Source of the DNA: Gemmatimonadota bacterium
GTDB taxonomy: Bacteria > Gemmatimonadota > Gemmatimonadetes > Palauibacterales > Palauibacteraceae
DNA length: 64,000 nucleotides
Reading direction: 5' to 3'
Assembly (NCBI GenBank): GCA_965116475.1
Contig: OZ220691.1
Location: 1,984,001-2,048,000 of the forward strand
Under the pieces are notes generated by a model. The model saw only the letters and a list, made by a program, of their open reading frames with translations, was not told the origin of the DNA and searched no databases. This document shows positions 1 to 64,000 of this stretch, piece by piece (the stretch's first letter is position 1; each line of letters starts with the position of its first letter). The position numbers and the translations under genes were made by a program.

Positions 1-790
1 CCGTCGTGAGCGCGCGCCGGCCCCCCTCCGCGCTCTTCATCAGCCCGAACACCTTCAGCGACAGCACGGGCAGCACGCACGGCATCGCGTTCAGGATCAG
101 CCCGCCCAGGAAGCCCAGGAGCACGAACCACAGGAAGCCACGCCCCGCGCCCCCGACCTGCGATCCCCCGCTGCCCGTCGCGGCTTCCGCCGCCGCGAAG
201 AACTCGGGGTTCGCGACCTCCCCCCCGGCGGCGATCGTCAGCCCCACCGTGGCCGGCGTCGTCACCGGCGCGAGGCACATTTTGTCGTCGCACGCCTGGT
301 AGGTGACGTTCGTCCGGATGGGGTACGTGCCGGTCGCCGCTCCCGCCGGCGTCGGCAGCTCGGCCCGGATGAAGATCTCGCCCTCGTACACGGAGATGGC
401 CGTGGGCGCGAACTCGAAGCGCTTCATCTCGCCCGGGGGATAGCGAGGCGTCTCCGGCGCCGGCCAGTCCGGCGGCGCCTCGATGTCGATCTCCGTCGCG
501 ATCAGATAATCGTAGGTCGGCTCGTAGCTGTTCGTGTGCCAGCCGTCCTCGATGATGAGGCGCACCGCGAGTTCCGCGGGCTCGCCGGCGAGGTAGGCGG
601 TGCGGTCGAGGGCGACGGCGATGTCCCCCTTCTCGAGATCGAGCGCCCCCTGCCGGGGAAGCTGCGCCGCGCCCGGACCCGGGAGGAGAGATCCCGCGAC
701 CGCGGCCCACACGCCCGCGAACACCGGCCAGGCGCGCCGAACTCCGCCGCGTTGCTCCCGCGCCATCCTGCCTCTCGAACCGACCTTCAT
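1..790 (-). CDS. dsbD: Protein-disulfide reductase DsbD family (5' part; runs off window)
   Basis: Manual translation from ATG 790: signal-like segment, GWHTNS, YQACDDKMCLAP, then LLGFLGGLILNAMPCVLPVLSLK typical of the DsbD TM domain. Confidence 0.85.
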   Translation of the reverse strand, partial: MKVGSRGRMAREQRGGVRRAWPVFAGVWAAVAGSLLPGPGAAQLPRQGALDLEKGDIAVALDRTAYLAGEPAELAVRLIIEDGWHTNSYEPTYDYLIATEIDIEAPPDWPAPETPRYPPGEMKRFEFAPTAISVYEGEIFIRAELPTPAGAATGTYPIRTNVTYQACDDKMCLAPVTTPATVGLTIAAGGEVANPEFFAAAEAATGSGGSQVGGAGRGFLWFVLLGFLGGLILNAMPCVLPVLSLKVFGLMKSAEGGRRALTT

Positions 791-985
791 TCGTCTTGAT
801 CCTCTGAACTCGAGCTTCCGACAACCCGACGGGAAAATTAGCCGCCCGACCCTTGCGTCAAAACACCCGCCATGCCTGCCGCGATGGATGCCCACGATGG
901 ACGCCGGCGATTGACGCCCGCATTTGCGGCGGACCACTCTTGAAGGAACGAGGCACGTCCCGCGACACCGGAACCGGAGGGCGAC

Positions 986-1393
986 ATGAAACGCTGGGGT
1001 CTGCTGCTGCTGAGAGTGAGCACGGGGTGGCTGCTGGTGATGTGGGGGCTCGACAAGTTCGTCAACGTGGAGCACGGCCAGCGCGTGGCCGAGAGCTTCT
1101 ATCTGGGGATCGGTTCGCAGGCGGTCGTCCAGAACGTGTTCGGCGGCCTGGAGATCGCCCTCGGTCTGCTCGTGGTGGCGGGCCTGTTGAGGAAGTGGGC
1201 GTACCCCGCGGCGTTCGTCGTCCTCCTCATCACGGCGCTCGCCGTCTGGAAGTCGATTCTCGATCCGTGGGGCTGGGTCCTCGAGGGATCGCAGGTCCTC
1301 TTCTATCCCTCGATCATCGTTCTCGCCGGCGCCATGGTCCTGTGGGGCACGATGGACCAGGACGAGTTGACGGTCGACGCCCGTCTGGGCTGA
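986..1393 (+). CDS. DoxX family membrane protein
   Basis: GGAGG RBS; LLLRVSTG...GLDKF, GGLEIALGLLVVAGL; 4 hydrophobic segments. Confidence 0.8.
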   Translation: MKRWGLLLLRVSTGWLLVMWGLDKFVNVEHGQRVAESFYLGIGSQAVVQNVFGGLEIALGLLVVAGLLRKWAYPAAFVVLLITALAVWKSILDPWGWVLEGSQVLFYPSIIVLAGAMVLWGTMDQDELTVDARLG

Positions 1394-1460
1394 CCTGTGA
1401 GCTGACCTGCCCGGCCCCGGCCCGGCGCGTTTCGAGGCGACGCGCCGGACGGGTCGGGAA

Positions 1461-2990
1461 TCAGCCGTGCTCCGGCTCGGGCCGGTGGACCCTTCCGAGC
1501 CGCCACATGCCGATGGCGACCAGCACCGCGACGATCGGTAGGCCGGCCGCCCCCGTGAGGACGATCAGCGAGGCCATCATGAAGGCGACCGTTGCGGCGA
1601 TGAGGCCCGTGAGGAGCCAGCCGCCGAGCACCACCATGATGCCCGTCACGCGCTGGCCGCCGTCGGTGGTCGTCCAGGTCCGGTCCCCGAAAGAGGCGCC
1701 CATCGCGGCCATGAACGTGATGTACGTCGTCGACAGGGGCAGCCTGTTGGCCGTGCCGATGGAGATGAGCAGCGCCGCGACCGTCAGATTCACGCTCGCG
1801 CGCAGCAGATCGTACGGAGGATCGTCCGCGTCCGGCGGGGGCGGTGCGGTCTGCACCTCGATATGCTCCCGGAGCCTGCGCGGGGTGAGGCGCTGCGCGA
1901 GAAGGAAGCCGGAGTATCCCCACGTCGCAATCGACGTGCCCAGCTTGCTGTCGCGGAAGCGCTGAGGTGTGTGGCTTTGCGCGGCCAGGCGGATCTCCGT
2001 GTCCGTCACGCGACGCGCTTTCCGGGACCTGATGAGCGCCACGGCCATGACGAGACCCGCCACCAGTAGCGCCCACGGCGGCGTCGGCACCCGGCCGGAG
2101 AGGTCGACCCCTTCCACGAGCACTGCCTGGAAGGCCGCGACCGACGGACCGATGAAGTTGACGAGGTCGTTTCCGGCGAATGCCATGGACAGCGCGCCCG
2201 TGCCGGTGAGCACGATGACGCCGACCACCGTCCTGGGCCGCCGCCGCAACGCGAACGCAAACACGCTCGACAGGACGAACACTCCGGCGAGAATCAGGAC
2301 GATCTGCTCGCGCAGCATCGTCATCGTCTCCTCACCGAGAAGCGCGGCGCCCTGCAGACCCTTGAACAGCACGAAATAGCCCATCGCCGAGAACGAGACG
2401 CCGGTCCAGAGCCAGCCCCAGCGCGGAAAGCTCTCCTTCAGGTTGAATCCGTACAGGATCCGTACCAGCCACATGACCGCGGCCGCGCTCACAAAGGCAG
2501 TGACAACGGAGAGGAAGATGGCGGTGTAGATGCCGAGGACCGGCCCCGTGTTGATCACTTCCAGCGCCCCGCGGAACCCGCCCGCCGAGGTCCAGAAGGC
2601 GACCGCGATCGAGGCGCCCACGAGTTCCGACACGATCGATACGGTCGTGCTCGTCGGCAGCCCGAAGGTGTTGAACAGATCCAGGAGGAGGACGTCCGCC
2701 GCCATGACGCCGAGATAGAGCGCGAGGATCGAGGTCAGGATGATCGTCCCGTCCACGTCGGTGAAGAAGCTGGGGTCGAACACGCCGCGCCGCGCCACTT
2801 CCATGAGGCCGCTCGATGTGAACGCGCCGAGGAGGATCCCGATCGTGGCGATGATCATGATGAGGCGCCGCCGCGCCACCCGGGACCCGAACGCCGAGTT
2901 CAGGAAGTTCACCGCATCGTTCGCGACCCCGACCCAGAGATCGAAGGTCGCGAGCCCGAGAATCAGAAGCAGAGCAATCGTTTCGAACAA
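1461..2990 (-). CDS. Inorganic phosphate transporter (PiT family)
   Basis: Two PiT signatures GVANDAVN and FAGNDLVN, plus LPTSTT and LPLSTT. Confidence 0.9.
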   Translation of the reverse strand: MFETIALLLILGLATFDLWVGVANDAVNFLNSAFGSRVARRRLIMIIATIGILLGAFTSSGLMEVARRGVFDPSFFTDVDGTIILTSILALYLGVMAADVLLLDLFNTFGLPTSTTVSIVSELVGASIAVAFWTSAGGFRGALEVINTGPVLGIYTAIFLSVVTAFVSAAAVMWLVRILYGFNLKESFPRWGWLWTGVSFSAMGYFVLFKGLQGAALLGEETMTMLREQIVLILAGVFVLSSVFAFALRRRPRTVVGVIVLTGTGALSMAFAGNDLVNFIGPSVAAFQAVLVEGVDLSGRVPTPPWALLVAGLVMAVALIRSRKARRVTDTEIRLAAQSHTPQRFRDSKLGTSIATWGYSGFLLAQRLTPRRLREHIEVQTAPPPPDADDPPYDLLRASVNLTVAALLISIGTANRLPLSTTYITFMAAMGASFGDRTWTTTDGGQRVTGIMVVLGGWLLTGLIAATVAFMMASLIVLTGAAGLPIVAVLVAIGMWRLGRVHRPEPEHG

Positions 2991-3102
2991 TGGATCAACG
3001 CCTGGCTGGGGCTGCGGACGTCCGGAACCGGGTCACACCTGGCAGCCACGGACAATGCTTTCAGCGCCAACCCTAGGCTGATTTCACCACGGAGCAAGCG
3101 TC

Positions 3103-3120
3103 GTGACGGGACTGTTACGT
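3103..3120 (-). promoter_or_regulatory. Candidate Pho-box-like 11-bp-period direct repeat
   Basis: Minus strand ACGTAAC-agtc-CCGTCAC about 110 nt upstream of the PiT gene. Confidence 0.4.
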
Positions 3121-3145
3121 CAGCGCCCTTCGGCTTCACCTTCCC

Positions 3146-3319
3146 TGGCAGCCCGTGGCAAAACCCCGCTGCGTTCGAGCGGCGCTGCATCTCGCCCGAA
3201 ACGCTGCGCTCTGCGTCGCTCCTCGGTCGCGTAGCGCTGCTATGCTCCCTCGTCGCTCCTTGTCAGGCGAGCGCTTCACCGCCCTCGGCGCTGACGCGGG
3301 GTTTTGCCACGGACTGCCA
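3146..3319. mobile_element. MITE-like dispersed repeat, copy 1
   Basis: 24-bp terminal inverted repeats TGGCAG(C/T)CCGTGGCAAAACCCCGC with 1 mismatch; near-identical inverted copy at 13085-13255. Confidence 0.8.
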
Positions 3320-3572
3320 CGCGATCCGCCGCCTCCGGCGGCTCCCCGCCGCTTCGCTTCAGGAGCCTTCGCGCCGCTCCGATGTCGGCCCCATCAGAGC
3401 GCTCGGCGAAGAACTCGGCCGTCCTCATGGCCGTGATCTTCTCTGCCACCGCCGTTGCCACGAACTGATTGATGCTGGTTCCGTCCTCTTCGCTGATCTC
3501 GCGTACAGCCATCTTGAGAGATGAGGGGAGACGCAGGGGGTAGGTGCTGGTTTGCTTATGCCTCCGCGTCAT
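3276..3572 (-). CDS. Ribbon-helix-helix antitoxin (HicB-like C-terminal type)
   Basis: YPLRLPSSLK...EDGTSINQFVATAVAEK; ATGA overlap with PIN toxin; 3' end lies inside the MITE. Confidence 0.85.
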   Translation of the reverse strand: MTRRHKQTSTYPLRLPSSLKMAVREISEEDGTSINQFVATAVAEKITAMRTAEFFAERSDGADIGAARRLLKRSGGEPPEAADRVAVRGKTPRQRRGR

Positions 3573-3991
3573 TTCCGTATCCTCTGAAGCGCTTGTTGGG
3601 GCGACAACAACTTCATCCCGAATCTCTCGGCGGCGTCGCCAAAATCGCGCCGGTTGAAGGTGACCAGGGCGTCCGCGCCTCCGTTGATGGCGGCTTCGAG
3701 CACCATCTCATCCGCTGGATCGCGAAGCTGCGGACGCCACAGAAACCGCGATCGCACCGGCTCTGCCACCGCGCACAGGGCCGACATGATGACTTCAACT
3801 TCAGACTCCTTGAGACCAGCGACGATTCGCTGTGCCGGAGCCTTGCATATACTCTCGTATTCCAACACGAGCGCCACCGAGAGAAGCAACGTGAACTCCT
3901 GCCGCAACGCACGGTCGAGGAGATCCGCCGAGGCGCCACTTGGGCTTCGCAGGCCAGCGACGATGACGTTCGTGTCGAGAACGAGACGCAT
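3569..3991 (-). CDS. PIN-domain toxin (VapC-like)
   Basis: MRLVLDTNVIV...EYE...LRDPADEMVLEAA...LVTFNRRDF. Confidence 0.9.
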   Translation of the reverse strand: MRLVLDTNVIVAGLRSPSGASADLLDRALRQEFTLLLSVALVLEYESICKAPAQRIVAGLKESEVEVIMSALCAVAEPVRSRFLWRPQLRDPADEMVLEAAINGGADALVTFNRRDFGDAAERFGMKLLSPQQALQRIRK

Positions 3992-4022
3992 CGTATACGA
4001 TATCACATCGCCCACGATGTGA
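3990..4022. promoter_or_regulatory. Palindromic operator candidates of the TA operon
   Basis: Perfect palindrome ATCGTATACGAT (3990-4001) and TCACATCG-N4-CGATGTGA (4003-4022) next to the toxin start. Confidence 0.55.
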
Positions 4023-4067
4023 AAAGGTCCCGCCGGGTTAACCTGACGGGTGATGAAGGAGGAGCGG

Positions 4068-5189
4068 ATGCGGGTTCCCCCATTCCTTATGGAGCGGTGG
4101 CAGTCGACGTTCGAGCACCGCGTGGACTACAACCTCTCCGAGAGCGGCGTACACCCGCTCACGCTGTCGGAACTGCTGGAACTCATCGACCTGGACCCGG
4201 GCGGCGTCCGTCTGGAGTACGGCCAGAGCGATGGGTCGGACCCGCTCAAGGCCGTCATCGCGGGACTGTACCGGGGGGCGCTCGCCGACAACATCATCGT
4301 CACGACCGGCGGGGCCGAAGCGAACTACGTGGTGCTGTGGAGCCTGGTGTCGGCCGGGGACCGCGTCGTGGCGCTGGAGCCCACCTACGGCCAGACGCCG
4401 GGAATCGCGCGGGGACTCGGCGCGGATGTCGTCTCGTGGCAACTGAGGGAGGATCTCGGCTGGCAGCCCGAGCCGGGAAGTGCGGCCGACGTCATCACGC
4501 CGGGGACGCGTCTCGTCATCGTCACGAACCCCAACAATCCGACGGGAGCGGTCCTCTCGGGCGCGGCCATGGACGAAATCGTCGGCGCCGCCGAGGCGGT
4601 CGGGGCCTGGATTCTGTCGGACGAGGTCTACATCGGGGCGGAGGTCGAGGGCCCGGAGACGCCGAGCTTCTGGGGCCGCTACGACCGGGTGATCGTGACG
4701 GGCTCGCTCTCGAAGGCCTACGCGCTTCCGGGGCTCCGGCTCGGCTGGATCACGGCGCCGGCGCACATGCACGAGGAGTTCTGGAGCCGGAAGGACTACA
4801 CGACGATCACGCCGGCCACCCTGTCGGACGTCGCGGCGCGCCGGGTCCTGAGCGCGGAGGTGCGCCCCCGCCTGCTCGAGAGGACGCGCGGGATCATCCG
4901 CGCCAATCTCTCCCGCGTCACCCGCTGGCTCGATGACCGCGCGGACCTGTTCGCCTACCGGGCGCCGGATGCCGGTGCGATCTGCTACGTGCGCTACGAT
5001 CTCGACATCAACTCCACCGAACTGGCGGAGCGCCTGCGGGCCGAAAAGGGCGTGCTCCTCGTGCCGGGGGATCATTTCGGCATGGATCGCTACCTGCGGA
5101 TCGGCTTCGGAAACCCGGCCGCGGAACTCGACGAGGCGCTCGACCGGGTGGCGGCCCTTCTCGAGGAGGCCTGCGCCACCGCGGCTTGA
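4068..5189 (+). CDS. PLP-dependent aminotransferase class I/II
   Basis: TNPNNPTG, SDEVY, GSLSKAYALPGLRLGW; AGGAGG RBS before ATG 4068. Confidence 0.9.
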   Translation: MRVPPFLMERWQSTFEHRVDYNLSESGVHPLTLSELLELIDLDPGGVRLEYGQSDGSDPLKAVIAGLYRGALADNIIVTTGGAEANYVVLWSLVSAGDRVVALEPTYGQTPGIARGLGADVVSWQLREDLGWQPEPGSAADVITPGTRLVIVTNPNNPTGAVLSGAAMDEIVGAAEAVGAWILSDEVYIGAEVEGPETPSFWGRYDRVIVTGSLSKAYALPGLRLGWITAPAHMHEEFWSRKDYTTITPATLSDVAARRVLSAEVRPRLLERTRGIIRANLSRVTRWLDDRADLFAYRAPDAGAICYVRYDLDINSTELAERLRAEKGVLLVPGDHFGMDRYLRIGFGNPAAELDEALDRVAALLEEACATAA

Positions 5190-5198
5190 GGTCGTACG

Positions 5199-6695
5199 GT
5201 GTCCGCGACGGTCGAAGTCGAGGTCAAGCTCACCGGGCGTCCCGGGGAGTTGTGCGCGGCTTTCGACGACCTGATCGGTACCAGCCCGGTTCGCCAACGA
5301 CTGCGGACGGTCTACTACGACACCTCGGAGGGCCACCTGCGGCGTCGCGGTTTCGCCCTCAGGATCCGGAGTCGGCCCGGCGTCCGGGAACTGACCCTGA
5401 AGAAGGATGAGGGGGACGGGCTGACCCGTGGCGAGTGGACCTCGCCCCTGCCGTCCACGACCGGGGATGAGGAAACGCCGACGCTCGATCGACTCCCTCC
5501 CGAGGCTCCCGTTGGCGATCTGGGGATCGCGGGCGCCGACGCGCTGAACCCCACCTTTCTCACGGACATCGAGCGCACGAAGAAGGAAGTCCAGGCGGGC
5601 GACGCCATGGTCGAGGTGTCGCTGGACACGGGACGGATCTCGGCCGGCGAGCGTGAGGCGCCGGTAGCCGAACTGGAGCTGGAGCTCCTGAGCGGGTCGG
5701 CGGGAGACATGCTGGCGGGTGCGCGCGCGCTCCTGGAGAAGCGCCGCCTCACCGTCGGGACGCGCTCCAAGGCGGCGAGAGGCAGCGACCTGCTACTGGG
5801 CGCGTCGCCGGCCGCCGTCCGGGCGACCCGGGTGAAACTCGATCCGGCGGATTCGATCGACGAGGCGCTCGCGAAGGTCGTCCGCGCGGCTTCGATCCAC
5901 GTGACGGGGAATCTCGCTCCGGTCGCGGAGGTCGGCGATCCGGAAGGCGTCCACCAACTGCGGGTCTCCCTGCGGCGGCTGCGCTCGGCGCTCCTCTTCC
6001 TCAAGCCCCATCTGGGCTCCCGCGCCGCCGCCCTGAACCGCGAGGCCCGGCGCGCGCTGAAGCGGCTGGGCCCGGCGCGCGACCTCGATGTCTTTCTGCT
6101 CGAAACGCTGCCTCCCGTGATCGATGCGAACCCGGGTGCGTCATCGCTGCCGCGGCTCCGGGACGCCGCCCGGGAACGGCGGGCCGTGGCCTGGGAAGCG
6201 GCGCGGAAGTTGATTCGGGGCCGGCGGTTCAACCGGTTCGTCCTCGATCTGCTCCGGGTGCCGCACCACGGCGGACTCGTCGTGCGGGACGCCGACGAGC
6301 CCCTCCTGGCGACCGCGAGGCGCAGGCTGAACGGGAGATACCGGAGCCTGATGAAGGCGGGGAGCGGCTTCGATCGCCTGAGCGAGCAGGAGCGCCACCG
6401 GGTCAGGATCGCGCTCAAGAAGCTCCGCTACGCGTGCGGCTACTCCCGGACCCTCTTCCCCGGCCCGGCGGTGGACACCTGTCTCCGACGCCTGTCGGCG
6501 CTGCAGGATGACCTGGGCCGGCTGAACGATGCGTCGGTCGCCCGGCTGATCTCGCGAGAACTGGCCGCATCCGATCCGCGCGCGGCCGACGGCGCCTCGC
6601 GGGTCGTCGAATGGTGCGACCGGCGGGCGCGCGAGGCGGAGCCCGGTCTTATTGAATCCTGGCGGACCTTCGCTGCGACGGAACCGTTCTGGTAG
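5199..6695 (+). CDS. CYTH and CHAD domain protein (polyphosphate-related)
   Basis: EVEVK, YYDT, ELELEL (CYTH); VHQLRVSLRRLRS, HRVRIALKKLRY, LQDDLGRLND (CHAD). Confidence 0.9.
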   Translation: MSATVEVEVKLTGRPGELCAAFDDLIGTSPVRQRLRTVYYDTSEGHLRRRGFALRIRSRPGVRELTLKKDEGDGLTRGEWTSPLPSTTGDEETPTLDRLPPEAPVGDLGIAGADALNPTFLTDIERTKKEVQAGDAMVEVSLDTGRISAGEREAPVAELELELLSGSAGDMLAGARALLEKRRLTVGTRSKAARGSDLLLGASPAAVRATRVKLDPADSIDEALAKVVRAASIHVTGNLAPVAEVGDPEGVHQLRVSLRRLRSALLFLKPHLGSRAAALNREARRALKRLGPARDLDVFLLETLPPVIDANPGASSLPRLRDAARERRAVAWEAARKLIRGRRFNRFVLDLLRVPHHGGLVVRDADEPLLATARRRLNGRYRSLMKAGSGFDRLSEQERHRVRIALKKLRYACGYSRTLFPGPAVDTCLRRLSALQDDLGRLNDASVARLISRELAASDPRAADGASRVVEWCDRRAREAEPGLIESWRTFAATEPFW

Positions 6696-6734
6696 CTCGG
6701 CCGCGCGGCTGGCCTCCCGGCGGCTCGGTATCCC

Positions 6735-7988
6735 TCAGTGGACGACGCGGGGTCCGAGCGAGCGGCGGTGACTGCGGACGCCGCGCGCGAAGAGGAGCAG
6801 CGTGAGCAGGAGCGCGGCCCCGCCGATCAGGAGCCGCACCGGATTGTCCGAGACGCGGTTGCCGGGGCTGTCGAGCAGGGCGTCGAAGAGCGTCGGCGGA
6901 TCGTACAGGACCCCGCCCTTGCCCACGCGGGACACCGTCTGCGTGAGCGAAACATCCAGGCGCGGATCGCTCTCGAGAATGAGAAAGTCGCCCAGCTTGC
7001 CCGGCTCCAGCGTACCCCGGGAGTCGTCGAGTCCCAGGTGGCGGGCCGCCTCGCGCGTGGCCGCGTAGAGCGCGTCCTCCGCCGTCAGTCCGGCCGTGAC
7101 GAGCGCGTCCATCTCCTCGTGCAGCGCCAGCCCCGGCGCGAGCGCGCCGTTCGTGGCCGTGGAGACGGATCCTCCGGCGGCGTGGAATTCCCGCACGAAC
7201 TCGCGGAGCACCTCCAGCGCCGCTCCCAACCGTTCCGCCTCGGCGGGCGTTCGGTCGGGGAGGAGCCGGTCCTGGATGCGCTCCGTGACCATCGCGTACT
7301 CGACAAGGGGGTTCATCCCGTGCGGGAGCCGGTAGGGCGCCGCCCATCGTTCCTGCTCCAGGAGGCGCGGCGCGAACGCGGCGCCCCGGGCTCCCATCGC
7401 GCGGGCGGAGTCCAGCAGCGCATCCCGGTCGGCGAGCGCCGGCCGCGACCGCGCGTAGAGCTGGAGATCTCGCGGCTCGCGGCCCGGCGGCCCGGCGTCG
7501 AGCGGGATCGTCGCCGCGACGACCTGGCCGAAGAGACCGAGCGGGTACGGCGGTTCCTCCACGGGCGTTGCCGGCCGCGGCGCGGGGATGCGCGCGTCAT
7601 CGCTGCCCGATGGCGGCAGCGGCTCCCCTTCGGGCCCCTCCGGAATCTCCGGGACGGCCGCCGTCGTGACGCCGAGCAGAAAGGCCAGGTAGGCGGCCTG
7701 CTCGTTGCTCGGCACCTCCGCGGCCTCCTTCACGTCGATCAGCCCCGGCACCACCCAGAAGCCGTCCGCGTCGAGCACCTCCACGCCCGCCGGTCCGTCG
7801 CAGTCGGCCGGCGCGCCCACGCACGTCACCCGGCCGTCGACCACGACGAGCCGCCCGCCCGGCCACACCGCCCCGGTGCCGTCGATGATGTTCCCGTTGT
7901 CGACCACGATCGATCCGGGCCCGCCGCACGCCGCGACGCCGACCAGAAGGGCGGCTGCCAGCCCCGAACAGCGTTTCATTCCCGTCAT
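6735..7988 (-). CDS. Amidohydrolase-fold lipoprotein with C-terminal TM helix, metal ligands apparently lost
   Basis: Lipobox VAAC, DADGFWVVPGLID, LHEEM, ATREAARHLG...GTLEPGKLGDFLIL; ATGA overlap with hisN stop. Confidence 0.75.
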   Translation of the reverse strand: MTGMKRCSGLAAALLVGVAACGGPGSIVVDNGNIIDGTGAVWPGGRLVVVDGRVTCVGAPADCDGPAGVEVLDADGFWVVPGLIDVKEAAEVPSNEQAAYLAFLLGVTTAAVPEIPEGPEGEPLPPSGSDDARIPAPRPATPVEEPPYPLGLFGQVVAATIPLDAGPPGREPRDLQLYARSRPALADRDALLDSARAMGARGAAFAPRLLEQERWAAPYRLPHGMNPLVEYAMVTERIQDRLLPDRTPAEAERLGAALEVLREFVREFHAAGGSVSTATNGALAPGLALHEEMDALVTAGLTAEDALYAATREAARHLGLDDSRGTLEPGKLGDFLILESDPRLDVSLTQTVSRVGKGGVLYDPPTLFDALLDSPGNRVSDNPVRLLIGGAALLLTLLLFARGVRSHRRSLGPRVVH

Positions 7989-8761
7989 GACGTTCCAGCT
8001 CCGTTCAGGATCTCCATCGCCTCCCTGTGGAGCGCCGGCGCGGCCGCCACCGTCGACGCGCCACCGATGGGGTCGTCCCCTTCCCAGGTCGTGATCACGC
8101 CGCCCGCGCCCCTGATGACCGGGACCAGCGCCGCAATGTCCCAGGGATGCATGATGGGATCGAGCATGATGTCGCCTCGCCCGGTCGCGACCATGAGATA
8201 TCCGTAACAGTCGCCCCAGCCACGGTACAGCGCCGCTCTCGACCACAGCGCCTCGAACCCCGCGAGGTTCCGGTGCCGGCCGACCGCCCCCGGATCCGTC
8301 GTCAGGAGCAGTGCCTCCGACAACGCGCGGTCTTCGCGCACCCGTACCGCCTTCCCGTTGAAGGTCGTCCCCGATGCGGTGCCGATGGCAAGCTCGCGCG
8401 TGATCGGCTGGTGGATCACCCCCAGGATCGGCTCTCCGTCGCGCAGCAGCCCGATGAGCGTACCGAACAGCGGGACGCCCGCGACGAAGGAGATCGTCCC
8501 GTCGATCGGATCCAGCACCCACACGTATTCCGCGTCGTCGTTCTGCGGGCCGAACTCCTCGCCCACGATGCCGTGGTCGGGAAAGCGCTCCAGGATCCGG
8601 TCGCGGAGGAGCGTCTCGGCGTAGCGATCCGCCACGGTGACGGGCGACGCGTCCGCCTTGGACTCCACGGCCAGGTCGGGATGGCGGAACATGCCCGCGA
8701 TCGCCCGGCCGGATTCCTCGGCCAGCTCCGCCGCGAAGTCTCTCAGCGAATCGGGGTCCAC
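7985..8761 (-). CDS. hisN: Histidinol-phosphatase, inositol monophosphatase family
   Basis: SPVTVAD, GEEFG, WVLDPIDGT, GDCYGY, WDIAAL; GGAGG RBS before GTG 8761. Confidence 0.8.
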   Translation of the reverse strand: MDPDSLRDFAAELAEESGRAIAGMFRHPDLAVESKADASPVTVADRYAETLLRDRILERFPDHGIVGEEFGPQNDDAEYVWVLDPIDGTISFVAGVPLFGTLIGLLRDGEPILGVIHQPITRELAIGTASGTTFNGKAVRVREDRALSEALLLTTDPGAVGRHRNLAGFEALWSRAALYRGWGDCYGYLMVATGRGDIMLDPIMHPWDIAALVPVIRGAGGVITTWEGDDPIGGASTVAAAPALHREAMEILNGAGTS

Positions 8762-8842
8762 CTCTCCTCCGGTTTCGAGTTTGAGCGCAATCCGGCCCAC
8801 AGGTTAGTGTCGCGTCCGGGACACTACACTAGGTTCCCGGTC

Positions 8843-9829
8843 ATGCTCAGGCTTCATCCGTACGAATACCACATGCCGCGCGCGCTCGACGAGGCGCTGT
8901 CGCTGCTCGCCGCCCACGGCGACGACGCGATGCCCATCGCCGGCGGGACCGACCTCGTCCCCAACATGAAGCACGGGCTGTTCACGCCCGGCCACCTCGT
9001 CGCCCTCAGCCGCGTCCGGGAGATGCGCGGGATCGCCGCCACCGGGGAAGAGATCCGCATCGGTGCAGCCGAGACGCTGACGTCGGTCGCGACCCACCCG
9101 GACGTCCTCGCGCGGATCCCCAGCCTGGCCCGCGCCGCCGAACTCGTGTCGGGTCCGCAATTGCGGCGGGTCGGCACCATCGGCGGCAACGTCTGCCTCG
9201 ACACGCGGTGCGCGTACTACAACCAGACGAGGTTCTGGCGGAAGGCGCTCGGTTACTGCCTGAAGAAGGACGGCGACGTCTGCCACGTCGTGAAGGGCGG
9301 CACCCGCTGCGTCGCGGCGCACTCGGCCGACACGCCGCCCGTGCTCTCGGTGCTCGATGCGGTCCTCGAAGTCGCGGACGAGAACGGGACGCGCGACGTG
9401 CCGATCCGGCGCTTCTTCACATCCGACGGGATCTGGAACCGATCCATCGGGAGAAGCGAACTCGTCGTCGCGATCCGCATTCCGCAGCCGCCAGCGGGTA
9501 CGCGGGTCGCGTTTCAGAAACTCCGGCCGCGCGCCGCGATCGATTTCCCGCTGGCCAACCTCGCGGTGCGCGTCGGACGCGACGACGACGGCCGCGTGTC
9601 CGATTTCCGCCTCGTCGTTTCCGCGATGGGCGCCTACCCCCGCCACGTGGGCAAGGTCGAGGACGCCGCCCTCGGGAACCGCCTCGGTACCGGCGTGATC
9701 GAGGCCGTGGCCGAGCAGGCGTTCCGCCAGTGCCACCCGCTCTCCAACATCACGGTCGACCCGGAATGGCGCCGCGCCATGATCCCCGTCCTCGTCCGCC
9801 GCGCCCTCAACGAGATCGCCGCCGCCTGA
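8843..9829 (+). CDS. Xanthine dehydrogenase-family FAD subunit with 4Fe-4S insertion (4-hydroxybenzoyl-CoA reductase beta-like)
   Basis: AGGTDL, TIGGN followed by CLDTRC...YCLKKDGDVCHV...RC cysteine insertion. Confidence 0.85.
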   Translation: MLRLHPYEYHMPRALDEALSLLAAHGDDAMPIAGGTDLVPNMKHGLFTPGHLVALSRVREMRGIAATGEEIRIGAAETLTSVATHPDVLARIPSLARAAELVSGPQLRRVGTIGGNVCLDTRCAYYNQTRFWRKALGYCLKKDGDVCHVVKGGTRCVAAHSADTPPVLSVLDAVLEVADENGTRDVPIRRFFTSDGIWNRSIGRSELVVAIRIPQPPAGTRVAFQKLRPRAAIDFPLANLAVRVGRDDDGRVSDFRLVVSAMGAYPRHVGKVEDAALGNRLGTGVIEAVAEQAFRQCHPLSNITVDPEWRRAMIPVLVRRALNEIAAA

Positions 9830-9842
9830 AGAGCAGGCGAAG

Positions 9843-9898
9843 CTCAGCAGGCGAGACTCAGCAGGCGAGACTCAGCAGGCGAGACTCAGTAGGCGAAG
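9843..9898. repeat. 14-bp tandem repeat (CTCAGCAGGCGAGA x3 plus 1 variant)
   Basis: Directly visible; no spacers; fourth unit contains the stop codon of the minus-strand gene. Confidence 0.95.
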
Positions 9899-11034
9899 AG
9901 GTCGGCGAGGGGGACGTAGGCCTCGCCGGCGAAGGCGAGCACATCGTCGATGCCGAACAGGATCTCATCGAGCGCCGCGAGTTCCGAGTCGGTGAATCCC
10001 TGCCCCGCGGCATCGATGAAGACGGGCGCTTCAACGGTGCCCTCCACCAGAGCCTCCACGCGCCCCGCCTGGCGGATCTCGCCCTCCTGCGCCCCGTTCA
10101 CGACGGCGAGGTCGACGAGCGTCCGCCCGGCCGAGCCATCGATGTCCATGCGGAAGAGGAGAGCCGCGTGCGATCCGTCCGCCGACAGATCGCCGCCCAC
10201 CCGCAACCGTACCTCGGTCCCCTCGGCGGAGAGCACGCGGTGCGTGGACGTGACATGGGTCATCCCCGCCGCGTCATCGAACTCAAGCAACTCGTCGAGT
10301 TCGAAGTCAAAGCGCCCGTTCTGGTCTTCCGCGAACCCCTCGGCGAGCAGGCTCACCGACACCCCGTTCGCGTCGGACGCGAAGGCGCCGTCCACGAGGT
10401 AGTCGGCGACGCGCCGGGTTCCGCCCCCGCTCGTATCGAAGGCCTGGATCCGCAGCCGCGCGGACACCGCGTCGCTCTCGTCCATGAGATCCACGAACCC
10501 GAACGGCCGCAGCGGAAGCGCGGGCAGACCGGACGCAAGATCGACCACGTACAGCTCGAACCGGACCCCGTTTTCCGGACCGCCGTCCCCGAGCTCGACA
10601 TACGCGTCGATGGACGCGTCGAAGATGAACTCCTTGCCGAGCACGTTGATCGGGAAGAGCGGGGTCTGCCCGCCCCGCGCGCGGCTCGCGGCCACGTTCG
10701 CCACCGCCCGTTCGAGCGAACGCGGCTTGAGCGCGCGGAGGAGGTCGACCCGGTCGGACGAGCCGCGGAGTTGTGAGTGGGCCACGCGATTCGCCGGGGG
10801 CGCGGACAGCCCGAGCACCTCGGCGATCATCCGCACCTGCGCCACGATCGCGTTGTCCGCGGCGAACCGGAGCGAGTAGATGGAGTTCGCCGCCAGCTCC
10901 GGATCGAAGGGGGGATCGGGCAGCGGCGGTCCGACGATGCCCCGTTCTTCCCCACAACCCGCGGCCGCCAGTACGAACAGCCCAGCCACCAGGACACGAC
11001 ACCTTCCCACCAGGGCACGACATCTTCCCGCCAC
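9886..11034 (-). CDS. Hypothetical lipoprotein
   Basis: GGAGGG RBS before GTG 11034; LFVLAAAGC lipobox; acidic beta-rich body. Confidence 0.7.
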   Translation of the reverse strand: MAGRCRALVGRCRVLVAGLFVLAAAGCGEERGIVGPPLPDPPFDPELAANSIYSLRFAADNAIVAQVRMIAEVLGLSAPPANRVAHSQLRGSSDRVDLLRALKPRSLERAVANVAASRARGGQTPLFPINVLGKEFIFDASIDAYVELGDGGPENGVRFELYVVDLASGLPALPLRPFGFVDLMDESDAVSARLRIQAFDTSGGGTRRVADYLVDGAFASDANGVSVSLLAEGFAEDQNGRFDFELDELLEFDDAAGMTHVTSTHRVLSAEGTEVRLRVGGDLSADGSHAALLFRMDIDGSAGRTLVDLAVVNGAQEGEIRQAGRVEALVEGTVEAPVFIDAAGQGFTDSELAALDEILFGIDDVLAFAGEAYVPLADLFAY

Positions 11035-11281
11035 TGCGATCCCTCCCTCATGGTTGAAGCCACGGTTGATGCGATTCGACAGAAGAAAGACGAGACGGGT
11101 GGGGAGCAGGTCACCGGCACGGGGGAGCACGGGGAACACGGGGCGAGTACGGGGAGCACGCGGGCGGCGGAAGCGGCTGGTCACGGTCCCCACCGCGCGC
11201 ATACCTTGGCGAAGCGTTCAAGAATCCGGCATTCGTCACTACGGCCCCCGACCCGGGGGCTCTTGATTCCGAGGAGGTAGG

Positions 11282-11893
11282 ATGCACGCCTTGCCCGACC
11301 TGCCGTATGCCCACGACGCGCTCGAACCGACGATCGACGCGCGCACGATGGAGATCCACCACGGCAAGCATCACCAGGTGTACGTGAACATGCTCAACGG
11401 CGCGCTCGAGGGTCACGACGACCTCGCGGGCCTCTCCCTGGAGGCCCTCCTGCGCGGCATCGCCGACGTGCCCGAGTCCATCCGCGGCGCGGTCAGGAAC
11501 CACGGCGGCGGACACGCGAACCACTCGCTGTTCTGGACTTCGATGTCTCCGGACGGGGGCGGGAGTCCGTCCGGCGACCTCGCGGCCGCCATCGACGGCG
11601 CCTGCGGTTCCTTCGACGACTTCAAGGCGGCGTTCCAGCAGGCGGGGCTCACCCGCTTCGGCAGCGGCTGGGCATGGCTCGTGGCCGGGAGCGGAGGCGA
11701 ACTCTCGGTGTACTCCACCGCGAACCAGGACAGCCCGCTGATGCAGGGAGACACGCCGCTCCTGGGCGTGGATGTGTGGGAGCACGCGTACTACCTGAAC
11801 TACCAGAATCGCCGGGCGGACTACCTCGCCGCCTTCTGGGACGTGGTGGACTGGGCCGCCGTGGCCGCCCGCCACGCCGCCGCCACCGGCTGA
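11282..11893 (+). CDS. sodA: Mn/Fe superoxide dismutase (Mn-type signature)
   Basis: [31 protein letters not shown]. Confidence 0.95.
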
Positions 11894-11896
11894 CCG

Positions 11897-11926
11897 CCCC
11901 GAAACCGCAGCGGCCCGGCTTCGGGG
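11897..11926. terminator. Hairpin between convergent sodA and pfkA
   Basis: CCCCGAAACCG...CGGCTTCGGGG stem; no clear U-tract. Confidence 0.45.
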
Positions 11927-13063
11927 TCAGTCGCCGAGGCTGACCCCGATCGCCTGGGCGGTCATCACGATGTCGCCGTCGACCGGCACCAGCTTGGGAT
12001 CGGCGAGCGCCTCGGCCAGCGGGATCGCCCGTACCAGCGGCGGGTCGAGCGCGACCATCGTCCCGAATCGGCCGCGGGCCACGCACCGCACGGCGGCGGC
12101 GCCGAAGCGCAGCGACATGACGCGGTCGTAGGAGGTCGGCGTGCCGCCGCGCTGCAAGTGGCCCAGCGTCAGCGACCGCGTCTCCTTCCCCGTGCGCCGG
12201 GCAATCTCGCGCGCCACCATGTCGCCCAGCCCGCCCAGCCGCTCCTGGTCTTCCCCGCCACCGTGGACGGTCTTCGTGACCATCTCGCCGCCGCCGGGCG
12301 ACGCGCCCTCCGCCACGCAGACGATGCTGAACTCGCGCCCCGCGGCCTCACGCTCCCGGATCTTGTCGCACACTCTCTCGATGTCGAACGGAATCTCGGG
12401 GATGAGGATGACGTCGGCCGAGCCGGCCAGCCCGCTGTAGAGCGCGATCCATCCGGCGTCCCGTCCCATGACTTCCACCACCATCACGCGGCGGTGGCTC
12501 TCCGCCGTCGAGTGGAGCTTTCCGATCGCGTCGGTCGCCGTCTCGACCGCCGTCAGAAACCCGAACGTCAGGCTGGTTCCGCAGAGGTCGTTGTCGATCG
12601 TCTTCGGCACGCCGACCACCGGAAGCCCGCGCTTCGACAGCCGGTGCGCGAGGTGGAGACTGCCGTCCCCGCCGATCGCGATCAGCGCGTCGATACCGTG
12701 CTGCCGCAGGCTCTCGATGACCTCGCCGGACCGGTCGCGCTCCTCGATCGAACCGTCCGGCAGGCGCACCGGCCACGCAAACGGATCCGAGCGGTTGGTC
12801 GTCCCCAGAATCGTCCCGCCGCGGTGCGTGATCCCCCGCACTTCATCGCTCCCCAGCGGAATCACCTGCCCGGGATCGTCCGCCAGCAGCCCACCATAGC
12901 CGTTCTCGATGCCCACCACGCTCCAGCCACGGCGGCGGGCGCTCAACACGATGGCCCGGATCACCGCGTTCAGGCCCGGCGCGTCGCCGCCGCCGGTGTT
13001 GATCGCGATCTTCTTGATCGCTCCCGCTCCCCCGCCGCCGGGTGTCGCTTTTCGCTCGTTCAT
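11927..13063 (-). CDS. pfkA: 6-phosphofructokinase
   Basis: TGGGDAPGLN, GGTILGT, GGDGS, PKTIDND, EVMGR. Confidence 0.93.
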   Translation of the reverse strand: MNERKATPGGGGAGAIKKIAINTGGGDAPGLNAVIRAIVLSARRRGWSVVGIENGYGGLLADDPGQVIPLGSDEVRGITHRGGTILGTTNRSDPFAWPVRLPDGSIEERDRSGEVIESLRQHGIDALIAIGGDGSLHLAHRLSKRGLPVVGVPKTIDNDLCGTSLTFGFLTAVETATDAIGKLHSTAESHRRVMVVEVMGRDAGWIALYSGLAGSADVILIPEIPFDIERVCDKIREREAAGREFSIVCVAEGASPGGGEMVTKTVHGGGEDQERLGGLGDMVAREIARRTGKETRSLTLGHLQRGGTPTSYDRVMSLRFGAAAVRCVARGRFGTMVALDPPLVRAIPLAEALADPKLVPVDGDIVMTAQAIGVSLGD

Positions 13064-13084
13064 GGCCCGATAATCGGCCTCGCA

Positions 13085-13255
13085 GCAGCGCGTGGCAAAA
13101 CCCCGCGTTAGCGCCGAGAGCGGTGGAGCGCTCGCCTGACAAGGAGCGACGAGGGAGAATAGCAGCGCTATTTGACCGAGGAGCGACGCAGAGCGTAGCG
13201 GTTCAGGCGAGATGCAGCGCCGCTCGAACGCAGCGGGGCTTTTGCCGCGCGCTGC
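13085..13255. mobile_element. MITE-like dispersed repeat, copy 2 (inverted relative to copy 1)
   Basis: TIRs GCAGCGCGTGGCAAAACCCCGC / GCGGGGCTTTTGCCGCGCGCTGC; interior is the reverse complement of the 3146-3319 element with about 14 differences by manual alignment. Confidence 0.8.
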
Positions 13256-13297
13256 AGGGGTTGACGCTACGGCCGCGGGTCGGCACCCTCGCTCCCC

Positions 13298-13978
13298 ATG
13301 TCACCGCCCCGCCCGCTGGAAACGATCCTGTTCGATCTCGACGGGACTCTCGTGGACTCGACCCACCTCATCGCGGAGTCCTGGCGCCATACGATGCGGA
13401 CCCACTTCGAGGACCCGCCTCCGGACGAGGTGTGGCTGAGTACGCTGGGGCAGCCGCTGCGGACCCAACTCGGCTATCTGGTGGACTCGGCCGAGGAAGT
13501 TCAGGCCATGGTCGACACCTACATCGACCACAACTTCCGGGAACACGAACGGCTCATCCGTTCATTCCCCGGCGTCCGCGAGACCGTCGGGCGGCTGCGC
13601 GCGAAAGGGGTGCGGCTCGGCGTGGTCACGAGCAAGGCGAGCGCCGGAACGGCCCGAAGTCTGGCCGCTTGCACGCTGGATCAGGCGCTCTTCGACGTGA
13701 TCGTCACGTCCGACGAGCCGGTACCGCACAAGCCCGACCCGGCCCCAATCCGCCTGGCCCTCGAACGGCTGGAAGCCGCCGCCGAGACCGCCGCCTACGT
13801 GGGGGATTCCGTATGGGACATGCGGGCGGGGCACGCGGCCGGCGTGACGACGATCGCCGCGCTCTGGGGCCCGTTCCCGGAGCGCGTGCTCGCCCTCGAA
13901 CGCCCCCACATCATGCTCGACGCGATCGAGGACATCGTCCGCTACGTCGTCGCGGCCGAGCCGCCGCCGCCCGCCTGA
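13298..13978 (+). CDS. HAD-family hydrolase (PpaX-like)
   Basis: FDLDGTLVDS, VVTSK, HKPDP, YVGDSVWD. Confidence 0.9.
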   Translation: MSPPRPLETILFDLDGTLVDSTHLIAESWRHTMRTHFEDPPPDEVWLSTLGQPLRTQLGYLVDSAEEVQAMVDTYIDHNFREHERLIRSFPGVRETVGRLRAKGVRLGVVTSKASAGTARSLAACTLDQALFDVIVTSDEPVPHKPDPAPIRLALERLEAAAETAAYVGDSVWDMRAGHAAGVTTIAALWGPFPERVLALERPHIMLDAIEDIVRYVVAAEPPPPA

Positions 13979-13997
13979 CGGATTCGCGCGCGGGCGG

Positions 13998-16736
13998 TTA
14001 GTCCCCGGCGTCCGTCCCGTTCTCCGAGAAGGCGAGCGTCCCCTCTTCGAGCGAGCCGTTGGCCAGCGCCGCGGCGAGCGCTTCGTCGAGCGTCTCCACC
14101 AGGTGGAATTCGAGCTGCTCGCACACGTGATCCGGGAGATCCTCCAGGTCGCCCTCGTTGACCGCCGGGAGGATGATCTCGCCGATCCCCGCCCGGGCGG
14201 CGCCGAGCACCTTCTCCTTCACGCCGCCGATCGGCAGCACGCGCCCGGAGAGCGTGATCTCGCCCGTCATCGCGACGTCGTGCCGCACCGGGTGGTCGCC
14301 GAGGGCGCTCACGAGCGCCACCGCCATGGCGATGCCCGCCGACGGCCCTTCCTTCGGGATGGCCCCGGCCGGGACGTGGATGTGGATCTCGTGATCCCGT
14401 AGCCGTTCCTCCGTGAGATCGAGCCCGTTCGCATGGCTGCGCGCGAAGGTGAGGGCGGCCTGCGCGCTCTCCTTCATGACGTCGCCGAGCTGTCCCGTGA
14501 GGACGAGCCCTTCCTTGCCCTTCAGGACCCTCGTCTCGACGAGCATGATGTCGCCGCCCACGGGCGTATAGAACATGCCCGTCGCCACGCCGACCGCGTC
14601 GTCCTCCATCTTTTCGGCGGCATGCACCTTCGGCCGGCCCAGCAGTTCGCGCAGGTCATCCGCGTCCACCGCGGCCTCCGGGGATCCCGTCGCGATCTTC
14701 CGCGCGGACTTCCGGCAGACCGAGCCCAGTTCGCGTTCGAGTTGCCGCACGCCGGCCTCGCGGGTGTAGCGGGTGATGATCGCGCGAATCGCGCCCTCGT
14801 CGACCTCGACCTGCTCCGGGAGCAGGCCGTTCCGCCGCTTCTGCCTGGGAAGGAGGAAGCGGCGCGCGATCTCGAGCTTCTCGGCTTCCGTATAGCCGCG
14901 GAATTCGATCGCCTCCATCCGGTCGCGCAGGGGGCCGGGGATCTGCTCGAACACATTCGCCGTGGCGATGAACAGCACCTGCGAGAGATCGAACGGCACC
15001 CCGAGGTAGTGGTCCACGAACGACTCGTTCTGCGCCGGGTCCAGCACCTCCATGAGGGCCGCCGACGGATCGCCCTGGAAGGACACGCCCAGTTTGTCGA
15101 TCTCATCCAGGAGGAACACGGGGTTCTTCGTTCCCGCCCGCTTCAACCCCTCGATGATGCGGCCGGCCATCGCGCCCACGTACGTGCGCCGGTGTCCGCG
15201 GATGTCCGCCTCGTCCCGCGCCCCGCCCAGCGACACGCGGACGTACTTGCGGCCCATGGCGTCGGCGATGGAACGTGCGATCGAGGTCTTGCCCACGCCC
15301 GGCGGCCCGACGAAGAGGAGCGTCTCCCCCGCGCGGTCGTCTTCATATCCGGGCACAGTGTCGGTCCCGGCCTCGCCCGGGTCGTCCCCCTCGTCCGCTT
15401 CGTCGCTGCCCGCCGCAGCCTCGGTGTCCGCGCCGTCGTCGTCGGTCGCGACGCCCTCGGCCTCGTCGTCTGTCGCGTCGCCGGCGTCATCCTCTGCCTC
15501 GGCGTCTTCCGCCTCGGCGGCCTCCGCTTCGGCCGCTTCCCGAATCCTCGTCTCTTCCTGCAGCTTCCGAACCGCGAGGAAATCGAGGACCCGGTCCTTG
15601 ACGTCCTGAAGCCCGTAGTGATCCCGTTCCAGGATCTCTTCGGCGCGGCCGATGTCCAGCTGTTCCTCGGTCGTATCGGACCAGGGGAGGTCCGCGACGA
15701 TCTCCAGGTACGTCCGCACGACCTGGGCCTCCGCCGACTCGCGCGGGATGCGCTCGAGGCGCCGAAGCTCGCGGTCGACTTCCTGGCGCGCCTCCTCCGG
15801 CAACTCGAGCGCCTCGATGCGCTCACGGAGGTCGTTCGCCTCCTGGGAGTCGATGTCCTCGCCCAGCTCCTTCTGGATCGCCTTCATCTGCTCGCGCAGG
15901 AAGATCTCGCGCTGCCTCTCCCCCAACTCCTCCTGCACCTGCTCGCGGATCTCCTCCTGGGCCTCGAGCAGCCCGATCTGCTTCTGCAGGTGCACGAGAA
16001 GCGAGCGCAGCCGCGCCTCGACGGAGAGGGTCTCGAGGAGTTCCTGCTTCTGCTCGACCTCGAGCTCGGTGTAGAAGGCGACGAGATCGGCGAGTTCCCC
16101 GGGCGTCGACACCCCGCCCAGCAGATGGTCGACGATTTCCTTCGGGACGCCGCGCAGGCGGCTGACTTCCGCGGATCTCTCGTGGACCTCCTTGTAGAGC
16201 GCCGCGAAGGCCCGCTCGTCCGGGTCGAGCGGATCCATGTCGTCCATGTCTCGCGCGACGACCTCGAGGTATCCGTCGCGCTCGGTGTATTCGAGGGCGG
16301 CGGCACGGGCATCGCCCTGGATGACCATCTGGATGCCGCCGGGCACCTTCTGCATCTGCGCGATCCGGCACACGGTCCCGATACGGTACAGGTGCTCCGG
16401 GTCCGGCCGCTCGATTTCGGCATCGAGCTGGGCGACCGCGAACAGCAGCTTGTCGCCCGCGATGGCCCGGTCGATGGCCTTCATGGTTTTGTCCCGACCC
16501 GCGGCGATCGGCGCCGCCACGGCGGGGAACACGACCGTGCCCCGGAGGGGGAGCACGGGCAGCCGCAAGCGCTTCGACTCGGTCCGGTCCGCGGGCTCCG
16601 TCCCCTCGGCGGCAGCCGTGTCCTCGGCGCCCTCCACCTCGTCGCCGTCCACCTCGGCGACCGTCATCTCAAGCAGGACGCCGCCGTTTTCCGGCAGCGC
16701 CTCCGCCTGATCCTTGCGTCCGTTTTCTTCGCTCAT
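13998..16736 (-). CDS. lon: ATP-dependent protease La (Lon)
   Basis: LPVLPLR N-domain, GPPGVGKT, LLDEIDK, PKEGPSAG (Ser) and GGVKEK (Lys). Confidence 0.97.
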   Translation of the reverse strand: MSEENGRKDQAEALPENGGVLLEMTVAEVDGDEVEGAEDTAAAEGTEPADRTESKRLRLPVLPLRGTVVFPAVAAPIAAGRDKTMKAIDRAIAGDKLLFAVAQLDAEIERPDPEHLYRIGTVCRIAQMQKVPGGIQMVIQGDARAAALEYTERDGYLEVVARDMDDMDPLDPDERAFAALYKEVHERSAEVSRLRGVPKEIVDHLLGGVSTPGELADLVAFYTELEVEQKQELLETLSVEARLRSLLVHLQKQIGLLEAQEEIREQVQEELGERQREIFLREQMKAIQKELGEDIDSQEANDLRERIEALELPEEARQEVDRELRRLERIPRESAEAQVVRTYLEIVADLPWSDTTEEQLDIGRAEEILERDHYGLQDVKDRVLDFLAVRKLQEETRIREAAEAEAAEAEDAEAEDDAGDATDDEAEGVATDDDGADTEAAAGSDEADEGDDPGEAGTDTVPGYEDDRAGETLLFVGPPGVGKTSIARSIADAMGRKYVRVSLGGARDEADIRGHRRTYVGAMAGRIIEGLKRAGTKNPVFLLDEIDKLGVSFQGDPSAALMEVLDPAQNESFVDHYLGVPFDLSQVLFIATANVFEQIPGPLRDRMEAIEFRGYTEAEKLEIARRFLLPRQKRRNGLLPEQVEVDEGAIRAIITRYTREAGVRQLERELGSVCRKSARKIATGSPEAAVDADDLRELLGRPKVHAAEKMEDDAVGVATGMFYTPVGGDIMLVETRVLKGKEGLVLTGQLGDVMKESAQAALTFARSHANGLDLTEERLRDHEIHIHVPAGAIPKEGPSAGIAMAVALVSALGDHPVRHDVAMTGEITLSGRVLPIGGVKEKVLGAARAGIGEIILPAVNEGDLEDLPDHVCEQLEFHLVETLDEALAAALANGSLEEGTLAFSENGTDAGD

Positions 16737-16980
16737 ACTCGCGTAGCTTCTATGTTCTCGCGCGACACGCGCGCGTCAGTCGGATTCGCGTCCTGCGGTG
16801 CAGGTTTCGGGCCCGAAGGTCTCGCCCCGGGGCTCCCCACATCCGCCGATCTGGCGCAATGACGCTCGTAGAGGTCTGCCGCCGCGGGCGGTGTGCGTCA
16901 AGACGGCAGCCGGCCGCGCTCGCCCGGCACCCCGGCGGCGCTTGCTTGGCAGCCGCACGGTATCTTGCCATCTTGAGGGC

Positions 16981-18228
16981 ATGGCGAAACAGACATTGAG
17001 TACGGGCGGCCGCAAGACGTCGACCGCGGAGGAACGCTATTACCGGCGCGGGCTGGGTCTGAAGAAGGAGATCCAGCCGGTGATCGATTTCGAGTACGGG
17101 AGCGCCATCGTCTCCCTCATCAGGGAGCGGGACTTCGAGCTCCAGGCCGGGCGCATCCTCCTGCGCCTCGCGAAGAGTTCCGGTTTCTGCTACGGCGTGG
17201 ACCGTGCGGTCGACTACGCGTACGAGTCGCGCCGCAAGTTCCCGGATCGGCGGATCCTGCTCGTGGGCGAGATCATCCACAACCCGCATGTGAACCGCCG
17301 GCTCCGGGAGATGGAGATCGAGTTCCTCTATCCTTCCGACGACGGGGAGTTCGACTTCAGCGGCGTCACCGTCGACGATGTCGTGATCATCCCGGCCTTC
17401 GGCGTGACGCTGCATGATTTCGAGGCGTTGCGGGCCCTCGACTGCATTCTCGTCGACACGACGTGCGGCTCGGTGCTCAACGTGTGGAAGCGGGTGGAGG
17501 GCTACGCCCGCGACGGTTTCACCTCGATCATCCACGGCAAGCACTGGCACGAGGAGACCCGGGCGACCAGTTCGCAGGTGCTGAAGCACGAGAACGGGAA
17601 GTTCCTCATCGTTCGCGACATGGAGCAGGCTCAACTCGTGTGCTCGTACATCCGCGGCGAAGGGGAGCGCGATTCCTTCATGCGGACGTTCGCGGAGTCG
17701 GTGTCCGAAGGGTTCGATCCCGACCTCCACCTGGAGAAGGTCGGCGTCGCCAACCAGACGACGATGCTGGCTTCGGAGTCGCTGGCGATCGCGGCGAAAC
17801 TCGGCGAGGCGGTCGCCGACCGATGGGGCGCGGAGGAGCTGCCGGACCGGTTCCGCAGCTTCGACACGATCTGCTCGGCGACCCAGAAGCGGCAGGACGC
17901 CGTCAAGGACATGATGGAGGATCCGCCGGACCTCATGGTCGTGATCGGGGGCTACAACTCCTCGAACACGAACCAGCTCGCGTACCTCTGCGGACTGTAC
18001 ACGACGACGTACCACATCGAGGATGCCGCCTGCATCGACACCGTGCGCGGGCGCATCACTCACAAACCGCTGGGGACCGCCGAGACGGTGACGGAGGGCG
18101 CCTGGCTGCCGGACGGGAACATCAGCATCGGCATCACGGCGGGCGCCTCCACGCCGAACTCGAAGCTCGGCGAGGCGGTGGAGCGCATCCTGCGGGGCGT
18201 GGGCTACGACCCTTCCCGCCTCCTGTAG
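16981..18228 (+). CDS. ispH: 4-hydroxy-3-methylbut-2-enyl diphosphate reductase
   Basis: GFCYGVDRA, EIIHN, DTTC, NQTT, DTICSATQKRQ, SSN, GITAGASTP. Confidence 0.95.
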   Translation: MAKQTLSTGGRKTSTAEERYYRRGLGLKKEIQPVIDFEYGSAIVSLIRERDFELQAGRILLRLAKSSGFCYGVDRAVDYAYESRRKFPDRRILLVGEIIHNPHVNRRLREMEIEFLYPSDDGEFDFSGVTVDDVVIIPAFGVTLHDFEALRALDCILVDTTCGSVLNVWKRVEGYARDGFTSIIHGKHWHEETRATSSQVLKHENGKFLIVRDMEQAQLVCSYIRGEGERDSFMRTFAESVSEGFDPDLHLEKVGVANQTTMLASESLAIAAKLGEAVADRWGAEELPDRFRSFDTICSATQKRQDAVKDMMEDPPDLMVVIGGYNSSNTNQLAYLCGLYTTTYHIEDAACIDTVRGRITHKPLGTAETVTEGAWLPDGNISIGITAGASTPNSKLGEAVERILRGVGYDPSRLL

Positions 18229-18280
18229 CGCACGGGAACACCCCGCGTCGGCGCCGGGGGCGGCGAAGCGCTCGGGCTCC

Positions 18281-18913
18281 TCAGTCGCCGGCGAGCGCCG
18301 CCCGGAAACGGGCCTGCAGCAGAACGCCGTCCCGCGGCGGATATGAGCCCGCTTCCGCGCTGAGCGCGACCTTCGCGACGCACAGCACCGGGCCTTCCTC
18401 CTCGAACAGGGTTCCCGCGAGCGCGTCGAAATCCGTCCCTTCGGCCCCGTCGTCGGACCCGTCGTCGGCCCCGTCGTCGGCCCCGCCGCCGACCGTGAAG
18501 GCCGTCTCGATGCCGGCCCCGCGCGCCATCGCGGCGATGTCCGTGCTCTTCCCCGTGAGCCCCGCCTGACGTCCGGTCTCGCCGAACGCCTCGTTGTCGA
18601 GTACGAGGAGGGCGAGGTTGGAGGGGGCCTGGGCCGCGATCGTGGCGAGGCTCCCCACCCCCATCAGTAGCTCGGCGTCGCCGGTGACCACCAGCACCCG
18701 GCGCGCCGGCCGCGCGAGCGCGACGCCGAGCCCCAGCATCGCCGCCCCGCCCATCGCGCCCCAGAAGTAGAAGTTGAGCGGCGAGTCGCCCACCGCGTGA
18801 CAATCCCACGCCGGAGAACCGAGTCCCGCGACCACGGCCGCATCGCCGCGCCGGTCCAGGATCCCTGCGACGAGGGCGCGCCGGTCCAGCCGGTCCAGCT
18901 TCGCGTCCCCCAT
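18281..18913 (-). CDS. ThDP-dependent sulfopyruvate/phosphonopyruvate decarboxylase, beta subunit
   Basis: NFYFWGAMG, VVTGDAELLMG...LDN; overlaps the alpha-subunit stop. Confidence 0.8.
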   Translation of the reverse strand: MGDAKLDRLDRRALVAGILDRRGDAAVVAGLGSPAWDCHAVGDSPLNFYFWGAMGGAAMLGLGVALARPARRVLVVTGDAELLMGVGSLATIAAQAPSNLALLVLDNEAFGETGRQAGLTGKSTDIAAMARGAGIETAFTVGGGADDGADDGSDDGAEGTDFDALAGTLFEEEGPVLCVAKVALSAEAGSYPPRDGVLLQARFRAALAGD

Positions 18914-19551
18914 CAGTCCCCGCTCACGAACGACTTGGCGCCGATGATGTGCTGGCCGACGAGCACCGCGGCGGGGCGGCCCGTCCCCCGCGCCCGCGCG
19001 GCGGCTTCCGCGAACGCCGGCGCCACCCCGGAGGCGGAGTCCGGGCGGAACACGTCCACTCCGAGCGCTGCGAGGAGGTCGGGGACGGCGCGCCCCATCG
19101 GGACCTGCCACGGGTTCCGCTCCTCGGCTTCGCCGCGCATGGACACGAGGAGGAGGCACGGAATCCGGCACACGTTCGGGAGCCCGAGCATGTTCACGAT
19201 GTTGCCGACCCCGCTCGACTGGAGGGCGACGGCCGCGAGTTCGCCGCCGAGCCACGTTCCGCAAGCGAGGGCGATCCCCTCCTCCTCCGTCGTGAGCGTG
19301 ATGAGCCGGATCCCGGGGTCGGCCTCGCACAGTTCGAGGAACCTCCCGAGCCCTGCGTCCGGTACCGTGGCGACGTGACGGATGCCGAGCCCCGGGAGCG
19401 ACCGGAAGACCTGCTCTCCCCAATCGGCGCCGTCGGAGCCGGCGGAGCCATCCGAGCCGTCGGCGCCGTCCGAGCCACCGGCGCCGTCCGAGCCGTCCGA
19501 GCCACCGGAGTCTCGGCGCGACGGGATGTGCGGGCCGTCCACTGTGCTCAA
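18913..19551 (-). CDS. Sulfopyruvate/phosphonopyruvate decarboxylase, alpha subunit
   Basis: TVPD, TTEEEGIALACG, QSSGVGN, NPWQVPMG; N-terminal GSD low-complexity repeat; TTG start inferred. Confidence 0.8.
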   Translation of the reverse strand: MSTVDGPHIPSRRDSGGSDGSDGAGGSDGADGSDGSAGSDGADWGEQVFRSLPGLGIRHVATVPDAGLGRFLELCEADPGIRLITLTTEEEGIALACGTWLGGELAAVALQSSGVGNIVNMLGLPNVCRIPCLLLVSMRGEAEERNPWQVPMGRAVPDLLAALGVDVFRPDSASGVAPAFAEAAARARGTGRPAAVLVGQHIIGAKSFVSGD

Positions 19552-19710
19552 CGCTCCACCTCGATCCGGGCTGGGGATTCGCGTCCCGCGTTCCTTCCGG
19601 CGGGGAATATGCCGCCCCGTTCCGCCCGGAGCCATCGCGGCGCCCGCCGACAACCCGTACCCTCCGTCCCATCCCCTCGATCAACGAGACCCGGACGGAA
19701 ACCGGCCCAC

Positions 19711-20874
19711 GTGTTCACGAGTTCCGAAGACGGCTACGAGGCGATCCGCGAGGGCGTTCGCGGCCTGTGCGAGCGCTTTCCGGGAGAGTACTGGCGGGAC
19801 CGGGACCGCGAGAGCGCCTACCCGACGGCGTTCATCGAGGCGCTGACCGAGGCGGGATATCTCGCGGCGCTCATCCCCGAGGAATACGGGGGCGCCGGAC
19901 TCGACCTCAAGGCGGCGTGCGTCATCCTCGAGATGATCCAGCGCACCGGGTGCAACGGCGCCGCCTGCCACGCCCAGATGTACATCATGGGCACCCTGCT
20001 CAGGCATGGCGGCGAGGCGCAGAAGCGGCGCTACCTGCCCCGGATCGCGGCGGGCGAGTTGCGTCTGCAGGCCTTCGGCGTGAGCGAGCCGACCTGCGGC
20101 ACGGACACGACCCGGATCGCGACGACGGCCGAGCGGGACGGCGACGCCTATGTGATCCACGGGCAGAAGACCTGGATCTCCCGCTCCGAGCACTCCGATC
20201 TCATGCTCCTGCTCGCGCGCACGACGCCTCGCGAGGAGAGCGCCAAGCCCACGGAGGGGATGTCCGTCTTCCTCGTCGACCTGCGGGACGCCGTCGGGGA
20301 GTCCGTCACGATCCGGCCCATAGAGACGATGATCAACCACTCCACCACCGAGGTGTTCTTCGACGGATTGCGCGTGCCGGCGGCGAACCTCATCGGCAAG
20401 GAGGGGAAGGGGTTCCGCTACATCCTCGATGGACTGAACGCCGAGCGCGTGCTCATCGCGGCCGAGTGCGTGGGGGACGCCCGCTTCTTCGTGGAGCACG
20501 CCGCGGAATACGCCAGGGACCGCGAAGTGTTCGGACGCCCCATCGGGCAGAACCAGGGCATCCAGTTTCCCATCGCCGAAGCCCACATGAAGACGGAGGC
20601 GGCGGCGCTCATGGTCGAGCGGGCCGCTTCGCTGTTCGACGAGGGGGCGCCGTGCGGCGCCGAGGCGAACATGGCCAAGTACCTCGCGGCGGACGCCTCG
20701 TGGGCCGCGGCCGACATGTGCATGCAGACCTACGGGGGCTTCGCCTTCTCCACCGAGTACGACATCGAACGCAAGTTTCGCGAGACGCGGCTGTACCAGG
20801 TGGCGCCGATCTCCACGAACCTGATCCTGTCTCATGTGGCGACCCACGTCCTGGGTCTCCCGAAGTCGTTCTGA
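19711..20874 (+). CDS. Acyl-CoA dehydrogenase
   Basis: IPEEYGG, AFGVSEP, GQKTWIS, FGRPIGQNQG, TYGGF. Confidence 0.92.
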   Translation: MFTSSEDGYEAIREGVRGLCERFPGEYWRDRDRESAYPTAFIEALTEAGYLAALIPEEYGGAGLDLKAACVILEMIQRTGCNGAACHAQMYIMGTLLRHGGEAQKRRYLPRIAAGELRLQAFGVSEPTCGTDTTRIATTAERDGDAYVIHGQKTWISRSEHSDLMLLLARTTPREESAKPTEGMSVFLVDLRDAVGESVTIRPIETMINHSTTEVFFDGLRVPAANLIGKEGKGFRYILDGLNAERVLIAAECVGDARFFVEHAAEYARDREVFGRPIGQNQGIQFPIAEAHMKTEAAALMVERAASLFDEGAPCGAEANMAKYLAADASWAAADMCMQTYGGFAFSTEYDIERKFRETRLYQVAPISTNLILSHVATHVLGLPKSF

Positions 20875-20905
20875 AAGCGGGAGGATCGGCGATGACGGAG
20901 GATCG

Positions 20906-21757
20906 GTGATACCCGAAGGATCGGCGATGGACGGCGAGGCGCGCGGCGTCGGGCGCAGCGAGGAGGTGGTGGACCGGGCCTCCGCCACGCTTGCGAGCGC
21001 CATGCTGGCCACGCTGGACCGGGACCCGTCCGCACTGGGCGATGGAGACCCGCTCCCGCCGCTGTTCCACTGGATGTACTGCCGGGAACTGGCGCCGGGC
21101 AGCCAGCTCGATGTCGACGGCCACCAGAAGCGCGGCGACTTCCTGCCGGCGCTGCCGTTCTCGCGCCGCATGTGGGCCGGCGGCCGCCTGAAATTCGATG
21201 GGGCCGTCCGGGTGGGGGACGTGCTCCGCCGCCGCTCGACGGTCGTGTCGGTCACGCCCAAGACCGGGCGCAGCGGCCCGCTCGTCCTCGTCACGGTCGA
21301 GCACCGGATCTCGGGGAGCGACGGGGAGATCGTCGAGGAGCAGGACCTGGTCTTCCTCGAGCGGCCCACCGAGCCGCTGGTGCTGCCCGACGTTTCGGCC
21401 CCGCACGACGAGATGGAGTGGTCGGAGTCCGTGACGCCGAACGCCGCCATGCTGTTCCGGTTCTCCGCGCTCACCTTCAACGCGCACCGCATCCACTACG
21501 ACCGGAGCTACGCGCGCGATGTCGAGATGTATCCCGATCTCGTCGTGCACGGCCCGCTCGCGGCGCTGCTCCTCGCCGATCTCGCGGTCCGGCGCTCCGG
21601 ACGGCCGCTCCGGACGCTGACCTTCCGGGCCCGCCGCCCGATGTTCGTCGACCGGACGATCGCCCTTCAGGGATGGCGGTCGGGTAACGTCGTCGGTCTG
21701 AGGGCGCTCGACGAAACGGGTGCCCTCGCGATGTCCGCCCGCGCCGGCTTGGCCTGA
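20906..21757 (+). CDS. Double hot-dog (MaoC-like) acyl-CoA hydratase, itaconyl/mesaconyl-CoA hydratase-like
   Basis: DGHQKRGDFLP, RRMWAGG, LFRFSALTFNAHRIHYD, LVVHGPL; start may be 20927. Confidence 0.85.
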   Translation: MIPEGSAMDGEARGVGRSEEVVDRASATLASAMLATLDRDPSALGDGDPLPPLFHWMYCRELAPGSQLDVDGHQKRGDFLPALPFSRRMWAGGRLKFDGAVRVGDVLRRRSTVVSVTPKTGRSGPLVLVTVEHRISGSDGEIVEEQDLVFLERPTEPLVLPDVSAPHDEMEWSESVTPNAAMLFRFSALTFNAHRIHYDRSYARDVEMYPDLVVHGPLAALLLADLAVRRSGRPLRTLTFRARRPMFVDRTIALQGWRSGNVVGLRALDETGALAMSARAGLA

Positions 21758-21790
21758 TCGCCTGAGCTTCCCGCTCCTGCGGGGCGTTTC

Positions 21791-22183
21791 CTACCCCTGC
21801 AGGGCGTCTTGAAGGACGACGATCCCGATTGCCGCGACCAGCACGCCGCCGACCCGCCACAGACCGGCGCCCATCCGGAGTCCCGTCTCCATCCCCTTGA
21901 GGGCGACCCCGGGCAGCAGGGCGTAGCACGCGCCCTTCGCCAGCGCCAGCCAGCCGTAGACGGTGAGGATCGTCGGCACGCCGCCCCACACGTTGTGGAA
22001 GGCGACGATGAAGGATCCGATCGCCATGGCGAGGAACGCGACCGTCAGGCTGCCGGCCGTCCCCTTCGACTGCAGGTGCTCCAGGAACGCCTTCCAGGCA
22101 TCCGGCCGGAGGAGGTACGAGACCCCCAAGACGATGAGGTTGATCGACACGAACACTTCCACTGCCCGCGTGAGGTCTTCCAT
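21791..22183 (-). CDS. Small membrane protein
   Basis: AAGGAGG RBS; 4 hydrophobic segments, FHNVW motif. Confidence 0.7.
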   Translation of the reverse strand: MEDLTRAVEVFVSINLIVLGVSYLLRPDAWKAFLEHLQSKGTAGSLTVAFLAMAIGSFIVAFHNVWGGVPTILTVYGWLALAKGACYALLPGVALKGMETGLRMGAGLWRVGGVLVAAIGIVVLQDALQG

Positions 22184-22260
22184 CCGTTTCCTCCTTCTCA
22201 GCTACGGGCCAAACGCTCGACCGGTCCCGGCCGTACGTCCTTTACTTTGCCGCTTTACCT

Positions 22261-23508
22261 TCAGAACTCGGCCAGCGCCGCCACGGCGCGTTCGTTGTCC
22301 TCGATCGTGTTGTAGAAGTGGGGGGAGAATCGAACGAGAGGTCCGCGATGGTCGACAACTACGTCGCGCGCGGCCAGGTGACGCACGGCGGCGGCCGCAT
22401 CGCGCGGGTGCTCGACGAGGACGAGGGCGGATCGGGCCGCCGGATCGGAGGCCTGGTGGAGCCTGTAGCCGAGATCCGACAACCTCTCCCGCAAGTCATT
22501 CGCCAGGAGTCGGTTACGCTGTTGAATGGCCGGGATCCCGTACTCGAGGACGATGGATAGCCCTCCCGCGGCCGTGTAGGCCACCCCCGCGGCGGGGGTC
22601 CCCAGTTCGAAGCGCCTGGCGTCCGCCCGAGGCGTCGCATCGCGAATGTCGAAAAGGAACTGGTTTTCAACACCGAACCACGAGAGGGTGACCGGATCGA
22701 TAGAAATCCCTGGGTTCACATGGAGATAGGCCATCCCCGGACCACCGCACAGCCACTTGAGCGCACCGCCGACGAGGAAGTCCACCCCCAGCGCTCCCGC
22801 GTCGATCGCGAGTTGTCCATTTGACTGATAAGCGTCCAATAGCATGAACGCCCCGCTGTCGTGCGCGATCCGGGTGAGTTCCGCCGCGTCCTGCGTGTTG
22901 CCGCTCGTGAAGAAGACGTGGGACGTCGCGAGCAGCGCGGTGCGTTCGTCCACGGCGGCGCGGATCGATTCGAGGGGGACGTGAATCCCGTCGGGACTCG
23001 GCACGATCTCCACTTCGAGATCGTTCGCCCGCTGCGACAGGAAATGGTGACCCACCGTCGGGAAGTCGAGTTCCGTGAGCACGACCTTGTTGCGGCCCGT
23101 GCCCCGAACGCTGGCCGCGATGGCCCCCCACACGACGGAGACGGCCGCGGAAACGCTCGACATGAGCGCGATCGTGTCCGCCTCGGCTTCAATGGTGCGC
23201 CCGAACTGAGCCCGGACTTCCTCGAGCTTGGCGACCCAGATCTCATACCAGGCGGCCGCGCCCATGTCGTGCCACAGCTCCTCGAAGCGCCGGCGCTCCT
23301 CCACGGAACGGAGAGAGAGCGCGCCGAGCGAGTTGGAGTTGAGGTAGGTCTTGCGGGAGAGGATCGGGAACTGGCCCCGCAACTCGTCGATGCGATCGTC
23401 GAGCGGCAGCGCCGGCTCCGCGACCCCGCCCGCCGCAGCCGGAGTGGCCGATCCCGCGGCGGCCGGACTGGCCGATCCGGACTCGGCCGGAATATCGTGT
23501 TTCGCCAT
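22261..23508 (-). CDS. PLP-dependent class V aminotransferase (kynureninase-like)
   Basis: YLNSNSLG, DFPT, LDAYQ, GALKWLCGGPG, FELGTP, RFSPHFYN. Confidence 0.85.
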   Translation of the reverse strand: MAKHDIPAESGSASPAAAGSATPAAAGGVAEPALPLDDRIDELRGQFPILSRKTYLNSNSLGALSLRSVEERRRFEELWHDMGAAAWYEIWVAKLEEVRAQFGRTIEAEADTIALMSSVSAAVSVVWGAIAASVRGTGRNKVVLTELDFPTVGHHFLSQRANDLEVEIVPSPDGIHVPLESIRAAVDERTALLATSHVFFTSGNTQDAAELTRIAHDSGAFMLLDAYQSNGQLAIDAGALGVDFLVGGALKWLCGGPGMAYLHVNPGISIDPVTLSWFGVENQFLFDIRDATPRADARRFELGTPAAGVAYTAAGGLSIVLEYGIPAIQQRNRLLANDLRERLSDLGYRLHQASDPAARSALVLVEHPRDAAAAVRHLAARDVVVDHRGPLVRFSPHFYNTIEDNERAVAALAEF

Positions 23509-23755
23509 GGATGATCCGTTGCCCTCGGCCCCGAAGAAGGGGCCGCTTCTCGACTTCGAGGCAGGTCAGACGCTCGAACGGCGCGACCGCAAGCATGCCG
23601 GTCCCGGCGGCGAGCCGGACTGCCCCCGGTGCGAAGCCCGCATGGTGCGCTGTGTCGAGCAGCACCGGGCGCCCCGCTCCGACGACTCGCCGTTCCGGGT
23701 GCGACTCGCGTGCCCGGCGACCGACTGCGGCGCGTGGACAACCTACAATTGGTAG
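23507..23755 (+). CDS. Small Zn-ribbon-like protein
   Basis: CPRC...CPATDC cysteine pairs, ends WTTYNW; fills the gap between two minus-strand genes. Confidence 0.6.
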   Translation: MDDPLPSAPKKGPLLDFEAGQTLERRDRKHAGPGGEPDCPRCEARMVRCVEQHRAPRSDDSPFRVRLACPATDCGAWTTYNW

Positions 23756-23783
23756 AAGACGTCCACCCCCGACAACCCGCCCG

Positions 23784-25178
23784 CTACCACTCCATCTCGG
23801 GGAGGACGTCTGCCTGGAGGCGGAACATCTCGTTGATGGTGTGGACCGCGGCGCGGTAGGAATCCGTCGTGGGGTCGAGCAGCAGCGCCTGCAGCAGCGT
23901 CCCGCGGGAACGCTCGGCGAAGGCGTCGACGAGGAGGCGGTTGATCGACGTCTGAGTCCTGAGCAGTGCGAGGATTCCCTCGGGTAGCGCCTCCATGGCG
24001 GCGGGATGGAGGCCGCTCGCGTCGGCGCGGGCGGGGACCTCCACTACGGCGCCATCCGGCAGGCCGGGCACGTAGCCTTCGTTCGGCACGTTCACCGCGT
24101 CGAGATGCGTATCGATCCCGCACAGCACACCCTCCAGCAGGGGGGCCGCCAACTCTCCCGACGGGATGAGTTCCCCGCCCGCTCCGGCCTCGTCCCCCCC
24201 GTCGGGGTCGTCGCCGTTGTCCCGCACCCGGGGGAGCGGGGACTCAGGAAACGCCGGCACATCGGTCGGATTCTCGCCGAGGTTGTAGAGCCAGGTCGGG
24301 GTCTCTCCCGTTTCCCACGGGGCGCCGCGCACGGGGTCGTAGAAGAACTGGAGGAGGCTGCTGCCGAGGAATTCACGCGCCCAGCCCAGGTATTCGCCGA
24401 TGTGGTTCGCCCCGGGGCTGGGATACCGGTCGAAGACGCGGAACAGGATGCGGCTGAGCGCGATCTCGTCCCAGTCGTGCAGCCAGTGCGCCTCCCGCTC
24501 GCGGCGCCGGAGTCTCGGGTAGAGGTCCTCGCCCGTCTCGCGGTCGCGCACGGACTCGAACCAGCTGAAGTGGTTGAGCCCGCTCGCCCGGGCGTCGAGG
24601 CGCTCCACCGGCAGTTCCAGGAGCCGCGCCATCTGTTCCATCCCGTGGAAAACGCCGTGGCAGAGGCCGACGACGCGCACGGATGAGAGCCGGCTCTGGG
24701 CTTCGCAAAGCTTGGTGAGCGGGTTGGTGTAGTTGACGAGCCACGCTTTGGGGCAGTGGACCTCCATCGCCCGCGCCAACTCGACCGCCGGACCCATGTT
24801 GCGCAGGGCGTGGAAGAGGCCGCCCGGCCCCCCGTTCTCTCCGTAGATCTGGGAAGACCCGAACGCGCGGGGGACGTGGAAGTCCTGAGCCCAGTAGAAA
24901 TAGCGGTTGATCTCGATGGCGAGGACTACCGCATGGGCGCCGGGGAGGGCGGCCTCGAGGTCCGTCGTTGCGGACACGGCGACATCCCGGCCCAGCCGCT
25001 CCGCCACCGCCTCCGCGTACGCCCGCGTGCGGGGCAGCTCCGACGGGTCGATGTCGACGAGCGCCAGGCTCAATCCCCGATCACACAGCGGATCGCTGAG
25101 GAGCACGTCGCGGATCGAAGCGGGGCCGAACTCGCGGCTGCCGGCGCCGACGAGGACGATCCTGAGCGGGTCGTTCAT
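23784..25178 (-). CDS. Glycoside hydrolase family 4 (NAD-dependent alpha-galactosidase-like)
   Basis: IVLVGAGS, GENGGPGG, NYTNP, GLCHG, GLNHF. Confidence 0.9.
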   Translation of the reverse strand: MNDPLRIVLVGAGSREFGPASIRDVLLSDPLCDRGLSLALVDIDPSELPRTRAYAEAVAERLGRDVAVSATTDLEAALPGAHAVVLAIEINRYFYWAQDFHVPRAFGSSQIYGENGGPGGLFHALRNMGPAVELARAMEVHCPKAWLVNYTNPLTKLCEAQSRLSSVRVVGLCHGVFHGMEQMARLLELPVERLDARASGLNHFSWFESVRDRETGEDLYPRLRRREREAHWLHDWDEIALSRILFRVFDRYPSPGANHIGEYLGWAREFLGSSLLQFFYDPVRGAPWETGETPTWLYNLGENPTDVPAFPESPLPRVRDNGDDPDGGDEAGAGGELIPSGELAAPLLEGVLCGIDTHLDAVNVPNEGYVPGLPDGAVVEVPARADASGLHPAAMEALPEGILALLRTQTSINRLLVDAFAERSRGTLLQALLLDPTTDSYRAAVHTINEMFRLQADVLPEMEW

Positions 25179-26986
25179 GGCGCAGTCCCGGAGGGTGAGG
25201 CGGGCGATGCGGGCGTGTCGGCGTGCGCGATGCGCACCGTGATGGCCCCCGCGGCCAGCGACACGGCGATCAGGAGCACGCCCACGCCGGGGCGGCCCGT
25301 GAGCAGGTAGCCGATGCCGAGCAGGCTGGCGTAGACGAAGAGCGCGCCGAGCAGGAAGCCCGGCCACATGCGGCTCGCGGGCGGGTCGGACGAGCGGACG
25401 CCGGTGCGCGCGGCCACCCGGTGCCACCAGCCGCCGGGGTGTACCCGCCGGTAGAAGCGGTCCAGCACCTCGTCCGGCTCGGGCCGGGTCACGAGCACGA
25501 CGGCCAGCCAGAGCGCGGTGCACGCGACGAGGATGACGACCGCCCGGATGAGGTCCATCTCCGGCGCGTAGAAGCCGTCGGCGGCCCGGATCGCCGCGGC
25601 GGGCAGCACGGGTTCGAGCGCGCCGACCAGGACGCGACCGTTGGCCAGGAGCACCGAGCCTGCCATGGCGGCGATCTCGGCCCACGCGTTCACCCGCCAC
25701 CAGTACCAGCGCAGGAGCCACACGAGCGCGACCCCCGCCGTGAGTTCGATGATGTAGATCCACCCCCGCTGGATGGAGTCCATCTGCCAGGCCACGCCCG
25801 CGGCGACCGCCGCCAGCAGCACAACCATGATCCGCGACGCCGCGACGTAGTGCCGCTCGGAGCGGTTCTTCCTCAGGAAGCGGCGGTAGACATCGTTCAC
25901 CATGTACGACGCCCCCCAGCAGAGGTGCGTGTCCATCGTGCTCATGAACGCGGCCAGGAAGGTGGCGACCATCAGCCCCCGGAGTCCGGCCGGCATGAGT
26001 TCCCGGATCATCATCGGATAGGCGAGTTCCGGGTCGGCCGCGAGCGCCGGGTCCATGGCCGCCGGCGGGAAGACGAGGAGCGATCCGAGTCCCACCACGA
26101 TCCAGGGCCAGGTGAGGAGCACGGTCCCCGCGAAGGCGAACCACAGCGACGCCTTCACGGCCTGGCGCTCGTCCCGCGTCGCGAACAGGCGCTGGGCCAC
26201 GTAGCCGTCGCCCTGCCCGCTCCTCAGCCACAGGATGCCGATGAGGCAGATGAAGGAGACGATCTCGAGCGACGAGGCGGTGCCGGCGGACGGCACGAGA
26301 TCCAGCGCCCCCGGCGGCGCCTGCGGCACGTCGCGCACGGCGTCCGCCATCGCCGCCGGGCCGCCGAAACGGGTGAGCACGATCCCCGCCAGGGTGATCG
26401 CCCCGAGCATGCCCGCGACGAACTGGAGGAGGTCGGTGACGACGACGCCCCAGAGTCCCGACGCGACCGTGTAGGCGAGCGCGAGCCCGACGCAGACGGC
26501 CAGCGTCACGGCGGGGTCCCAGCCCAGCAGCACCCGGCTGAACTTCACCATCGCGAGCATGACCCAGCCCATGACGACGGCGTTCTTGAGGAGGCCCTGG
26601 TAGACCGCCGAGAAGGTCCGCAGCGCCCGGGCCGGCGCCCCGCCGTAGCGGATCTCGATGACCTCGGCGTCGGTGAGGACGCCCGCCCGCCGCCACAGGC
26701 GCGCGTAGAAGAAGGTCAGCATGAGGATCCCCGCCGCTTCGTACCACCAGAGCCAGTTGCCGTACACGCCCTGCCGGCGCACGAGGGCGGCCGTCGCGAG
26801 CGGGGCGTCCGTCGCGAACCACGTGGCCGCGATGGACGTGCCCGCGAGCCACCAGGGAAGCGAGCGGCCGGCGATGAAGTAGTCCTCGACGCTGCCGCCC
26901 GCCCGCCTCGCGAACCCGAACCCGATGGCGAGGACGATCGCGCCGTAGACGCCGACGACGACCCAGTCGAGCGTGGTCAGCGCCAT
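25175..26986 (-). CDS. Sodium:solute symporter
   Basis: DYFIAGRSLPWW, GLWGVVVTD, QRLFA, AAFMST. Confidence 0.92.
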   Translation of the reverse strand: MALTTLDWVVVGVYGAIVLAIGFGFARRAGGSVEDYFIAGRSLPWWLAGTSIAATWFATDAPLATAALVRRQGVYGNWLWWYEAAGILMLTFFYARLWRRAGVLTDAEVIEIRYGGAPARALRTFSAVYQGLLKNAVVMGWVMLAMVKFSRVLLGWDPAVTLAVCVGLALAYTVASGLWGVVVTDLLQFVAGMLGAITLAGIVLTRFGGPAAMADAVRDVPQAPPGALDLVPSAGTASSLEIVSFICLIGILWLRSGQGDGYVAQRLFATRDERQAVKASLWFAFAGTVLLTWPWIVVGLGSLLVFPPAAMDPALAADPELAYPMMIRELMPAGLRGLMVATFLAAFMSTMDTHLCWGASYMVNDVYRRFLRKNRSERHYVAASRIMVVLLAAVAAGVAWQMDSIQRGWIYIIELTAGVALVWLLRWYWWRVNAWAEIAAMAGSVLLANGRVLVGALEPVLPAAAIRAADGFYAPEMDLIRAVVILVACTALWLAVVLVTRPEPDEVLDRFYRRVHPGGWWHRVAARTGVRSSDPPASRMWPGFLLGALFVYASLLGIGYLLTGRPGVGVLLIAVSLAAGAITVRIAHADTPASPASPSGTAP

Positions 26987-29781
26987 GAAACGACGTTGGA
27001 GATGACGTTGGAGAGGATGCGGTAGGCGCCCGGCACGCCGTACGGCAGTTGCCGGTGGAGAGCGAGCGCGAGGTAGGTGTAGCGCCCCTCGCCCACGGGG
27101 GCCGTGAGCCAGACGCCCTCCTGCGGCGCCTGACCCGTGTCGTGCGTCTCCACGAGCGGCGTGTACGCCGGATCCCACTCGGAGAAGAACTTGGAGCCGC
27201 GCTGCTCGATCCACCCCTCGAAATCGGCCTCGGTGATGCGGTTCGGCGCGGTCATGAAGGGGTGGTCGGGCCGGAGCAGGCGGACCGGCGCATCCTCCTC
27301 CGACACCTCTTCCGCTCCCCGTGGAAGGGACGCCGGATACGGCGCCATCTCCGTGGGCACGTACTCCTGCGTCTGGTAGAGGACGACGAGGTGCCCGCCC
27401 CGGTCAGCGTACTCCAGGAGACGCCGGTTGTGTTCGACGAGGTCTTCCCGCACGGCGTAGGCGCGCGTGCCCACGACGATCGCGTGGAATCCCGCCCCGT
27501 CCCCGGCATCGTCTCCGGAACCCGCGCCGGCGGCCGGATCCAGTTCCGCGAGCGCGGCTTCGTCCAGCAGTTGGACCGTGGCGCCGAGCGCCTCGATCCC
27601 GGCCGGCACCTCATCTCCGACCCCCATCACGTAGCCGACCCGGATGCCTTCCAGATCGGCGACGGGAACGGACCGAACCGGCATGCGGGCGGGCCGCCAG
27701 AGCCGGGCCAGCGGCAGATCCCGGTGTTCGATGGTCCGGTATCCCCGGCGATAGTCCACTCCCCGCGCCCGGGCCACGGCCGCGACCTCCGCCTCGCCTC
27801 GCCATCCGGCCGGAGGCGCGATGACGAACGCCGCGTCCACGACCTCGCCCGGGTTGCGGAACTCGTGTTCCACCATGGCGGGGGTGCCGGGGGCCGTCGT
27901 CCACCCCTCCGGCAGCTCGAGACGAATGGCGGCGGAGAGGGGCGCCGCGTTCGCCGCGACCCGCGCGCGCACCTCCATCGGCCCCGCGGCCGACCCGCCG
28001 CCGCCACCCGCGCCGCTGTCGCCGCTCCCGCCGTCCACCGGCACGATGCCCACGCCCGGAGCCAGGGAAACGGAGAGGACCGGCAGCGTCTCGGCCCTCC
28101 GTGTCACGGTGCCGTAGGGCAGCCGAGAGACGGAGGCCGTCACCGGCACCGTGCGCGCGATGGCGTGCCCCCCGACGGCGAGTTCGACCCCCGCCGCCAG
28201 CGCCGGCCGCCGCCACGGAAGGTGAAGGTCCGCCGAATCCGCCACCTGGTAGTGGTTCTCCGACACGTCCCCGCGTCCGAAGTACGGCGCGGCGGGCGGG
28301 GCCGGCACCCGGACCTCGATCGCCTCCAGCGAGCCGTCCGTCCGACGCGCGATCCGGCTCGGCGGCGCCAGAATCTCGCCGCCGCGGCCCGCGATCCACG
28401 CCCTGACCCCGTCGCCCGCCGCGGACCCCGGCGCCTCGATCCGAAGGCGGATCACGGCCGGCTCGCCCGGCGCCAGAACGGCCTCGCCGCCGCCGGCCGC
28501 GCCGCCCGCCAGCTCCGCGGACACGACGGTCCCGCTCGCCGCCAGAAGCGCTTCCTCGAACTGCCGTTCCTTCAGCGAGAGCTGAAACCGCGTCTCAGGC
28601 GCGTCCGGCAGCGCGGCGCTCACCGCCCGGACCCATCCCAGCCCGCGGGCGACGTCGGCGACGGCGCGCCCCGGATCGCGGAAATCGAACGTCTCCGCCA
28701 CCGTGCCGACGAGGCGGTCCAGTTCGGCGAGCAGCGAGTCCGCCTCGGGAGAGGACGCCTCGCCCAGGAGCCCGGGGAGTCCTCTCAGCGTTGTGTCGAG
28801 CCCCGCGAAGAACGAATCCGCGCTGCCCGTCGTCGCGCGCGCCCCGGCCCCCGCCCCGCCGCCAGTGCCGTCGAGGCGCTCGTAGAAATAGCGGCCGCCG
28901 CCCGTCCGCACGCGCCCCGCCGTCTGGGAACGCTGCAAACCGAGCCCCCGGCTGGCCCAGCGCTGGTACGTATCGCCGAGCCACGGGCTCTTCCCGGCCG
29001 CGTTCACCTCCACGTCGTAGGGTTCGTCGACGCGAACCCCTCCGCGGAACGTGCGGAGGACCCGCCAGGGCCGGAGCCCCTCTTCGGAGATCTGGCGCGG
29101 AAAGCGGGTCGGGTCCGCGGCCGCGGCCACCGCTTCCGGCGGCAGCAGCCCCGCCGCGTGGTGGTGGCCGTGCCCGTCGCGCGCCGACCCGTGGAAGCGG
29201 CTTACGACGACGAGCGGCCGGTTGAGGCGGATGACGCGCACCATGTCCTCGAGCACCGCCTCCCGGTCCCAACTGCGGAAGGCTTCGTCCACCGACTTCG
29301 AGTAGCCGTAGTCGACCGCCATCGTGAAGTAGAGGTCGTCCAGGCCGTAGTAGCGGCCGGAGAGGACGAGTTCGCGCGTCCGGATCAGGCCGAGGGCGTC
29401 GAAGAGTTCCGGGCCGATCGCGTTCGCCCCGGCCTCGCCGCGGTTGAGGCTGAGGAGGGCGGTCCGGGCGCCCCACCCCCGGCTGGCCAGCGTGAGCATG
29501 CCGGCGTGTTCGTCGTCCGGGTGCGCCGTGACGTGGAGCAGGCTCGCGGTAGTGGCGAGCTTGCGGATGCGGTGCCAGGCCCCCATCGCCCCGCGGTCCA
29601 CGTCCAGCCGTTCCTCTCCCACCGGCGCCGGGAAGGCGAGGACGCGGTCCGGCGCCCGGCCGGCGGGACTCGACTGCGCCGCCGCCGCGGCAGCCCCCAC
29701 GAGGGTCGCCAGCGCCGCCGCGGCCGCCACGGTCGCCACCGGAAGGACGGCGCCGAGTCGGAGCTGCCTGCGATCGATCAT
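26977..29781 (-). CDS. Secreted PIG-L/LmbE family deacetylase with C-terminal accessory domains
   Basis: Signal peptide, AHPDDE, RGEAG, GHGHH, C-terminal GYVMGVGD...YQT...RQLPYGVPGAYR. Confidence 0.88.
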   Translation of the reverse strand: MIDRRQLRLGAVLPVATVAAAAALATLVGAAAAAAQSSPAGRAPDRVLAFPAPVGEERLDVDRGAMGAWHRIRKLATTASLLHVTAHPDDEHAGMLTLASRGWGARTALLSLNRGEAGANAIGPELFDALGLIRTRELVLSGRYYGLDDLYFTMAVDYGYSKSVDEAFRSWDREAVLEDMVRVIRLNRPLVVVSRFHGSARDGHGHHHAAGLLPPEAVAAAADPTRFPRQISEEGLRPWRVLRTFRGGVRVDEPYDVEVNAAGKSPWLGDTYQRWASRGLGLQRSQTAGRVRTGGGRYFYERLDGTGGGAGAGARATTGSADSFFAGLDTTLRGLPGLLGEASSPEADSLLAELDRLVGTVAETFDFRDPGRAVADVARGLGWVRAVSAALPDAPETRFQLSLKERQFEEALLAASGTVVSAELAGGAAGGGEAVLAPGEPAVIRLRIEAPGSAAGDGVRAWIAGRGGEILAPPSRIARRTDGSLEAIEVRVPAPPAAPYFGRGDVSENHYQVADSADLHLPWRRPALAAGVELAVGGHAIARTVPVTASVSRLPYGTVTRRAETLPVLSVSLAPGVGIVPVDGGSGDSGAGGGGGSAAGPMEVRARVAANAAPLSAAIRLELPEGWTTAPGTPAMVEHEFRNPGEVVDAAFVIAPPAGWRGEAEVAAVARARGVDYRRGYRTIEHRDLPLARLWRPARMPVRSVPVADLEGIRVGYVMGVGDEVPAGIEALGATVQLLDEAALAELDPAAGAGSGDDAGDGAGFHAIVVGTRAYAVREDLVEHNRRLLEYADRGGHLVVLYQTQEYVPTEMAPYPASLPRGAEEVSEEDAPVRLLRPDHPFMTAPNRITEADFEGWIEQRGSKFFSEWDPAYTPLVETHDTGQAPQEGVWLTAPVGEGRYTYLALALHRQLPYGVPGAYRILSNVISNVVSWR

Positions 29782-29913
29782 GGATCATCCAGGTCGGAGG
29801 GTCCGCGTTCGCATCGTGCCCGCGGGCGGAAGTCCGGGCAAGGAGGGCTTGCGAGCGAGCCCAGCCCGCCGATACTCAGACGGATCGTTCCACGGCCGCC
29901 AACTCCGGACCCG

Positions 29914-30201
29914 ATGACAGACGCCAACATCCAGATCACGGTTGAGGGAACCCCGAACCCGCACGCGGCGAAGTTCGTGCTGGACCGCGACATTCCCGGC
30001 GAGGGGAGCCGCAGCTATTTCGATCCCGAGTCCGCCGCCGGGGACCCGCTGGCGGCGCGCCTGTTCGAGGTGGATGGGGTCCGCGCCCTGCTCATCGTCG
30101 AGAACTTCATCACGGTGACGAAGACCGCCGCGCTCGGGTGGCCGGACCTGCTGGACGAGATCGAGGAAGCCATCCTGAACGCGCTCCCCGCGCTGCAGTA
30201 A
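29914..30201 (+). CDS. NifU N-terminal domain protein
   Basis: TPNPHAAKF...PLAARLF...NFITVTK...W. Confidence 0.88.
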   Translation: MTDANIQITVEGTPNPHAAKFVLDRDIPGEGSRSYFDPESAAGDPLAARLFEVDGVRALLIVENFITVTKTAALGWPDLLDEIEEAILNALPALQ

Positions 30202-30375
30202 TCGCCGTCCGACCCCCCTCATTTGGGGGAGGAACCGTGCCCGCCGCGAGCTTGCCGTCGTGCCCTCATATTGTTATGGCACAACGTGTTGATACCAGGT
30301 ACATACCTCCCCTTAGGATCGTTCTTGGGCGACGGAACCACCGGCGCCAGGTCCATCACCTCGGGAAGGAGGAAC

Positions 30376-33300
30376 ATGTTCACGCTGCGCTGCTTCGGCG
30401 AAGTCGTGGCCTCGGACGCACGCGGGACAAGGATCTCGCTGCGGTCACGGAAGCACACGGGTCTCCTGCTCTACCTCGTGGCGCACCCCGGCACGGTCCA
30501 CATGCGGGAGACGCTCGCCGATCTGCTCTGGGATAGTCGCGACAGGAAAGCGCGACACTCGCTCAGCCAGGCCCTCTACGACATCCGCTCATCCGTCGGT
30601 CCCGTCATCGCCGTGGACGCCAACACGGTCCGGCTCGTGCCGCAGCGGGTCACCTATGAACTCGATGCTTTCGAGCGAGCGTTCCGGGCCGGGGACCACG
30701 AGACGGTCATCGATCTGTACCGGGGAGACTTCGCCCCCGGCCTGCTCAACCTGGGAGCCGACGAGTTCGAGCGCTGGCTGGACGGCGAACGCGAGCGCTG
30801 CCGCGTTCTGGTCGCCATGGCACTCAAGAACGTGCAACAGGCGGCCGAGGAGAGAGGCGACTGGGACCAGACGTGCCTGGCGGCGCTCCGGCTCGTGAGG
30901 CAAAACGAGTTCGACGAACACGCCCACAGCACCCTCATGCGTGCGTTATGCATGAAGGGCGACTACGCCTCCGCCCTCGCCTACTACCGGGCACTGGAGA
31001 AGTGCGGCTGGGTCGCCAGCGCCGCGACGCTGACGGAAACGGCGGCGTGGGCCCGGAGCCAGCTTGACGGCGCACCGCCCGTGGTCCGCGAGCCCCACGA
31101 ACCGCAGTTGTCGAATCGAGGAGGAGAATTCCGCCAGCTGAGCCTCGCCCTCCGTTCGTCCCGCGCCTTGCCCGTACGGTTGGTCCTGGCCGGCGAGCGC
31201 GGCCTCGGGCGGGAAGACGTGGTACGGAGCTTCGCCAGGTCCGTTTACAGCGGTGGAGGGTTGGTGCAGTGGCTGCCGCCGGATCTTGCGGGGGCACGGG
31301 AGGACCTGGCCACGGAGTTGGACCGGTACCCCGGAAAGACCCGGCTCATCGTCATCAAGGCCGATGTGGGCGATTGGGCCGCCGTCGATGACGTCATGCG
31401 AACGGCGGACTTCTCGGGCGCCCTGGTCGTCGGCTTCTCGAACCCGGAGGCGGCTCGGCAGGCGGAAGCCGCGCATCTGGTCGACTTCGTGATCCCCTTC
31501 GATCCGCTCACCATCGACGCGTGCGCGGCGTCGCTTCGGCTCATCGAGAGGGACTGCAGTCGTCCGCAGGCGCTCGAGAGTGCGAGGCTCTCCGGAGGCA
31601 ATCCGGCCCTGGCCAGGGCCATCCTCGGGGCGTGGATGCGGCACGGCTTCAGCCCCGCCACCGCCGGCGACCGGGAATCGGGCGGTCGATTGGCCTATGA
31701 GCAGTCCGCTGAGGTCCGGTCGATCGTCGGCGATCAACTGGAGACCCTCTCCCTAGCGGAGGAACGCCTGGCGACGGCGCTGGTGCTGCTCACCCGTGCG
31801 GCGCGCGCGCACGCCGAGTCGGTCGTGGCCGGACACTCGAGTCGGAATGCCCTTGAAGGGCTCCGGGCCAAGGGCTGGCTGCACTCCGAGGCCGGCCAGT
31901 GGACGGTGAGCCGCCCTCTGGCCGGCGCAGTGCTCACATGGAATCTGCCGCCGGACGAGAAAACGAAGGTACATTTGGCAGCCGCTCAAACTCTCGAACA
32001 CGCGGGTCTCGGCGCGCGTGCGGCGGCCGCCTCGGAGTTCGCCGCGGCCGGGGAATCCTCTCGGGCTTTCGGCCTGGCCTGTGACGCGGCGAAGGGGGCT
32101 TTGCGGGAGGGCCGGTCGCCGGTGGCGGGTCAGGCGGCGGCGTTGGCGTTCGAGCATGCCACAGCCGGGACCGATCGCCTGCATTCCGGTCTTCTCCTCA
32201 CGGAGGCCGAGTTCCAGCGGGGACGGTTTCGGCGGGCCACGAGCGTGCTGCACCAGATTTCTGCCGTCGCGGACACAGGGAACGACCTGGGCCGCGTCCA
32301 ACTGGCCCTGGCGCGGGCGGCGGTGGCGGCGGGAGATCGACTCACGACGGGCCTGCACCGACAGAATCTGGCGGAAGCGAGCAGTCAGGCGACCGACCCG
32401 GCGCTCCTCCGCGCGCTGGCCGTGCAGACGGCCGTTCTCGATGCGACGGAACCTGCGTCGTCGCGCAGCGGGAGGCCCGGCTTTGAGAGGATCCGAACGC
32501 ATCTCCGCGGGGTCGTCCGCGAAGACGTCGACTACGCGGGCGTCTGGTGCGATGCATTCCGGCTCCTCTTCCATCGGGTTGGGGGTCGAAACGGTCTCGC
32601 GGAGGCTCGCCTGGTGCTCGAGACCTACCGTCACGGGCTCGGCCGGCTCGGCTACGAGGGTCTCAGGACCGCCACCGCCGCGGAGTTCTGGGTGGCCATG
32701 CGGGGGGCGCGTCTTCACGACGCCCTCCAGTTGCTGGAAGACACCTCCAGGACCCCCAGCCAGGACCGGCACGAGAACCGGCACGAGTCCGCGAACCTGA
32801 ACAACCGGGGCGCCGTCCTGCTCGAACTCGGCAACTTCGAGCAGGCGCTCGAGGAGCTGGGCCGCTGCCGCGAGATGGACGAGGCGCTCGAGAGTCCACC
32901 CCAGGCCCGGGCCTACGCCCTGATGAATCAGGCGCAGTGTTTCTTCTTCAAGGGGGAGTACGCCCGTTCCCGAGAGTACATGGAACAGTTACTCCGGCGT
33001 CCCGGGCACACGGGTCAACATCCGTTTGGGGCGCAAGCATGGGCACTCACCGGACTGCTGGCCATGACCGAGGACGATCAACGCGAAGTCGAGGCCTGCC
33101 TCGAGTTGCTGGGGGATGGCTCCGATGGTGTCGGAGAGAACGACCGCTACCTGGTAACCTGGTTTCGTGCCGCCGCGATGGGCACCCGCGATCGCCGGGA
33201 AACCGTCGCCAACCTCATCGAAGCTGCAGAGCATACCGCCGAAATCGACCGGCTGAGCGCCGAGAAGCTGAGAGTGCTGGCCGGCACCTATTCCCCACCC

Positions 33301-33396
33301 AACGGACCCGGCGACCAGCGCGAGGCGTGCGGCTTCCTGCGGTCGGCCGGCGCCTCCTGGTTCGTGCGCTTCGCACACAACTGGCAGCGCGCGTAG
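30376..33396 (+). CDS. SARP/BTAD transcriptional regulator with degenerate NTPase and TPR region
   Basis: AGGAGG RBS; LRCFG, LLLYL, RETLADLLW, SLSQAL, LYRGDF, FERWL; C-terminal NNRGAVLLELGNFEQA TPR. Confidence 0.85.
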   Translation: MFTLRCFGEVVASDARGTRISLRSRKHTGLLLYLVAHPGTVHMRETLADLLWDSRDRKARHSLSQALYDIRSSVGPVIAVDANTVRLVPQRVTYELDAFERAFRAGDHETVIDLYRGDFAPGLLNLGADEFERWLDGERERCRVLVAMALKNVQQAAEERGDWDQTCLAALRLVRQNEFDEHAHSTLMRALCMKGDYASALAYYRALEKCGWVASAATLTETAAWARSQLDGAPPVVREPHEPQLSNRGGEFRQLSLALRSSRALPVRLVLAGERGLGREDVVRSFARSVYSGGGLVQWLPPDLAGAREDLATELDRYPGKTRLIVIKADVGDWAAVDDVMRTADFSGALVVGFSNPEAARQAEAAHLVDFVIPFDPLTIDACAASLRLIERDCSRPQALESARLSGGNPALARAILGAWMRHGFSPATAGDRESGGRLAYEQSAEVRSIVGDQLETLSLAEERLATALVLLTRAARAHAESVVAGHSSRNALEGLRAKGWLHSEAGQWTVSRPLAGAVLTWNLPPDEKTKVHLAAAQTLEHAGLGARAAAASEFAAAGESSRAFGLACDAAKGALREGRSPVAGQAAALAFEHATAGTDRLHSGLLLTEAEFQRGRFRRATSVLHQISAVADTGNDLGRVQLALARAAVAAGDRLTTGLHRQNLAEASSQATDPALLRALAVQTAVLDATEPASSRSGRPGFERIRTHLRGVVREDVDYAGVWCDAFRLLFHRVGGRNGLAEARLVLETYRHGLGRLGYEGLRTATAAEFWVAMRGARLHDALQLLEDTSRTPSQDRHENRHESANLNNRGAVLLELGNFEQALEELGRCREMDEALESPPQARAYALMNQAQCFFFKGEYARSREYMEQLLRRPGHTGQHPFGAQAWALTGLLAMTEDDQREVEACLELLGDGSDGVGENDRYLVTWFRAAAMGTRDRRETVANLIEAAEHTAEIDRLSAEKLRVLAGTYSPPNGPGDQREACGFLRSAGASWFVRFAHNWQRA

Positions 33397-33467
33397 CCCG
33401 GGCTTCCCGCGCCGCGTGACCCGGACGTTCCCGCTGGTGTCCGAATCGGGGTTCTTCGAGCGTTGCT

Positions 33468-33510
33468 ACTACGTACCTAGTTGACAGCGGCGCCCGGTCG
33501 CGTTTACGCT
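33468..33510 (+). promoter_or_regulatory. Sigma70-type promoter with overlapping BlaI-like operator
   Basis: TTGACA (33481-86)-N18-TACGCT (33505-10); imperfect palindrome ACTACGTACCTAGT (33468-81). Confidence 0.6.
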
Positions 33511-33607
33511 GAATCGGGAACGACGCTCCGCCCGGCTCGCCAGCGTCTCGACGGCGGCCGGCCGGGGCAGGCGACGCTGATGGTTCGGGAGGGAAAGGAC
33601 CAGACTG

Positions 33608-33979
33608 GTGGAGATCAAGTTCACGACCCGGGAACTCGACCTCATGGCGGTGCTGTGGGAGAGAGGGGCCTCGACCGTCGCCGAGGTGCAGGAACGCCTC
33701 GGCGATGAACTGGCCTACACCACCGTGCTCACGATCCTCCGGACGCTGGAGGAGAAGGGGTACGTGGGCCACACCCAGGAGGGGAAAGCCTACCGCTACC
33801 ACACGCTCGTGGGGCGCGAATGCGCCGGCGCGAGCGCCGTGCGCCGGCTGGTTCAGAAGATGTTCCAGGGGTCGCCCGAACTGCTGCTCACGCACCTCGT
33901 CTCCGACCGGGCGCTCTCGAAGGAGGACCTCGAGAACCTGCGCGGCATGGTGGACGAACGCCTCAGCTCGAAGGAGTAG
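33608..33979 (+). CDS. BlaI/MecI/CopY family repressor
   Basis: RELDLMAVLW, LAYTTVLTILRTLEEKGYV, FQGS. Confidence 0.95.
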   Translation: MEIKFTTRELDLMAVLWERGASTVAEVQERLGDELAYTTVLTILRTLEEKGYVGHTQEGKAYRYHTLVGRECAGASAVRRLVQKMFQGSPELLLTHLVSDRALSKEDLENLRGMVDERLSSKE

Positions 33980-33983
33980 GGAC

Positions 33984-36026
33984 ATGGTCATCGCCTGGAT
34001 CGGATACTGCCTGTTGATTTCGGGACTCCTCGCCCTGGCGGCCTTCACCTCGGAGCGGGCGCTCGGCCACTTTCGGAAGCCCGTGCGCTGGGCGTGGTTC
34101 GGGGCGATCGCCGGATCCGTGACGGTGCCCGTGGTCGCCTTCTTCGCGCCCGGACTCCTGCCCGGTTTCGGGGTGTCGCCCGGCGCTTCGGCGGCCGGGC
34201 TGGGCGGTCTGCCGGTCGCAACCACGGCTGCGGAGCTGCCTGCAACGGCCGCGGCGGCCGGTGGAGGTTTCGATGCGGCGGCGGTCGGCACGGTGCTGGC
34301 GTGGGGCTGGTTGCTCCTGGCCATCGCCATGGTCGGCTATCTCGGGCGGATCTACGGCCGGCTGCGGTCGGAGATGCGGACGTGGCGGCCGGGCCGCATC
34401 GCGGGATCGCCGGTCATGATCTCCGACGAGCGGGGGCCCGCCGTCGTCGGGATCCGGCGCTCGGTTGTCGTGATGCCGAAGTGGATCCCCGAACTCGACG
34501 ACCGGCTGCTCCGCCTCGTCTTCCTCCACGAGCGGGAGCATCAGCGCGCCGGCGACCATCGGCTTTTCGCGGCCGCGGTCACCGCGCTCGTCCTGATGCC
34601 CTGGAACCCCGTCGTGTGGTGGCAGGTGTCCCGGCTGCGGCTCGCGATCGAGTTCGACTGCGACCGTCGCGTGCTCGGGCGGGGGGAATCGCGGCGCGAC
34701 TACGCGGACGCCCTCATCACGGTGGGCAGCCGCGTCTCCGGGTCGCTGCTCGCCGCGGCCGCCTTCGCCGAACGGAAGCCGGCCGTCGAACGGCGCCTGC
34801 GCCGCATGACCGAGCCGCCCGCCAACATGCGTCTGCTCCGAACGCTGGGCGCCTCGGGGCTGGCCATGGTCGCCGTCCTCTTCGCGCTGGGCTGCCCCGG
34901 GCCCGAGAGCGGCATGAACGCGCCGGAGCCGCCCGCCGCGACGGTGACGCCACCCTCCGAAGCCAGTGAATGGGTGCCCCCGCTGTTGCCAAGCGAGGAG
35001 GCCGTGGGGCGCGGCGACCGGCCGTCCTTCATCGCGTACGACAGGCCGCCGGTTCTTCAGAACGGCGGCGAAGTGGGAGACGCGCTGGTGCAGGCCTACC
35101 CGCAGGATCTCAAGGAATCGGGCATCGGCGGCCGAGTCGAAATCTGGCTGTACATCGACACCTCCGGCATGGTGCGGAACACGGAACTGAAGACGAGCAG
35201 CGGCAGCGACGCGCTGGACGCCGCCGCCGCCGACGTCGCCGGAGCGATGCGCTTCGAGCCCGCGATGAACCGCGACCAGCCGACCGACGTCTGGGTCTCC
35301 CAGTTCATCACCTTCCAGGTTGCTGGCGGCGCGGACGCACCCCCCGCCCGCCGGGTTTCCGTAGCCGATGAGGGCGCACCCCTCGTCATCGTCGACGGCG
35401 TGATTCAGTCCGAGGGCAGGAGCCTGGAGGACCTGCAGTCCCTCGATATCGACCATGTCGAGATCATCAAGGGACCGAAGGCCGTCGAGCTGTACGGCGA
35501 GCGGGCCGCGAACGGCGTGATCGAAATCACGACCAAGGACGGCGCCGCCGACAGCGATGCCTCGAGCGACGCCCCGGAGGACAAGGTCGACGAGGCCGCC
35601 GATCTCCTGCTCGGAGCCGCCCGCGCCATGGACACCGGGGGCACGGTCGAGGAGGGGCAAGCGTTTGCGGTGAGCGAGGTGACGCCTCGTCCCGCGAGCG
35701 AGCTCACGGCCGAACGAGGCCTCGAGATCGAAGACATCGTTCGCTTTGGAGTTCTCGACGACTCCGACCGGGATGGCCTGCCGGAGGTCCGGATCGTGCC
35801 CCGGCCGGAGAACATGCCCGATCCCCTGATCGTCATCGATGGGGTGATTTCCGACGCCGCGGGGCTATCGGAACTCGGCCGACTCGACATCGATCATGTC
35901 ACAATCGTGAAAGGTACGCGTGCCCGGCAGGCGTACGGAGAACGGGCCGGACACGGCGTGATCGAAATCACGACGAAAGCGGGCGCGCACGACAGCGGCT
36001 CGCAGGACAGCGGCTCGAAGGAGTAG
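33984..36026 (+). CDS. BlaR1-like M56 metallopeptidase fused to TonB C-terminal domain and two TonB-receptor plug modules
   Basis: HEREH, WNPVVW, EFDCD; YP...GIGGRV...SSG...LDAAA...FEPA; two PL(V/I)(I/V)(V/I)DGV...KG...YGERA..GVIEITTK repeats. Confidence 0.88.
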   Translation: MVIAWIGYCLLISGLLALAAFTSERALGHFRKPVRWAWFGAIAGSVTVPVVAFFAPGLLPGFGVSPGASAAGLGGLPVATTAAELPATAAAAGGGFDAAAVGTVLAWGWLLLAIAMVGYLGRIYGRLRSEMRTWRPGRIAGSPVMISDERGPAVVGIRRSVVVMPKWIPELDDRLLRLVFLHEREHQRAGDHRLFAAAVTALVLMPWNPVVWWQVSRLRLAIEFDCDRRVLGRGESRRDYADALITVGSRVSGSLLAAAAFAERKPAVERRLRRMTEPPANMRLLRTLGASGLAMVAVLFALGCPGPESGMNAPEPPAATVTPPSEASEWVPPLLPSEEAVGRGDRPSFIAYDRPPVLQNGGEVGDALVQAYPQDLKESGIGGRVEIWLYIDTSGMVRNTELKTSSGSDALDAAAADVAGAMRFEPAMNRDQPTDVWVSQFITFQVAGGADAPPARRVSVADEGAPLVIVDGVIQSEGRSLEDLQSLDIDHVEIIKGPKAVELYGERAANGVIEITTKDGAADSDASSDAPEDKVDEAADLLLGAARAMDTGGTVEEGQAFAVSEVTPRPASELTAERGLEIEDIVRFGVLDDSDRDGLPEVRIVPRPENMPDPLIVIDGVISDAAGLSELGRLDIDHVTIVKGTRARQAYGERAGHGVIEITTKAGAHDSGSQDSGSKE

Positions 36027-36030
36027 GGAC

Positions 36031-37362
36031 ATGGTCATCGTCTGGATCGGATACTGCCTGCTGATTTCGGGGCTCCTCGCCCTCGCCGCCTTCGCGAGCG
36101 AGCGGGCGCTGGGTCACTTCCGGAAGCCGGTGCGCTGGGGCTGGTTCGCGACCGTCGTCGGCTCCGTGACGCTCCCGTTCGCGGCCTTTCTCGCTCCCGG
36201 CCTCTTCCCGGGCTTCGGAGCGGCGCCGTGGGCCCCTCTCGTGAGGCTGAGTGAGGCCGTCGTCGTGAGCTCCGCTCCCGCCGCGCCCGAGGCGGCGGGA
36301 TCTGCGGCGTGGTTCGACGCCGGCGCGCTGGGCGTGCTCGCGGGTGGGGTCTGGATACTGCTCGTGGCGGGGATGCTCTTCCACCTCGGGCGGGCGTACC
36401 GGCGCCTGCGGTCGGAGATGCGGACGTGGACGCCGGGTCGGGTCCTCGGATCGCCGGTCATGATCGCGGACGACCGGGGCCCCGCCGTGGTCGGAATCCG
36501 GCGCCCCGTCGTCGTGATGCCGCGGTGGATTCCCGAACTCGAGGACAGGCTGCTGCGACTGGTCTTCCTGCACGAGCGCGAACACCAGCGCGCCGGCGAC
36601 CACCGCCTGTTCGCCGTCGCGGTCGCGGCTCTCGTGCTGATGCCGTGGAACCTCTTCCTGTGGTGGCAGGTTTCCCGGCTGCGCCTGGCGATCGAGTTCG
36701 ACTGCGACCGTCGCGTGCTGGAGCGGGGCGAGTCTCCGCGCGACTACGCGGATGCCCTCATCACGGTGGGCGGCCGTGTCTCCGCGCCCCTGCTGGCCGC
36801 GGCCGCCTTCGCCGAACGCAAGCCGGCCGTGGAGCAGCGGCTGCGCCGCATGACCGAACCGCTGGCCCGGCTCCGCATTCCGAGAACCCTGGGAGCATCG
36901 GGCGTGGCCGCGCTCGCCATCATCCTCGTCCTGGGCGTCCCGCAGCCCGAGGCGCCGATGGACGCGCCCGCGCCCGCGGCAGATGCTGTCCGGAGTCGCG
37001 ATATCGAGGAGAACCCGCTGGTCCGCCTTGCCGAGAGAGCCGCGCAGGCGGACCGGCCCACGTTCGTCGCGTACGACACGCCGCCGGTTCTTCAGAACGG
37101 AAGCGAGATCCAGCAGGTGCTCGAGCGGGCTTATCCGAGAGCCCTGAAGGAGGCGGGTATCGGCGGCCGGGTCGAAATGTGGCTGTACGTCGACCTGTCC
37201 GGCGCCGTGGCCAACCAGGAGATCAAGACGAGCAGCGACAACGACGCGCTGGACCGCGCCGCCATGGAAGTCGCCGCGCAGATGCGGTTCCGCCCCGCAA
37301 GGAACCAGGGTGAACCGACCGCCGTCTGGGTCTCCCAGTGGGTGACCTTCCAGGTGATCTAG
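36031..37362 (+). CDS. Second M56-TonB fusion (tandem paralog, no plug modules)
   Basis: HEREH, EFDCD, YPRALKEAGIGGRV...LDRAAME...FRPA. Confidence 0.88.
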   Translation: MVIVWIGYCLLISGLLALAAFASERALGHFRKPVRWGWFATVVGSVTLPFAAFLAPGLFPGFGAAPWAPLVRLSEAVVVSSAPAAPEAAGSAAWFDAGALGVLAGGVWILLVAGMLFHLGRAYRRLRSEMRTWTPGRVLGSPVMIADDRGPAVVGIRRPVVVMPRWIPELEDRLLRLVFLHEREHQRAGDHRLFAVAVAALVLMPWNLFLWWQVSRLRLAIEFDCDRRVLERGESPRDYADALITVGGRVSAPLLAAAAFAERKPAVEQRLRRMTEPLARLRIPRTLGASGVAALAIILVLGVPQPEAPMDAPAPAADAVRSRDIEENPLVRLAERAAQADRPTFVAYDTPPVLQNGSEIQQVLERAYPRALKEAGIGGRVEMWLYVDLSGAVANQEIKTSSDNDALDRAAMEVAAQMRFRPARNQGEPTAVWVSQWVTFQVI

Positions 37363-37401
37363 CTGTAGATCGCAAGGCCGTTGGTAACCCTCACGCCGCC
37401 A

Positions 37402-37506
37402 ACGGCCTGCTGTCACGGTGCCGTCCGGGCCGCGCTTCACCTCCACGGTTGCCGCGTCGCAGGCGAGACGCCGGGACGTTCCCGCGGGAACGTGTGAGCC
37501 CTCCTC
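37402..37506 (-). pseudogene. Fragment resembling a DUF222/HNH endonuclease gene
   Basis: Translation EEGSHVPAGTSRRLACDAATVEVKRGPDGTVTAGR recalls the RRLACDA motif of DUF222-HNH proteins; no start and no HNH domain follow. Confidence 0.55.
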
Positions 37507-37669
37507 CGTGGCCAGGATTTCGGGGCCGCCGGCCACGGTGTGGAGCGCCAGCGCCCGGTCGAATCCTCGAAAGTGACGCGAACGCGGGTTGCCCCGTCTA
37601 CTCACGGGCGGTGGCATGGTCTATTCTCCCGGTCCGGGTCCCGGACCATTCAACCTCGCGGACGTTCAC

Positions 37670-39076
37670 ATGACACAAACCCGTGCCTTCCTGTTCGCCG
37701 TCGCGCTGGCAGCGATCCCGGGCCTGAATCCCGCCGGCATGGCGGCTCAGGAGGCGGTGGAGGTCGCCGGGACCGTCGTTGACGACGGGACGGGCGAGCC
37801 GCTCGAGGGCGCGACCGTTCGGTTGGCCGACGCAGCGGGTTCGGCGCGCGAAACCATCACGGGGCCGGACGGCGCCTTCGCCTTCGCCCAGGTTGCGCCG
37901 GGCACCTACACCCTCGCCGTGCGGCGCTTCGGGTACGAACTGCTCAGTACGCCGCTGGAAATCGGCGCGCAGGCCCCCCCGCGGTTGGACGTACGCCTCA
38001 CCCCGCAGGCGATCCCGCTGGAGCCGCTGGAAGTCGGCGTCGAAGGCCGCCCGCCCGACCTCGTGGAGTCCGGCTTCTACGATCGAATGGAAGAAGGCTG
38101 GGGGACGTTCTTCGAGCCCGAATGGATCGAGGCCAGCAAGGTCGGCTTCGTACGACTGCGGGACTACCTGTGGGTCCTCCAGAACCGCGCGCCCCTGTCC
38201 CGGTGCGAGAAGGTCCCGGTTTATCTCGACCGGAGGCCGGTCGGCACGACCCCCGGATGGGGGACGGACGATTCGTATCCGGGAGGGATCTTCACTGTCG
38301 CGTTGGATCGTCTTCCCCCGCTGCTCGAAGAGATGTCGGTGTCCGATCTCGGCGCGGCCGAGGTCTACCAGCCGGGAACGAAGATTCCGATGTTCGCCTG
38401 GACCTTTACGACCGCGGTTTGCGGCGCGGTCATCCTGTGGTCCGACTGGACGGCGCGCCTGCCGGAGATCCCGAAGATCGAGGTGAAGTTGTGCGAGTCG
38501 CGTGGCCGCCCCGGCGAGGTCGCGCTCGATGGCTTCGTGGAGGACGAAGTGACCGAAGTCAGGTTGCCCGCCGCGCATGTGTCCGCGTCGCACGCTAATC
38601 CCGACGATCCCGGCGGCCTCGAGCGGGTGGAAACGGTCGTCCGCACGGACTCGCTCGGACGGTATCGCGTGTGCGACCTGCCGGAGGGCGCCGTCATCCA
38701 TCTGACTCCAGAGTACGGCCCGCACGCGGGCGGGCCGTTGGTTGCGCTTGCGGCGGCGGGCGGCGACGCGCTGAAGCTGACGGTGCCGGTAACGTCTCCG
38801 GCTACGATCACCGGCATGGTCCTCAACGAGGCGACCTCGGCGCTGATCGAGGGCGCGCGGATCGTGCTCGTCGATACGGACTTCCGTACGGTGACGAACG
38901 CCGCGGGACGATTCTCCCTCGAGGACCTTCCGCCGGGGTCCTACAGGGTACGGGCCGTGTGCGCCGGCTATACGGGCGCCCCGCAAGAGGTGGAACTGGC
39001 CGAGGGAGGGAATATCGCCGTGGTCATCCGCCTACGCGCGACGGATCTCGCGAGACGCGGAACATGCTCCATCTAA
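37670..39076 (+). CDS. Secreted protein with three carboxypeptidase-regulatory-like domains and a plug-like segment
   Basis: Signal peptide; GTVVDDGTGEPLEGATV; GFYDR; AEVYQ...CGAVILW; TDSLGRYRVC; TNAAGRF. Confidence 0.8.
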   Translation: MTQTRAFLFAVALAAIPGLNPAGMAAQEAVEVAGTVVDDGTGEPLEGATVRLADAAGSARETITGPDGAFAFAQVAPGTYTLAVRRFGYELLSTPLEIGAQAPPRLDVRLTPQAIPLEPLEVGVEGRPPDLVESGFYDRMEEGWGTFFEPEWIEASKVGFVRLRDYLWVLQNRAPLSRCEKVPVYLDRRPVGTTPGWGTDDSYPGGIFTVALDRLPPLLEEMSVSDLGAAEVYQPGTKIPMFAWTFTTAVCGAVILWSDWTARLPEIPKIEVKLCESRGRPGEVALDGFVEDEVTEVRLPAAHVSASHANPDDPGGLERVETVVRTDSLGRYRVCDLPEGAVIHLTPEYGPHAGGPLVALAAAGGDALKLTVPVTSPATITGMVLNEATSALIEGARIVLVDTDFRTVTNAAGRFSLEDLPPGSYRVRAVCAGYTGAPQEVELAEGGNIAVVIRLRATDLARRGTCSI

Positions 39077-39095
39077 TCCGAGGGAGCCGCCGCGG

Positions 39096-40511
39096 ATGAC
39101 GAACAGGGCGCCGGTGCTGGCTCTGGCCATCGTCCTTGCGGCGGGGAACGCGATCTCGTCCGATGCCGTGAGCGCCCAGGAGGCGGTCCGGATCCAGGGC
39201 ACCGTCGTTGACGACGGGACGGGCGAGCCGATCGATGGCGCGACGGTCCGGCTGGCCGACGCGTCCGGTTCCGCCCGCGAAACCATCACCGGACCGGATG
39301 GCACCTTCGCGTTCGCCGAAGTTGCGCCGGGCACCTACACGCTCGCCGTGCGGCGCTTCGGGTACGAACTGCTCAGCACGCCGCTCGAGATCGGCGCGCA
39401 GGCGCCCCCGCGACTGGACGTACGCCTGACCCCGCAGGCGATCCCGCTGGAGCCGCTGGAAGTTGGCGTGGAAGGCCGCCCACCCCGCCTCGTAGAGTCC
39501 GGCTTCTACGACCGAATGGAGGAAGGGTGGGGCGTATTCCTCGAGCCGCAGTGGATCGAAGCCAACACGCGAGGCTTCGTGCGTCTCGCCGACTTCATGT
39601 CCACACTCCAGCTGCGCGCCCCTCTACCGCGGTGCGACAGGATACCGGTGTACCTCGACCGGAGGCGGGTCGGACTGGCGGACGGCTCGGGAACGAGCCG
39701 GTCGTACTCGTTGAATCCGGCGGGGACTTTCCGTTCTCCGGTGGGACCGCCCCCGACGCTGCTGGAAGAACTCTCGGTCACCGATGTCGGCGCCGCGGAG
39801 GTGTATCAGCCTGGCTCAAAGGTTCCGTTCTTCGCCTGGGACGACCTCACCATGACCTGCGGCGCGATCATCCTGTGGTCCAACTGGACGGCGGATACGC
39901 CTGAGATACCGCGGATCGAGGTCGAGCTGTGCGAGCCGGCCGGCCGACCCGGCAACGTGGCGGTGAACGGCTTGGTGGAAGATGAAGTGACCCGGGTCCG
40001 GCTACCCGCCGCGCATGTGTTCGCGTCTTACGCAAATCCCGGGGATCCGACCGGCCTCGAACGCGTGGAAACGGTGGTCCGCACGGACTCGCTCGGACGG
40101 TACCGGCTGTGCGAAGTCCCGGCCGACGAGACCCTGGAATTGACGGCCGCCTACGGTCCTCACCGTGGGGAGCCCTCGACGGTCGTCGCCGAGGCGGGCG
40201 TCGAGGCAGGGCTCGCCGTGACCGTGACCTCGCCCGGGGCGATCACGGGCGTCGTGGTGAACGAGCGCACCGAACATCCGCTCGAGGCCGCCAGCGTGAC
40301 GGTGGCCGGCACGGATGTCCGCGCCACGACCGATCGAGCCGGCCGATTCTCGCTGGAGGGGTTGTCGCCCGGCACCTACAGGATCACCGCCCTCTGCGGG
40401 GGCTTCGACCTCAGAGTGCGAGAAGTGGAACTCGCCGAGGGGCAGCAGGCAAGCGTCGTGATCGGCCTCCGGTCGAAGGGAGCGGCAAGCCGGACGCGCT
40501 GCTCCGCCTGA
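39096..40511 (+). CDS. Tandem paralog of the 37670-39076 protein
   Basis: Same architecture; N-domain almost identical in protein sequence. Confidence 0.8.
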   Translation: MTNRAPVLALAIVLAAGNAISSDAVSAQEAVRIQGTVVDDGTGEPIDGATVRLADASGSARETITGPDGTFAFAEVAPGTYTLAVRRFGYELLSTPLEIGAQAPPRLDVRLTPQAIPLEPLEVGVEGRPPRLVESGFYDRMEEGWGVFLEPQWIEANTRGFVRLADFMSTLQLRAPLPRCDRIPVYLDRRRVGLADGSGTSRSYSLNPAGTFRSPVGPPPTLLEELSVTDVGAAEVYQPGSKVPFFAWDDLTMTCGAIILWSNWTADTPEIPRIEVELCEPAGRPGNVAVNGLVEDEVTRVRLPAAHVFASYANPGDPTGLERVETVVRTDSLGRYRLCEVPADETLELTAAYGPHRGEPSTVVAEAGVEAGLAVTVTSPGAITGVVVNERTEHPLEAASVTVAGTDVRATTDRAGRFSLEGLSPGTYRITALCGGFDLRVREVELAEGQQASVVIGLRSKGAASRTRCSA

Positions 40512-40530
40512 CGGGCCGCGACCAGCGAAG

Positions 40531-41958
40531 CTACACCACCTTCTGCTTCCAGTGGCCGCGGCGGAAGATCCAGAGGCCGACGACGGCCGACAGCGAGTAG
40601 GCGACCGCGAACGACCAGAACACGCCCGTCTCGCCCCACCCGACGCGGAACGCGAGCAGCGCCGCGACGGGAAGCTGGAAGAACCAGAACACCCAGATGT
40701 TGATCCAGGTCGGCGTCGCCGTGTCGCCCGCGCCGTTGAAGGCCTGCATCGTCACCATGCCCCAGGCATAGAAGATGTAGCCGTAGCTGATGATCCGGAG
40801 CGCGCGCACGCCCACGTCGAGCGTCTCCGGGTCCGGGGCGAACGGCGCCAGGATCGGCCCCGGGAACGCCACGAAGACCACCGTCACCACGGCCATGAAC
40901 AGCATGTTCCACAAGCCGGTGAGGTAGACGGCCCGCTCGGCGCGGTCGGGCCTCTCGGCACCGAGGTTCTGGCCCACGAGCGTGGCGGCGGCGTTCGCGA
41001 GGCCCCAGGCGGGGAGGATGATGAAGATGACCACGCGGATCGCCATGGTGTAGCCCGCGAGGGCGATCGTCCCGAACTCGGACAATATCCGGATCGAGGC
41101 GATGTAGCTGACCTGGGTCACGAGCATCTGTCCCACGCCGCCGACCGACACCTCCGCGAGCCGCTGGATCACGGGCCAGTGGACCCGGAGGTCGTCCCGC
41201 CGCACCCGGACGCGCTCGCCGCGCGACAGGTGCCACAACTGGTACAGGGCCCCGATCCCGCGCCCGGTCGTCGTGGCCACTGCGGCCCCCGGGAGTCCGA
41301 GTTCCGGGAAGATCCAGAGGCCGAACACGAGCACGGGATCGAGCACGATGTTGATCCCGTTGGCCAGCCACACGGAACGCATCGCCATCGACGGGTCGCC
41401 CGCCCCCCGGTAGATCGCGTTGTTCACGAAGAGAAGGATGATGACGACCATCCCGCCCAGCTGGATGCGGGCGTAGGTGGTGCCTTGGGCGACGACTTCG
41501 GGTGAGCCGCCCATGACCCGAAGCAGCCACGGGGCCAGAATCGCGCCTGCGAGTCCGAGGACCGCGGCGATGCCGACGCTCAGCACGATCGCCTGCACGG
41601 CGGCCGTCGCCGCCCCCCGCCCGTCCTTCTCGCCCGTCCGGCGCGCGACCATCGCCGTAGTGGACATCGCGAGTCCCATCGCGACCGAGTAGATGACCGC
41701 CAGCATCGCTTCGGTGAGCGCGATCGCGGCGAGCGCGTCGGCGCCGAGCCGGCTGACGACCGCCATGTCCACGAGGAAAAAGAGCGACTCCCCCGCCATC
41801 TCGAGCACCATGGGGATGGCGAGCAGGAGCACGCCGCGGTTCAGACTCCCCGATGTGAAGTCCTCCTGCGTGCCCCACAGCAGCGCCCGCGCCGTATCCC
41901 ACACTCGGGAGCGGCCGGGAGCCGCAGCTTCCCCTTCGGGCCGGCCGGTGTCGCTCAA
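40531..41958 (-). CDS. MATE family efflux transporter
   Basis: LAIPM, RGAGD, NIVLDP, GAAVAT, VGQNLGA. Confidence 0.93.
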   Translation of the reverse strand: MSDTGRPEGEAAAPGRSRVWDTARALLWGTQEDFTSGSLNRGVLLLAIPMVLEMAGESLFFLVDMAVVSRLGADALAAIALTEAMLAVIYSVAMGLAMSTTAMVARRTGEKDGRGAATAAVQAIVLSVGIAAVLGLAGAILAPWLLRVMGGSPEVVAQGTTYARIQLGGMVVIILLFVNNAIYRGAGDPSMAMRSVWLANGINIVLDPVLVFGLWIFPELGLPGAAVATTTGRGIGALYQLWHLSRGERVRVRRDDLRVHWPVIQRLAEVSVGGVGQMLVTQVSYIASIRILSEFGTIALAGYTMAIRVVIFIILPAWGLANAAATLVGQNLGAERPDRAERAVYLTGLWNMLFMAVVTVVFVAFPGPILAPFAPDPETLDVGVRALRIISYGYIFYAWGMVTMQAFNGAGDTATPTWINIWVFWFFQLPVAALLAFRVGWGETGVFWSFAVAYSLSAVVGLWIFRRGHWKQKVV

Positions 41959-41995
41959 GGAATCGTCCTGTCGGGAGGAAAGCGGTCTCGGGGCG

Positions 41996-43048
41996 TCAGT
42001 ACGTCCAGATCGCGACCAGGTTGCAGTCGGTGAGGAGCATGGTGTTCGGCACCTGGTTCATGATCTCCGGGGGCGCCTCGCTGCACCTGTACGCTTCGAT
42101 GCCCCGAACGGTGTCGAACTTCAGTTCGCCCAGGTTTCTCCGAGTGAATCCCAGGCGGCTGGCCGGCCGACCGTTGAGGAGGATGAGCTGGTTCCGGCGG
42201 TATCGGATGGAGAGTTCCCGCTTGAACTGGAACACCTGCCCCAGATGGATGAACTGGTCGATTTCCGGATGGGTCGCGAAGTAGCCTTCGTCGATGGACT
42301 GGCGGCGTTCGTAGAACCCGGACGTGAGCAGGAACGGGTCGCGGCCGGTCACCCTCACCTCGATCGGCGCGAGCGCGATCGCCTGCGTGTTGAGTTCGAC
42401 GCGGAATTCGGCGCGCTGGTCCGTGAGGATGTTGATCTCGGTCTCGAGGGGCGCGTAGCCGATATGCGCGACGCGCAGGCCGTAGGTGAGCGGCGGCATG
42501 GAGCGGAACGCCACGCGTCCGAGCGTATCCGTGACCCCGGAGACCGGTAGCGGGGAGAAGTCGATCCGCGCGCCGGCCACCGGTCGCCCGTCTGCGGCAT
42601 CCACCACGGAGAGGACAACGAACGCCGCGTCCCCCATGTCCACCTCGAGGTCGACGAACTGCGACCGGTCGAGGTCGACCTTGCGCTCCTTCCCGCGCCG
42701 GGACCGATAGTTCGGGCGCACCCGGATCTCCCGGAACGCTTCGAGGCCGCAGGCCTGGTATCGCCCTCGCTCGTCCGCTTCGACCCGCACGTCCTCCGGC
42801 GTCGGCAGCCCCCGTTCGGCCTCGTAGCGGATCAGGACCGTCGCCCCCGGCAGAGGGACCTGGCTCTCATCGTCCCGGATCGTGCCCTCGATGCCGACCT
42901 CGAGTTCCGCCTGCCCGAGTTGCCGGCAGATGCGGAGGACCCGTTCCTCTTCCTCCTCCTGCCCCGCGGCCGGGGAGGGCGCGAGCGCGACCGCCGCCAG
43001 CGCGAGGCGCGGCCCGGCACCACGGAGGAGTGGCCCGCTACGGTTCAT
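41996..43048 (-). CDS. Secreted carboxypeptidase-regulatory-like domain protein with plug-like C-terminus
   Basis: Signal peptide, GTIRD...LPGATV, TDTLGR, GFYERR, GIEAY...VAIWT. Confidence 0.75.
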   Translation of the reverse strand: MNRSGPLLRGAGPRLALAAVALAPSPAAGQEEEEERVLRICRQLGQAELEVGIEGTIRDDESQVPLPGATVLIRYEAERGLPTPEDVRVEADERGRYQACGLEAFREIRVRPNYRSRRGKERKVDLDRSQFVDLEVDMGDAAFVVLSVVDAADGRPVAGARIDFSPLPVSGVTDTLGRVAFRSMPPLTYGLRVAHIGYAPLETEINILTDQRAEFRVELNTQAIALAPIEVRVTGRDPFLLTSGFYERRQSIDEGYFATHPEIDQFIHLGQVFQFKRELSIRYRRNQLILLNGRPASRLGFTRRNLGELKFDTVRGIEAYRCSEAPPEIMNQVPNTMLLTDCNLVAIWTY

Positions 43049-44205
43049 CCGCCGGCCTCGAGCAGCGCCTTGAGGAGCCCGTTTCCGGCCTCGCCCAGGC
43101 TGGTGGCGCCGCTGTTGTAGTTGCGGCCGAGCGCCACGCCATAGCCGCTCTCGGGTTCGAACACGAGGTACATGTTGTACCCGGCCACGGAACCGCCGTG
43201 GCCGACGAACCGCACGGTGCCGCCGCCCTCGAGCGCGACCGGGCGGATCGAGAACCCGAGTCCGTACCCCGAGTCCGGATCCTCGGGCGTCTGGACCGCC
43301 ATGACCTCCCGCCGCGTCGCCGGCTCCAGGAGTTCGTGTTCGGTCATGCCCATGACCGCGGCCGCGAACGTTGCGAGATCCCCGACGGTCGCGTAGACGC
43401 CCCCGTTCGGCACCTTGTAGCCGCGCCCCTCGTGCTCGAGCGCGGGAAAGTCGGCGTTCACGGCGCCGTCGCCTCCGTTCGCGAAGCCCACCGCGACCCG
43501 CCGCCACAGCTCGGGGCCGACGATGAAGGTCGAGGAGCGCATCCCCAGCGGCTCGAACAGGCGGTCCTCGACCAAGTCCATGAAGGACGTCCCGGCGGCC
43601 CGCTGCAGGGCGTACCCGAGCACCCCGTACCCGATGTTGGAGTACTGGTACTGTGTGCCGGGCATCGTGTAGAACCGGGTGTGGGGGATCGAGGCGAGGA
43701 TCTTGTATCCCCAGTCCTCGATCGGCCCCGCCGCGGCGCCGAGGAGTTCGGGCTCCCGGATGAGGCCGGCGGTGTGGCTGGCCAGCTGCCGCAACGTGAT
43801 CGGCTCCATGCCGGTCGGCGGGTCCGCGAAGCCGGCGGCCTCGGGCAGGTGGTCCACGACGGCGTCATCGAGCCCGACCGTCGCCTCTTCTACCAGGTCG
43901 GCCATCAGGATCGCGGTGATCGACTTCGAGATCGATCCGGTCCGGTAGATCGTCCGCACCCCCGCGGGCACGCGGTTCGGCGGGTCGGCCCAGCCGAACC
44001 CCTGCGCCCACAGCACCTGGTCTCCCTTGAACACCGCCGCCGTGATCCCGCCGATGCCGTCCGCCTCGACGTCTGCCGCGATCTGCCGCGAGAACGCGTC
44101 GATGGCGTCCGCGTCCTGCCCCGCCGCGGCGGACGGAAGGACGAGGACCGTGACGAGGGCCGTGAGAAGGAAGACGGTCGTCGCGGAGTGAAGGCGTGGC
44201 GCCAT
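43045..44205 (-). CDS. Serine hydrolase, beta-lactamase class C-like family
   Basis: SISK, LASHTAG, YSN, HGG; signal peptide. Confidence 0.9.
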   Translation of the reverse strand: MAPRLHSATTVFLLTALVTVLVLPSAAAGQDADAIDAFSRQIAADVEADGIGGITAAVFKGDQVLWAQGFGWADPPNRVPAGVRTIYRTGSISKSITAILMADLVEEATVGLDDAVVDHLPEAAGFADPPTGMEPITLRQLASHTAGLIREPELLGAAAGPIEDWGYKILASIPHTRFYTMPGTQYQYSNIGYGVLGYALQRAAGTSFMDLVEDRLFEPLGMRSSTFIVGPELWRRVAVGFANGGDGAVNADFPALEHEGRGYKVPNGGVYATVGDLATFAAAVMGMTEHELLEPATRREVMAVQTPEDPDSGYGLGFSIRPVALEGGGTVRFVGHGGSVAGYNMYLVFEPESGYGVALGRNYNSGATSLGEAGNGLLKALLEAGG

Positions 44206-44342
44206 GACGTTCTCCTTGCGTGGCCTGCGGGCGGCCGAAACCCCCCGCCGGGCATCGAATCCAATGCAAGGTCGCAGCTTCACGCCCGCATTGGAAGCCT
44301 TCAGGCTGGCGGGTCGAGCCCGACTCGCCTAGTGTGGCGCGC

Positions 44343-44633
44343 ATGTCACTTCTGAAGAAACTGATCTTCCGGATGGATGGGGCCGCCGACAGCGCCCGAA
44401 CCCGGTTCCAGAGCGAGTCGGGGGCCACCTGGGAAGCCGAGTTCTCGATCTTCTCGGGCACCACGCAGCAGTCGCCCCGGCTGCTCGTGATGTTCCGCAA
44501 CCAGGACGACATCACCATTCCCCAGCGCTACAACCAGGCGCCGCCGGGCGTCTCCAAGGTGCCGAAGGAGGCCGTGGCCGAGGTGGATGAGGCGGGACTC
44601 CGCGAACTGCTCGCGCGCTCGGTGAAGGTATGA
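44343..44633 (+). CDS. Small hypothetical protein
   Basis: ORF fills the gap; ATGA coupling to the next ORF. Confidence 0.65.
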   Translation: MSLLKKLIFRMDGAADSARTRFQSESGATWEAEFSIFSGTTQQSPRLLVMFRNQDDITIPQRYNQAPPGVSKVPKEAVAEVDEAGLRELLARSVKV

Positions 44634-44896
44634 GCGGCGCGAAGGTGGATCCGAAGAAGGCGCTCTCCCGCACCTTCCTCGACGGAGGGATGGTTCGCTG
44701 GGAAGCCTACGTCTCGGGTGGGCAGCCGAATACGCCGCAGGCAGCCCGCATCTACTTCGTGTGCCTGGAGAACCCCTTCGAGCCGCCGCGCTGGCTGTCG
44801 CACGAGAGCCGCAGCGTGGCCGAGGCGACGCGCGCCCTCGCCGGCATGAGCGACGCGGACCTGCTCGGACTCCATACCCGGTCCACGCCTCTGTAG
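44630..44896 (+). CDS. Small hypothetical protein, distant paralog of the upstream gene
   Basis: Shares an R.F......WEA...L..L..RS pattern with 44343-44633. Confidence 0.65.
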   Translation: MSGAKVDPKKALSRTFLDGGMVRWEAYVSGGQPNTPQAARIYFVCLENPFEPPRWLSHESRSVAEATRALAGMSDADLLGLHTRSTPL

Positions 44897-44920
44897 CGAC
44901 CCTCCGGGAGCGACCCGGCG

Positions 44921-45373
44921 CTAGTTCACGGTGACGACGTCGTAGAGCCGCTCGCCGGGGTTTCCGTCCACGCCTTCGTAGCGGTGCTCCACGAGAATCG
45001 ACCAGGACCCGGGCTCCACGTTGTAGATGTTCGCCACGTACGAGAGGGTTGAAGGCGTCAGACTGTTGCAGCCCTGCCGGCCCGACACGATGGTGACGAC
45101 CAGTTCCAGTCCTCCGTCGACCTCCCGCAGATCGGGGGACAGGTAATCGCACCGCAGCCGGCCCACGATCTGGCCCGAGACGCGCATGGACCCGGGCCCC
45201 CCGGCGGCGCGCGCGAACTCGGGCAGGGCGGATCCCTCGCTGACCACCGACGTGAGCATGTTCCCCACGGTTGGGGAGACGCCGACCCCCAGATTCAGGC
45301 AGCCGGACAATCCGGAGAGGATGCAGATGACGCCGACTGCACGGCGCGCTTGCCGGTTTCCCACGTTTTGCAA
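44921..45373 (-). CDS. Hypothetical lipoprotein
   Basis: ILSGLSGC lipobox; start uncertain. Confidence 0.6.
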   Translation of the reverse strand: MQNVGNRQARRAVGVICILSGLSGCLNLGVGVSPTVGNMLTSVVSEGSALPEFARAAGGPGSMRVSGQIVGRLRCDYLSPDLREVDGGLELVVTIVSGRQGCNSLTPSTLSYVANIYNVEPGSWSILVEHRYEGVDGNPGERLYDVVTVN

Positions 45374-45516
45374 GACGAGACTCCGCGGCCGAAGAACCCT
45401 CGAAAGTGTGACAGCGTCCGGGAGTGTCCCGCAATAGCGTCGCGCGTCGTGTGTGCGATACGCGCTTGCGTTACCTTCCCCGCGTGGCCTGGCGACGTCG
45501 TGGCGGAGACCGCGGG

Positions 45517-46767
45517 ATGCGAACACATCGACGAACACATAGAGAGGATCGTTCGGAGGTGCCGGCTCGGAAAAGGACCGTTCACCGGGCCGCATCCTGT
45601 GCGCTGGCGGCGGCCGCCGCCCTGACGTCGGCCGGATCCGGCTCCCGCCTGGCCGCGCAGAGCCCGTCCCCCACGCCACCCCGGAACTTCGTGACGTGTC
45701 CGGCGGAGATGGATCGCGCCCTCACCGGTCTCGCCGGCATCGTCCGCGATACACTGCAGGGCATCCTCATCCCGGGGGCTACTGTCTCCGCGACCTGGAC
45801 CGAAGACGAGGGACAGGAGCACACCGTCTCGGTGGAGGCGGACAGCGAGGGGGTCTACGTCCTCTGCGGCCTTCCTCCCCGGGAAGATCTCACGGTGAGC
45901 GCAAGGTTCCCGTCCTTCCGCACGGAGCCGATGCGGGTGAGCATCGAACCGGGCCCCCCCGCCGGGTGGGACATCCTCGTGGGCGTGGAGGCGGGTGCGC
46001 TCGCCAGCCTGCTCACGGTGCCGGGCCGAATCCTGGGCCAGGTGCTCGACCGTAGTTCCGGCCGTCCGGTCGAAGCGGCGAACGTCATCCTCTCGGATAC
46101 GCTGCTGGCGGAGGACCGGCAGCGAATGACCGATGGCAGCGGCCGCTTCATGTTCACCGACCTCAGCCCGGGGATGTACCGCGTGACGGTGGACCACATC
46201 ACCTTCGATCCCCTCGACCAGTTGGTGGACCTCCCGAGCGACCGGACCGTGCAGGTGGATTTCGAACTCAGCGCGGACCCGATCGAACTCGCGCCGATCG
46301 TCGTCACCGCGGTGCGGGAGAAGCGGCTGGAGTTGCAGGGATTCTACGACCGGCGCGAACTGGGCGAGGCGATCGGCGCCGGCGTGTTCCTGACCCGGGA
46401 CGACATCGAGGACGCCGGCGCGATCCGGGTCACGCACTACCTGGGACGGATTCCGGGCGTGCGCACCGAGTGCACCGGAGGCGCGAACAACAACTGCACC
46501 ATCCGCATGACGCGGGGCGCGCCCAGCCTGAGCAGGCGCGCCGAGTACGGGTGCCGGAACGCGAACGTCTACCTGGACGGCGTGCGCGTGATCCGCGACG
46601 GCGGGGGCGGCGAATCGATCGACAACTTCGTCACGCCGGCCGAGATCGCCGGGATCGAGGTCTATCGGGGCGCGAGCGAGTTGCCGGCCGAGTTCGGCGG
46701 GGCCGTCGGGCGCTGCGGGGCCATCGTCATCTGGACGGGCCCGGGGATACGGCGGCGTTCGCGCTAG
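45517..46767 (+). CDS. Secreted carboxypeptidase-regulatory-like domain protein with TonB-receptor plug-like C-terminus and no barrel
   Basis: Two G.V.D...P..A.V domains, PIELAPIVVTA, GFYDRR, PGVR, YLDG, EIAGIEVYRG...CGAIVIWT. Confidence 0.8.
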   Translation: MRTHRRTHREDRSEVPARKRTVHRAASCALAAAAALTSAGSGSRLAAQSPSPTPPRNFVTCPAEMDRALTGLAGIVRDTLQGILIPGATVSATWTEDEGQEHTVSVEADSEGVYVLCGLPPREDLTVSARFPSFRTEPMRVSIEPGPPAGWDILVGVEAGALASLLTVPGRILGQVLDRSSGRPVEAANVILSDTLLAEDRQRMTDGSGRFMFTDLSPGMYRVTVDHITFDPLDQLVDLPSDRTVQVDFELSADPIELAPIVVTAVREKRLELQGFYDRRELGEAIGAGVFLTRDDIEDAGAIRVTHYLGRIPGVRTECTGGANNNCTIRMTRGAPSLSRRAEYGCRNANVYLDGVRVIRDGGGGESIDNFVTPAEIAGIEVYRGASELPAEFGGAVGRCGAIVIWTGPGIRRRSR

Positions 46768-46783
46768 GACGGGCTGCCAGCTG

Positions 46784-47884
46784 CTAGGACGGGGCCGCGG
46801 CGAACGCATGCAGCGCCGTGGCCTTCGCGCGCACCGCGACGCGCACTCCGGGGTCGACGCCGAGTTCGTCCGCGGCGTCGAGCGTGACGAGGGCCACGAG
46901 TTCGACGGGACCGCGAAGCCGCAGCCGCACGAGCCCGCCCATGTCGCGCCGTTCCTCCACGGTCGCCACGAACAGGTTGCGCGTGCTGAGGTCCGCCGGG
47001 GGGACGTCCGGCGGTCCGAGGACGAGGTCTTCCGGCCGGTAGGCGATCTTCACGGGCGTTCCCGCCGCCGCCTCGCCCAGGGCCACGAGCGAGACGCCGC
47101 CGATGTCGACGGTCACCATGCGCTCCTGCGCCCGCGTCACGACGCCGGAGATCGTGAACTCCGCTCCCGTGACGCGCGCCGTGTAGACGTCGGCGGGATT
47201 CTCGTAGATCTCCTTCGGCGTACCCGTCTGGACCAGCTTCCCGTCGCGGATCACGGCGACCCGGTCCGCGAGGTGGAAGGCCTCGCCCCGGTCGTGCGTG
47301 ATGAGAAAGACGCTCGTCGCCCGCTCCCGGGCCACACGCTCCAGGTCGTGGCGGAGGTCGAGCCGCGAATCGGTGTCGAGATTCGCCGTCGGCTCGTCGA
47401 GGAAGAGGATGTCGGGGTCGAGGACCAGCGCCCGCGCGAGCGCCACGCGCTGCGCCTCTCCTCCGGACAACCGCGATATCGGCGCCCCCAGCAGGTGCGA
47501 GATCGCGAGTTGCTCGCACACGGCGCGCGAACGGGCGCGGGACTCGGCGCGGGGCACGCCGCGCAGGGACAGGCCGAGCCCGACGTTGTACTCGACCGAA
47601 TCGCTCCAGAAGTGAGGGCGTTGGAACACGACGGCGGACGCGGCCCTCAGCGCTCGCTCCGCCGGCCGCCCCGCCCCGCCGCGGAAGGCGACCTCTCCGG
47701 CATCAGGTTTCTCCAGCATGGCGAGCAGGCGCAGCAACGTGGATTTGCCGGCTCCGTTCGGCCCGAACACGGCGAGCATCTCGCCCTCCCGCAGTTCGAT
47801 GCGGTCCACCTCGACGGCCGTCCTGCCGCCGTAGACGCGGCGCAGGCCGATGCCGCCGAGCAGGGGTCCGGTGGCGGCGTTCAC
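46784..47884 (-). CDS. tupC: Tungstate ABC transporter ATP-binding subunit with TOBE domains
   Basis: GPNGAGKST, LSGGEAQRV, LFLDEPT; C-terminal TOBE. Confidence 0.8.
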   Translation of the reverse strand: MNAATGPLLGGIGLRRVYGGRTAVEVDRIELREGEMLAVFGPNGAGKSTLLRLLAMLEKPDAGEVAFRGGAGRPAERALRAASAVVFQRPHFWSDSVEYNVGLGLSLRGVPRAESRARSRAVCEQLAISHLLGAPISRLSGGEAQRVALARALVLDPDILFLDEPTANLDTDSRLDLRHDLERVARERATSVFLITHDRGEAFHLADRVAVIRDGKLVQTGTPKEIYENPADVYTARVTGAEFTISGVVTRAQERMVTVDIGGVSLVALGEAAAGTPVKIAYRPEDLVLGPPDVPPADLSTRNLFVATVEERRDMGGLVRLRLRGPVELVALVTLDAADELGVDPGVRVAVRAKATALHAFAAAPS

Positions 47885-48579
47885 GCTGCGTGCCGGCCGC
47901 GCATCGTGCGCCGGCCGAGCAGGAGGAGCACCGCGTTCACGCAGAGTGCGATGAGCATGAGCACGATCCCCATGGCGATCGCGACGTCGAAGTTGCCGCG
48001 CCGCGTCTCCAGCACGATCGCGGTCGTCATCACCCGCGTTTCTCCGAGGATGTTGCCCCCCACCATCATCACCGCGCCCACCTCGCTGATGATCGCCCCG
48101 AACCCCGCCGCCACCGCCGCCACGAGCGACGTCCGCACCTCCCTCAACTGGAGGACGATCGCCTGCCGCCGGCTCGCGCCGAGCGCCCGCGCCTGAAGCG
48201 CGATGTCCGGGGGGATGTTCTCCACCGCGGCGAGGCTCACCGCGGCGATGTACGGACCCGCGAGGATCGCCTGCGCGCCGATCATGGCCGCCGGCGTGTA
48301 GAGCATTTGCAGGTCGCCGAGCGGGCCCGCCCGCGACAGGACGAGGAAGACCCCGAGGCCGACCACGACGGGAGGGAAGGCGAGACCGGCGTTGATCACC
48401 GCGACCAGCGGCAGGCGAAGCCGGAACCGCGTCAGCCCGACCGCGATCCCGATGGGGAGTCCGATGACCATGGCCAGGAGGAGCGCCGATCCGCTGATCT
48501 GCAGAGAGCGGAGGATGACGTTCCAGACGTACAGGTCACCCGAAGTAATGAGCCGGAGAGCCTCGAGCAGCGGATCCAC
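47881..48579 (-). CDS. tupB: Tungstate ABC transporter permease
   Basis: PPVVVGL, ISEVGAVMMVGGNI, TRVMTTAIVLET. Confidence 0.9.
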   Translation of the reverse strand: MDPLLEALRLITSGDLYVWNVILRSLQISGSALLLAMVIGLPIGIAVGLTRFRLRLPLVAVINAGLAFPPVVVGLGVFLVLSRAGPLGDLQMLYTPAAMIGAQAILAGPYIAAVSLAAVENIPPDIALQARALGASRRQAIVLQLREVRTSLVAAVAAGFGAIISEVGAVMMVGGNILGETRVMTTAIVLETRRGNFDVAIAMGIVLMLIALCVNAVLLLLGRRTMRGRHAA

Positions 48580-48588
48580 GAGCCGAAT

Positions 48589-49443
48589 CTAGTGCTCCGC
48601 ATCGTCGCGCGGCCACGGCGCGAAGAGGGCCTCGGCGCCGCCGCGCACCCGGAATTCTCCGATGGCGCGGCGCCCGTTTCCGGAGCGCAGCCAGTCCGCG
48701 AACACCGCGGCGCGTTCCGGCCGTAGCGCGGCGCGCGGCGCCAGCAGCGAGTAGATGTTGCGCAGCGACGGATGACCCTCGACGAGTGCGTCCAGCTCGA
48801 GCACCTCCGACAGCAGCGCGAACGTCGCACCGTCCGTGAGGACATAGGCGCCGCGTTCGCTGGCCACGTGCAGCGTCGTGGCCTGTCCCTGCCCGGATTC
48901 CACGTACCATGCGCCCCCGGCGGCCGCGCCCGCCTCCCCCGCCTCGCCCGCCTCGCGCCAGAGGGCGATCTCCCGGTAGTGCGTGCCCGAGCTGTCGCCG
49001 CGCGAGACGAAACCGTGCGTCCCCCGCGCAAGGGTCGCGAACGCATCGGAGGGGGACGCGGCCCCGCGAATTCCCGCCGGATCCGAGGGCGGACCGGCGA
49101 TCACGTAGCCGTTGACGAGGACGGGATTTCGCTCTGGCGCGTGACCCGCCTCGACGAAGCGAGCTTCGGCTTCGGGCGCGTGCACGAGCAGGAGGTCCAC
49201 GTCACCCGTGCGGCCGAGCGCCAGCGCTTCACCGCTCCCGGCGATGACCGTGCGCACCCGGAGCCCGGGATGGTCTTCGTTGAAGCGGGCGATCAGGTGT
49301 TCGAGCAGGCCGGAGTCGTAGGTGGACGTCGTGGCGCCGAGTACGAACGTGTCCGCGGCGGTCCCGCACGCCCCGGCGCCGACCCCGCCGCCGAGGACAA
49401 AGAGGACAAAGAGGAGGCGGAGTGCTAGCCGTGGCGTATCCAC
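48589..49443 (-). CDS. tupA: Tungstate-binding lipoprotein
   Basis: ATTSTYDSGL, VHAP, SRGDSSGTH, WYVESGQG; GTG start inferred. Confidence 0.88.
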   Translation of the reverse strand: MDTPRLALRLLFVLFVLGGGVGAGACGTAADTFVLGATTSTYDSGLLEHLIARFNEDHPGLRVRTVIAGSGEALALGRTGDVDLLLVHAPEAEARFVEAGHAPERNPVLVNGYVIAGPPSDPAGIRGAASPSDAFATLARGTHGFVSRGDSSGTHYREIALWREAGEAGEAGAAAGGAWYVESGQGQATTLHVASERGAYVLTDGATFALLSEVLELDALVEGHPSLRNIYSLLAPRAALRPERAAVFADWLRSGNGRRAIGEFRVRGGAEALFAPWPRDDAEH

Positions 49444-50765
49444 CGCAGCACCTGCGGCAGGTTGGCGCGCTGGCCCTTCATCAGAATCCCGACCCGGAAG
49501 ATGCGGCCCGCGACCCACGCCGCCCCGAGGACGAAGACTCCGAGCAGAACCAGCGACACGAGCCACTGCCACACCGGCACCGATGTGGCGAACAGGCGCG
49601 CCGGCATCACCAGCGGACTGAAGAACGGCACGAGGGAGAGGATGACGCCCCAGCCGGCGTTCGGGCTCTGGATCACGCCCTGCGTCGCGATGAAGGGGAG
49701 GATGATCAGCATGGTGATCGGGAGCATGACCTGCTGGGCGTCGTGCTCGTTGCTGATCGTCGCCCCGGCCCCGGCGAACATGCCCGCGTAGAGCAGATAG
49801 CCGAGGATGAGGAAGAAGAACATCAGCACGAGCGTGCCCCACGGCACCGGGATGCTCGCGAGGTCGATCCCCGCCTCCGCCAGCGTGGATGCCCCGGCGG
49901 TGAGGCCGTACACGGCCGCGAGCGCGAACACCAGGGCCCACACGGCCATCTGCGCGATCCCCACCGCCCCGACGCCCACGATCTTGCCCAGCATCAGCTC
50001 CCACGGGCGCAGGGAGGAGACCATGATCTCGACGATGTCGGACTGCTTCTCCTCGAGGATCGCCCGCACGATCATCTGCCCGTAGATGAGCAGGATGAAG
50101 TAGAAGAAGAACGCGATCCCCAGGCTCAGCATCCGGTAGAGATCCTGGGACCGCGCCTCCCCTGACTCCGTGACGTTGATGACGTTGAACGAGGTCCGCT
50201 GGAGCAGGGCGCCGGGGTCGATGCTCTGCACACCCACCGAGCGCAGGCGCGCCCGCACCGATGCTCTCTGAAGGGCGCCCCGAACCGAGCCCTCGATGAC
50301 CGAGGGCACGCTGGCCCGCGCGAGCAGCGTCGTCCGCTCGTCGTCCCCCGCGGACTCTTGCTCCGTCGCTTCCTCCGTCCCCGCCTCCGGCATCTCCGCG
50401 GAGCGACGGCCCGCGCTCCTCGGGATCATCAGCAACAGGTCGTACGAGGATTCGGAGAGCCGCGTCCGCGCCTCGTCGATCGAAAGCTCCTCCATGTCCC
50501 CGGCCCGCACGGCGTCCAGCGAGTCCGCGAGGAATTCTTCGACGAGGAGGTCGCCAATGAGCCCGGCGGGATCGGCGACCCCGATGACCCGGCGCTCCTC
50601 GCCCGTATCCGTGGCCGATCTCACGGCGAGGAAGGCGGAGAGGGCGCCGAGGCCGACGATCAGCACGGGGAGGCCCAGCGTGGAGAGAAGGAACCACTTG
50701 GATTTCACGCGCAGGACGAACTCCCGGCGAATCACGGCCGCGACCCTGGGCGTGAACGGGTTCAT
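49425..50765 (-). CDS. ABC-2 type permease (NatB-like)
   Basis: EEKQSDIVEIMVSS...LMLGK, LSLVPFFSP. Confidence 0.88.
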   Translation of the reverse strand: MNPFTPRVAAVIRREFVLRVKSKWFLLSTLGLPVLIVGLGALSAFLAVRSATDTGEERRVIGVADPAGLIGDLLVEEFLADSLDAVRAGDMEELSIDEARTRLSESSYDLLLMIPRSAGRRSAEMPEAGTEEATEQESAGDDERTTLLARASVPSVIEGSVRGALQRASVRARLRSVGVQSIDPGALLQRTSFNVINVTESGEARSQDLYRMLSLGIAFFFYFILLIYGQMIVRAILEEKQSDIVEIMVSSLRPWELMLGKIVGVGAVGIAQMAVWALVFALAAVYGLTAGASTLAEAGIDLASIPVPWGTLVLMFFFLILGYLLYAGMFAGAGATISNEHDAQQVMLPITMLIILPFIATQGVIQSPNAGWGVILSLVPFFSPLVMPARLFATSVPVWQWLVSLVLLGVFVLGAAWVAGRIFRVGILMKGQRANLPQVLRWIRHG

Positions 50766-51724
50766 GCGGCCGCCTCGTCGTCTTCGCTCTCGTCCTCGTG
50801 CGAGAGTCCGGCCTCCGTTGCCTTCTCGATGAAGATCTGGCGCAGCGAAGGTTCGATGAGTTCGAAGCGCGAGATCAGGGCGCCGCTGTCCACCGCCCGC
50901 CGCAGCAGCGCCTGGGGATCGGCCCCGTCCAGCATGCGGACCTCCACGTAGGTGCCGTGCGCGGAGATGTCCTCGATGAGGTCCGGTGCATCGAGGAACG
51001 TGGGGTTCCCCTCGAAGGAGAGCGCGATGTCGCGCCGCCCCGCCGCGGCCTTGATGTCGCGGACCCGGCCATCGAGCACCTTGGTCGCCCCCGCGATCAT
51101 GCACACGCGCTCGCACAGGCGCTCGGCGTCCTCGATGAGGTGCGTCGAGAGCAGGATCGTGGCTCCGGCCCGCTGGCGTTCCTGCAGGAGTTCCTTGAAC
51201 AGTTCGACGTTCAGCGGGTCGAGGCCGCTGAAGGGCTCGTCGAGCACCAGCAGGTCGGGCTGGTGAAGGATGACCCCGAGGAACTGGGCCTTCTGGGCCA
51301 TCCCCTTCGAGAACGTCTCCACCTTGTCGTCCGCCCGGTCGCCGAGACCCACCGCATCCAGCCCGTCCCGCGCCCGCGCGAGCGCCTCCTTGCGCTTCAA
51401 GCCTTTCAGCTGGCCGAAGAACGCGAGGTGGTCCGCGGCCGTCATCTTCTGGTACAGGCCGCGCTCCTCCGGCAGGTACCCGATGCGTTGCCGCATGGCT
51501 TCGACGTTGGGGGAACCGAAGACATCCACGGAGCCGGTGTCGGGCCCGATGATGTCGAGGATGATCCGAAGCGTCGTGGTCTTTCCGGCGCCGTTCGGGC
51601 CGATGAGCCCGTAGATCGAGCCGCGCGGAATCTCAAGATCCAGATCGCGGACCGCCGTCTTCCGGTCGAAGCGCTTGGTGACGCCGCGCAGGCGTATGGC
51701 CGGTGTGTTCACGAGGCCGATCAT
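50762..51724 (-). CDS. ABC transporter ATP-binding protein (NatA-like)
   Basis: GPNGAGKTT, GYLPEERGLY, SKGMAQK, LDEPFSGLDP. Confidence 0.92.
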   Translation of the reverse strand: MIGLVNTPAIRLRGVTKRFDRKTAVRDLDLEIPRGSIYGLIGPNGAGKTTTLRIILDIIGPDTGSVDVFGSPNVEAMRQRIGYLPEERGLYQKMTAADHLAFFGQLKGLKRKEALARARDGLDAVGLGDRADDKVETFSKGMAQKAQFLGVILHQPDLLVLDEPFSGLDPLNVELFKELLQERQRAGATILLSTHLIEDAERLCERVCMIAGATKVLDGRVRDIKAAAGRRDIALSFEGNPTFLDAPDLIEDISAHGTYVEVRMLDGADPQALLRRAVDSGALISRFELIEPSLRQIFIEKATEAGLSHEDESEDDEAAA

Positions 51725-51819
51725 ACCGACTGCCGGCACCCGTCGCCACGCAGCCGCCCCGTCGATATATTGAGGATTCCCCTCGTTCTGCCGAATCCAA
51801 CCCTCCATGGGGAGGTTAG

Positions 51820-52023
51820 ATGGCGATCTTCCGCGTCCTGTACTACCGCGACATCACCGTAGGAAGCGGTGGTCGTATCACGATTCCCTTGGAGATGCGC
51901 GACCATATGCGGCTGACAGATGGCGATGCGCTGAAGGTTCGCCTCGAGGAGAGCGAATCCGGCCAGCGCCAGTTCACCGTCTGGAAGACCGACTCCAGCC
52001 CTAACGGCGGTCTCCGTAGTTGA
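51820..52023 (+). CDS. AbrB/MazE/SpoVT family DNA-binding protein
   Basis: GGAGG RBS; VGSGGRITIPLEMRDHMRLTDGD. Confidence 0.75.
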   Translation: MAIFRVLYYRDITVGSGGRITIPLEMRDHMRLTDGDALKVRLEESESGQRQFTVWKTDSSPNGGLRS

Positions 52024-52741
52024 GGGCCATCGTGCCCAGCATCAGGTCTTCGTAGCCGCACTCAACGAACCCGGTCGCTTCCATCCTGCGGACCATCTCC
52101 CGCTGGTCCGGGAACCTCCTCAGCGACTCGGGGATGTACACGTAGGACTCCGGATCGCGGTGTAGCGCCCAGCCCGCGACGCGGGTCGAGGCGTCGAGAT
52201 ACCCGAGGTAGAGGCGGCGCAGCGCCGCGGCGCGCGGATGGCCGAAGTCGAGCGAGATGAGCCGCCCGCCAGGGCGCAGGCAGCGGAAGCTCTCGGCCAG
52301 CGCGGCGTCCAGACCGGCGAAGTTCCTCAGCCCGTAGCCGACCACGACGCGGTCGAACGCGCCGTCGGGGAAGGGCAGGCGAAGTGCATCGGCCCCGATC
52401 CAGCCGGCGAGGGCGGGGCCCGGTCTCGCGCGCCCCGCCTGCATCATCTCCGGCGTGAGATCCGCGGCGACGACCCGAATCTCGAATGCGTCGCGCGCGG
52501 CCCGGTCCAGCGCTCCCCGGGCGAGGTCTCCCGTGCCGGCCGCCAGGTCGAGGACGCGGTGGCCCGGCCGCAGGTCGGCCCGCGCGAGCAGCCGGCGCTT
52601 CCAGCGGCGGTGTAGACCCAGCGACATGACGTCGTTGGTGAGGTCGTAGCGGGCGGCCACGCCGGCGAACAGCCGGCGGACGTAGCGTCGCTTGTCCGCC
52701 GGCCGCTCGATCTGGCCGGAGATGCGTCGATTGAGCTTCAA
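52001..52741 (-). CDS. ubiE: Ubiquinone/menaquinone methyltransferase (UbiE/MenG)
   Basis: YDLTNDVMSLGLHRRW, LDLAAGTGD, YGLRN, LRPGG, YIPES. Confidence 0.88.
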   Translation of the reverse strand: MKLNRRISGQIERPADKRRYVRRLFAGVAARYDLTNDVMSLGLHRRWKRRLLARADLRPGHRVLDLAAGTGDLARGALDRAARDAFEIRVVAADLTPEMMQAGRARPGPALAGWIGADALRLPFPDGAFDRVVVGYGLRNFAGLDAALAESFRCLRPGGRLISLDFGHPRAAALRRLYLGYLDASTRVAGWALHRDPESYVYIPESLRRFPDQREMVRRMEATGFVECGYEDLMLGTMALNYGDRR

Positions 52742-52752
52742 GGGGCGCCAAA

Positions 52753-54714
52753 TTAGCGCCGGGCGTCGTCCTCCGCTGCCGTTCCTAGCAGGTCCAGGTC
52801 GCGCACGGTCTCCACGAGGCGGATGAACTCGCCGCGATAACCCCGCGGATCGTCGCCCCGTCCTCTCTCCGCCAGCGAGATGACGTCATCCGGCGAGAGC
52901 CCTCCGGCGTGCGGCGAACCTCGCAGCAGCATGCCGAACCCCGCCACGGCCGCGGCGAAGCGGAAGCTCCGCGAGGGCGCGCGGGAGCGGTCCGCGACCG
53001 CATGCGCGAGGAGCTTGCTCTCGGAGCCGTCCGGGTGCTTGTAGCGGACCTTCACGTAGAGCAGCTCGTCCTCGAACGCGGCCGGGGGCGTCTCAACGGG
53101 AGGCGGCGGCTCGGCGGACGGCTGGTACCGCAGCGGATCCACGCGGCGGGGGACCGGGAGACCCGCGGGCACGACCTCGTACAGCGCGGTCACCGTGTGG
53201 CCGGCCCCGAGTTCGCCCGCGTCCTTCGTGTCGTCGTTGAAATCCTCGTCCGCGAGCAACCGGTTCTCGTACCCGATCAGCCGGTAGGCCGCGGCGCCCG
53301 CCGGGTTGAACTCCACCTGCAGCTTCACGTCCTTCGCGACCGTGAACAGCGTCCCTCCCATCTCCTCCACGAGCACCTTCCGGGCCTCGAGGAGGCCGTC
53401 CACGTAGTGGAAGTTGCCGTTCCCGCGGTCCGCGAGCCCCTCCATCTTCGAGTCCTTGAGGTTCCCGGTGCCGAAGCCGAGGACCGTGAGGAAGATCCCG
53501 CTCTCCCGTTCCTTCTCGATGAGGCGCACCATCGCCTCGTCGCTCGAGGCGCCCACGTTGAAGTCCCCGTCGGTCGCGAGGATGACGCGGTTGTTGCCGT
53601 CCTCGACGAAGTGCTTCCGCGCCACGTCGTAGGCGAGCGCGATCCCGGCCCCGCCCGCCGTGCTGCCGCCGGCCTCCAGGCGCTCCACGGCCGACAGGAT
53701 GCGGGCGCGCCGGCTCCCCGGCGTCGGGGGCAGCACGAGGCCCGCCGCGCCGGCGTAGACGACGATCGCGACCCGGTCCTGCGGCCGGAGTTGCTCGGTG
53801 AGCAGGGCGAACGCCTTCTTCAGCAGCGGGAGCTTGTCGGGCGACGACATCGACCCTGACACGTCGAGCAGGAAGACCAGGTTGCTCGGCGGCAGGTCCT
53901 CCGTGTCGATGGAGGGCGCCCGGAGCCCGATCCGAACGAGCCGGTGCTCCGGCTTCCACGGCGCATCCCACACCTCGGTGAGGACCTCGAAGGGGTCGTC
54001 CCCCGCCTCGCCATCCCACTCGTACGGGAAGTAGTTGATCATCTCCTCGACCCGGACGGCGTCGACGGGCGGCCGCTCGCCCGCCTGGATGAAGCGGCGG
54101 ACGTTGGCGTACGAAGCGCGGTCCACATCGATGGAAAAAGTGGAGAGCGGCGACTCGCCGACGCGGCGGAAGCCGTTCTCCTCGATCCGCGCGTACGACT
54201 CCGTGTTCTGGAAGGCGTACGCCAGAGACGCCGCCCTGGCCGAGACGCTGATGGACGCGGGGCCTCGCAGCACGGTAACGGGCGGCTCGCCGCGAGGGGT
54301 CTCGTCGACGACGCCCGTTACGATGGTCTCCTGCAGTCTGGTCGTCGTCTGCTCGACGGTGAAGTCCAGCACGACCGTCTCGCCCGCCGTCACGGTGATC
54401 GTCCTGCTGGCCTCCCGGTAACCGATCAGCCGAACCGTGACGACCTGCGCCCCCGCCGGCACGCCCGAGAGAGAATAGCGGCCCTCCGCGTCGGTCAGCG
54501 CGCCGATGACCGTGCCCGCCACGAACACCTGCGCTCCGGCGACGCCGACGTTGGCTGTCGCGTCGCGCACCGTCCCCCGCACGGTGCCCGTCTCGGACCG
54601 GCCCTCGGACTGGGCGTGAGATGGTGTCGGGACCGCAGTCGCGAGGATCAGCGCGAGCAGGACGCCGATCCGGGATAGGCGGGATAGGGCTGCGTGAACG
54701 TTCATCGTCGCCAT
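52753..54714 (-). CDS. YfbK-like vWA domain protein with N-terminal carboxypeptidase-regulatory-like domain
   Basis: STFSIDVD, RVEEMINYF, DVSGSM (MIDAS), TDGDFNVG, YRLIGYENR. Confidence 0.9.
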   Translation of the reverse strand: MATMNVHAALSRLSRIGVLLALILATAVPTPSHAQSEGRSETGTVRGTVRDATANVGVAGAQVFVAGTVIGALTDAEGRYSLSGVPAGAQVVTVRLIGYREASRTITVTAGETVVLDFTVEQTTTRLQETIVTGVVDETPRGEPPVTVLRGPASISVSARAASLAYAFQNTESYARIEENGFRRVGESPLSTFSIDVDRASYANVRRFIQAGERPPVDAVRVEEMINYFPYEWDGEAGDDPFEVLTEVWDAPWKPEHRLVRIGLRAPSIDTEDLPPSNLVFLLDVSGSMSSPDKLPLLKKAFALLTEQLRPQDRVAIVVYAGAAGLVLPPTPGSRRARILSAVERLEAGGSTAGGAGIALAYDVARKHFVEDGNNRVILATDGDFNVGASSDEAMVRLIEKERESGIFLTVLGFGTGNLKDSKMEGLADRGNGNFHYVDGLLEARKVLVEEMGGTLFTVAKDVKLQVEFNPAGAAAYRLIGYENRLLADEDFNDDTKDAGELGAGHTVTALYEVVPAGLPVPRRVDPLRYQPSAEPPPPVETPPAAFEDELLYVKVRYKHPDGSESKLLAHAVADRSRAPSRSFRFAAAVAGFGMLLRGSPHAGGLSPDDVISLAERGRGDDPRGYRGEFIRLVETVRDLDLLGTAAEDDARR

Positions 54715-54766
54715 GGTCGCTTGTCTCCTGTCCAGGGCTGAACCCGGGGCCGAACGGTTACACCCG

Positions 54767-54795
54767 TAGACGCCGCGAACGGAAAAAGGGTTACA
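54767..54795 (-). promoter_or_regulatory. Candidate ECF-sigma promoter of the vWA gene
   Basis: Minus strand TGTAAC-N17-CGTCTA. Confidence 0.55.
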
Positions 54796-54867
54796 TCGCG
54801 ATTCGCCGCCGCATCACGGGTTCCGGCAGGGCTGGCATGTCTCCGAAGGAGGGTATACCATGTATAC

Positions 54868-55245
54868 ATGCCCCTGCCCCGCCCTCTCTGCACGCGCGTC
54901 GCCCGTGAAGTCGAGTCGAAGCTCGAACGCGTCTTCCTCGAACAGCAATGGACCCCCTCGGAGGGACTCCGGAACATCCTCCTGGAATGGCTCGCGCTGC
55001 AGAGATTCCCGCAGATCGAGTTCCGGGAGACCCGCGCGGGCCGGCGGGCGGCCCTGCGCGGCGGGCCCGAGGTCTGGGAGGTCGCGGCGGCCGCCGGCCC
55101 CGGCCACGCGATGAGCGCCGCCGTGGGCCAGCGCTTCGCCGGGACGCGCACGGAAGCGCTGGAGGAGGCCCTCGCCTACGCCAAGGAATACGCGGCCCAA
55201 ATCGACCCCATCGTCGCCCGCGAAGCACGCCTCGCCCGGCTGTAG
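54868..55245 (+). CDS. RHH/DUF433-like putative antitoxin or regulator
   Basis: FPQIEFRETRAGRRAALRGGPEVWEV...ALAYAKEYAAQID; palindromes over the start. Confidence 0.6.
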   Translation: MPLPRPLCTRVAREVESKLERVFLEQQWTPSEGLRNILLEWLALQRFPQIEFRETRAGRRAALRGGPEVWEVAAAAGPGHAMSAAVGQRFAGTRTEALEEALAYAKEYAAQIDPIVAREARLARL

Positions 55246-55257
55246 CCGGACTCGTAG

Positions 55258-56742
55258 CTAGACTTTTGTCAGCGCTTCGAGGAGGACGCGGGCCTTGTGG
55301 CGGGTTTCTTCCCACTCGCGCGCGGGTTCGGAGTCGTAGACGATTCCCGCTCCGGCCTGCGCGTACACGCGGTCGCCGACGGAAAGCAGCGTGCGGATGA
55401 CGATGGCCATGTCGAGGCTCGTTGCGCCGTAGCCGACGTAGCCGGCCGCGCCGCCGTACGGTCCCCGACGGGTCGGTTCGAGTTCGTCCAGGATCTCCAT
55501 CGCGCGCACCTTCGGGGCGCCGGTGAGCGTGCCGGCGGGGAAGCAGGCCTTGAAGGCGTCGATGGCGTCGTCTCCGTCCGTCAGCGACCCCGCCACCTCG
55601 CTCACGAGGTGCATGACGTGGCTGTAGCGCTCGATCTCCATGAAGCGCGAAACCTCGACGGAGCCGGGCCGGGCGACGCGGCTCACATCGTTGCGGCCGA
55701 GGTCCACGAGCATGAGGTGTTCCGCCCGCTCCTTCTCGTCGGCGAGCAGATCGCGCGCGTGCCGGTCGTCCTCGGGCGGCGTGGCCCCGCGCGGCCGCGT
55801 CCCGGCGATCGGGCGCACGGTCACGATCCCGTCCTCGACCCGGACCAGCGTCTCCGGGGACGAGCCGATGAGGCGCATGCCGTCGAGTTCTATGAAGAAG
55901 AGGTAGGGCGACGGGTTGCTGCGGCGGAGCGCGCGGTAAAGCTCGAGCGGATCGCCGTCGAAACGTGCGCCGGCGCGCTGCGAGACCACGACCTGGTACG
56001 CGTCTCCCGCCACGATGTACTCGCGGATCCGCTCGACGGCCGCCTCGTAGTCGTCGCGGGAGCGGTTACCGGCCACCTCCGGCGTGCCCACCCCGCCGTT
56101 GCCGAGCGGCCCCAGCCCGTGCGGGTGCTCCAGGCCGCGCACCCAGTCGGCGAGCCGGTCGACCGCGTCTCCGTACAGTTCGGCCGGGTCGTCGCCGCGC
56201 GCAACCGGCACGGCCGCCACGGCGATGGCGCGCGAATAGAGGTTGTCGATGATGAGCATGCGCTCCGTCGCCATGAAGCAGGCGTCCGGCACGCCGAGGT
56301 CGTCGGGCGGCGCCGCGGGCAGGTGCTCGAGCCAGCGCACCGTGTCGTAGCCGAAGAACCCGACCGCGCCGCCCCGGAACTGCGGCAGGCCGGGCACTTC
56401 GACCGGTTCGTAGCGCGTGATCCAGGCCTCGAAGGCGCCGAACGGATCGCTCGTGGTCTCGGGCTCGCCCCAGCCCTCCGCGGGCGTCCACAGCCGGATC
56501 TCCGAGCCGTCGAGTCGCCACGCTTCCCGGGGTTCGGAGCCGACGAAGCTGAATCGCGCCCAGCGTTCCCCGCCCTCCACCGACTCGAGAAGGAAGGAGA
56601 ACGGCCCGCGCCGGAGCTTCGAGAATGCCGTGACCGGCGTGTCGAGGTCGAACGGGATTTCGATGGCCACGGGCACCATCCGCCCGGGCTCGGCGAGGCG
56701 GGAGAATTCGGCAAAGTCGGGAATGACGGATACGTCGCTCAT
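55258..56742 (-). CDS. trpE: Anthranilate synthase component I
   Basis: LLESVEGG, NPSPY, SSPETL, PIAGT, EHLMLVDLGRND, FPAGTLTGAPKVRAM. Confidence 0.9.
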   Translation of the reverse strand: MSDVSVIPDFAEFSRLAEPGRMVPVAIEIPFDLDTPVTAFSKLRRGPFSFLLESVEGGERWARFSFVGSEPREAWRLDGSEIRLWTPAEGWGEPETTSDPFGAFEAWITRYEPVEVPGLPQFRGGAVGFFGYDTVRWLEHLPAAPPDDLGVPDACFMATERMLIIDNLYSRAIAVAAVPVARGDDPAELYGDAVDRLADWVRGLEHPHGLGPLGNGGVGTPEVAGNRSRDDYEAAVERIREYIVAGDAYQVVVSQRAGARFDGDPLELYRALRRSNPSPYLFFIELDGMRLIGSSPETLVRVEDGIVTVRPIAGTRPRGATPPEDDRHARDLLADEKERAEHLMLVDLGRNDVSRVARPGSVEVSRFMEIERYSHVMHLVSEVAGSLTDGDDAIDAFKACFPAGTLTGAPKVRAMEILDELEPTRRGPYGGAAGYVGYGATSLDMAIVIRTLLSVGDRVYAQAGAGIVYDSEPAREWEETRHKARVLLEALTKV

Positions 56743-56934
56743 GCGCCCAAGGTAGCAGCCGGTGGCGGGGACGGGGACCGACGCGGACACGCGCCCGGAT
56801 CACCTTGTCGGGCGTGGGCTTTTCGTCTACTCTCTCAGGTCCGGTTCAATCCGGCCCGAACCCGTATCAACCCATGGCCGAGGCACTGCCCGGCAGCCCA
56901 ATGCAGCCCGATAATGCAGCCCAATGAGGAAGCG

Positions 56935-58152
56935 ATGAACACCAGCGATTACATCTCTCAGGTCGAGCAGTGGAGCGCGCACAACTACCACCCGCTTCCC
57001 GTCGTGCTCGAGCGCGGCGAGGGCGAGTGGGTGTGGGACGTGGAGGGCCGCCGGTATCTGGACATGCTGAGCGCCTATTCCGCCGTGAACCAGGGACACC
57101 GCCATCCCCGCATCATCGAGGCGCTGCGCGCGCAGGCGGAGAAGCTGACGCTCACGTCGCGCGCCTTCCACAACGACCGCATGGGACCGTTCCTCCAGCA
57201 GCTGTGCGAGATGACGGGGTTCGAGCGCGCGCTGCCGATGAACACCGGCGCCGAGGGCGTGGAGACCGCGATCAAGGCGGCCCGCAAGTGGGGCTACACC
57301 GTGAAGGGCGTGGCCGAGGACCGGGCCGAGATCATCGTCTGCGAGCAGAACTTCCACGGCCGGACGACGACCATCGTGGGCTTTTCCTCGGATGAGGGAT
57401 CCACCTTCGGGTTCGGTCCCTTCACGCCGGGCTTCGTGTCGATCCCCTACGGCGACGCGGACGCGCTGGAGGCGGCGATCACGCCGAACACCGTCGGCTT
57501 CCTCGTCGAGCCCATCCAGGGCGAGGCGGGCGTGGTCGTGCCGCCCGACGGCTTCTACGCGCGGGCGCTGGAGATCTGCCGGACGAACGGCGTCCTCATG
57601 ATCAACGACGAGATCCAGACGGGCCTGGGGCGGACGGGCAAGCTGTTCTGCGCCGACTGGGAGGCGGACCGCGGCGACATCATGATCGTCGGGAAGGCGC
57701 TCGGCGGGGGTGTGTTCCCCGTCTCCGGCATCCTCGCCAACTCGGCCATCATGGACGTCTTCCATCCGGGAGACCACGGCTCGACGTTCGGCGGGAACCC
57801 GCTCGGCGCGGCCGTGGGAACGGCGGCGCTCGACGTGATCCGGGACGAGGACCTGCCGGGGCGCTCGAATGAACTGGGCGCCTGGTTCAAGGGAGAACTG
57901 GAGGCGATCGACTCGCCGCACGTGGACCACGTGCGCGGGCGGGGCCTCTTCATCGGCGTCGTCGTGCGGGACGAGTCGGGGTCGGCGCGTCCGTTCTGCG
58001 AGGCGCTGCAGGCGCGCGGGATCCTCGCCAAGGAGACGCACGAACAGGTGATCCGGTTCGCGCCTCCGCTCACGATCGAGAAGGCGAGCCTGGAATGGGC
58101 GCTGGAGAACATCGCCGAGGTGCTGGCGGGCGCGGCGGTCGCCGTCGCCTAG
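56935..58152 (+). CDS. rocD: Ornithine aminotransferase
   Basis: AHNYHPLPV, SAYSAVNQGH, EPIQGEAG, DEIQTGLGRTG, GKALGGG. Confidence 0.95.
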   Translation: MNTSDYISQVEQWSAHNYHPLPVVLERGEGEWVWDVEGRRYLDMLSAYSAVNQGHRHPRIIEALRAQAEKLTLTSRAFHNDRMGPFLQQLCEMTGFERALPMNTGAEGVETAIKAARKWGYTVKGVAEDRAEIIVCEQNFHGRTTTIVGFSSDEGSTFGFGPFTPGFVSIPYGDADALEAAITPNTVGFLVEPIQGEAGVVVPPDGFYARALEICRTNGVLMINDEIQTGLGRTGKLFCADWEADRGDIMIVGKALGGGVFPVSGILANSAIMDVFHPGDHGSTFGGNPLGAAVGTAALDVIRDEDLPGRSNELGAWFKGELEAIDSPHVDHVRGRGLFIGVVVRDESGSARPFCEALQARGILAKETHEQVIRFAPPLTIEKASLEWALENIAEVLAGAAVAVA

Positions 58153-58334
58153 GGCGCCGGGCGCCTGAACGGGAGCCTGAGCCGCTCCCGGAACCCCGCC
58201 TCCGGTCGACCGGCCGCGGCGCATCCCCGCCGCGGTCCGGTCGCCCCCGCGCAACCAATCCCCGGTTGCCTGTGTCACCGGTCCAGAAGCAGAAGAAGCG
58301 GAAGAACCGACGTGTACCCGGAGACCCCGGCACG

Positions 58335-58877
58335 GTGACGGAACCGCAACTTATTCAGCGACTCAGGGACGGAGACCAGGACGCGGCGCGCGCGTTGTAC
58401 GACGCGCACGTCGACCGGGTGTTCCGGATATGCTACCGCTTTGCGGGCGAGGACCACCTCGCCCAGGACTTCACGCAGGAGACGTTCGTGCGGGCGTTCA
58501 CGAAGATCGACACGTTTCGCGGCGAGGCCGCGTTCGGGACGTGGCTGGGATCGATCGCCACGACCGTGTCGCTGAACGGGCTCCGCAAGGTGAAGCGCTT
58601 TCGCAGCCGCGAGACCGCGCTGCACGAGGACCTCCGCGCTACCGGCGGCCTGAACCGCCTCGAGCCCGACGTCAAGGAGCGGCTGCACCGCGCGATCGAC
58701 GAGCTTCCCGCCGGTTATCGCACCGTCTTCCTGCTGCACGACCTCGAGGGCTACACGCACGAGGAGATCGGGACGATGCTCGGCATCAAGGCCGGGACGT
58801 CCAAGTCGCAGCTCTTCCGGGCGCGCAGCCGCCTGCGGGAGAAGCTCGCGGACTTCGCGGGAGAATGGGCATGCTGA
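58335..58877 (+). CDS. ECF RNA polymerase sigma factor
   Basis: AQDFTQETF, FGTWL, LPAGYRTVFLL, EEIG...GTSKSQLFRAR. Confidence 0.92.
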   Translation: MTEPQLIQRLRDGDQDAARALYDAHVDRVFRICYRFAGEDHLAQDFTQETFVRAFTKIDTFRGEAAFGTWLGSIATTVSLNGLRKVKRFRSRETALHEDLRATGGLNRLEPDVKERLHRAIDELPAGYRTVFLLHDLEGYTHEEIGTMLGIKAGTSKSQLFRARSRLREKLADFAGEWAC

Positions 58878-59959
58878 AGGATCGCATGGACGACGCGAGC
58901 CGCTTTGCCCGGTTCGTCCGCCGGGAGGCGGCGGACTACCACGATCCGCCGGAAGCCCCGGTCGAGAGCATGTGGGCCGGGATCGAGGCGCGGCTCGTTG
59001 CGGCATCGACGCCCGGCTCCCACGGCGCGACGAACGACGTCGCGGGTGCAGCGGCGGACATCGAGGACGGGCTTGCCGGCGTCGGCGGCGCCGTCGATCG
59101 CCCGTTCGATGTGCTCGGCTACCACGATCCGCCGTCCGCGCCGCGCGAGGCGATGTGGGAACGGATCGAGGCGGAATGGATCGCGCGGCAGCCGGAGGAC
59201 CCCGGCGCGCGCACGGCGACTCGCGGCCCGCTGCGGTTGATCGTGTCCCGGACGCTCGGGCGGCGGCCCGGCCGGACAACGATGTGGCTGACGGGAGCCG
59301 CCGCCGCTTCGATTGCCCTGGCCGTGGCGCTCGACCGCGGCTCGCAGCTCTCCGTGCCCGCCGAGCCGGAAACGGTCGCCGCGGCGACGACGACGGCGCC
59401 GGTGACGGCTGCGACGCCGAACTCGGTCGCCGCGACCGATTCCGGGCCCCTCGCGCCGACGGCCGCCGAGGAGGCGCTGGCGCTTTCCGTCGTCGAGGAG
59501 CCCCTGGAGACGAACCGGCAGTTCGCCGCGGCCGATCCGCCGCCGGCCGCCGATCCGCCGTCGGCCGCAGATCCGGCCCCGGCCGCGACACCGGGCCGGC
59601 CCGCAGCGGACCCGCCGCTACGCGATGCCGCCGCCGAATACGACATGTCCCGGATCTCCCGTCACCTGGACCGGACCCAGGCCCTGCTCGTCGCGTTCCG
59701 CACGGATATCGGCACCGACGAATCGCAGCGCGACCTGGCCCGGTGGGCGCGCGAGTTCCTGGTCGAGACCCGTTCGCTGCTCAACACGCCCGCCGCGGAA
59801 GGCCAGCGGGAACGCGCGCTGCTGCAGGATCTCGAACTCGTCCTCGTGCAGATCGCGCGCCTCGGCCCGGACGCCCCGGACTTCGAGCGCGAACTGGCCC
59901 GCGAGAGCGTGGAACGGCAGGGGACGCTGATGCGGCTGCGGTCCGCGAGCGGCACATGA
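58871..59959 (+). CDS. Putative anti-sigma factor (single TM)
   Basis: Overlaps sigma stop; central TM WLTGAAAASIALAVAL; C-terminal LLQDLELVLVQIA. Confidence 0.7.
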   Translation: MLKDRMDDASRFARFVRREAADYHDPPEAPVESMWAGIEARLVAASTPGSHGATNDVAGAAADIEDGLAGVGGAVDRPFDVLGYHDPPSAPREAMWERIEAEWIARQPEDPGARTATRGPLRLIVSRTLGRRPGRTTMWLTGAAAASIALAVALDRGSQLSVPAEPETVAAATTTAPVTAATPNSVAATDSGPLAPTAAEEALALSVVEEPLETNRQFAAADPPPAADPPSAADPAPAATPGRPAADPPLRDAAAEYDMSRISRHLDRTQALLVAFRTDIGTDESQRDLARWAREFLVETRSLLNTPAAEGQRERALLQDLELVLVQIARLGPDAPDFERELARESVERQGTLMRLRSASGT

Positions 59960-60006
59960 CGCGGCATCTGAAGCGGCACATGAATGGAACCGGACGGAGG
60001 TATACC

Positions 60007-61866
60007 ATGAATAATCGCGTAAGACACCTGACGTGGACCGGGCTGCTGCTGGCCGGCCTCACGATCGTGGACGGCGCCCCCTGGCGCGCCGCGCTGCCCG
60101 TGCTCGGGGCGGAGACCCTTGCCGCGCAGACCGTCCAGCAGGAGGAGGTGGCGCGATTCCTCGAGGCGCGCCGCGCCATCAACGCGGAGGAGTTCGAACG
60201 CGCGGTGGCCCTCTTCCAGGCGGTACGGACCGAATCCCCGCTCGTGACGCCCCGGTTCGAGCCCGATTCCTACTACTGGGAGGCGTTCGCCCGCTATCGC
60301 CTCGGCGACCTGGCCGAGGCTCGGTTGCTGCTCGAAATACTGATGGTCGGATTTTCCGAGGCGCGGCCGCCCGAGGCTCGCCAGGGCAATCGCCAAGCCA
60401 GGGAAGCCGGGCGGCTGTACCACGACGCGCGGGCCCTGGACTTCGAGATCCGGAGCCAGCTCGCGTCCCAGGGCGACGCCGGCGATGCGGAGCGGCTGCT
60501 GCGCGAAGCGGAGGAAACCCTCGATGTCGCCGCCACGACGCCCGGCTTTCGCGTGATGCCCATGCAGGTGGGGGACCGCACCCTCACGCTTCCCGTGCGA
60601 GTGGCCGACCTGACGGCTGTGCCGGACTCGGTGGCCGCCGACTCGCTGGCCGACGCCCAGGGCGAGCCGGACGCACGGGGCGAGCCGGACGCACAGGACC
60701 CGGAGGACTACCTCCGGCGACTGGCGGAGTCCTCGGAGAGCATCACCGATTTCGAGCGGCAGGTTGCGGACTACGCGCGGCTGGCCTCGGACGTCGATTT
60801 GCTGCAGGCCGACTGGCACCGGGCGGAATACCAGGAGGCGCTGCGCGCCGCGTCGCAGGAGCGGGGGACGTGCGATGACGTGTCGGTGCAGTTGGCGGCG
60901 CTCGAAGCGGTCATGCGCTACGAGAACGAGATCAACCGGATGCAGGTGCTTCGCGACGTCCTGGACCGTGACGACGAGTGTGCGACGCGGCTTCACGAGG
61001 AAGCGGTCGGACTCATCGCGAGAGAGGGAACCGGGGAAGCCGAGGACGTTCTCCTCGGCATCTTCGAGACCCATTCGGAGAGATCCGTTCGCAGGCACGC
61101 GCTGCAGGAAATGTGGCGTTTCAACTCCTGGGATGCGTACCAGGTGCTCAAGCAGACGCTCGAGGACTCGGACGACTACGCCATGCAGAGCGATGTGATC
61201 GAAGCCCTCCGCAGGAGTACGTTCGAGGGGACGACGACCGGCGCCGCGTGGATGCAGTATGGCCTCCGCAACGGCGCCGTGAATGCGCTCGTCAACGCGG
61301 CCCTCGATGATTCCAAGTCGGAGAGTATCCGCAACGCGGCGATCAGAGCGGTGGGCCGTCGGGATGACGTGCAAGCCGCCGCTTTCATTCCGCTCTACGA
61401 ACGACTCGATGCGGATGACCTCAAGGAGTCCGTGCTCCGGGCCGTGCAACGAAAGGTGCGCGAAGAAGCGGACATGGAGACGGCCGCCTGGGCGCGCTCG
61501 GTCGCCTTCGACACGGAGGAGTCCGAAGACGTGCGCGAGGAAGCCTTCACCGCGTGGGCGGGTCACCCGACGGTGACGGTGGCGTACCTCGCCGACCTCT
61601 ACGGGGAGATTTCGGAGCCCTTCCTGAAGATGCAGGCCATCTACGCCATCTTCGAGCGGGCCGATGCCGACTCCGACGCCCCTCGGGTCCTGATGGAACT
61701 GATCCGGGACGAACCGAACCACGAGGTGCGGGAACGCGGTATCTACTGGCTCGGCCGCACGGGATCCGAGGATGCGGTGGACTTCCTCCTCGAATTGCTG
61801 CGTCCCCCGGTCGCCGATACGCTGCCGCCTGCCGCCACCGATACCGTGCCGAAGCGCCCCGGTTGA
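60007..61866 (+). CDS. Secreted TPR/HEAT-repeat protein
   Basis: GGAGG RBS; signal segment; SYYWEAFARY TPR; VRRHAL, IRNAAIRAVG, VRERGIYWLG HEAT repeats. Confidence 0.78.
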   Translation: MNNRVRHLTWTGLLLAGLTIVDGAPWRAALPVLGAETLAAQTVQQEEVARFLEARRAINAEEFERAVALFQAVRTESPLVTPRFEPDSYYWEAFARYRLGDLAEARLLLEILMVGFSEARPPEARQGNRQAREAGRLYHDARALDFEIRSQLASQGDAGDAERLLREAEETLDVAATTPGFRVMPMQVGDRTLTLPVRVADLTAVPDSVAADSLADAQGEPDARGEPDAQDPEDYLRRLAESSESITDFERQVADYARLASDVDLLQADWHRAEYQEALRAASQERGTCDDVSVQLAALEAVMRYENEINRMQVLRDVLDRDDECATRLHEEAVGLIAREGTGEAEDVLLGIFETHSERSVRRHALQEMWRFNSWDAYQVLKQTLEDSDDYAMQSDVIEALRRSTFEGTTTGAAWMQYGLRNGAVNALVNAALDDSKSESIRNAAIRAVGRRDDVQAAAFIPLYERLDADDLKESVLRAVQRKVREEADMETAAWARSVAFDTEESEDVREEAFTAWAGHPTVTVAYLADLYGEISEPFLKMQAIYAIFERADADSDAPRVLMELIRDEPNHEVRERGIYWLGRTGSEDAVDFLLELLRPPVADTLPPAATDTVPKRPG

Positions 61867-61880
61867 GGCGCGGCAGCGGT

Positions 61881-63131
61881 GTGAGGCGGGGCCGCGGCGC
61901 CTTTCCGCTGCTGGCCGCGGTCGCCACGCTGGGCTGCGATTCGGCGGGGGCGCCGGCGGGAACGCTGCACTCGGATTCGTCCGGTGTGGCGGTCGCCACG
62001 GCCGTCGAGCCGACTTGGGAACCCGGCGAAGGCTGGACCGTGGGCGAGCCGCCGCTGCTCCAGATCGGGACCGCGATCGGAGATCCCGACTACCAGCTCG
62101 ACGGTATCGTAGGCGCGGTTCGTTTGAGTTCCGGAGACATCGTCCTCGGCGACGGGGGCTCCGGCGAACTCCGCCGCTACGATCCCGACGGGACCTTCGT
62201 ATGGCGCGCGGCCGGAGAAGGCGAAGGCCCTGGAGAACACCAGTTCCTCTCCTTCCTCGGCACGCTCGCCGGCGACTCCCTGGTTTCGTACGACCTCGCG
62301 CTGCAACGCGTACAGATCTTCGACGCGGAGGGTGAACTCGTCCGCACGCTCCCCATCGAGTCGCCTTGGCGGGGATCCATGCCGCGGCGGGCGCTCGGCG
62401 TCTCGGGCCGCCATCTCGTCATGTCCTTCGCGGATCGTACCGAGATCCCGGAGGGAGGGATCGTGAGATGGCCCCACATCAGGGTCGCAACGGTCGACCT
62501 CGCCGACGGAGCGATCGAGGCGGTCTCGGACTTCCCTGGCGCCGAGCAGGTGATAGAGGACTACGGCGAGAGCGTCGCCTTTGTGGCCTACGACTTCGGG
62601 AAGGGGCCGCGGTTCGCCGTCGCCGCCGGGAGGCTCGCGGCCGTCGATACGGAGGCCTTTCGGATACGATCAATCTCCCTCGGAGACGGCGGGACCGAGC
62701 AGATCCTCCGCCGCGACATTGCGCCCACTCCGGTCACGAGCGCCCACGTGGACGCGGAGATCGAGGAGTACATCGAGACGAACGTGACCTACGGCGGCGT
62801 TTCCCGCGAACAGGCGGAGGAGATGGGGCGGCGTCGGCGCGACGATCCCAGAGCGGCGACGCTCCCGGTTCTGCGTTCCATCCGGCTCGATGAGACGGGG
62901 AATCTCTGGGTGGAGCCATTCTTCGGCGCCGGGATCGACGTCGGGCCCTTCGAGGTCTTCGCTGTGGACGGCACCTGGCTGGGCGCCGTCTCCCTTCCGT
63001 CCGGGTTGCGCCGAGGGTTCACCGCCGACATGGCCCCCGGCCTCGAGATCGGCGACGACTACCTGCTCGGGGTATGGACCGACGCGCAGGGCGTCGAATA
63101 CGTCCGCCTCTATTCCCTGGACAAGTCATGA
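61881..63131 (+). CDS. 6-bladed beta-propeller lipoprotein
   Basis: ATLGC lipobox; GEGEGPGE, DETGNLWV, DGTWLG. Confidence 0.8.
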   Translation: MRRGRGAFPLLAAVATLGCDSAGAPAGTLHSDSSGVAVATAVEPTWEPGEGWTVGEPPLLQIGTAIGDPDYQLDGIVGAVRLSSGDIVLGDGGSGELRRYDPDGTFVWRAAGEGEGPGEHQFLSFLGTLAGDSLVSYDLALQRVQIFDAEGELVRTLPIESPWRGSMPRRALGVSGRHLVMSFADRTEIPEGGIVRWPHIRVATVDLADGAIEAVSDFPGAEQVIEDYGESVAFVAYDFGKGPRFAVAAGRLAAVDTEAFRIRSISLGDGGTEQILRRDIAPTPVTSAHVDAEIEEYIETNVTYGGVSREQAEEMGRRRRDDPRAATLPVLRSIRLDETGNLWVEPFFGAGIDVGPFEVFAVDGTWLGAVSLPSGLRRGFTADMAPGLEIGDDYLLGVWTDAQGVEYVRLYSLDKS

Positions 63132-64000
63132 TGATCGGCGTTCCGTGGATCCGTGGAGTTGCGCGGCTTCCCCTTCTGGCCTTCGCCGCCGCCTGCGGTC
63201 GCGGCGACGCCGCGGACCCGGGTGTTTTCACGCCCGAACTCATCAGCACGGCGGCCGTGCCGCTGAGCGAGAGCGAGGAAGTGGCGCTGCTCGCGGACGA
63301 GCGCACGGCCTGCGTCATCGACTCCTACGAAGGGCAGGTCCGCTGCGTGGACGGAGGAGGCGGCGTCGTCGGTGTCTTCGGGCGCGAAGGCGAGGGCCCC
63401 GGCGAGTTCATCGATCCCGCGTATCTCACCCGTGGAGAGGCGGGAACCGTCGGCGTGGTCGATTCCGACCTGGGCCGCTTCACGGTCTTCGAGCCATCGG
63501 GCGCCTGGGTGTCGGATGTGATGCTGCCGGAAGTGTTCCAGCCCTTCCCATCGTTCGGCGCCGCGGTTTCGGGCGTGTCGCTGGACTACATGGTAATGCT
63601 GGGCCGGATGTCCGGATCGCTGATGACCCGGTACGACGTGGACCTCGCCTCCGGGGCAGTCGTGGGGCAGGAAGAGTCGCCGCCCGGGCCGTGGGACATC
63701 GAGTGCGAGCAAGTCGTCCACGGCATCCCGGACCCGGCCGGGGGCTGGACGTTCGTGGCCTGCGAGGGGCACCTGATCTTCGTCGGCGACACCGGCGACG
63801 CCACAGTGCTCCGCGCGCCCATGTACGTCCCGGAACTCCCGAACGAACTCGACGTGGCGCGGAGGGAAGAGGAACTCCTGGCACTCAACCGGTCGCAGGG
63901 TTTCCCGCGCACGCCCGCCATCGACGAGGGGCTGGAGCGCTATCGCGCCACGCCGAAGAACTACTACGTGAGCGCGGGCGAGCAGTTGTTCGACGCCGCC
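63128..64000 (+). CDS. Second beta-propeller lipoprotein (runs off window)
   Basis: Manual translation MMIGVPW...FAAACG; FGREGEGPGEF; ATGA overlap with the upstream gene. Confidence 0.75.
   Translation, partial: MMIGVPWIRGVARLPLLAFAAACGRGDAADPGVFTPELISTAAVPLSESEEVALLADERTACVIDSYEGQVRCVDGGGGVVGVFGREGEGPGEFIDPAYLTRGEAGTVGVVDSDLGRFTVFEPSGAWVSDVMLPEVFQPFPSFGAAVSGVSLDYMVMLGRMSGSLMTRYDVDLASGAVVGQEESPPGPWDIECEQVVHGIPDPAGGWTFVACEGHLIFVGDTGDATVLRAPMYVPELPNELDVARREEELLALNRSQGFPRTPAIDEGLERYRATPKNYYVSAGEQLFDAA

Follow-up and report, generated by a model that had tools for sequence, protein, structure and literature searches.

The closest described relatives of the locus studied here are the BlaI/BlaR1 and MecI/MecR1 systems of Staphylococcus and Bacillus. 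They share with it the gene of a winged-helix repressor beside that of an M56 protease, which in the present locus is predicted to be multi-pass with an extracytoplasmic C-terminal sensor, and a palindromic, here putative, operator over the promoter of the repressor. Their sensor is a penicillin-binding domain, whereas in the present locus it is a TonB_C domain with or without partial plug modules. M56 sensors lacking a transpeptidase domain are likewise found in CenIR of C. difficile and in mycobacterial BlaI/BlaR, which sense non-beta-lactams. According to the accessible part of the CenIR paper, about 96% of M56 proteins have a BlaI homologue encoded no more than 5 genes away, the M56+TonB_C fusion is the second most common M56 architecture, with M56+Plug and M56+CarbopepD_reg_2 also occurring, and BlaR-like proteins with TonB_C outnumber the true beta-lactam sensors in InterPro. 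As far as the available excerpts describe them, TonB1 and TonB10 of Bacteroides thetaiotaomicron are fusions of the same M56 and TonB_C type. The sensor architecture pointed out in a sequence-only reading of this DNA is therefore already known and common in databases, albeit uncharacterised; in the portions of the literature accessible to us we found no experiment on any M56+TonB_C protein, nor on what such proteins sense.

The window analysed in our study, a stretch of 64,000 nucleotides, holds an operon composed of the gene of a BlaI-type repressor and those of two M56 membrane zinc proteases, M56-1 and M56-2, followed by genes of two secreted barrel-less proteins, P4 and P5, all on the + strand. 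The promoter palindrome, blaI, the two M56 genes and the two secreted genes were all found where the sequence-only reading had placed them. The data support a pair or trio of BlaI and M56 proteins with TonB_C where BlaR1 has its penicillin-binding domain. Our preferred interpretation, to which we assign a probability of roughly 55%, is that the locus is a regulated-proteolysis switch of the BlaI/BlaR type, with periplasmic protein-docking modules instead of the beta-lactam sensor. It differs from BlaI/BlaR1 and MecI/MecR1 in having two sensor genes for a single repressor gene, and no beta-lactamase or PBP2a gene was found at the locus. The gaps between blaI and M56-1 and between M56-1 and M56-2 are 4 nt each, a spacing that recurs across related loci, the cognate blaI being separated from the adjacent M56 gene by 4 nt in the window and in 17 loci. 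Such an operon layout suggests that the three genes form one transcript.

The repressor gene, blaI (33608-33979), encodes a winged-helix protein of the BlaI/MecI/CopY family, 123 aa long. It starts with a GTG preceded by a conserved GAAAGG, and the start codon is kept across loci in the alignment of upstream regions. Residues 6-116 match Penicillinase_R in Pfam (PF03965, E 1.2e-30), and in the structure profile search the protein aligned in full length, from the N-terminal winged-helix domain to the C-terminal dimerisation helices, with the MecI, BlaI and Rv1846c structures (MecI 1sd6, E 2.4e-08, over residues 6-117; Rv1846c 2g9w, E 1.2e-07). The scissile pair of S. aureus BlaI, given as N101-F102 in the accessible part of PMC1935004, is replaced by the aligned H96-L97 in the present protein, and cleavage at that site is therefore not implied.

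Upstream of blaI lies a putative BlaI operator, the inverted repeat CTACTA-N6-TAGTTG (CTACTACGTACCTAGTTG, 33466-33483), whose half-sites are complementary at 5/6 positions. When scanned with up to 2 mismatches, the window contained this single site, versus 0.09 expected. The exact pattern was present in 16 of 41 loci, once per locus and each time about 95-145 nt 5' of blaI, and of the 17 related loci with a blaI, 16 keep the putative operator 5' of this gene. In the upstream alignment it is the half-sites that are conserved, the central 6 nt differing from species to species. A BlaI-like palindrome over the promoter, as proposed earlier, is thus present and conserved, but it is not the canonical BlaI/MecI operator, for which the accessible part of PMC1935004 gives the central motif TACANNTGTA. 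The repeat overlaps the -35 element TTGACA (33481-33486), which is followed by an 18-nt spacer and TACGCT (33505-33510). TTGACA and a GTTTA(C/G)GCT block are both conserved among the aligned upstream regions. The consensus promoter scanner made no call for 33481-33510, which it missed because the -10 is too weak, so that this promoter-like region is a putative one, assigned from the upstream alignment. Together, these observations support a conserved putative operator of blaI over its own promoter, as expected of an autoregulated BlaI/BlaR-like switch.

M56-1 (33984-36026, 680 aa) was delimited by domain matches, AF2 and Foldseek, its true start being the ATG at 33984 and not that of the longest ORF, while M56-2 (36031-37362, 443 aa) was delimited by Pfam, homologue alignment and hydropathy. 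Both match Peptidase_M56 (PF05569; 1.4e-19 and 5.4e-18, respectively) and hold the M56 zinc metalloprotease domain with HExxH known from BlaR1/MecR1. In M56-2 the motif is HEREH at 181-185, with H181, E182 and H185 invariant in 24 homologues, and the proposal of two M56 proteases with an intact HExxH was borne out. Hydropathy of M56-2 revealed segments at 1-19, 41-59, 99-117 and 286-304; two further segments, 193-211 and 242-260, are internal. A Pro/Ala-rich linker of about 55 residues connects the last segment to a single terminal TonB_C (361-443). On the other hand, the PDB profile search with the M56 protein gave no BlaR1 match at E<=0.1, the TonB_C part alone being matched, and against NCBIfam blaR1_generic the score was 41.5, well short of the cut-off of 400.

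In regard to the sensor, Pfam and NCBIfam searches revealed no transpeptidase-like penicillin-binding domain in the M56 proteins, and TonB_C (PF03544; 8.7e-14 in M56-1, 3.6e-14 in M56-2) stands in its place, which agrees with the sequence-only reading. The M56 core of M56-1 (residues 1-329) is followed by TonB_C (365-447; 35076-35324), identified by Pfam, local domain search, AF2 and Foldseek, a first half-plug (456-525; 35349-35558), a linker and a second half-plug (608-672; 35805-35999). The local domain search and AF2 delineated both half-plugs, which correspond to the 2 stretches of M56-1 matched by TIGR04057, a SusC/RagA signature shared with SusC/Oar-type receptors. The Pfam Plug match (1.7e-09), which supports the first of them, spans model positions 55-107 only, i.e., the second half of the model. 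The two SusC-type plug modules claimed earlier for M56-1 are therefore indeed two and carry the SusC signature, but they are half-plugs of about 65-70 aa and not whole domains. In the AF2 model of residues 340-680, TonB_C reached pLDDT 92-98 and the half-plugs 70-90, and the pTM of 0.40 for this predicted periplasmic string gives no indication of intramolecular docking between TonB_C and the half-plugs. Foldseek matched the same model to TonB C-terminal domains (highest TM 0.78) and, locally, to SusC plugs. For M56-2, the profile search retrieved 9ddz, 6fip and 6i97 (E 0.005-0.009), which are structures of the C-terminal domain of TonB, and the alignment runs through the last strand, thus including the strand that TonB domains pair with TonB boxes.

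Such folded TonB_C and plug modules, in a diderm bacterium, set the present sensors apart from CenR, whose tail is largely disordered according to the accessible text. The make-up of the sensor string is reshuffled from species to species, giving 1-2 TonB_C domains and 0-2 half-plugs. Among 30 M56 proteins, TonB_C was present in 29 and a half-plug in 17. Since the string varies in this way, it fits interaction modules better than an enzyme. Doubling of TonB_C and variation of domains between species are also seen in B. thetaiotaomicron, where TonB10 has two TonB_C domains in the available account; those proteins belong to another phylum, however, and neither half-plugs nor barrel-less plug neighbours appear in that account.

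Alternatively, the M56-TonB_C proteins could be TonB paralogues that energise transport, with the M56 part as a membrane anchor and no regulatory role. Many database entries are indeed named "TonB family protein", and proteins of this kind are counted among the B. thetaiotaomicron TonB homologues in the accessible literature. We consider this highly improbable, as the HExxH motif is invariant, blaI lies immediately upstream with close translational coupling in every locus, and M56 genes generally adjoin BlaI homologues. Moreover, a probably multi-pass M56 N-terminus and the linker of about 55 residues occur instead of the single N-terminal anchor helix and long Pro-rich spacer of TonB, and ExbBD genes were not found among the window proteins scanned.

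Returning to the regulated-proteolysis switch, BlaI dimers would bind the inverted repeat over the -35 element and repress blaI, M56-1 and M56-2. Both M56 proteins are predicted to have hydrophobic segments like those of BlaR1, the HExxH zinc site falling after the third and before the last of them, and the linker past the last segment would carry TonB_C into the periplasm, in M56-1 with the two SusC-type half-plugs after it. TonB_C could bind a partner through an added beta-strand donated by a TonB-box-like peptide, and the presence of the partner on the string of TonB_C and plug modules would switch the protease on, leading to cleavage of BlaI and derepression of the operon. Gene content, domain identities, the intact catalytic motif, conservation of the putative operator and the modular variation of the sensor string rest on observation, whereas topology, DNA binding, BlaI cleavage and the direction of signalling are taken over by analogy with BlaR1/BlaI.

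Possible partners are encoded further downstream. P4 (37670-39076) was characterised by Pfam, alignment, AF2, PDB profile and ESM Atlas searches, while P5 (39096-40511), which starts 19 nt past the P4 stop, is its paralogue with 66% identity and the same architecture according to the ORF list, Pfam and alignment. Their N-termini bear a hydrophobic signal-like segment ending in A-A-Q or S-A-Q, and CarboxypepD_reg domains were found by Pfam at both ends of the proteins. In P4, the signal peptide is followed by CarboxypepD_reg (30-110), a TonB-box-like linker (117-127), a probable diverged Plug (about 128-262) and two more CarboxypepD_reg-like beta-sandwiches (283-372 and 378-457), and six Cys are invariant. 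AF2 predicted three beta-sandwiches and one mixed domain without a barrel. Pfam gave no barrel or Plug match for P4 and P5 at E<=0.01, and the family of the 22-stranded barrel (TonB_dep_Rec) was matched by none of M56-1, P4 and P5. The middle domain can be linked to Plug through its relatives: Plug was found by Pfam in 14 of 32 scanned distant homologues, in 7 of them inside the stretch matching P4, a score of 0.96 places Plug clusters closest in the ESM Atlas, and hhalign against Plug gave E 4e-4. The PDB profile search with P4 added a weak but collinear plug match. This domain is thus likely a diverged Plug, and the description of two secreted CarboxypepD_reg/plug-like proteins without a barrel, on the same strand as the switch, was upheld by Pfam, AF2 and the Plug matches of homologues.

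The TonB-box-like segment of P4 (IPLEPLEVGVEGR, 38018-38050) was recognised by conservation, AF2 and PDB profile alignment. Its PL-x-V-x-VEGR motif is near-invariant in 36 family members, with P119, L120, V122, V124, E125, G126 and R127 invariant or at least 90% conserved, and it is predicted to be disordered (pLDDT below 50). It aligns with PQVTELNEVVVSTS of the receptor 9gbc_A, at the ELNEVVV TonB-box position of this solved receptor, and its location matches that of the TonB box in Bt1763, found immediately behind the NTE (PMC7782687). The order of a CarboxypepD_reg NTE, a short strand-like linker and a plug is that of SusC/Oar-type receptors, from which P4 and P5 differ in lacking the 22-strand barrel, in carrying two extra beta-sandwiches past the plug and in a plug too diverged for Pfam. 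The comparison supports a resemblance of P4 and P5 to a SusC-type receptor reduced to its NTE, TonB box and plug, minus the barrel, with a putative role of the linker as a TonB box. CarboxypepD_reg-plus-plug proteins without a barrel form a sizeable family in Gemmatimonadota.

In the model put forward by the sequence-only reading, the ligands would be the soluble barrel-less proteins P4 and P5 or else the fused half-plugs; TonB_C of the M56 proteins would sense when their TonB-box-like strand is exposed, and the signal would be relayed to BlaI. Besides the receptor-like domain order, the fusion of TonB_C and plug modules within the same M56 proteins speaks for it, and the linker of about 55 residues would be short for the outer membrane, so that a partner in the periplasm would lie within easier reach. 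Furthermore, in 18/18 orthologous loci, all of them from one Palauibacter-like clade, the same strand carries one or more P-like genes further downstream, and this placement persists despite changes in M56 gene number and intervening genes. We nevertheless regard this reading as unlikely. As all linked loci, and with them all comparative data on the switch, come from that one clade, the gene order may simply be inherited, and a beta-propeller gene intervenes between the M56 genes and the plug protein in 14/18 loci. Co-occurrence thus holds for the orthologous loci but not beyond them: at 23/41 loci with P4/P5 relatives there is no BlaI or M56 nearby, none of the 48 neighbour proteins scanned there (of 137 called) matched these families, and the TonB-box-like linker is equally conserved in the unlinked paralogues of the alignment. 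The operator pattern search found no BlaI box upstream of P4 in the window or in related loci. Instead, P4 is preceded by a 126-nt block (37544-37669) that is 84-98% identical in loci L022, L008, L009, L005, L004 and L001 and directly adjoins the P-like gene whichever gene precedes; it had no Rfam match and a covariation term of 0.02, and is probably the promoter and 5' leader of P4. The link of P4 and P5 to the M56/BlaI switch therefore appears weak; their conserved TonB-box-like linker and downstream position make them candidate partners of the M56 sensors, which the evidence does not tie to the switch.

Alternatively, P4 and P5, together with the beta-propeller protein elsewhere, could be outputs or mere neighbours, while M56-TonB_C docks the TonB boxes of ordinary receptors or another envelope component and reports receptor occupancy or envelope state. 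This possibility, which we consider somewhat unlikely, is consistent with the separate conserved element upstream of P4, where no operator was found, and an output role with the interval between M56-2 and P4, whose + strand showed no terminator-like site, so that read-through into P4 and P5 is possible. The structures closest to the model of M56-1 residues 340-680 in Foldseek are receptor-bound TonB domains (6i97_D, TM 0.78; 2grx_C, 0.77; 2gsk_B, 0.73), and M56+TonB_C proteins are widespread, e.g., in Bacteroides, according to the accessible sources. However, receptor docking gives no reason for the fused half-plugs, the short linker would make the outer membrane harder to reach, and the Pfam scan of 41 window proteins revealed neither ExbB or ExbD nor the barrel of a TonB-dependent receptor.

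The M56-TonB_C proteins might represent a signalling class that detects when soluble plug proteins without a barrel expose their TonB box and responds with BlaI proteolysis. We find this decidedly unlikely; if true, it would mean that the front end of a TonB-dependent transporter has been used to build periplasmic receptors, and that cell-surface signalling has a counterpart in the periplasm whose output is a repressor. The likeness to FecA/FecR/FecI is conceptual only and consists of the state of a receptor N-terminus being relayed across the periplasm, with transcription controlled via proteolysis. Domain scans of the locus proteins, in contrast to that system, found no STN domain, FecR-type anti-sigma or adjacent ECF sigma, and the output here would be a repressor instead of a sigma factor.

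The locus represents a compact conserved example of the switch, with a clear putative operator and two sensors that carry different module strings. With P4 and P5 nearby, which carry the kind of peptide that TonB_C domains bind, the vague annotation "TonB family protein / M56 metallopeptidase" can be turned into testable pairs at this locus. The host is a Palauibacter-like Gemmatimonadota bacterium whose lineage is known from metagenome-assembled genomes only, so that such tests would need heterologous systems. The sole sigma-70-type gene seen in the window is located at 58095-58877.

On the plus strand of the window, which has a G+C content of about 70%, a BlaI-type repressor gene (33608-33979; Penicillinase_R in Pfam, 1.2e-30) is followed by the genes of two membrane zinc proteases and of two secreted proteins, with intergenic gaps of 4, 4, 307 and 19 nt, in that order. 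According to Pfam and NCBIfam, the first protease, M56-1 (33984-36026), holds Peptidase_M56, TonB_C, the second half of Plug and, twice, the SusC/RagA signature, the second, M56-2 (36031-37362), holds Peptidase_M56 and TonB_C, and P4 (37670-39076) and P5 (39096-40511) carry CarboxypepD_reg at either end. A MatE gene (40531-41958) lies convergent to the cluster. These matches bear out the domain calls of the sequence-only reading, and its observation as a whole is confirmed, as the genes and domains are present. Our best reading of the regulatory core is a BlaI/BlaR-like proteolytic switch that regulates its own expression and has TonB_C and plug modules as its sensor, for which we estimate a probability of about 0.55.

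The putative operator CTACTACGTACCTAGTTG (33466-33483) is located upstream of blaI and overlaps a TTGACA motif (33481-33486). Allowing up to two mismatches, one site of this type was observed in the 64 kb, against 0.09 expected. Of 41 related loci, obtained by scanning species-representative genomes once for the P4 family, 16 contain the exact form CTACTA-N6-TAGTTG, with one copy each and in every case upstream of blaI. It is thus present in 16 of the 17 loci bearing blaI, the lone exception being L010, where the stretch upstream of the first blaI falls outside the locus covered. In the alignment of the upstream regions the half-sites are conserved and the 6 nt between them vary; TTGACA and a TA(C/G)GCT block come next. 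Judging from this pattern, conserved half-sites placed over the gene's own promoter look like the operator of a dimeric repressor, although the sequence differs from TACANNTGTA, the operator core of BlaI/MecI in the available text of PMC1935004. The repressor itself aligns over its full length with the structures of MecI, BlaI and Rv1846c, while the position of the scissile pair N101-F102, stated for S. aureus BlaI in the same text (PMC1935004), is occupied by H96-L97 in the structure alignment. No sigma-70 promoter was called in the region, and the terminator scan gave a single terminator-like site, on the minus strand, and none on the plus strand.

Two long genes precede the operator on the same strand. 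The nearer one (30223-33396), ending 70 nt before it, encodes a regulator of 1057 aa with Trans_reg_C, BTAD and TPR that is syntenic in related loci. The farther one (27049-30201) encodes a protein of 1050 aa whose sole recognisable part is a C-terminal Nfu_N (residues 963-1045), kept at 52-90% identity in related loci.

In regard to the sensors, the HExxH motif of M56-2 (HEREH) is invariant among 24 homologues. Its hydropathy profile shows BlaR1-like segments, the last at about 286-304, after which a linker rich in Pro and Ala, about 55 residues long, leads to TonB_C. A phmmer search of the PDB with M56-2 gave no match, and the 24-sequence profile found only TonB C-terminal domains there, BlaR1 being absent. 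In the AF2 model of M56-1 residues 340-680 (mean pLDDT 72.8), TonB_C reached pLDDT 92-98, and the two half-plugs, SusC/RagA-signature modules of about 65-70 aa (residues 456-525 and 608-672), appeared as small alpha/beta units at 70-90 joined by low-confidence linkers; given the pTM of 0.40, a fixed packing is not predicted. Foldseek related the model to TonB C-terminal domains, among them structures determined on FoxA, FhuA and BtuB (TM 0.73-0.78), and the half-plugs locally to SusC plugs (8aa0_A, 46% identity over 56 columns). In a survey of 30 M56 proteins from the window and related loci, TonB_C was found in 29, doubled in 8, and half-plugs in 17, ranging from zero to two per protein. One protein of the 30 has the order TonB_C, half-plug, half-plug, TonB_C; it is the lone M56 protein of its locus (L012:4906-7170) and looks like a fusion of both sensors. 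Another locus (L010:3-5464) holds two blaI-M56 pairs in tandem.

The combination of M56 with TonB_C is itself already known from databases, and this locus is a further variant. The available text of the CenIR paper (bioRxiv 10.64898/2026.04.08.717257; J Bacteriol 2026, PMC13492132) describes about 15,000 M56 proteins in 254 architectures, TonB_C being the second commonest; true beta-lactam sensors rank lower, at about 6%. Architectures with Plug and with CarbopepD_reg_2 are among those of at least 100 entries in the same text, and about 96% of M56 genes lie at most five genes from a BlaI homologue. A preprint on B. thetaiotaomicron TonB proteins, in its accessible part, reports M56 domains in TonB1 and TonB10, the latter with two TonB_C, and gives no functional data. 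Searches on M56 together with TonB and BlaI, on BlaR1 with the TonB C-terminal domain, on M56 with plug domains and on Palauibacter yielded, in the portions of the literature available, no experimental study of M56+TonB_C or barrel-less plug proteins; the ecogenomics paper on the order mentions none of these subjects.

P4 and P5 have 155 relatives in a word-indexed search, the named ones all from Gemmatimonadota or Candidatus Palauibacter. Six cysteines (C179, C251, C275, C335, C431 and C466 in P4), one of them three residues before the C-terminus, are invariant in 36 aligned family members, a pattern suggestive of three disulfides in an extracytoplasmic protein. The same alignment shows a near-invariant segment, P119 L120 x V122 x V124 E125 G126 R127, for which the pLDDT of the AF2 model of P4 (mean pLDDT 74.3, pTM 0.43) stays below 50. 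The model has three beta-sandwiches (30-110, 283-372 and 378-457) and a mixed domain at about 135-262 (pLDDT 50-83). Foldseek of this model returned predominantly Ig-like pilin and adhesin domains and did not inform the middle domain.

An exhaustive search with P4 residues 115-380 gave 101 cluster representatives; Pfam Plug was found in 14 of the 32 scanned, overlapping the P4-matching stretch in seven (e.g. P0177, 6.6e-10), and M56, TonB_C or a barrel in none of the 32. Searched against the PDB, a profile of 21 proteins with signal peptide, CarboxypepD_reg and plug-like part matched the receptor 9gbc_A at 7.8e-18 via its NTE, the CarboxypepD_reg N-terminal part before the TonB box and plug, with a weak collinear extension into the plug, and gave faint plug matches in Cir (0.13) and BtuB (0.44). 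The conserved linker of the P4 family aligns on PQVTELNEVVVSTS of 9gbc_A, and in Bt1763 an experimentally required TonB box (VDEVVV) immediately follows the NTE (PMC7782687, available text). The ESM-Atlas clusters closest to P4 112-265 are Gemmatimonadota Plug clusters (score 0.96). With hhalign, a broader plug alignment matched the M56 half-plugs (E 4e-4, 51 columns), and the P4-family plug alone gave no meaningful match to them (E 0.098, 9 columns). Taken together, the Plug-bearing relatives, the collinearity with 9gbc_A, the box position in Bt1763, ESM-Atlas and hhalign mark P4 and P5, at the level of sequence comparison, as a probable SusC/Oar-type receptor front end (NTE, TonB-box-like linker, diverged plug) minus the barrel, so their earlier description as barrel-less and plug-like stands. 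A split receptor with a separate barrel gene nearby was ruled out, barrel families being absent from the window proteins scanned. A CarboxypepD_reg-plug alignment run against longer proteins was swamped by CarboxypepD_reg repeats, with M56 in 2 of 120 among the matches listed; both were matched via the beta-sandwich only and therefore give no evidence for a fusion of a P4-type plug with M56.

It had also been proposed that the sensors read the TonB boxes of these soluble proteins, which would make P4 and P5 ligands of the M56-TonB_C proteins. The well-placed, conserved TonB-box-like linker speaks for this, as does the adjacency of P4/P5 and M56 genes within one clade, yet we consider it unlikely. 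The linkage of P-like genes with BlaI and M56 held in 18 of the 41 loci, all of that clade, and failed in the other 23. In the 18 orthologous loci (L001-L015, L020, L022, L026) the 1050-aa protein and then the BTAD/TPR regulator precede blaI, after which come a single M56 gene or a pair, a single P-like gene or a pair, and MatE; in L014 the M56 gene is represented only by an end piece at the locus edge, and a DDE transposase with an HTH gene (L014:4041-6605) is inserted between the M56 and P-like genes. The remaining 23 loci consist of paralogues (42-59% identity) together with distant relatives, and in them tblastn found neither BlaI nor M56. Penicillinase_R, Peptidase_M56 and TonB_C were likewise absent from the 48 neighbours scanned with Pfam (137 called; 13 of the 23 loci), the negative being weaker for some loci that are short or cut close to the match. 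Those neighbours comprise housekeeping proteins, more CarboxypepD_reg proteins and one ECF sigma factor, whose gene adjoins a CarboxypepD_reg/plug-like protein (L027:13678-15514).

Between the M56 and P-like genes, 14 of the 18 orthologous loci carry a gene for a six-bladed beta-propeller (DUF5128/NHL) of about 440-480 aa (L002:8491-9816, L007:8428-9864, L008:8554-9876, L009:8554-9876 and others). L001 and L004 retain fragments of it; from the window the gene is lost, 37363-37543 lacking it. The propeller may be as much a part of the same unit as P4 and P5 are.

A 126-nt block (37544-37669) ends directly at the P4 start. In six loci it immediately precedes the P-like gene, with 84-98% identity. 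Since it is kept irrespective of the gene before it, be that M56-2 or the propeller gene, its conservation suggests that P4 has its own promoter or leader. Read-through would also be possible, as the plus strand has no terminator-like site between M56-2 and P4. The BlaI box is absent upstream of P4, and no second one occurs anywhere in the window or the 41 related loci. The block had no Rfam match, and its fold no covariation support (covariation term 0.02). It is conserved about as strongly as coding sequence; the motifs GTGA...TGC...GTCT.C and TATTCTC are invariant in it, and a small hairpin (GGTCC/GGRCC) also lies there.

Similar proteins are numerous in this genome. Beyond MatE lies a CarboxypepD_reg protein of 503 aa (41996-43507, minus strand), and a third barrel-less protein (45424-46767, plus strand) combines two CarboxypepD_reg with a clear Pfam Plug (1.1e-11); both are kept in related loci. 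CarboxypepD_reg beta-sandwich modules may be common as periplasmic parts of signalling proteins. Several long proteins (P0357, P0361, P0382, P0457) join CarboxypepD_reg repeats to regions 2 and 4 of sigma-70. In the window, one protein (52753-54714, minus strand) joins CarboxypepD_reg with vWF_A/VWA and YfbK_C.
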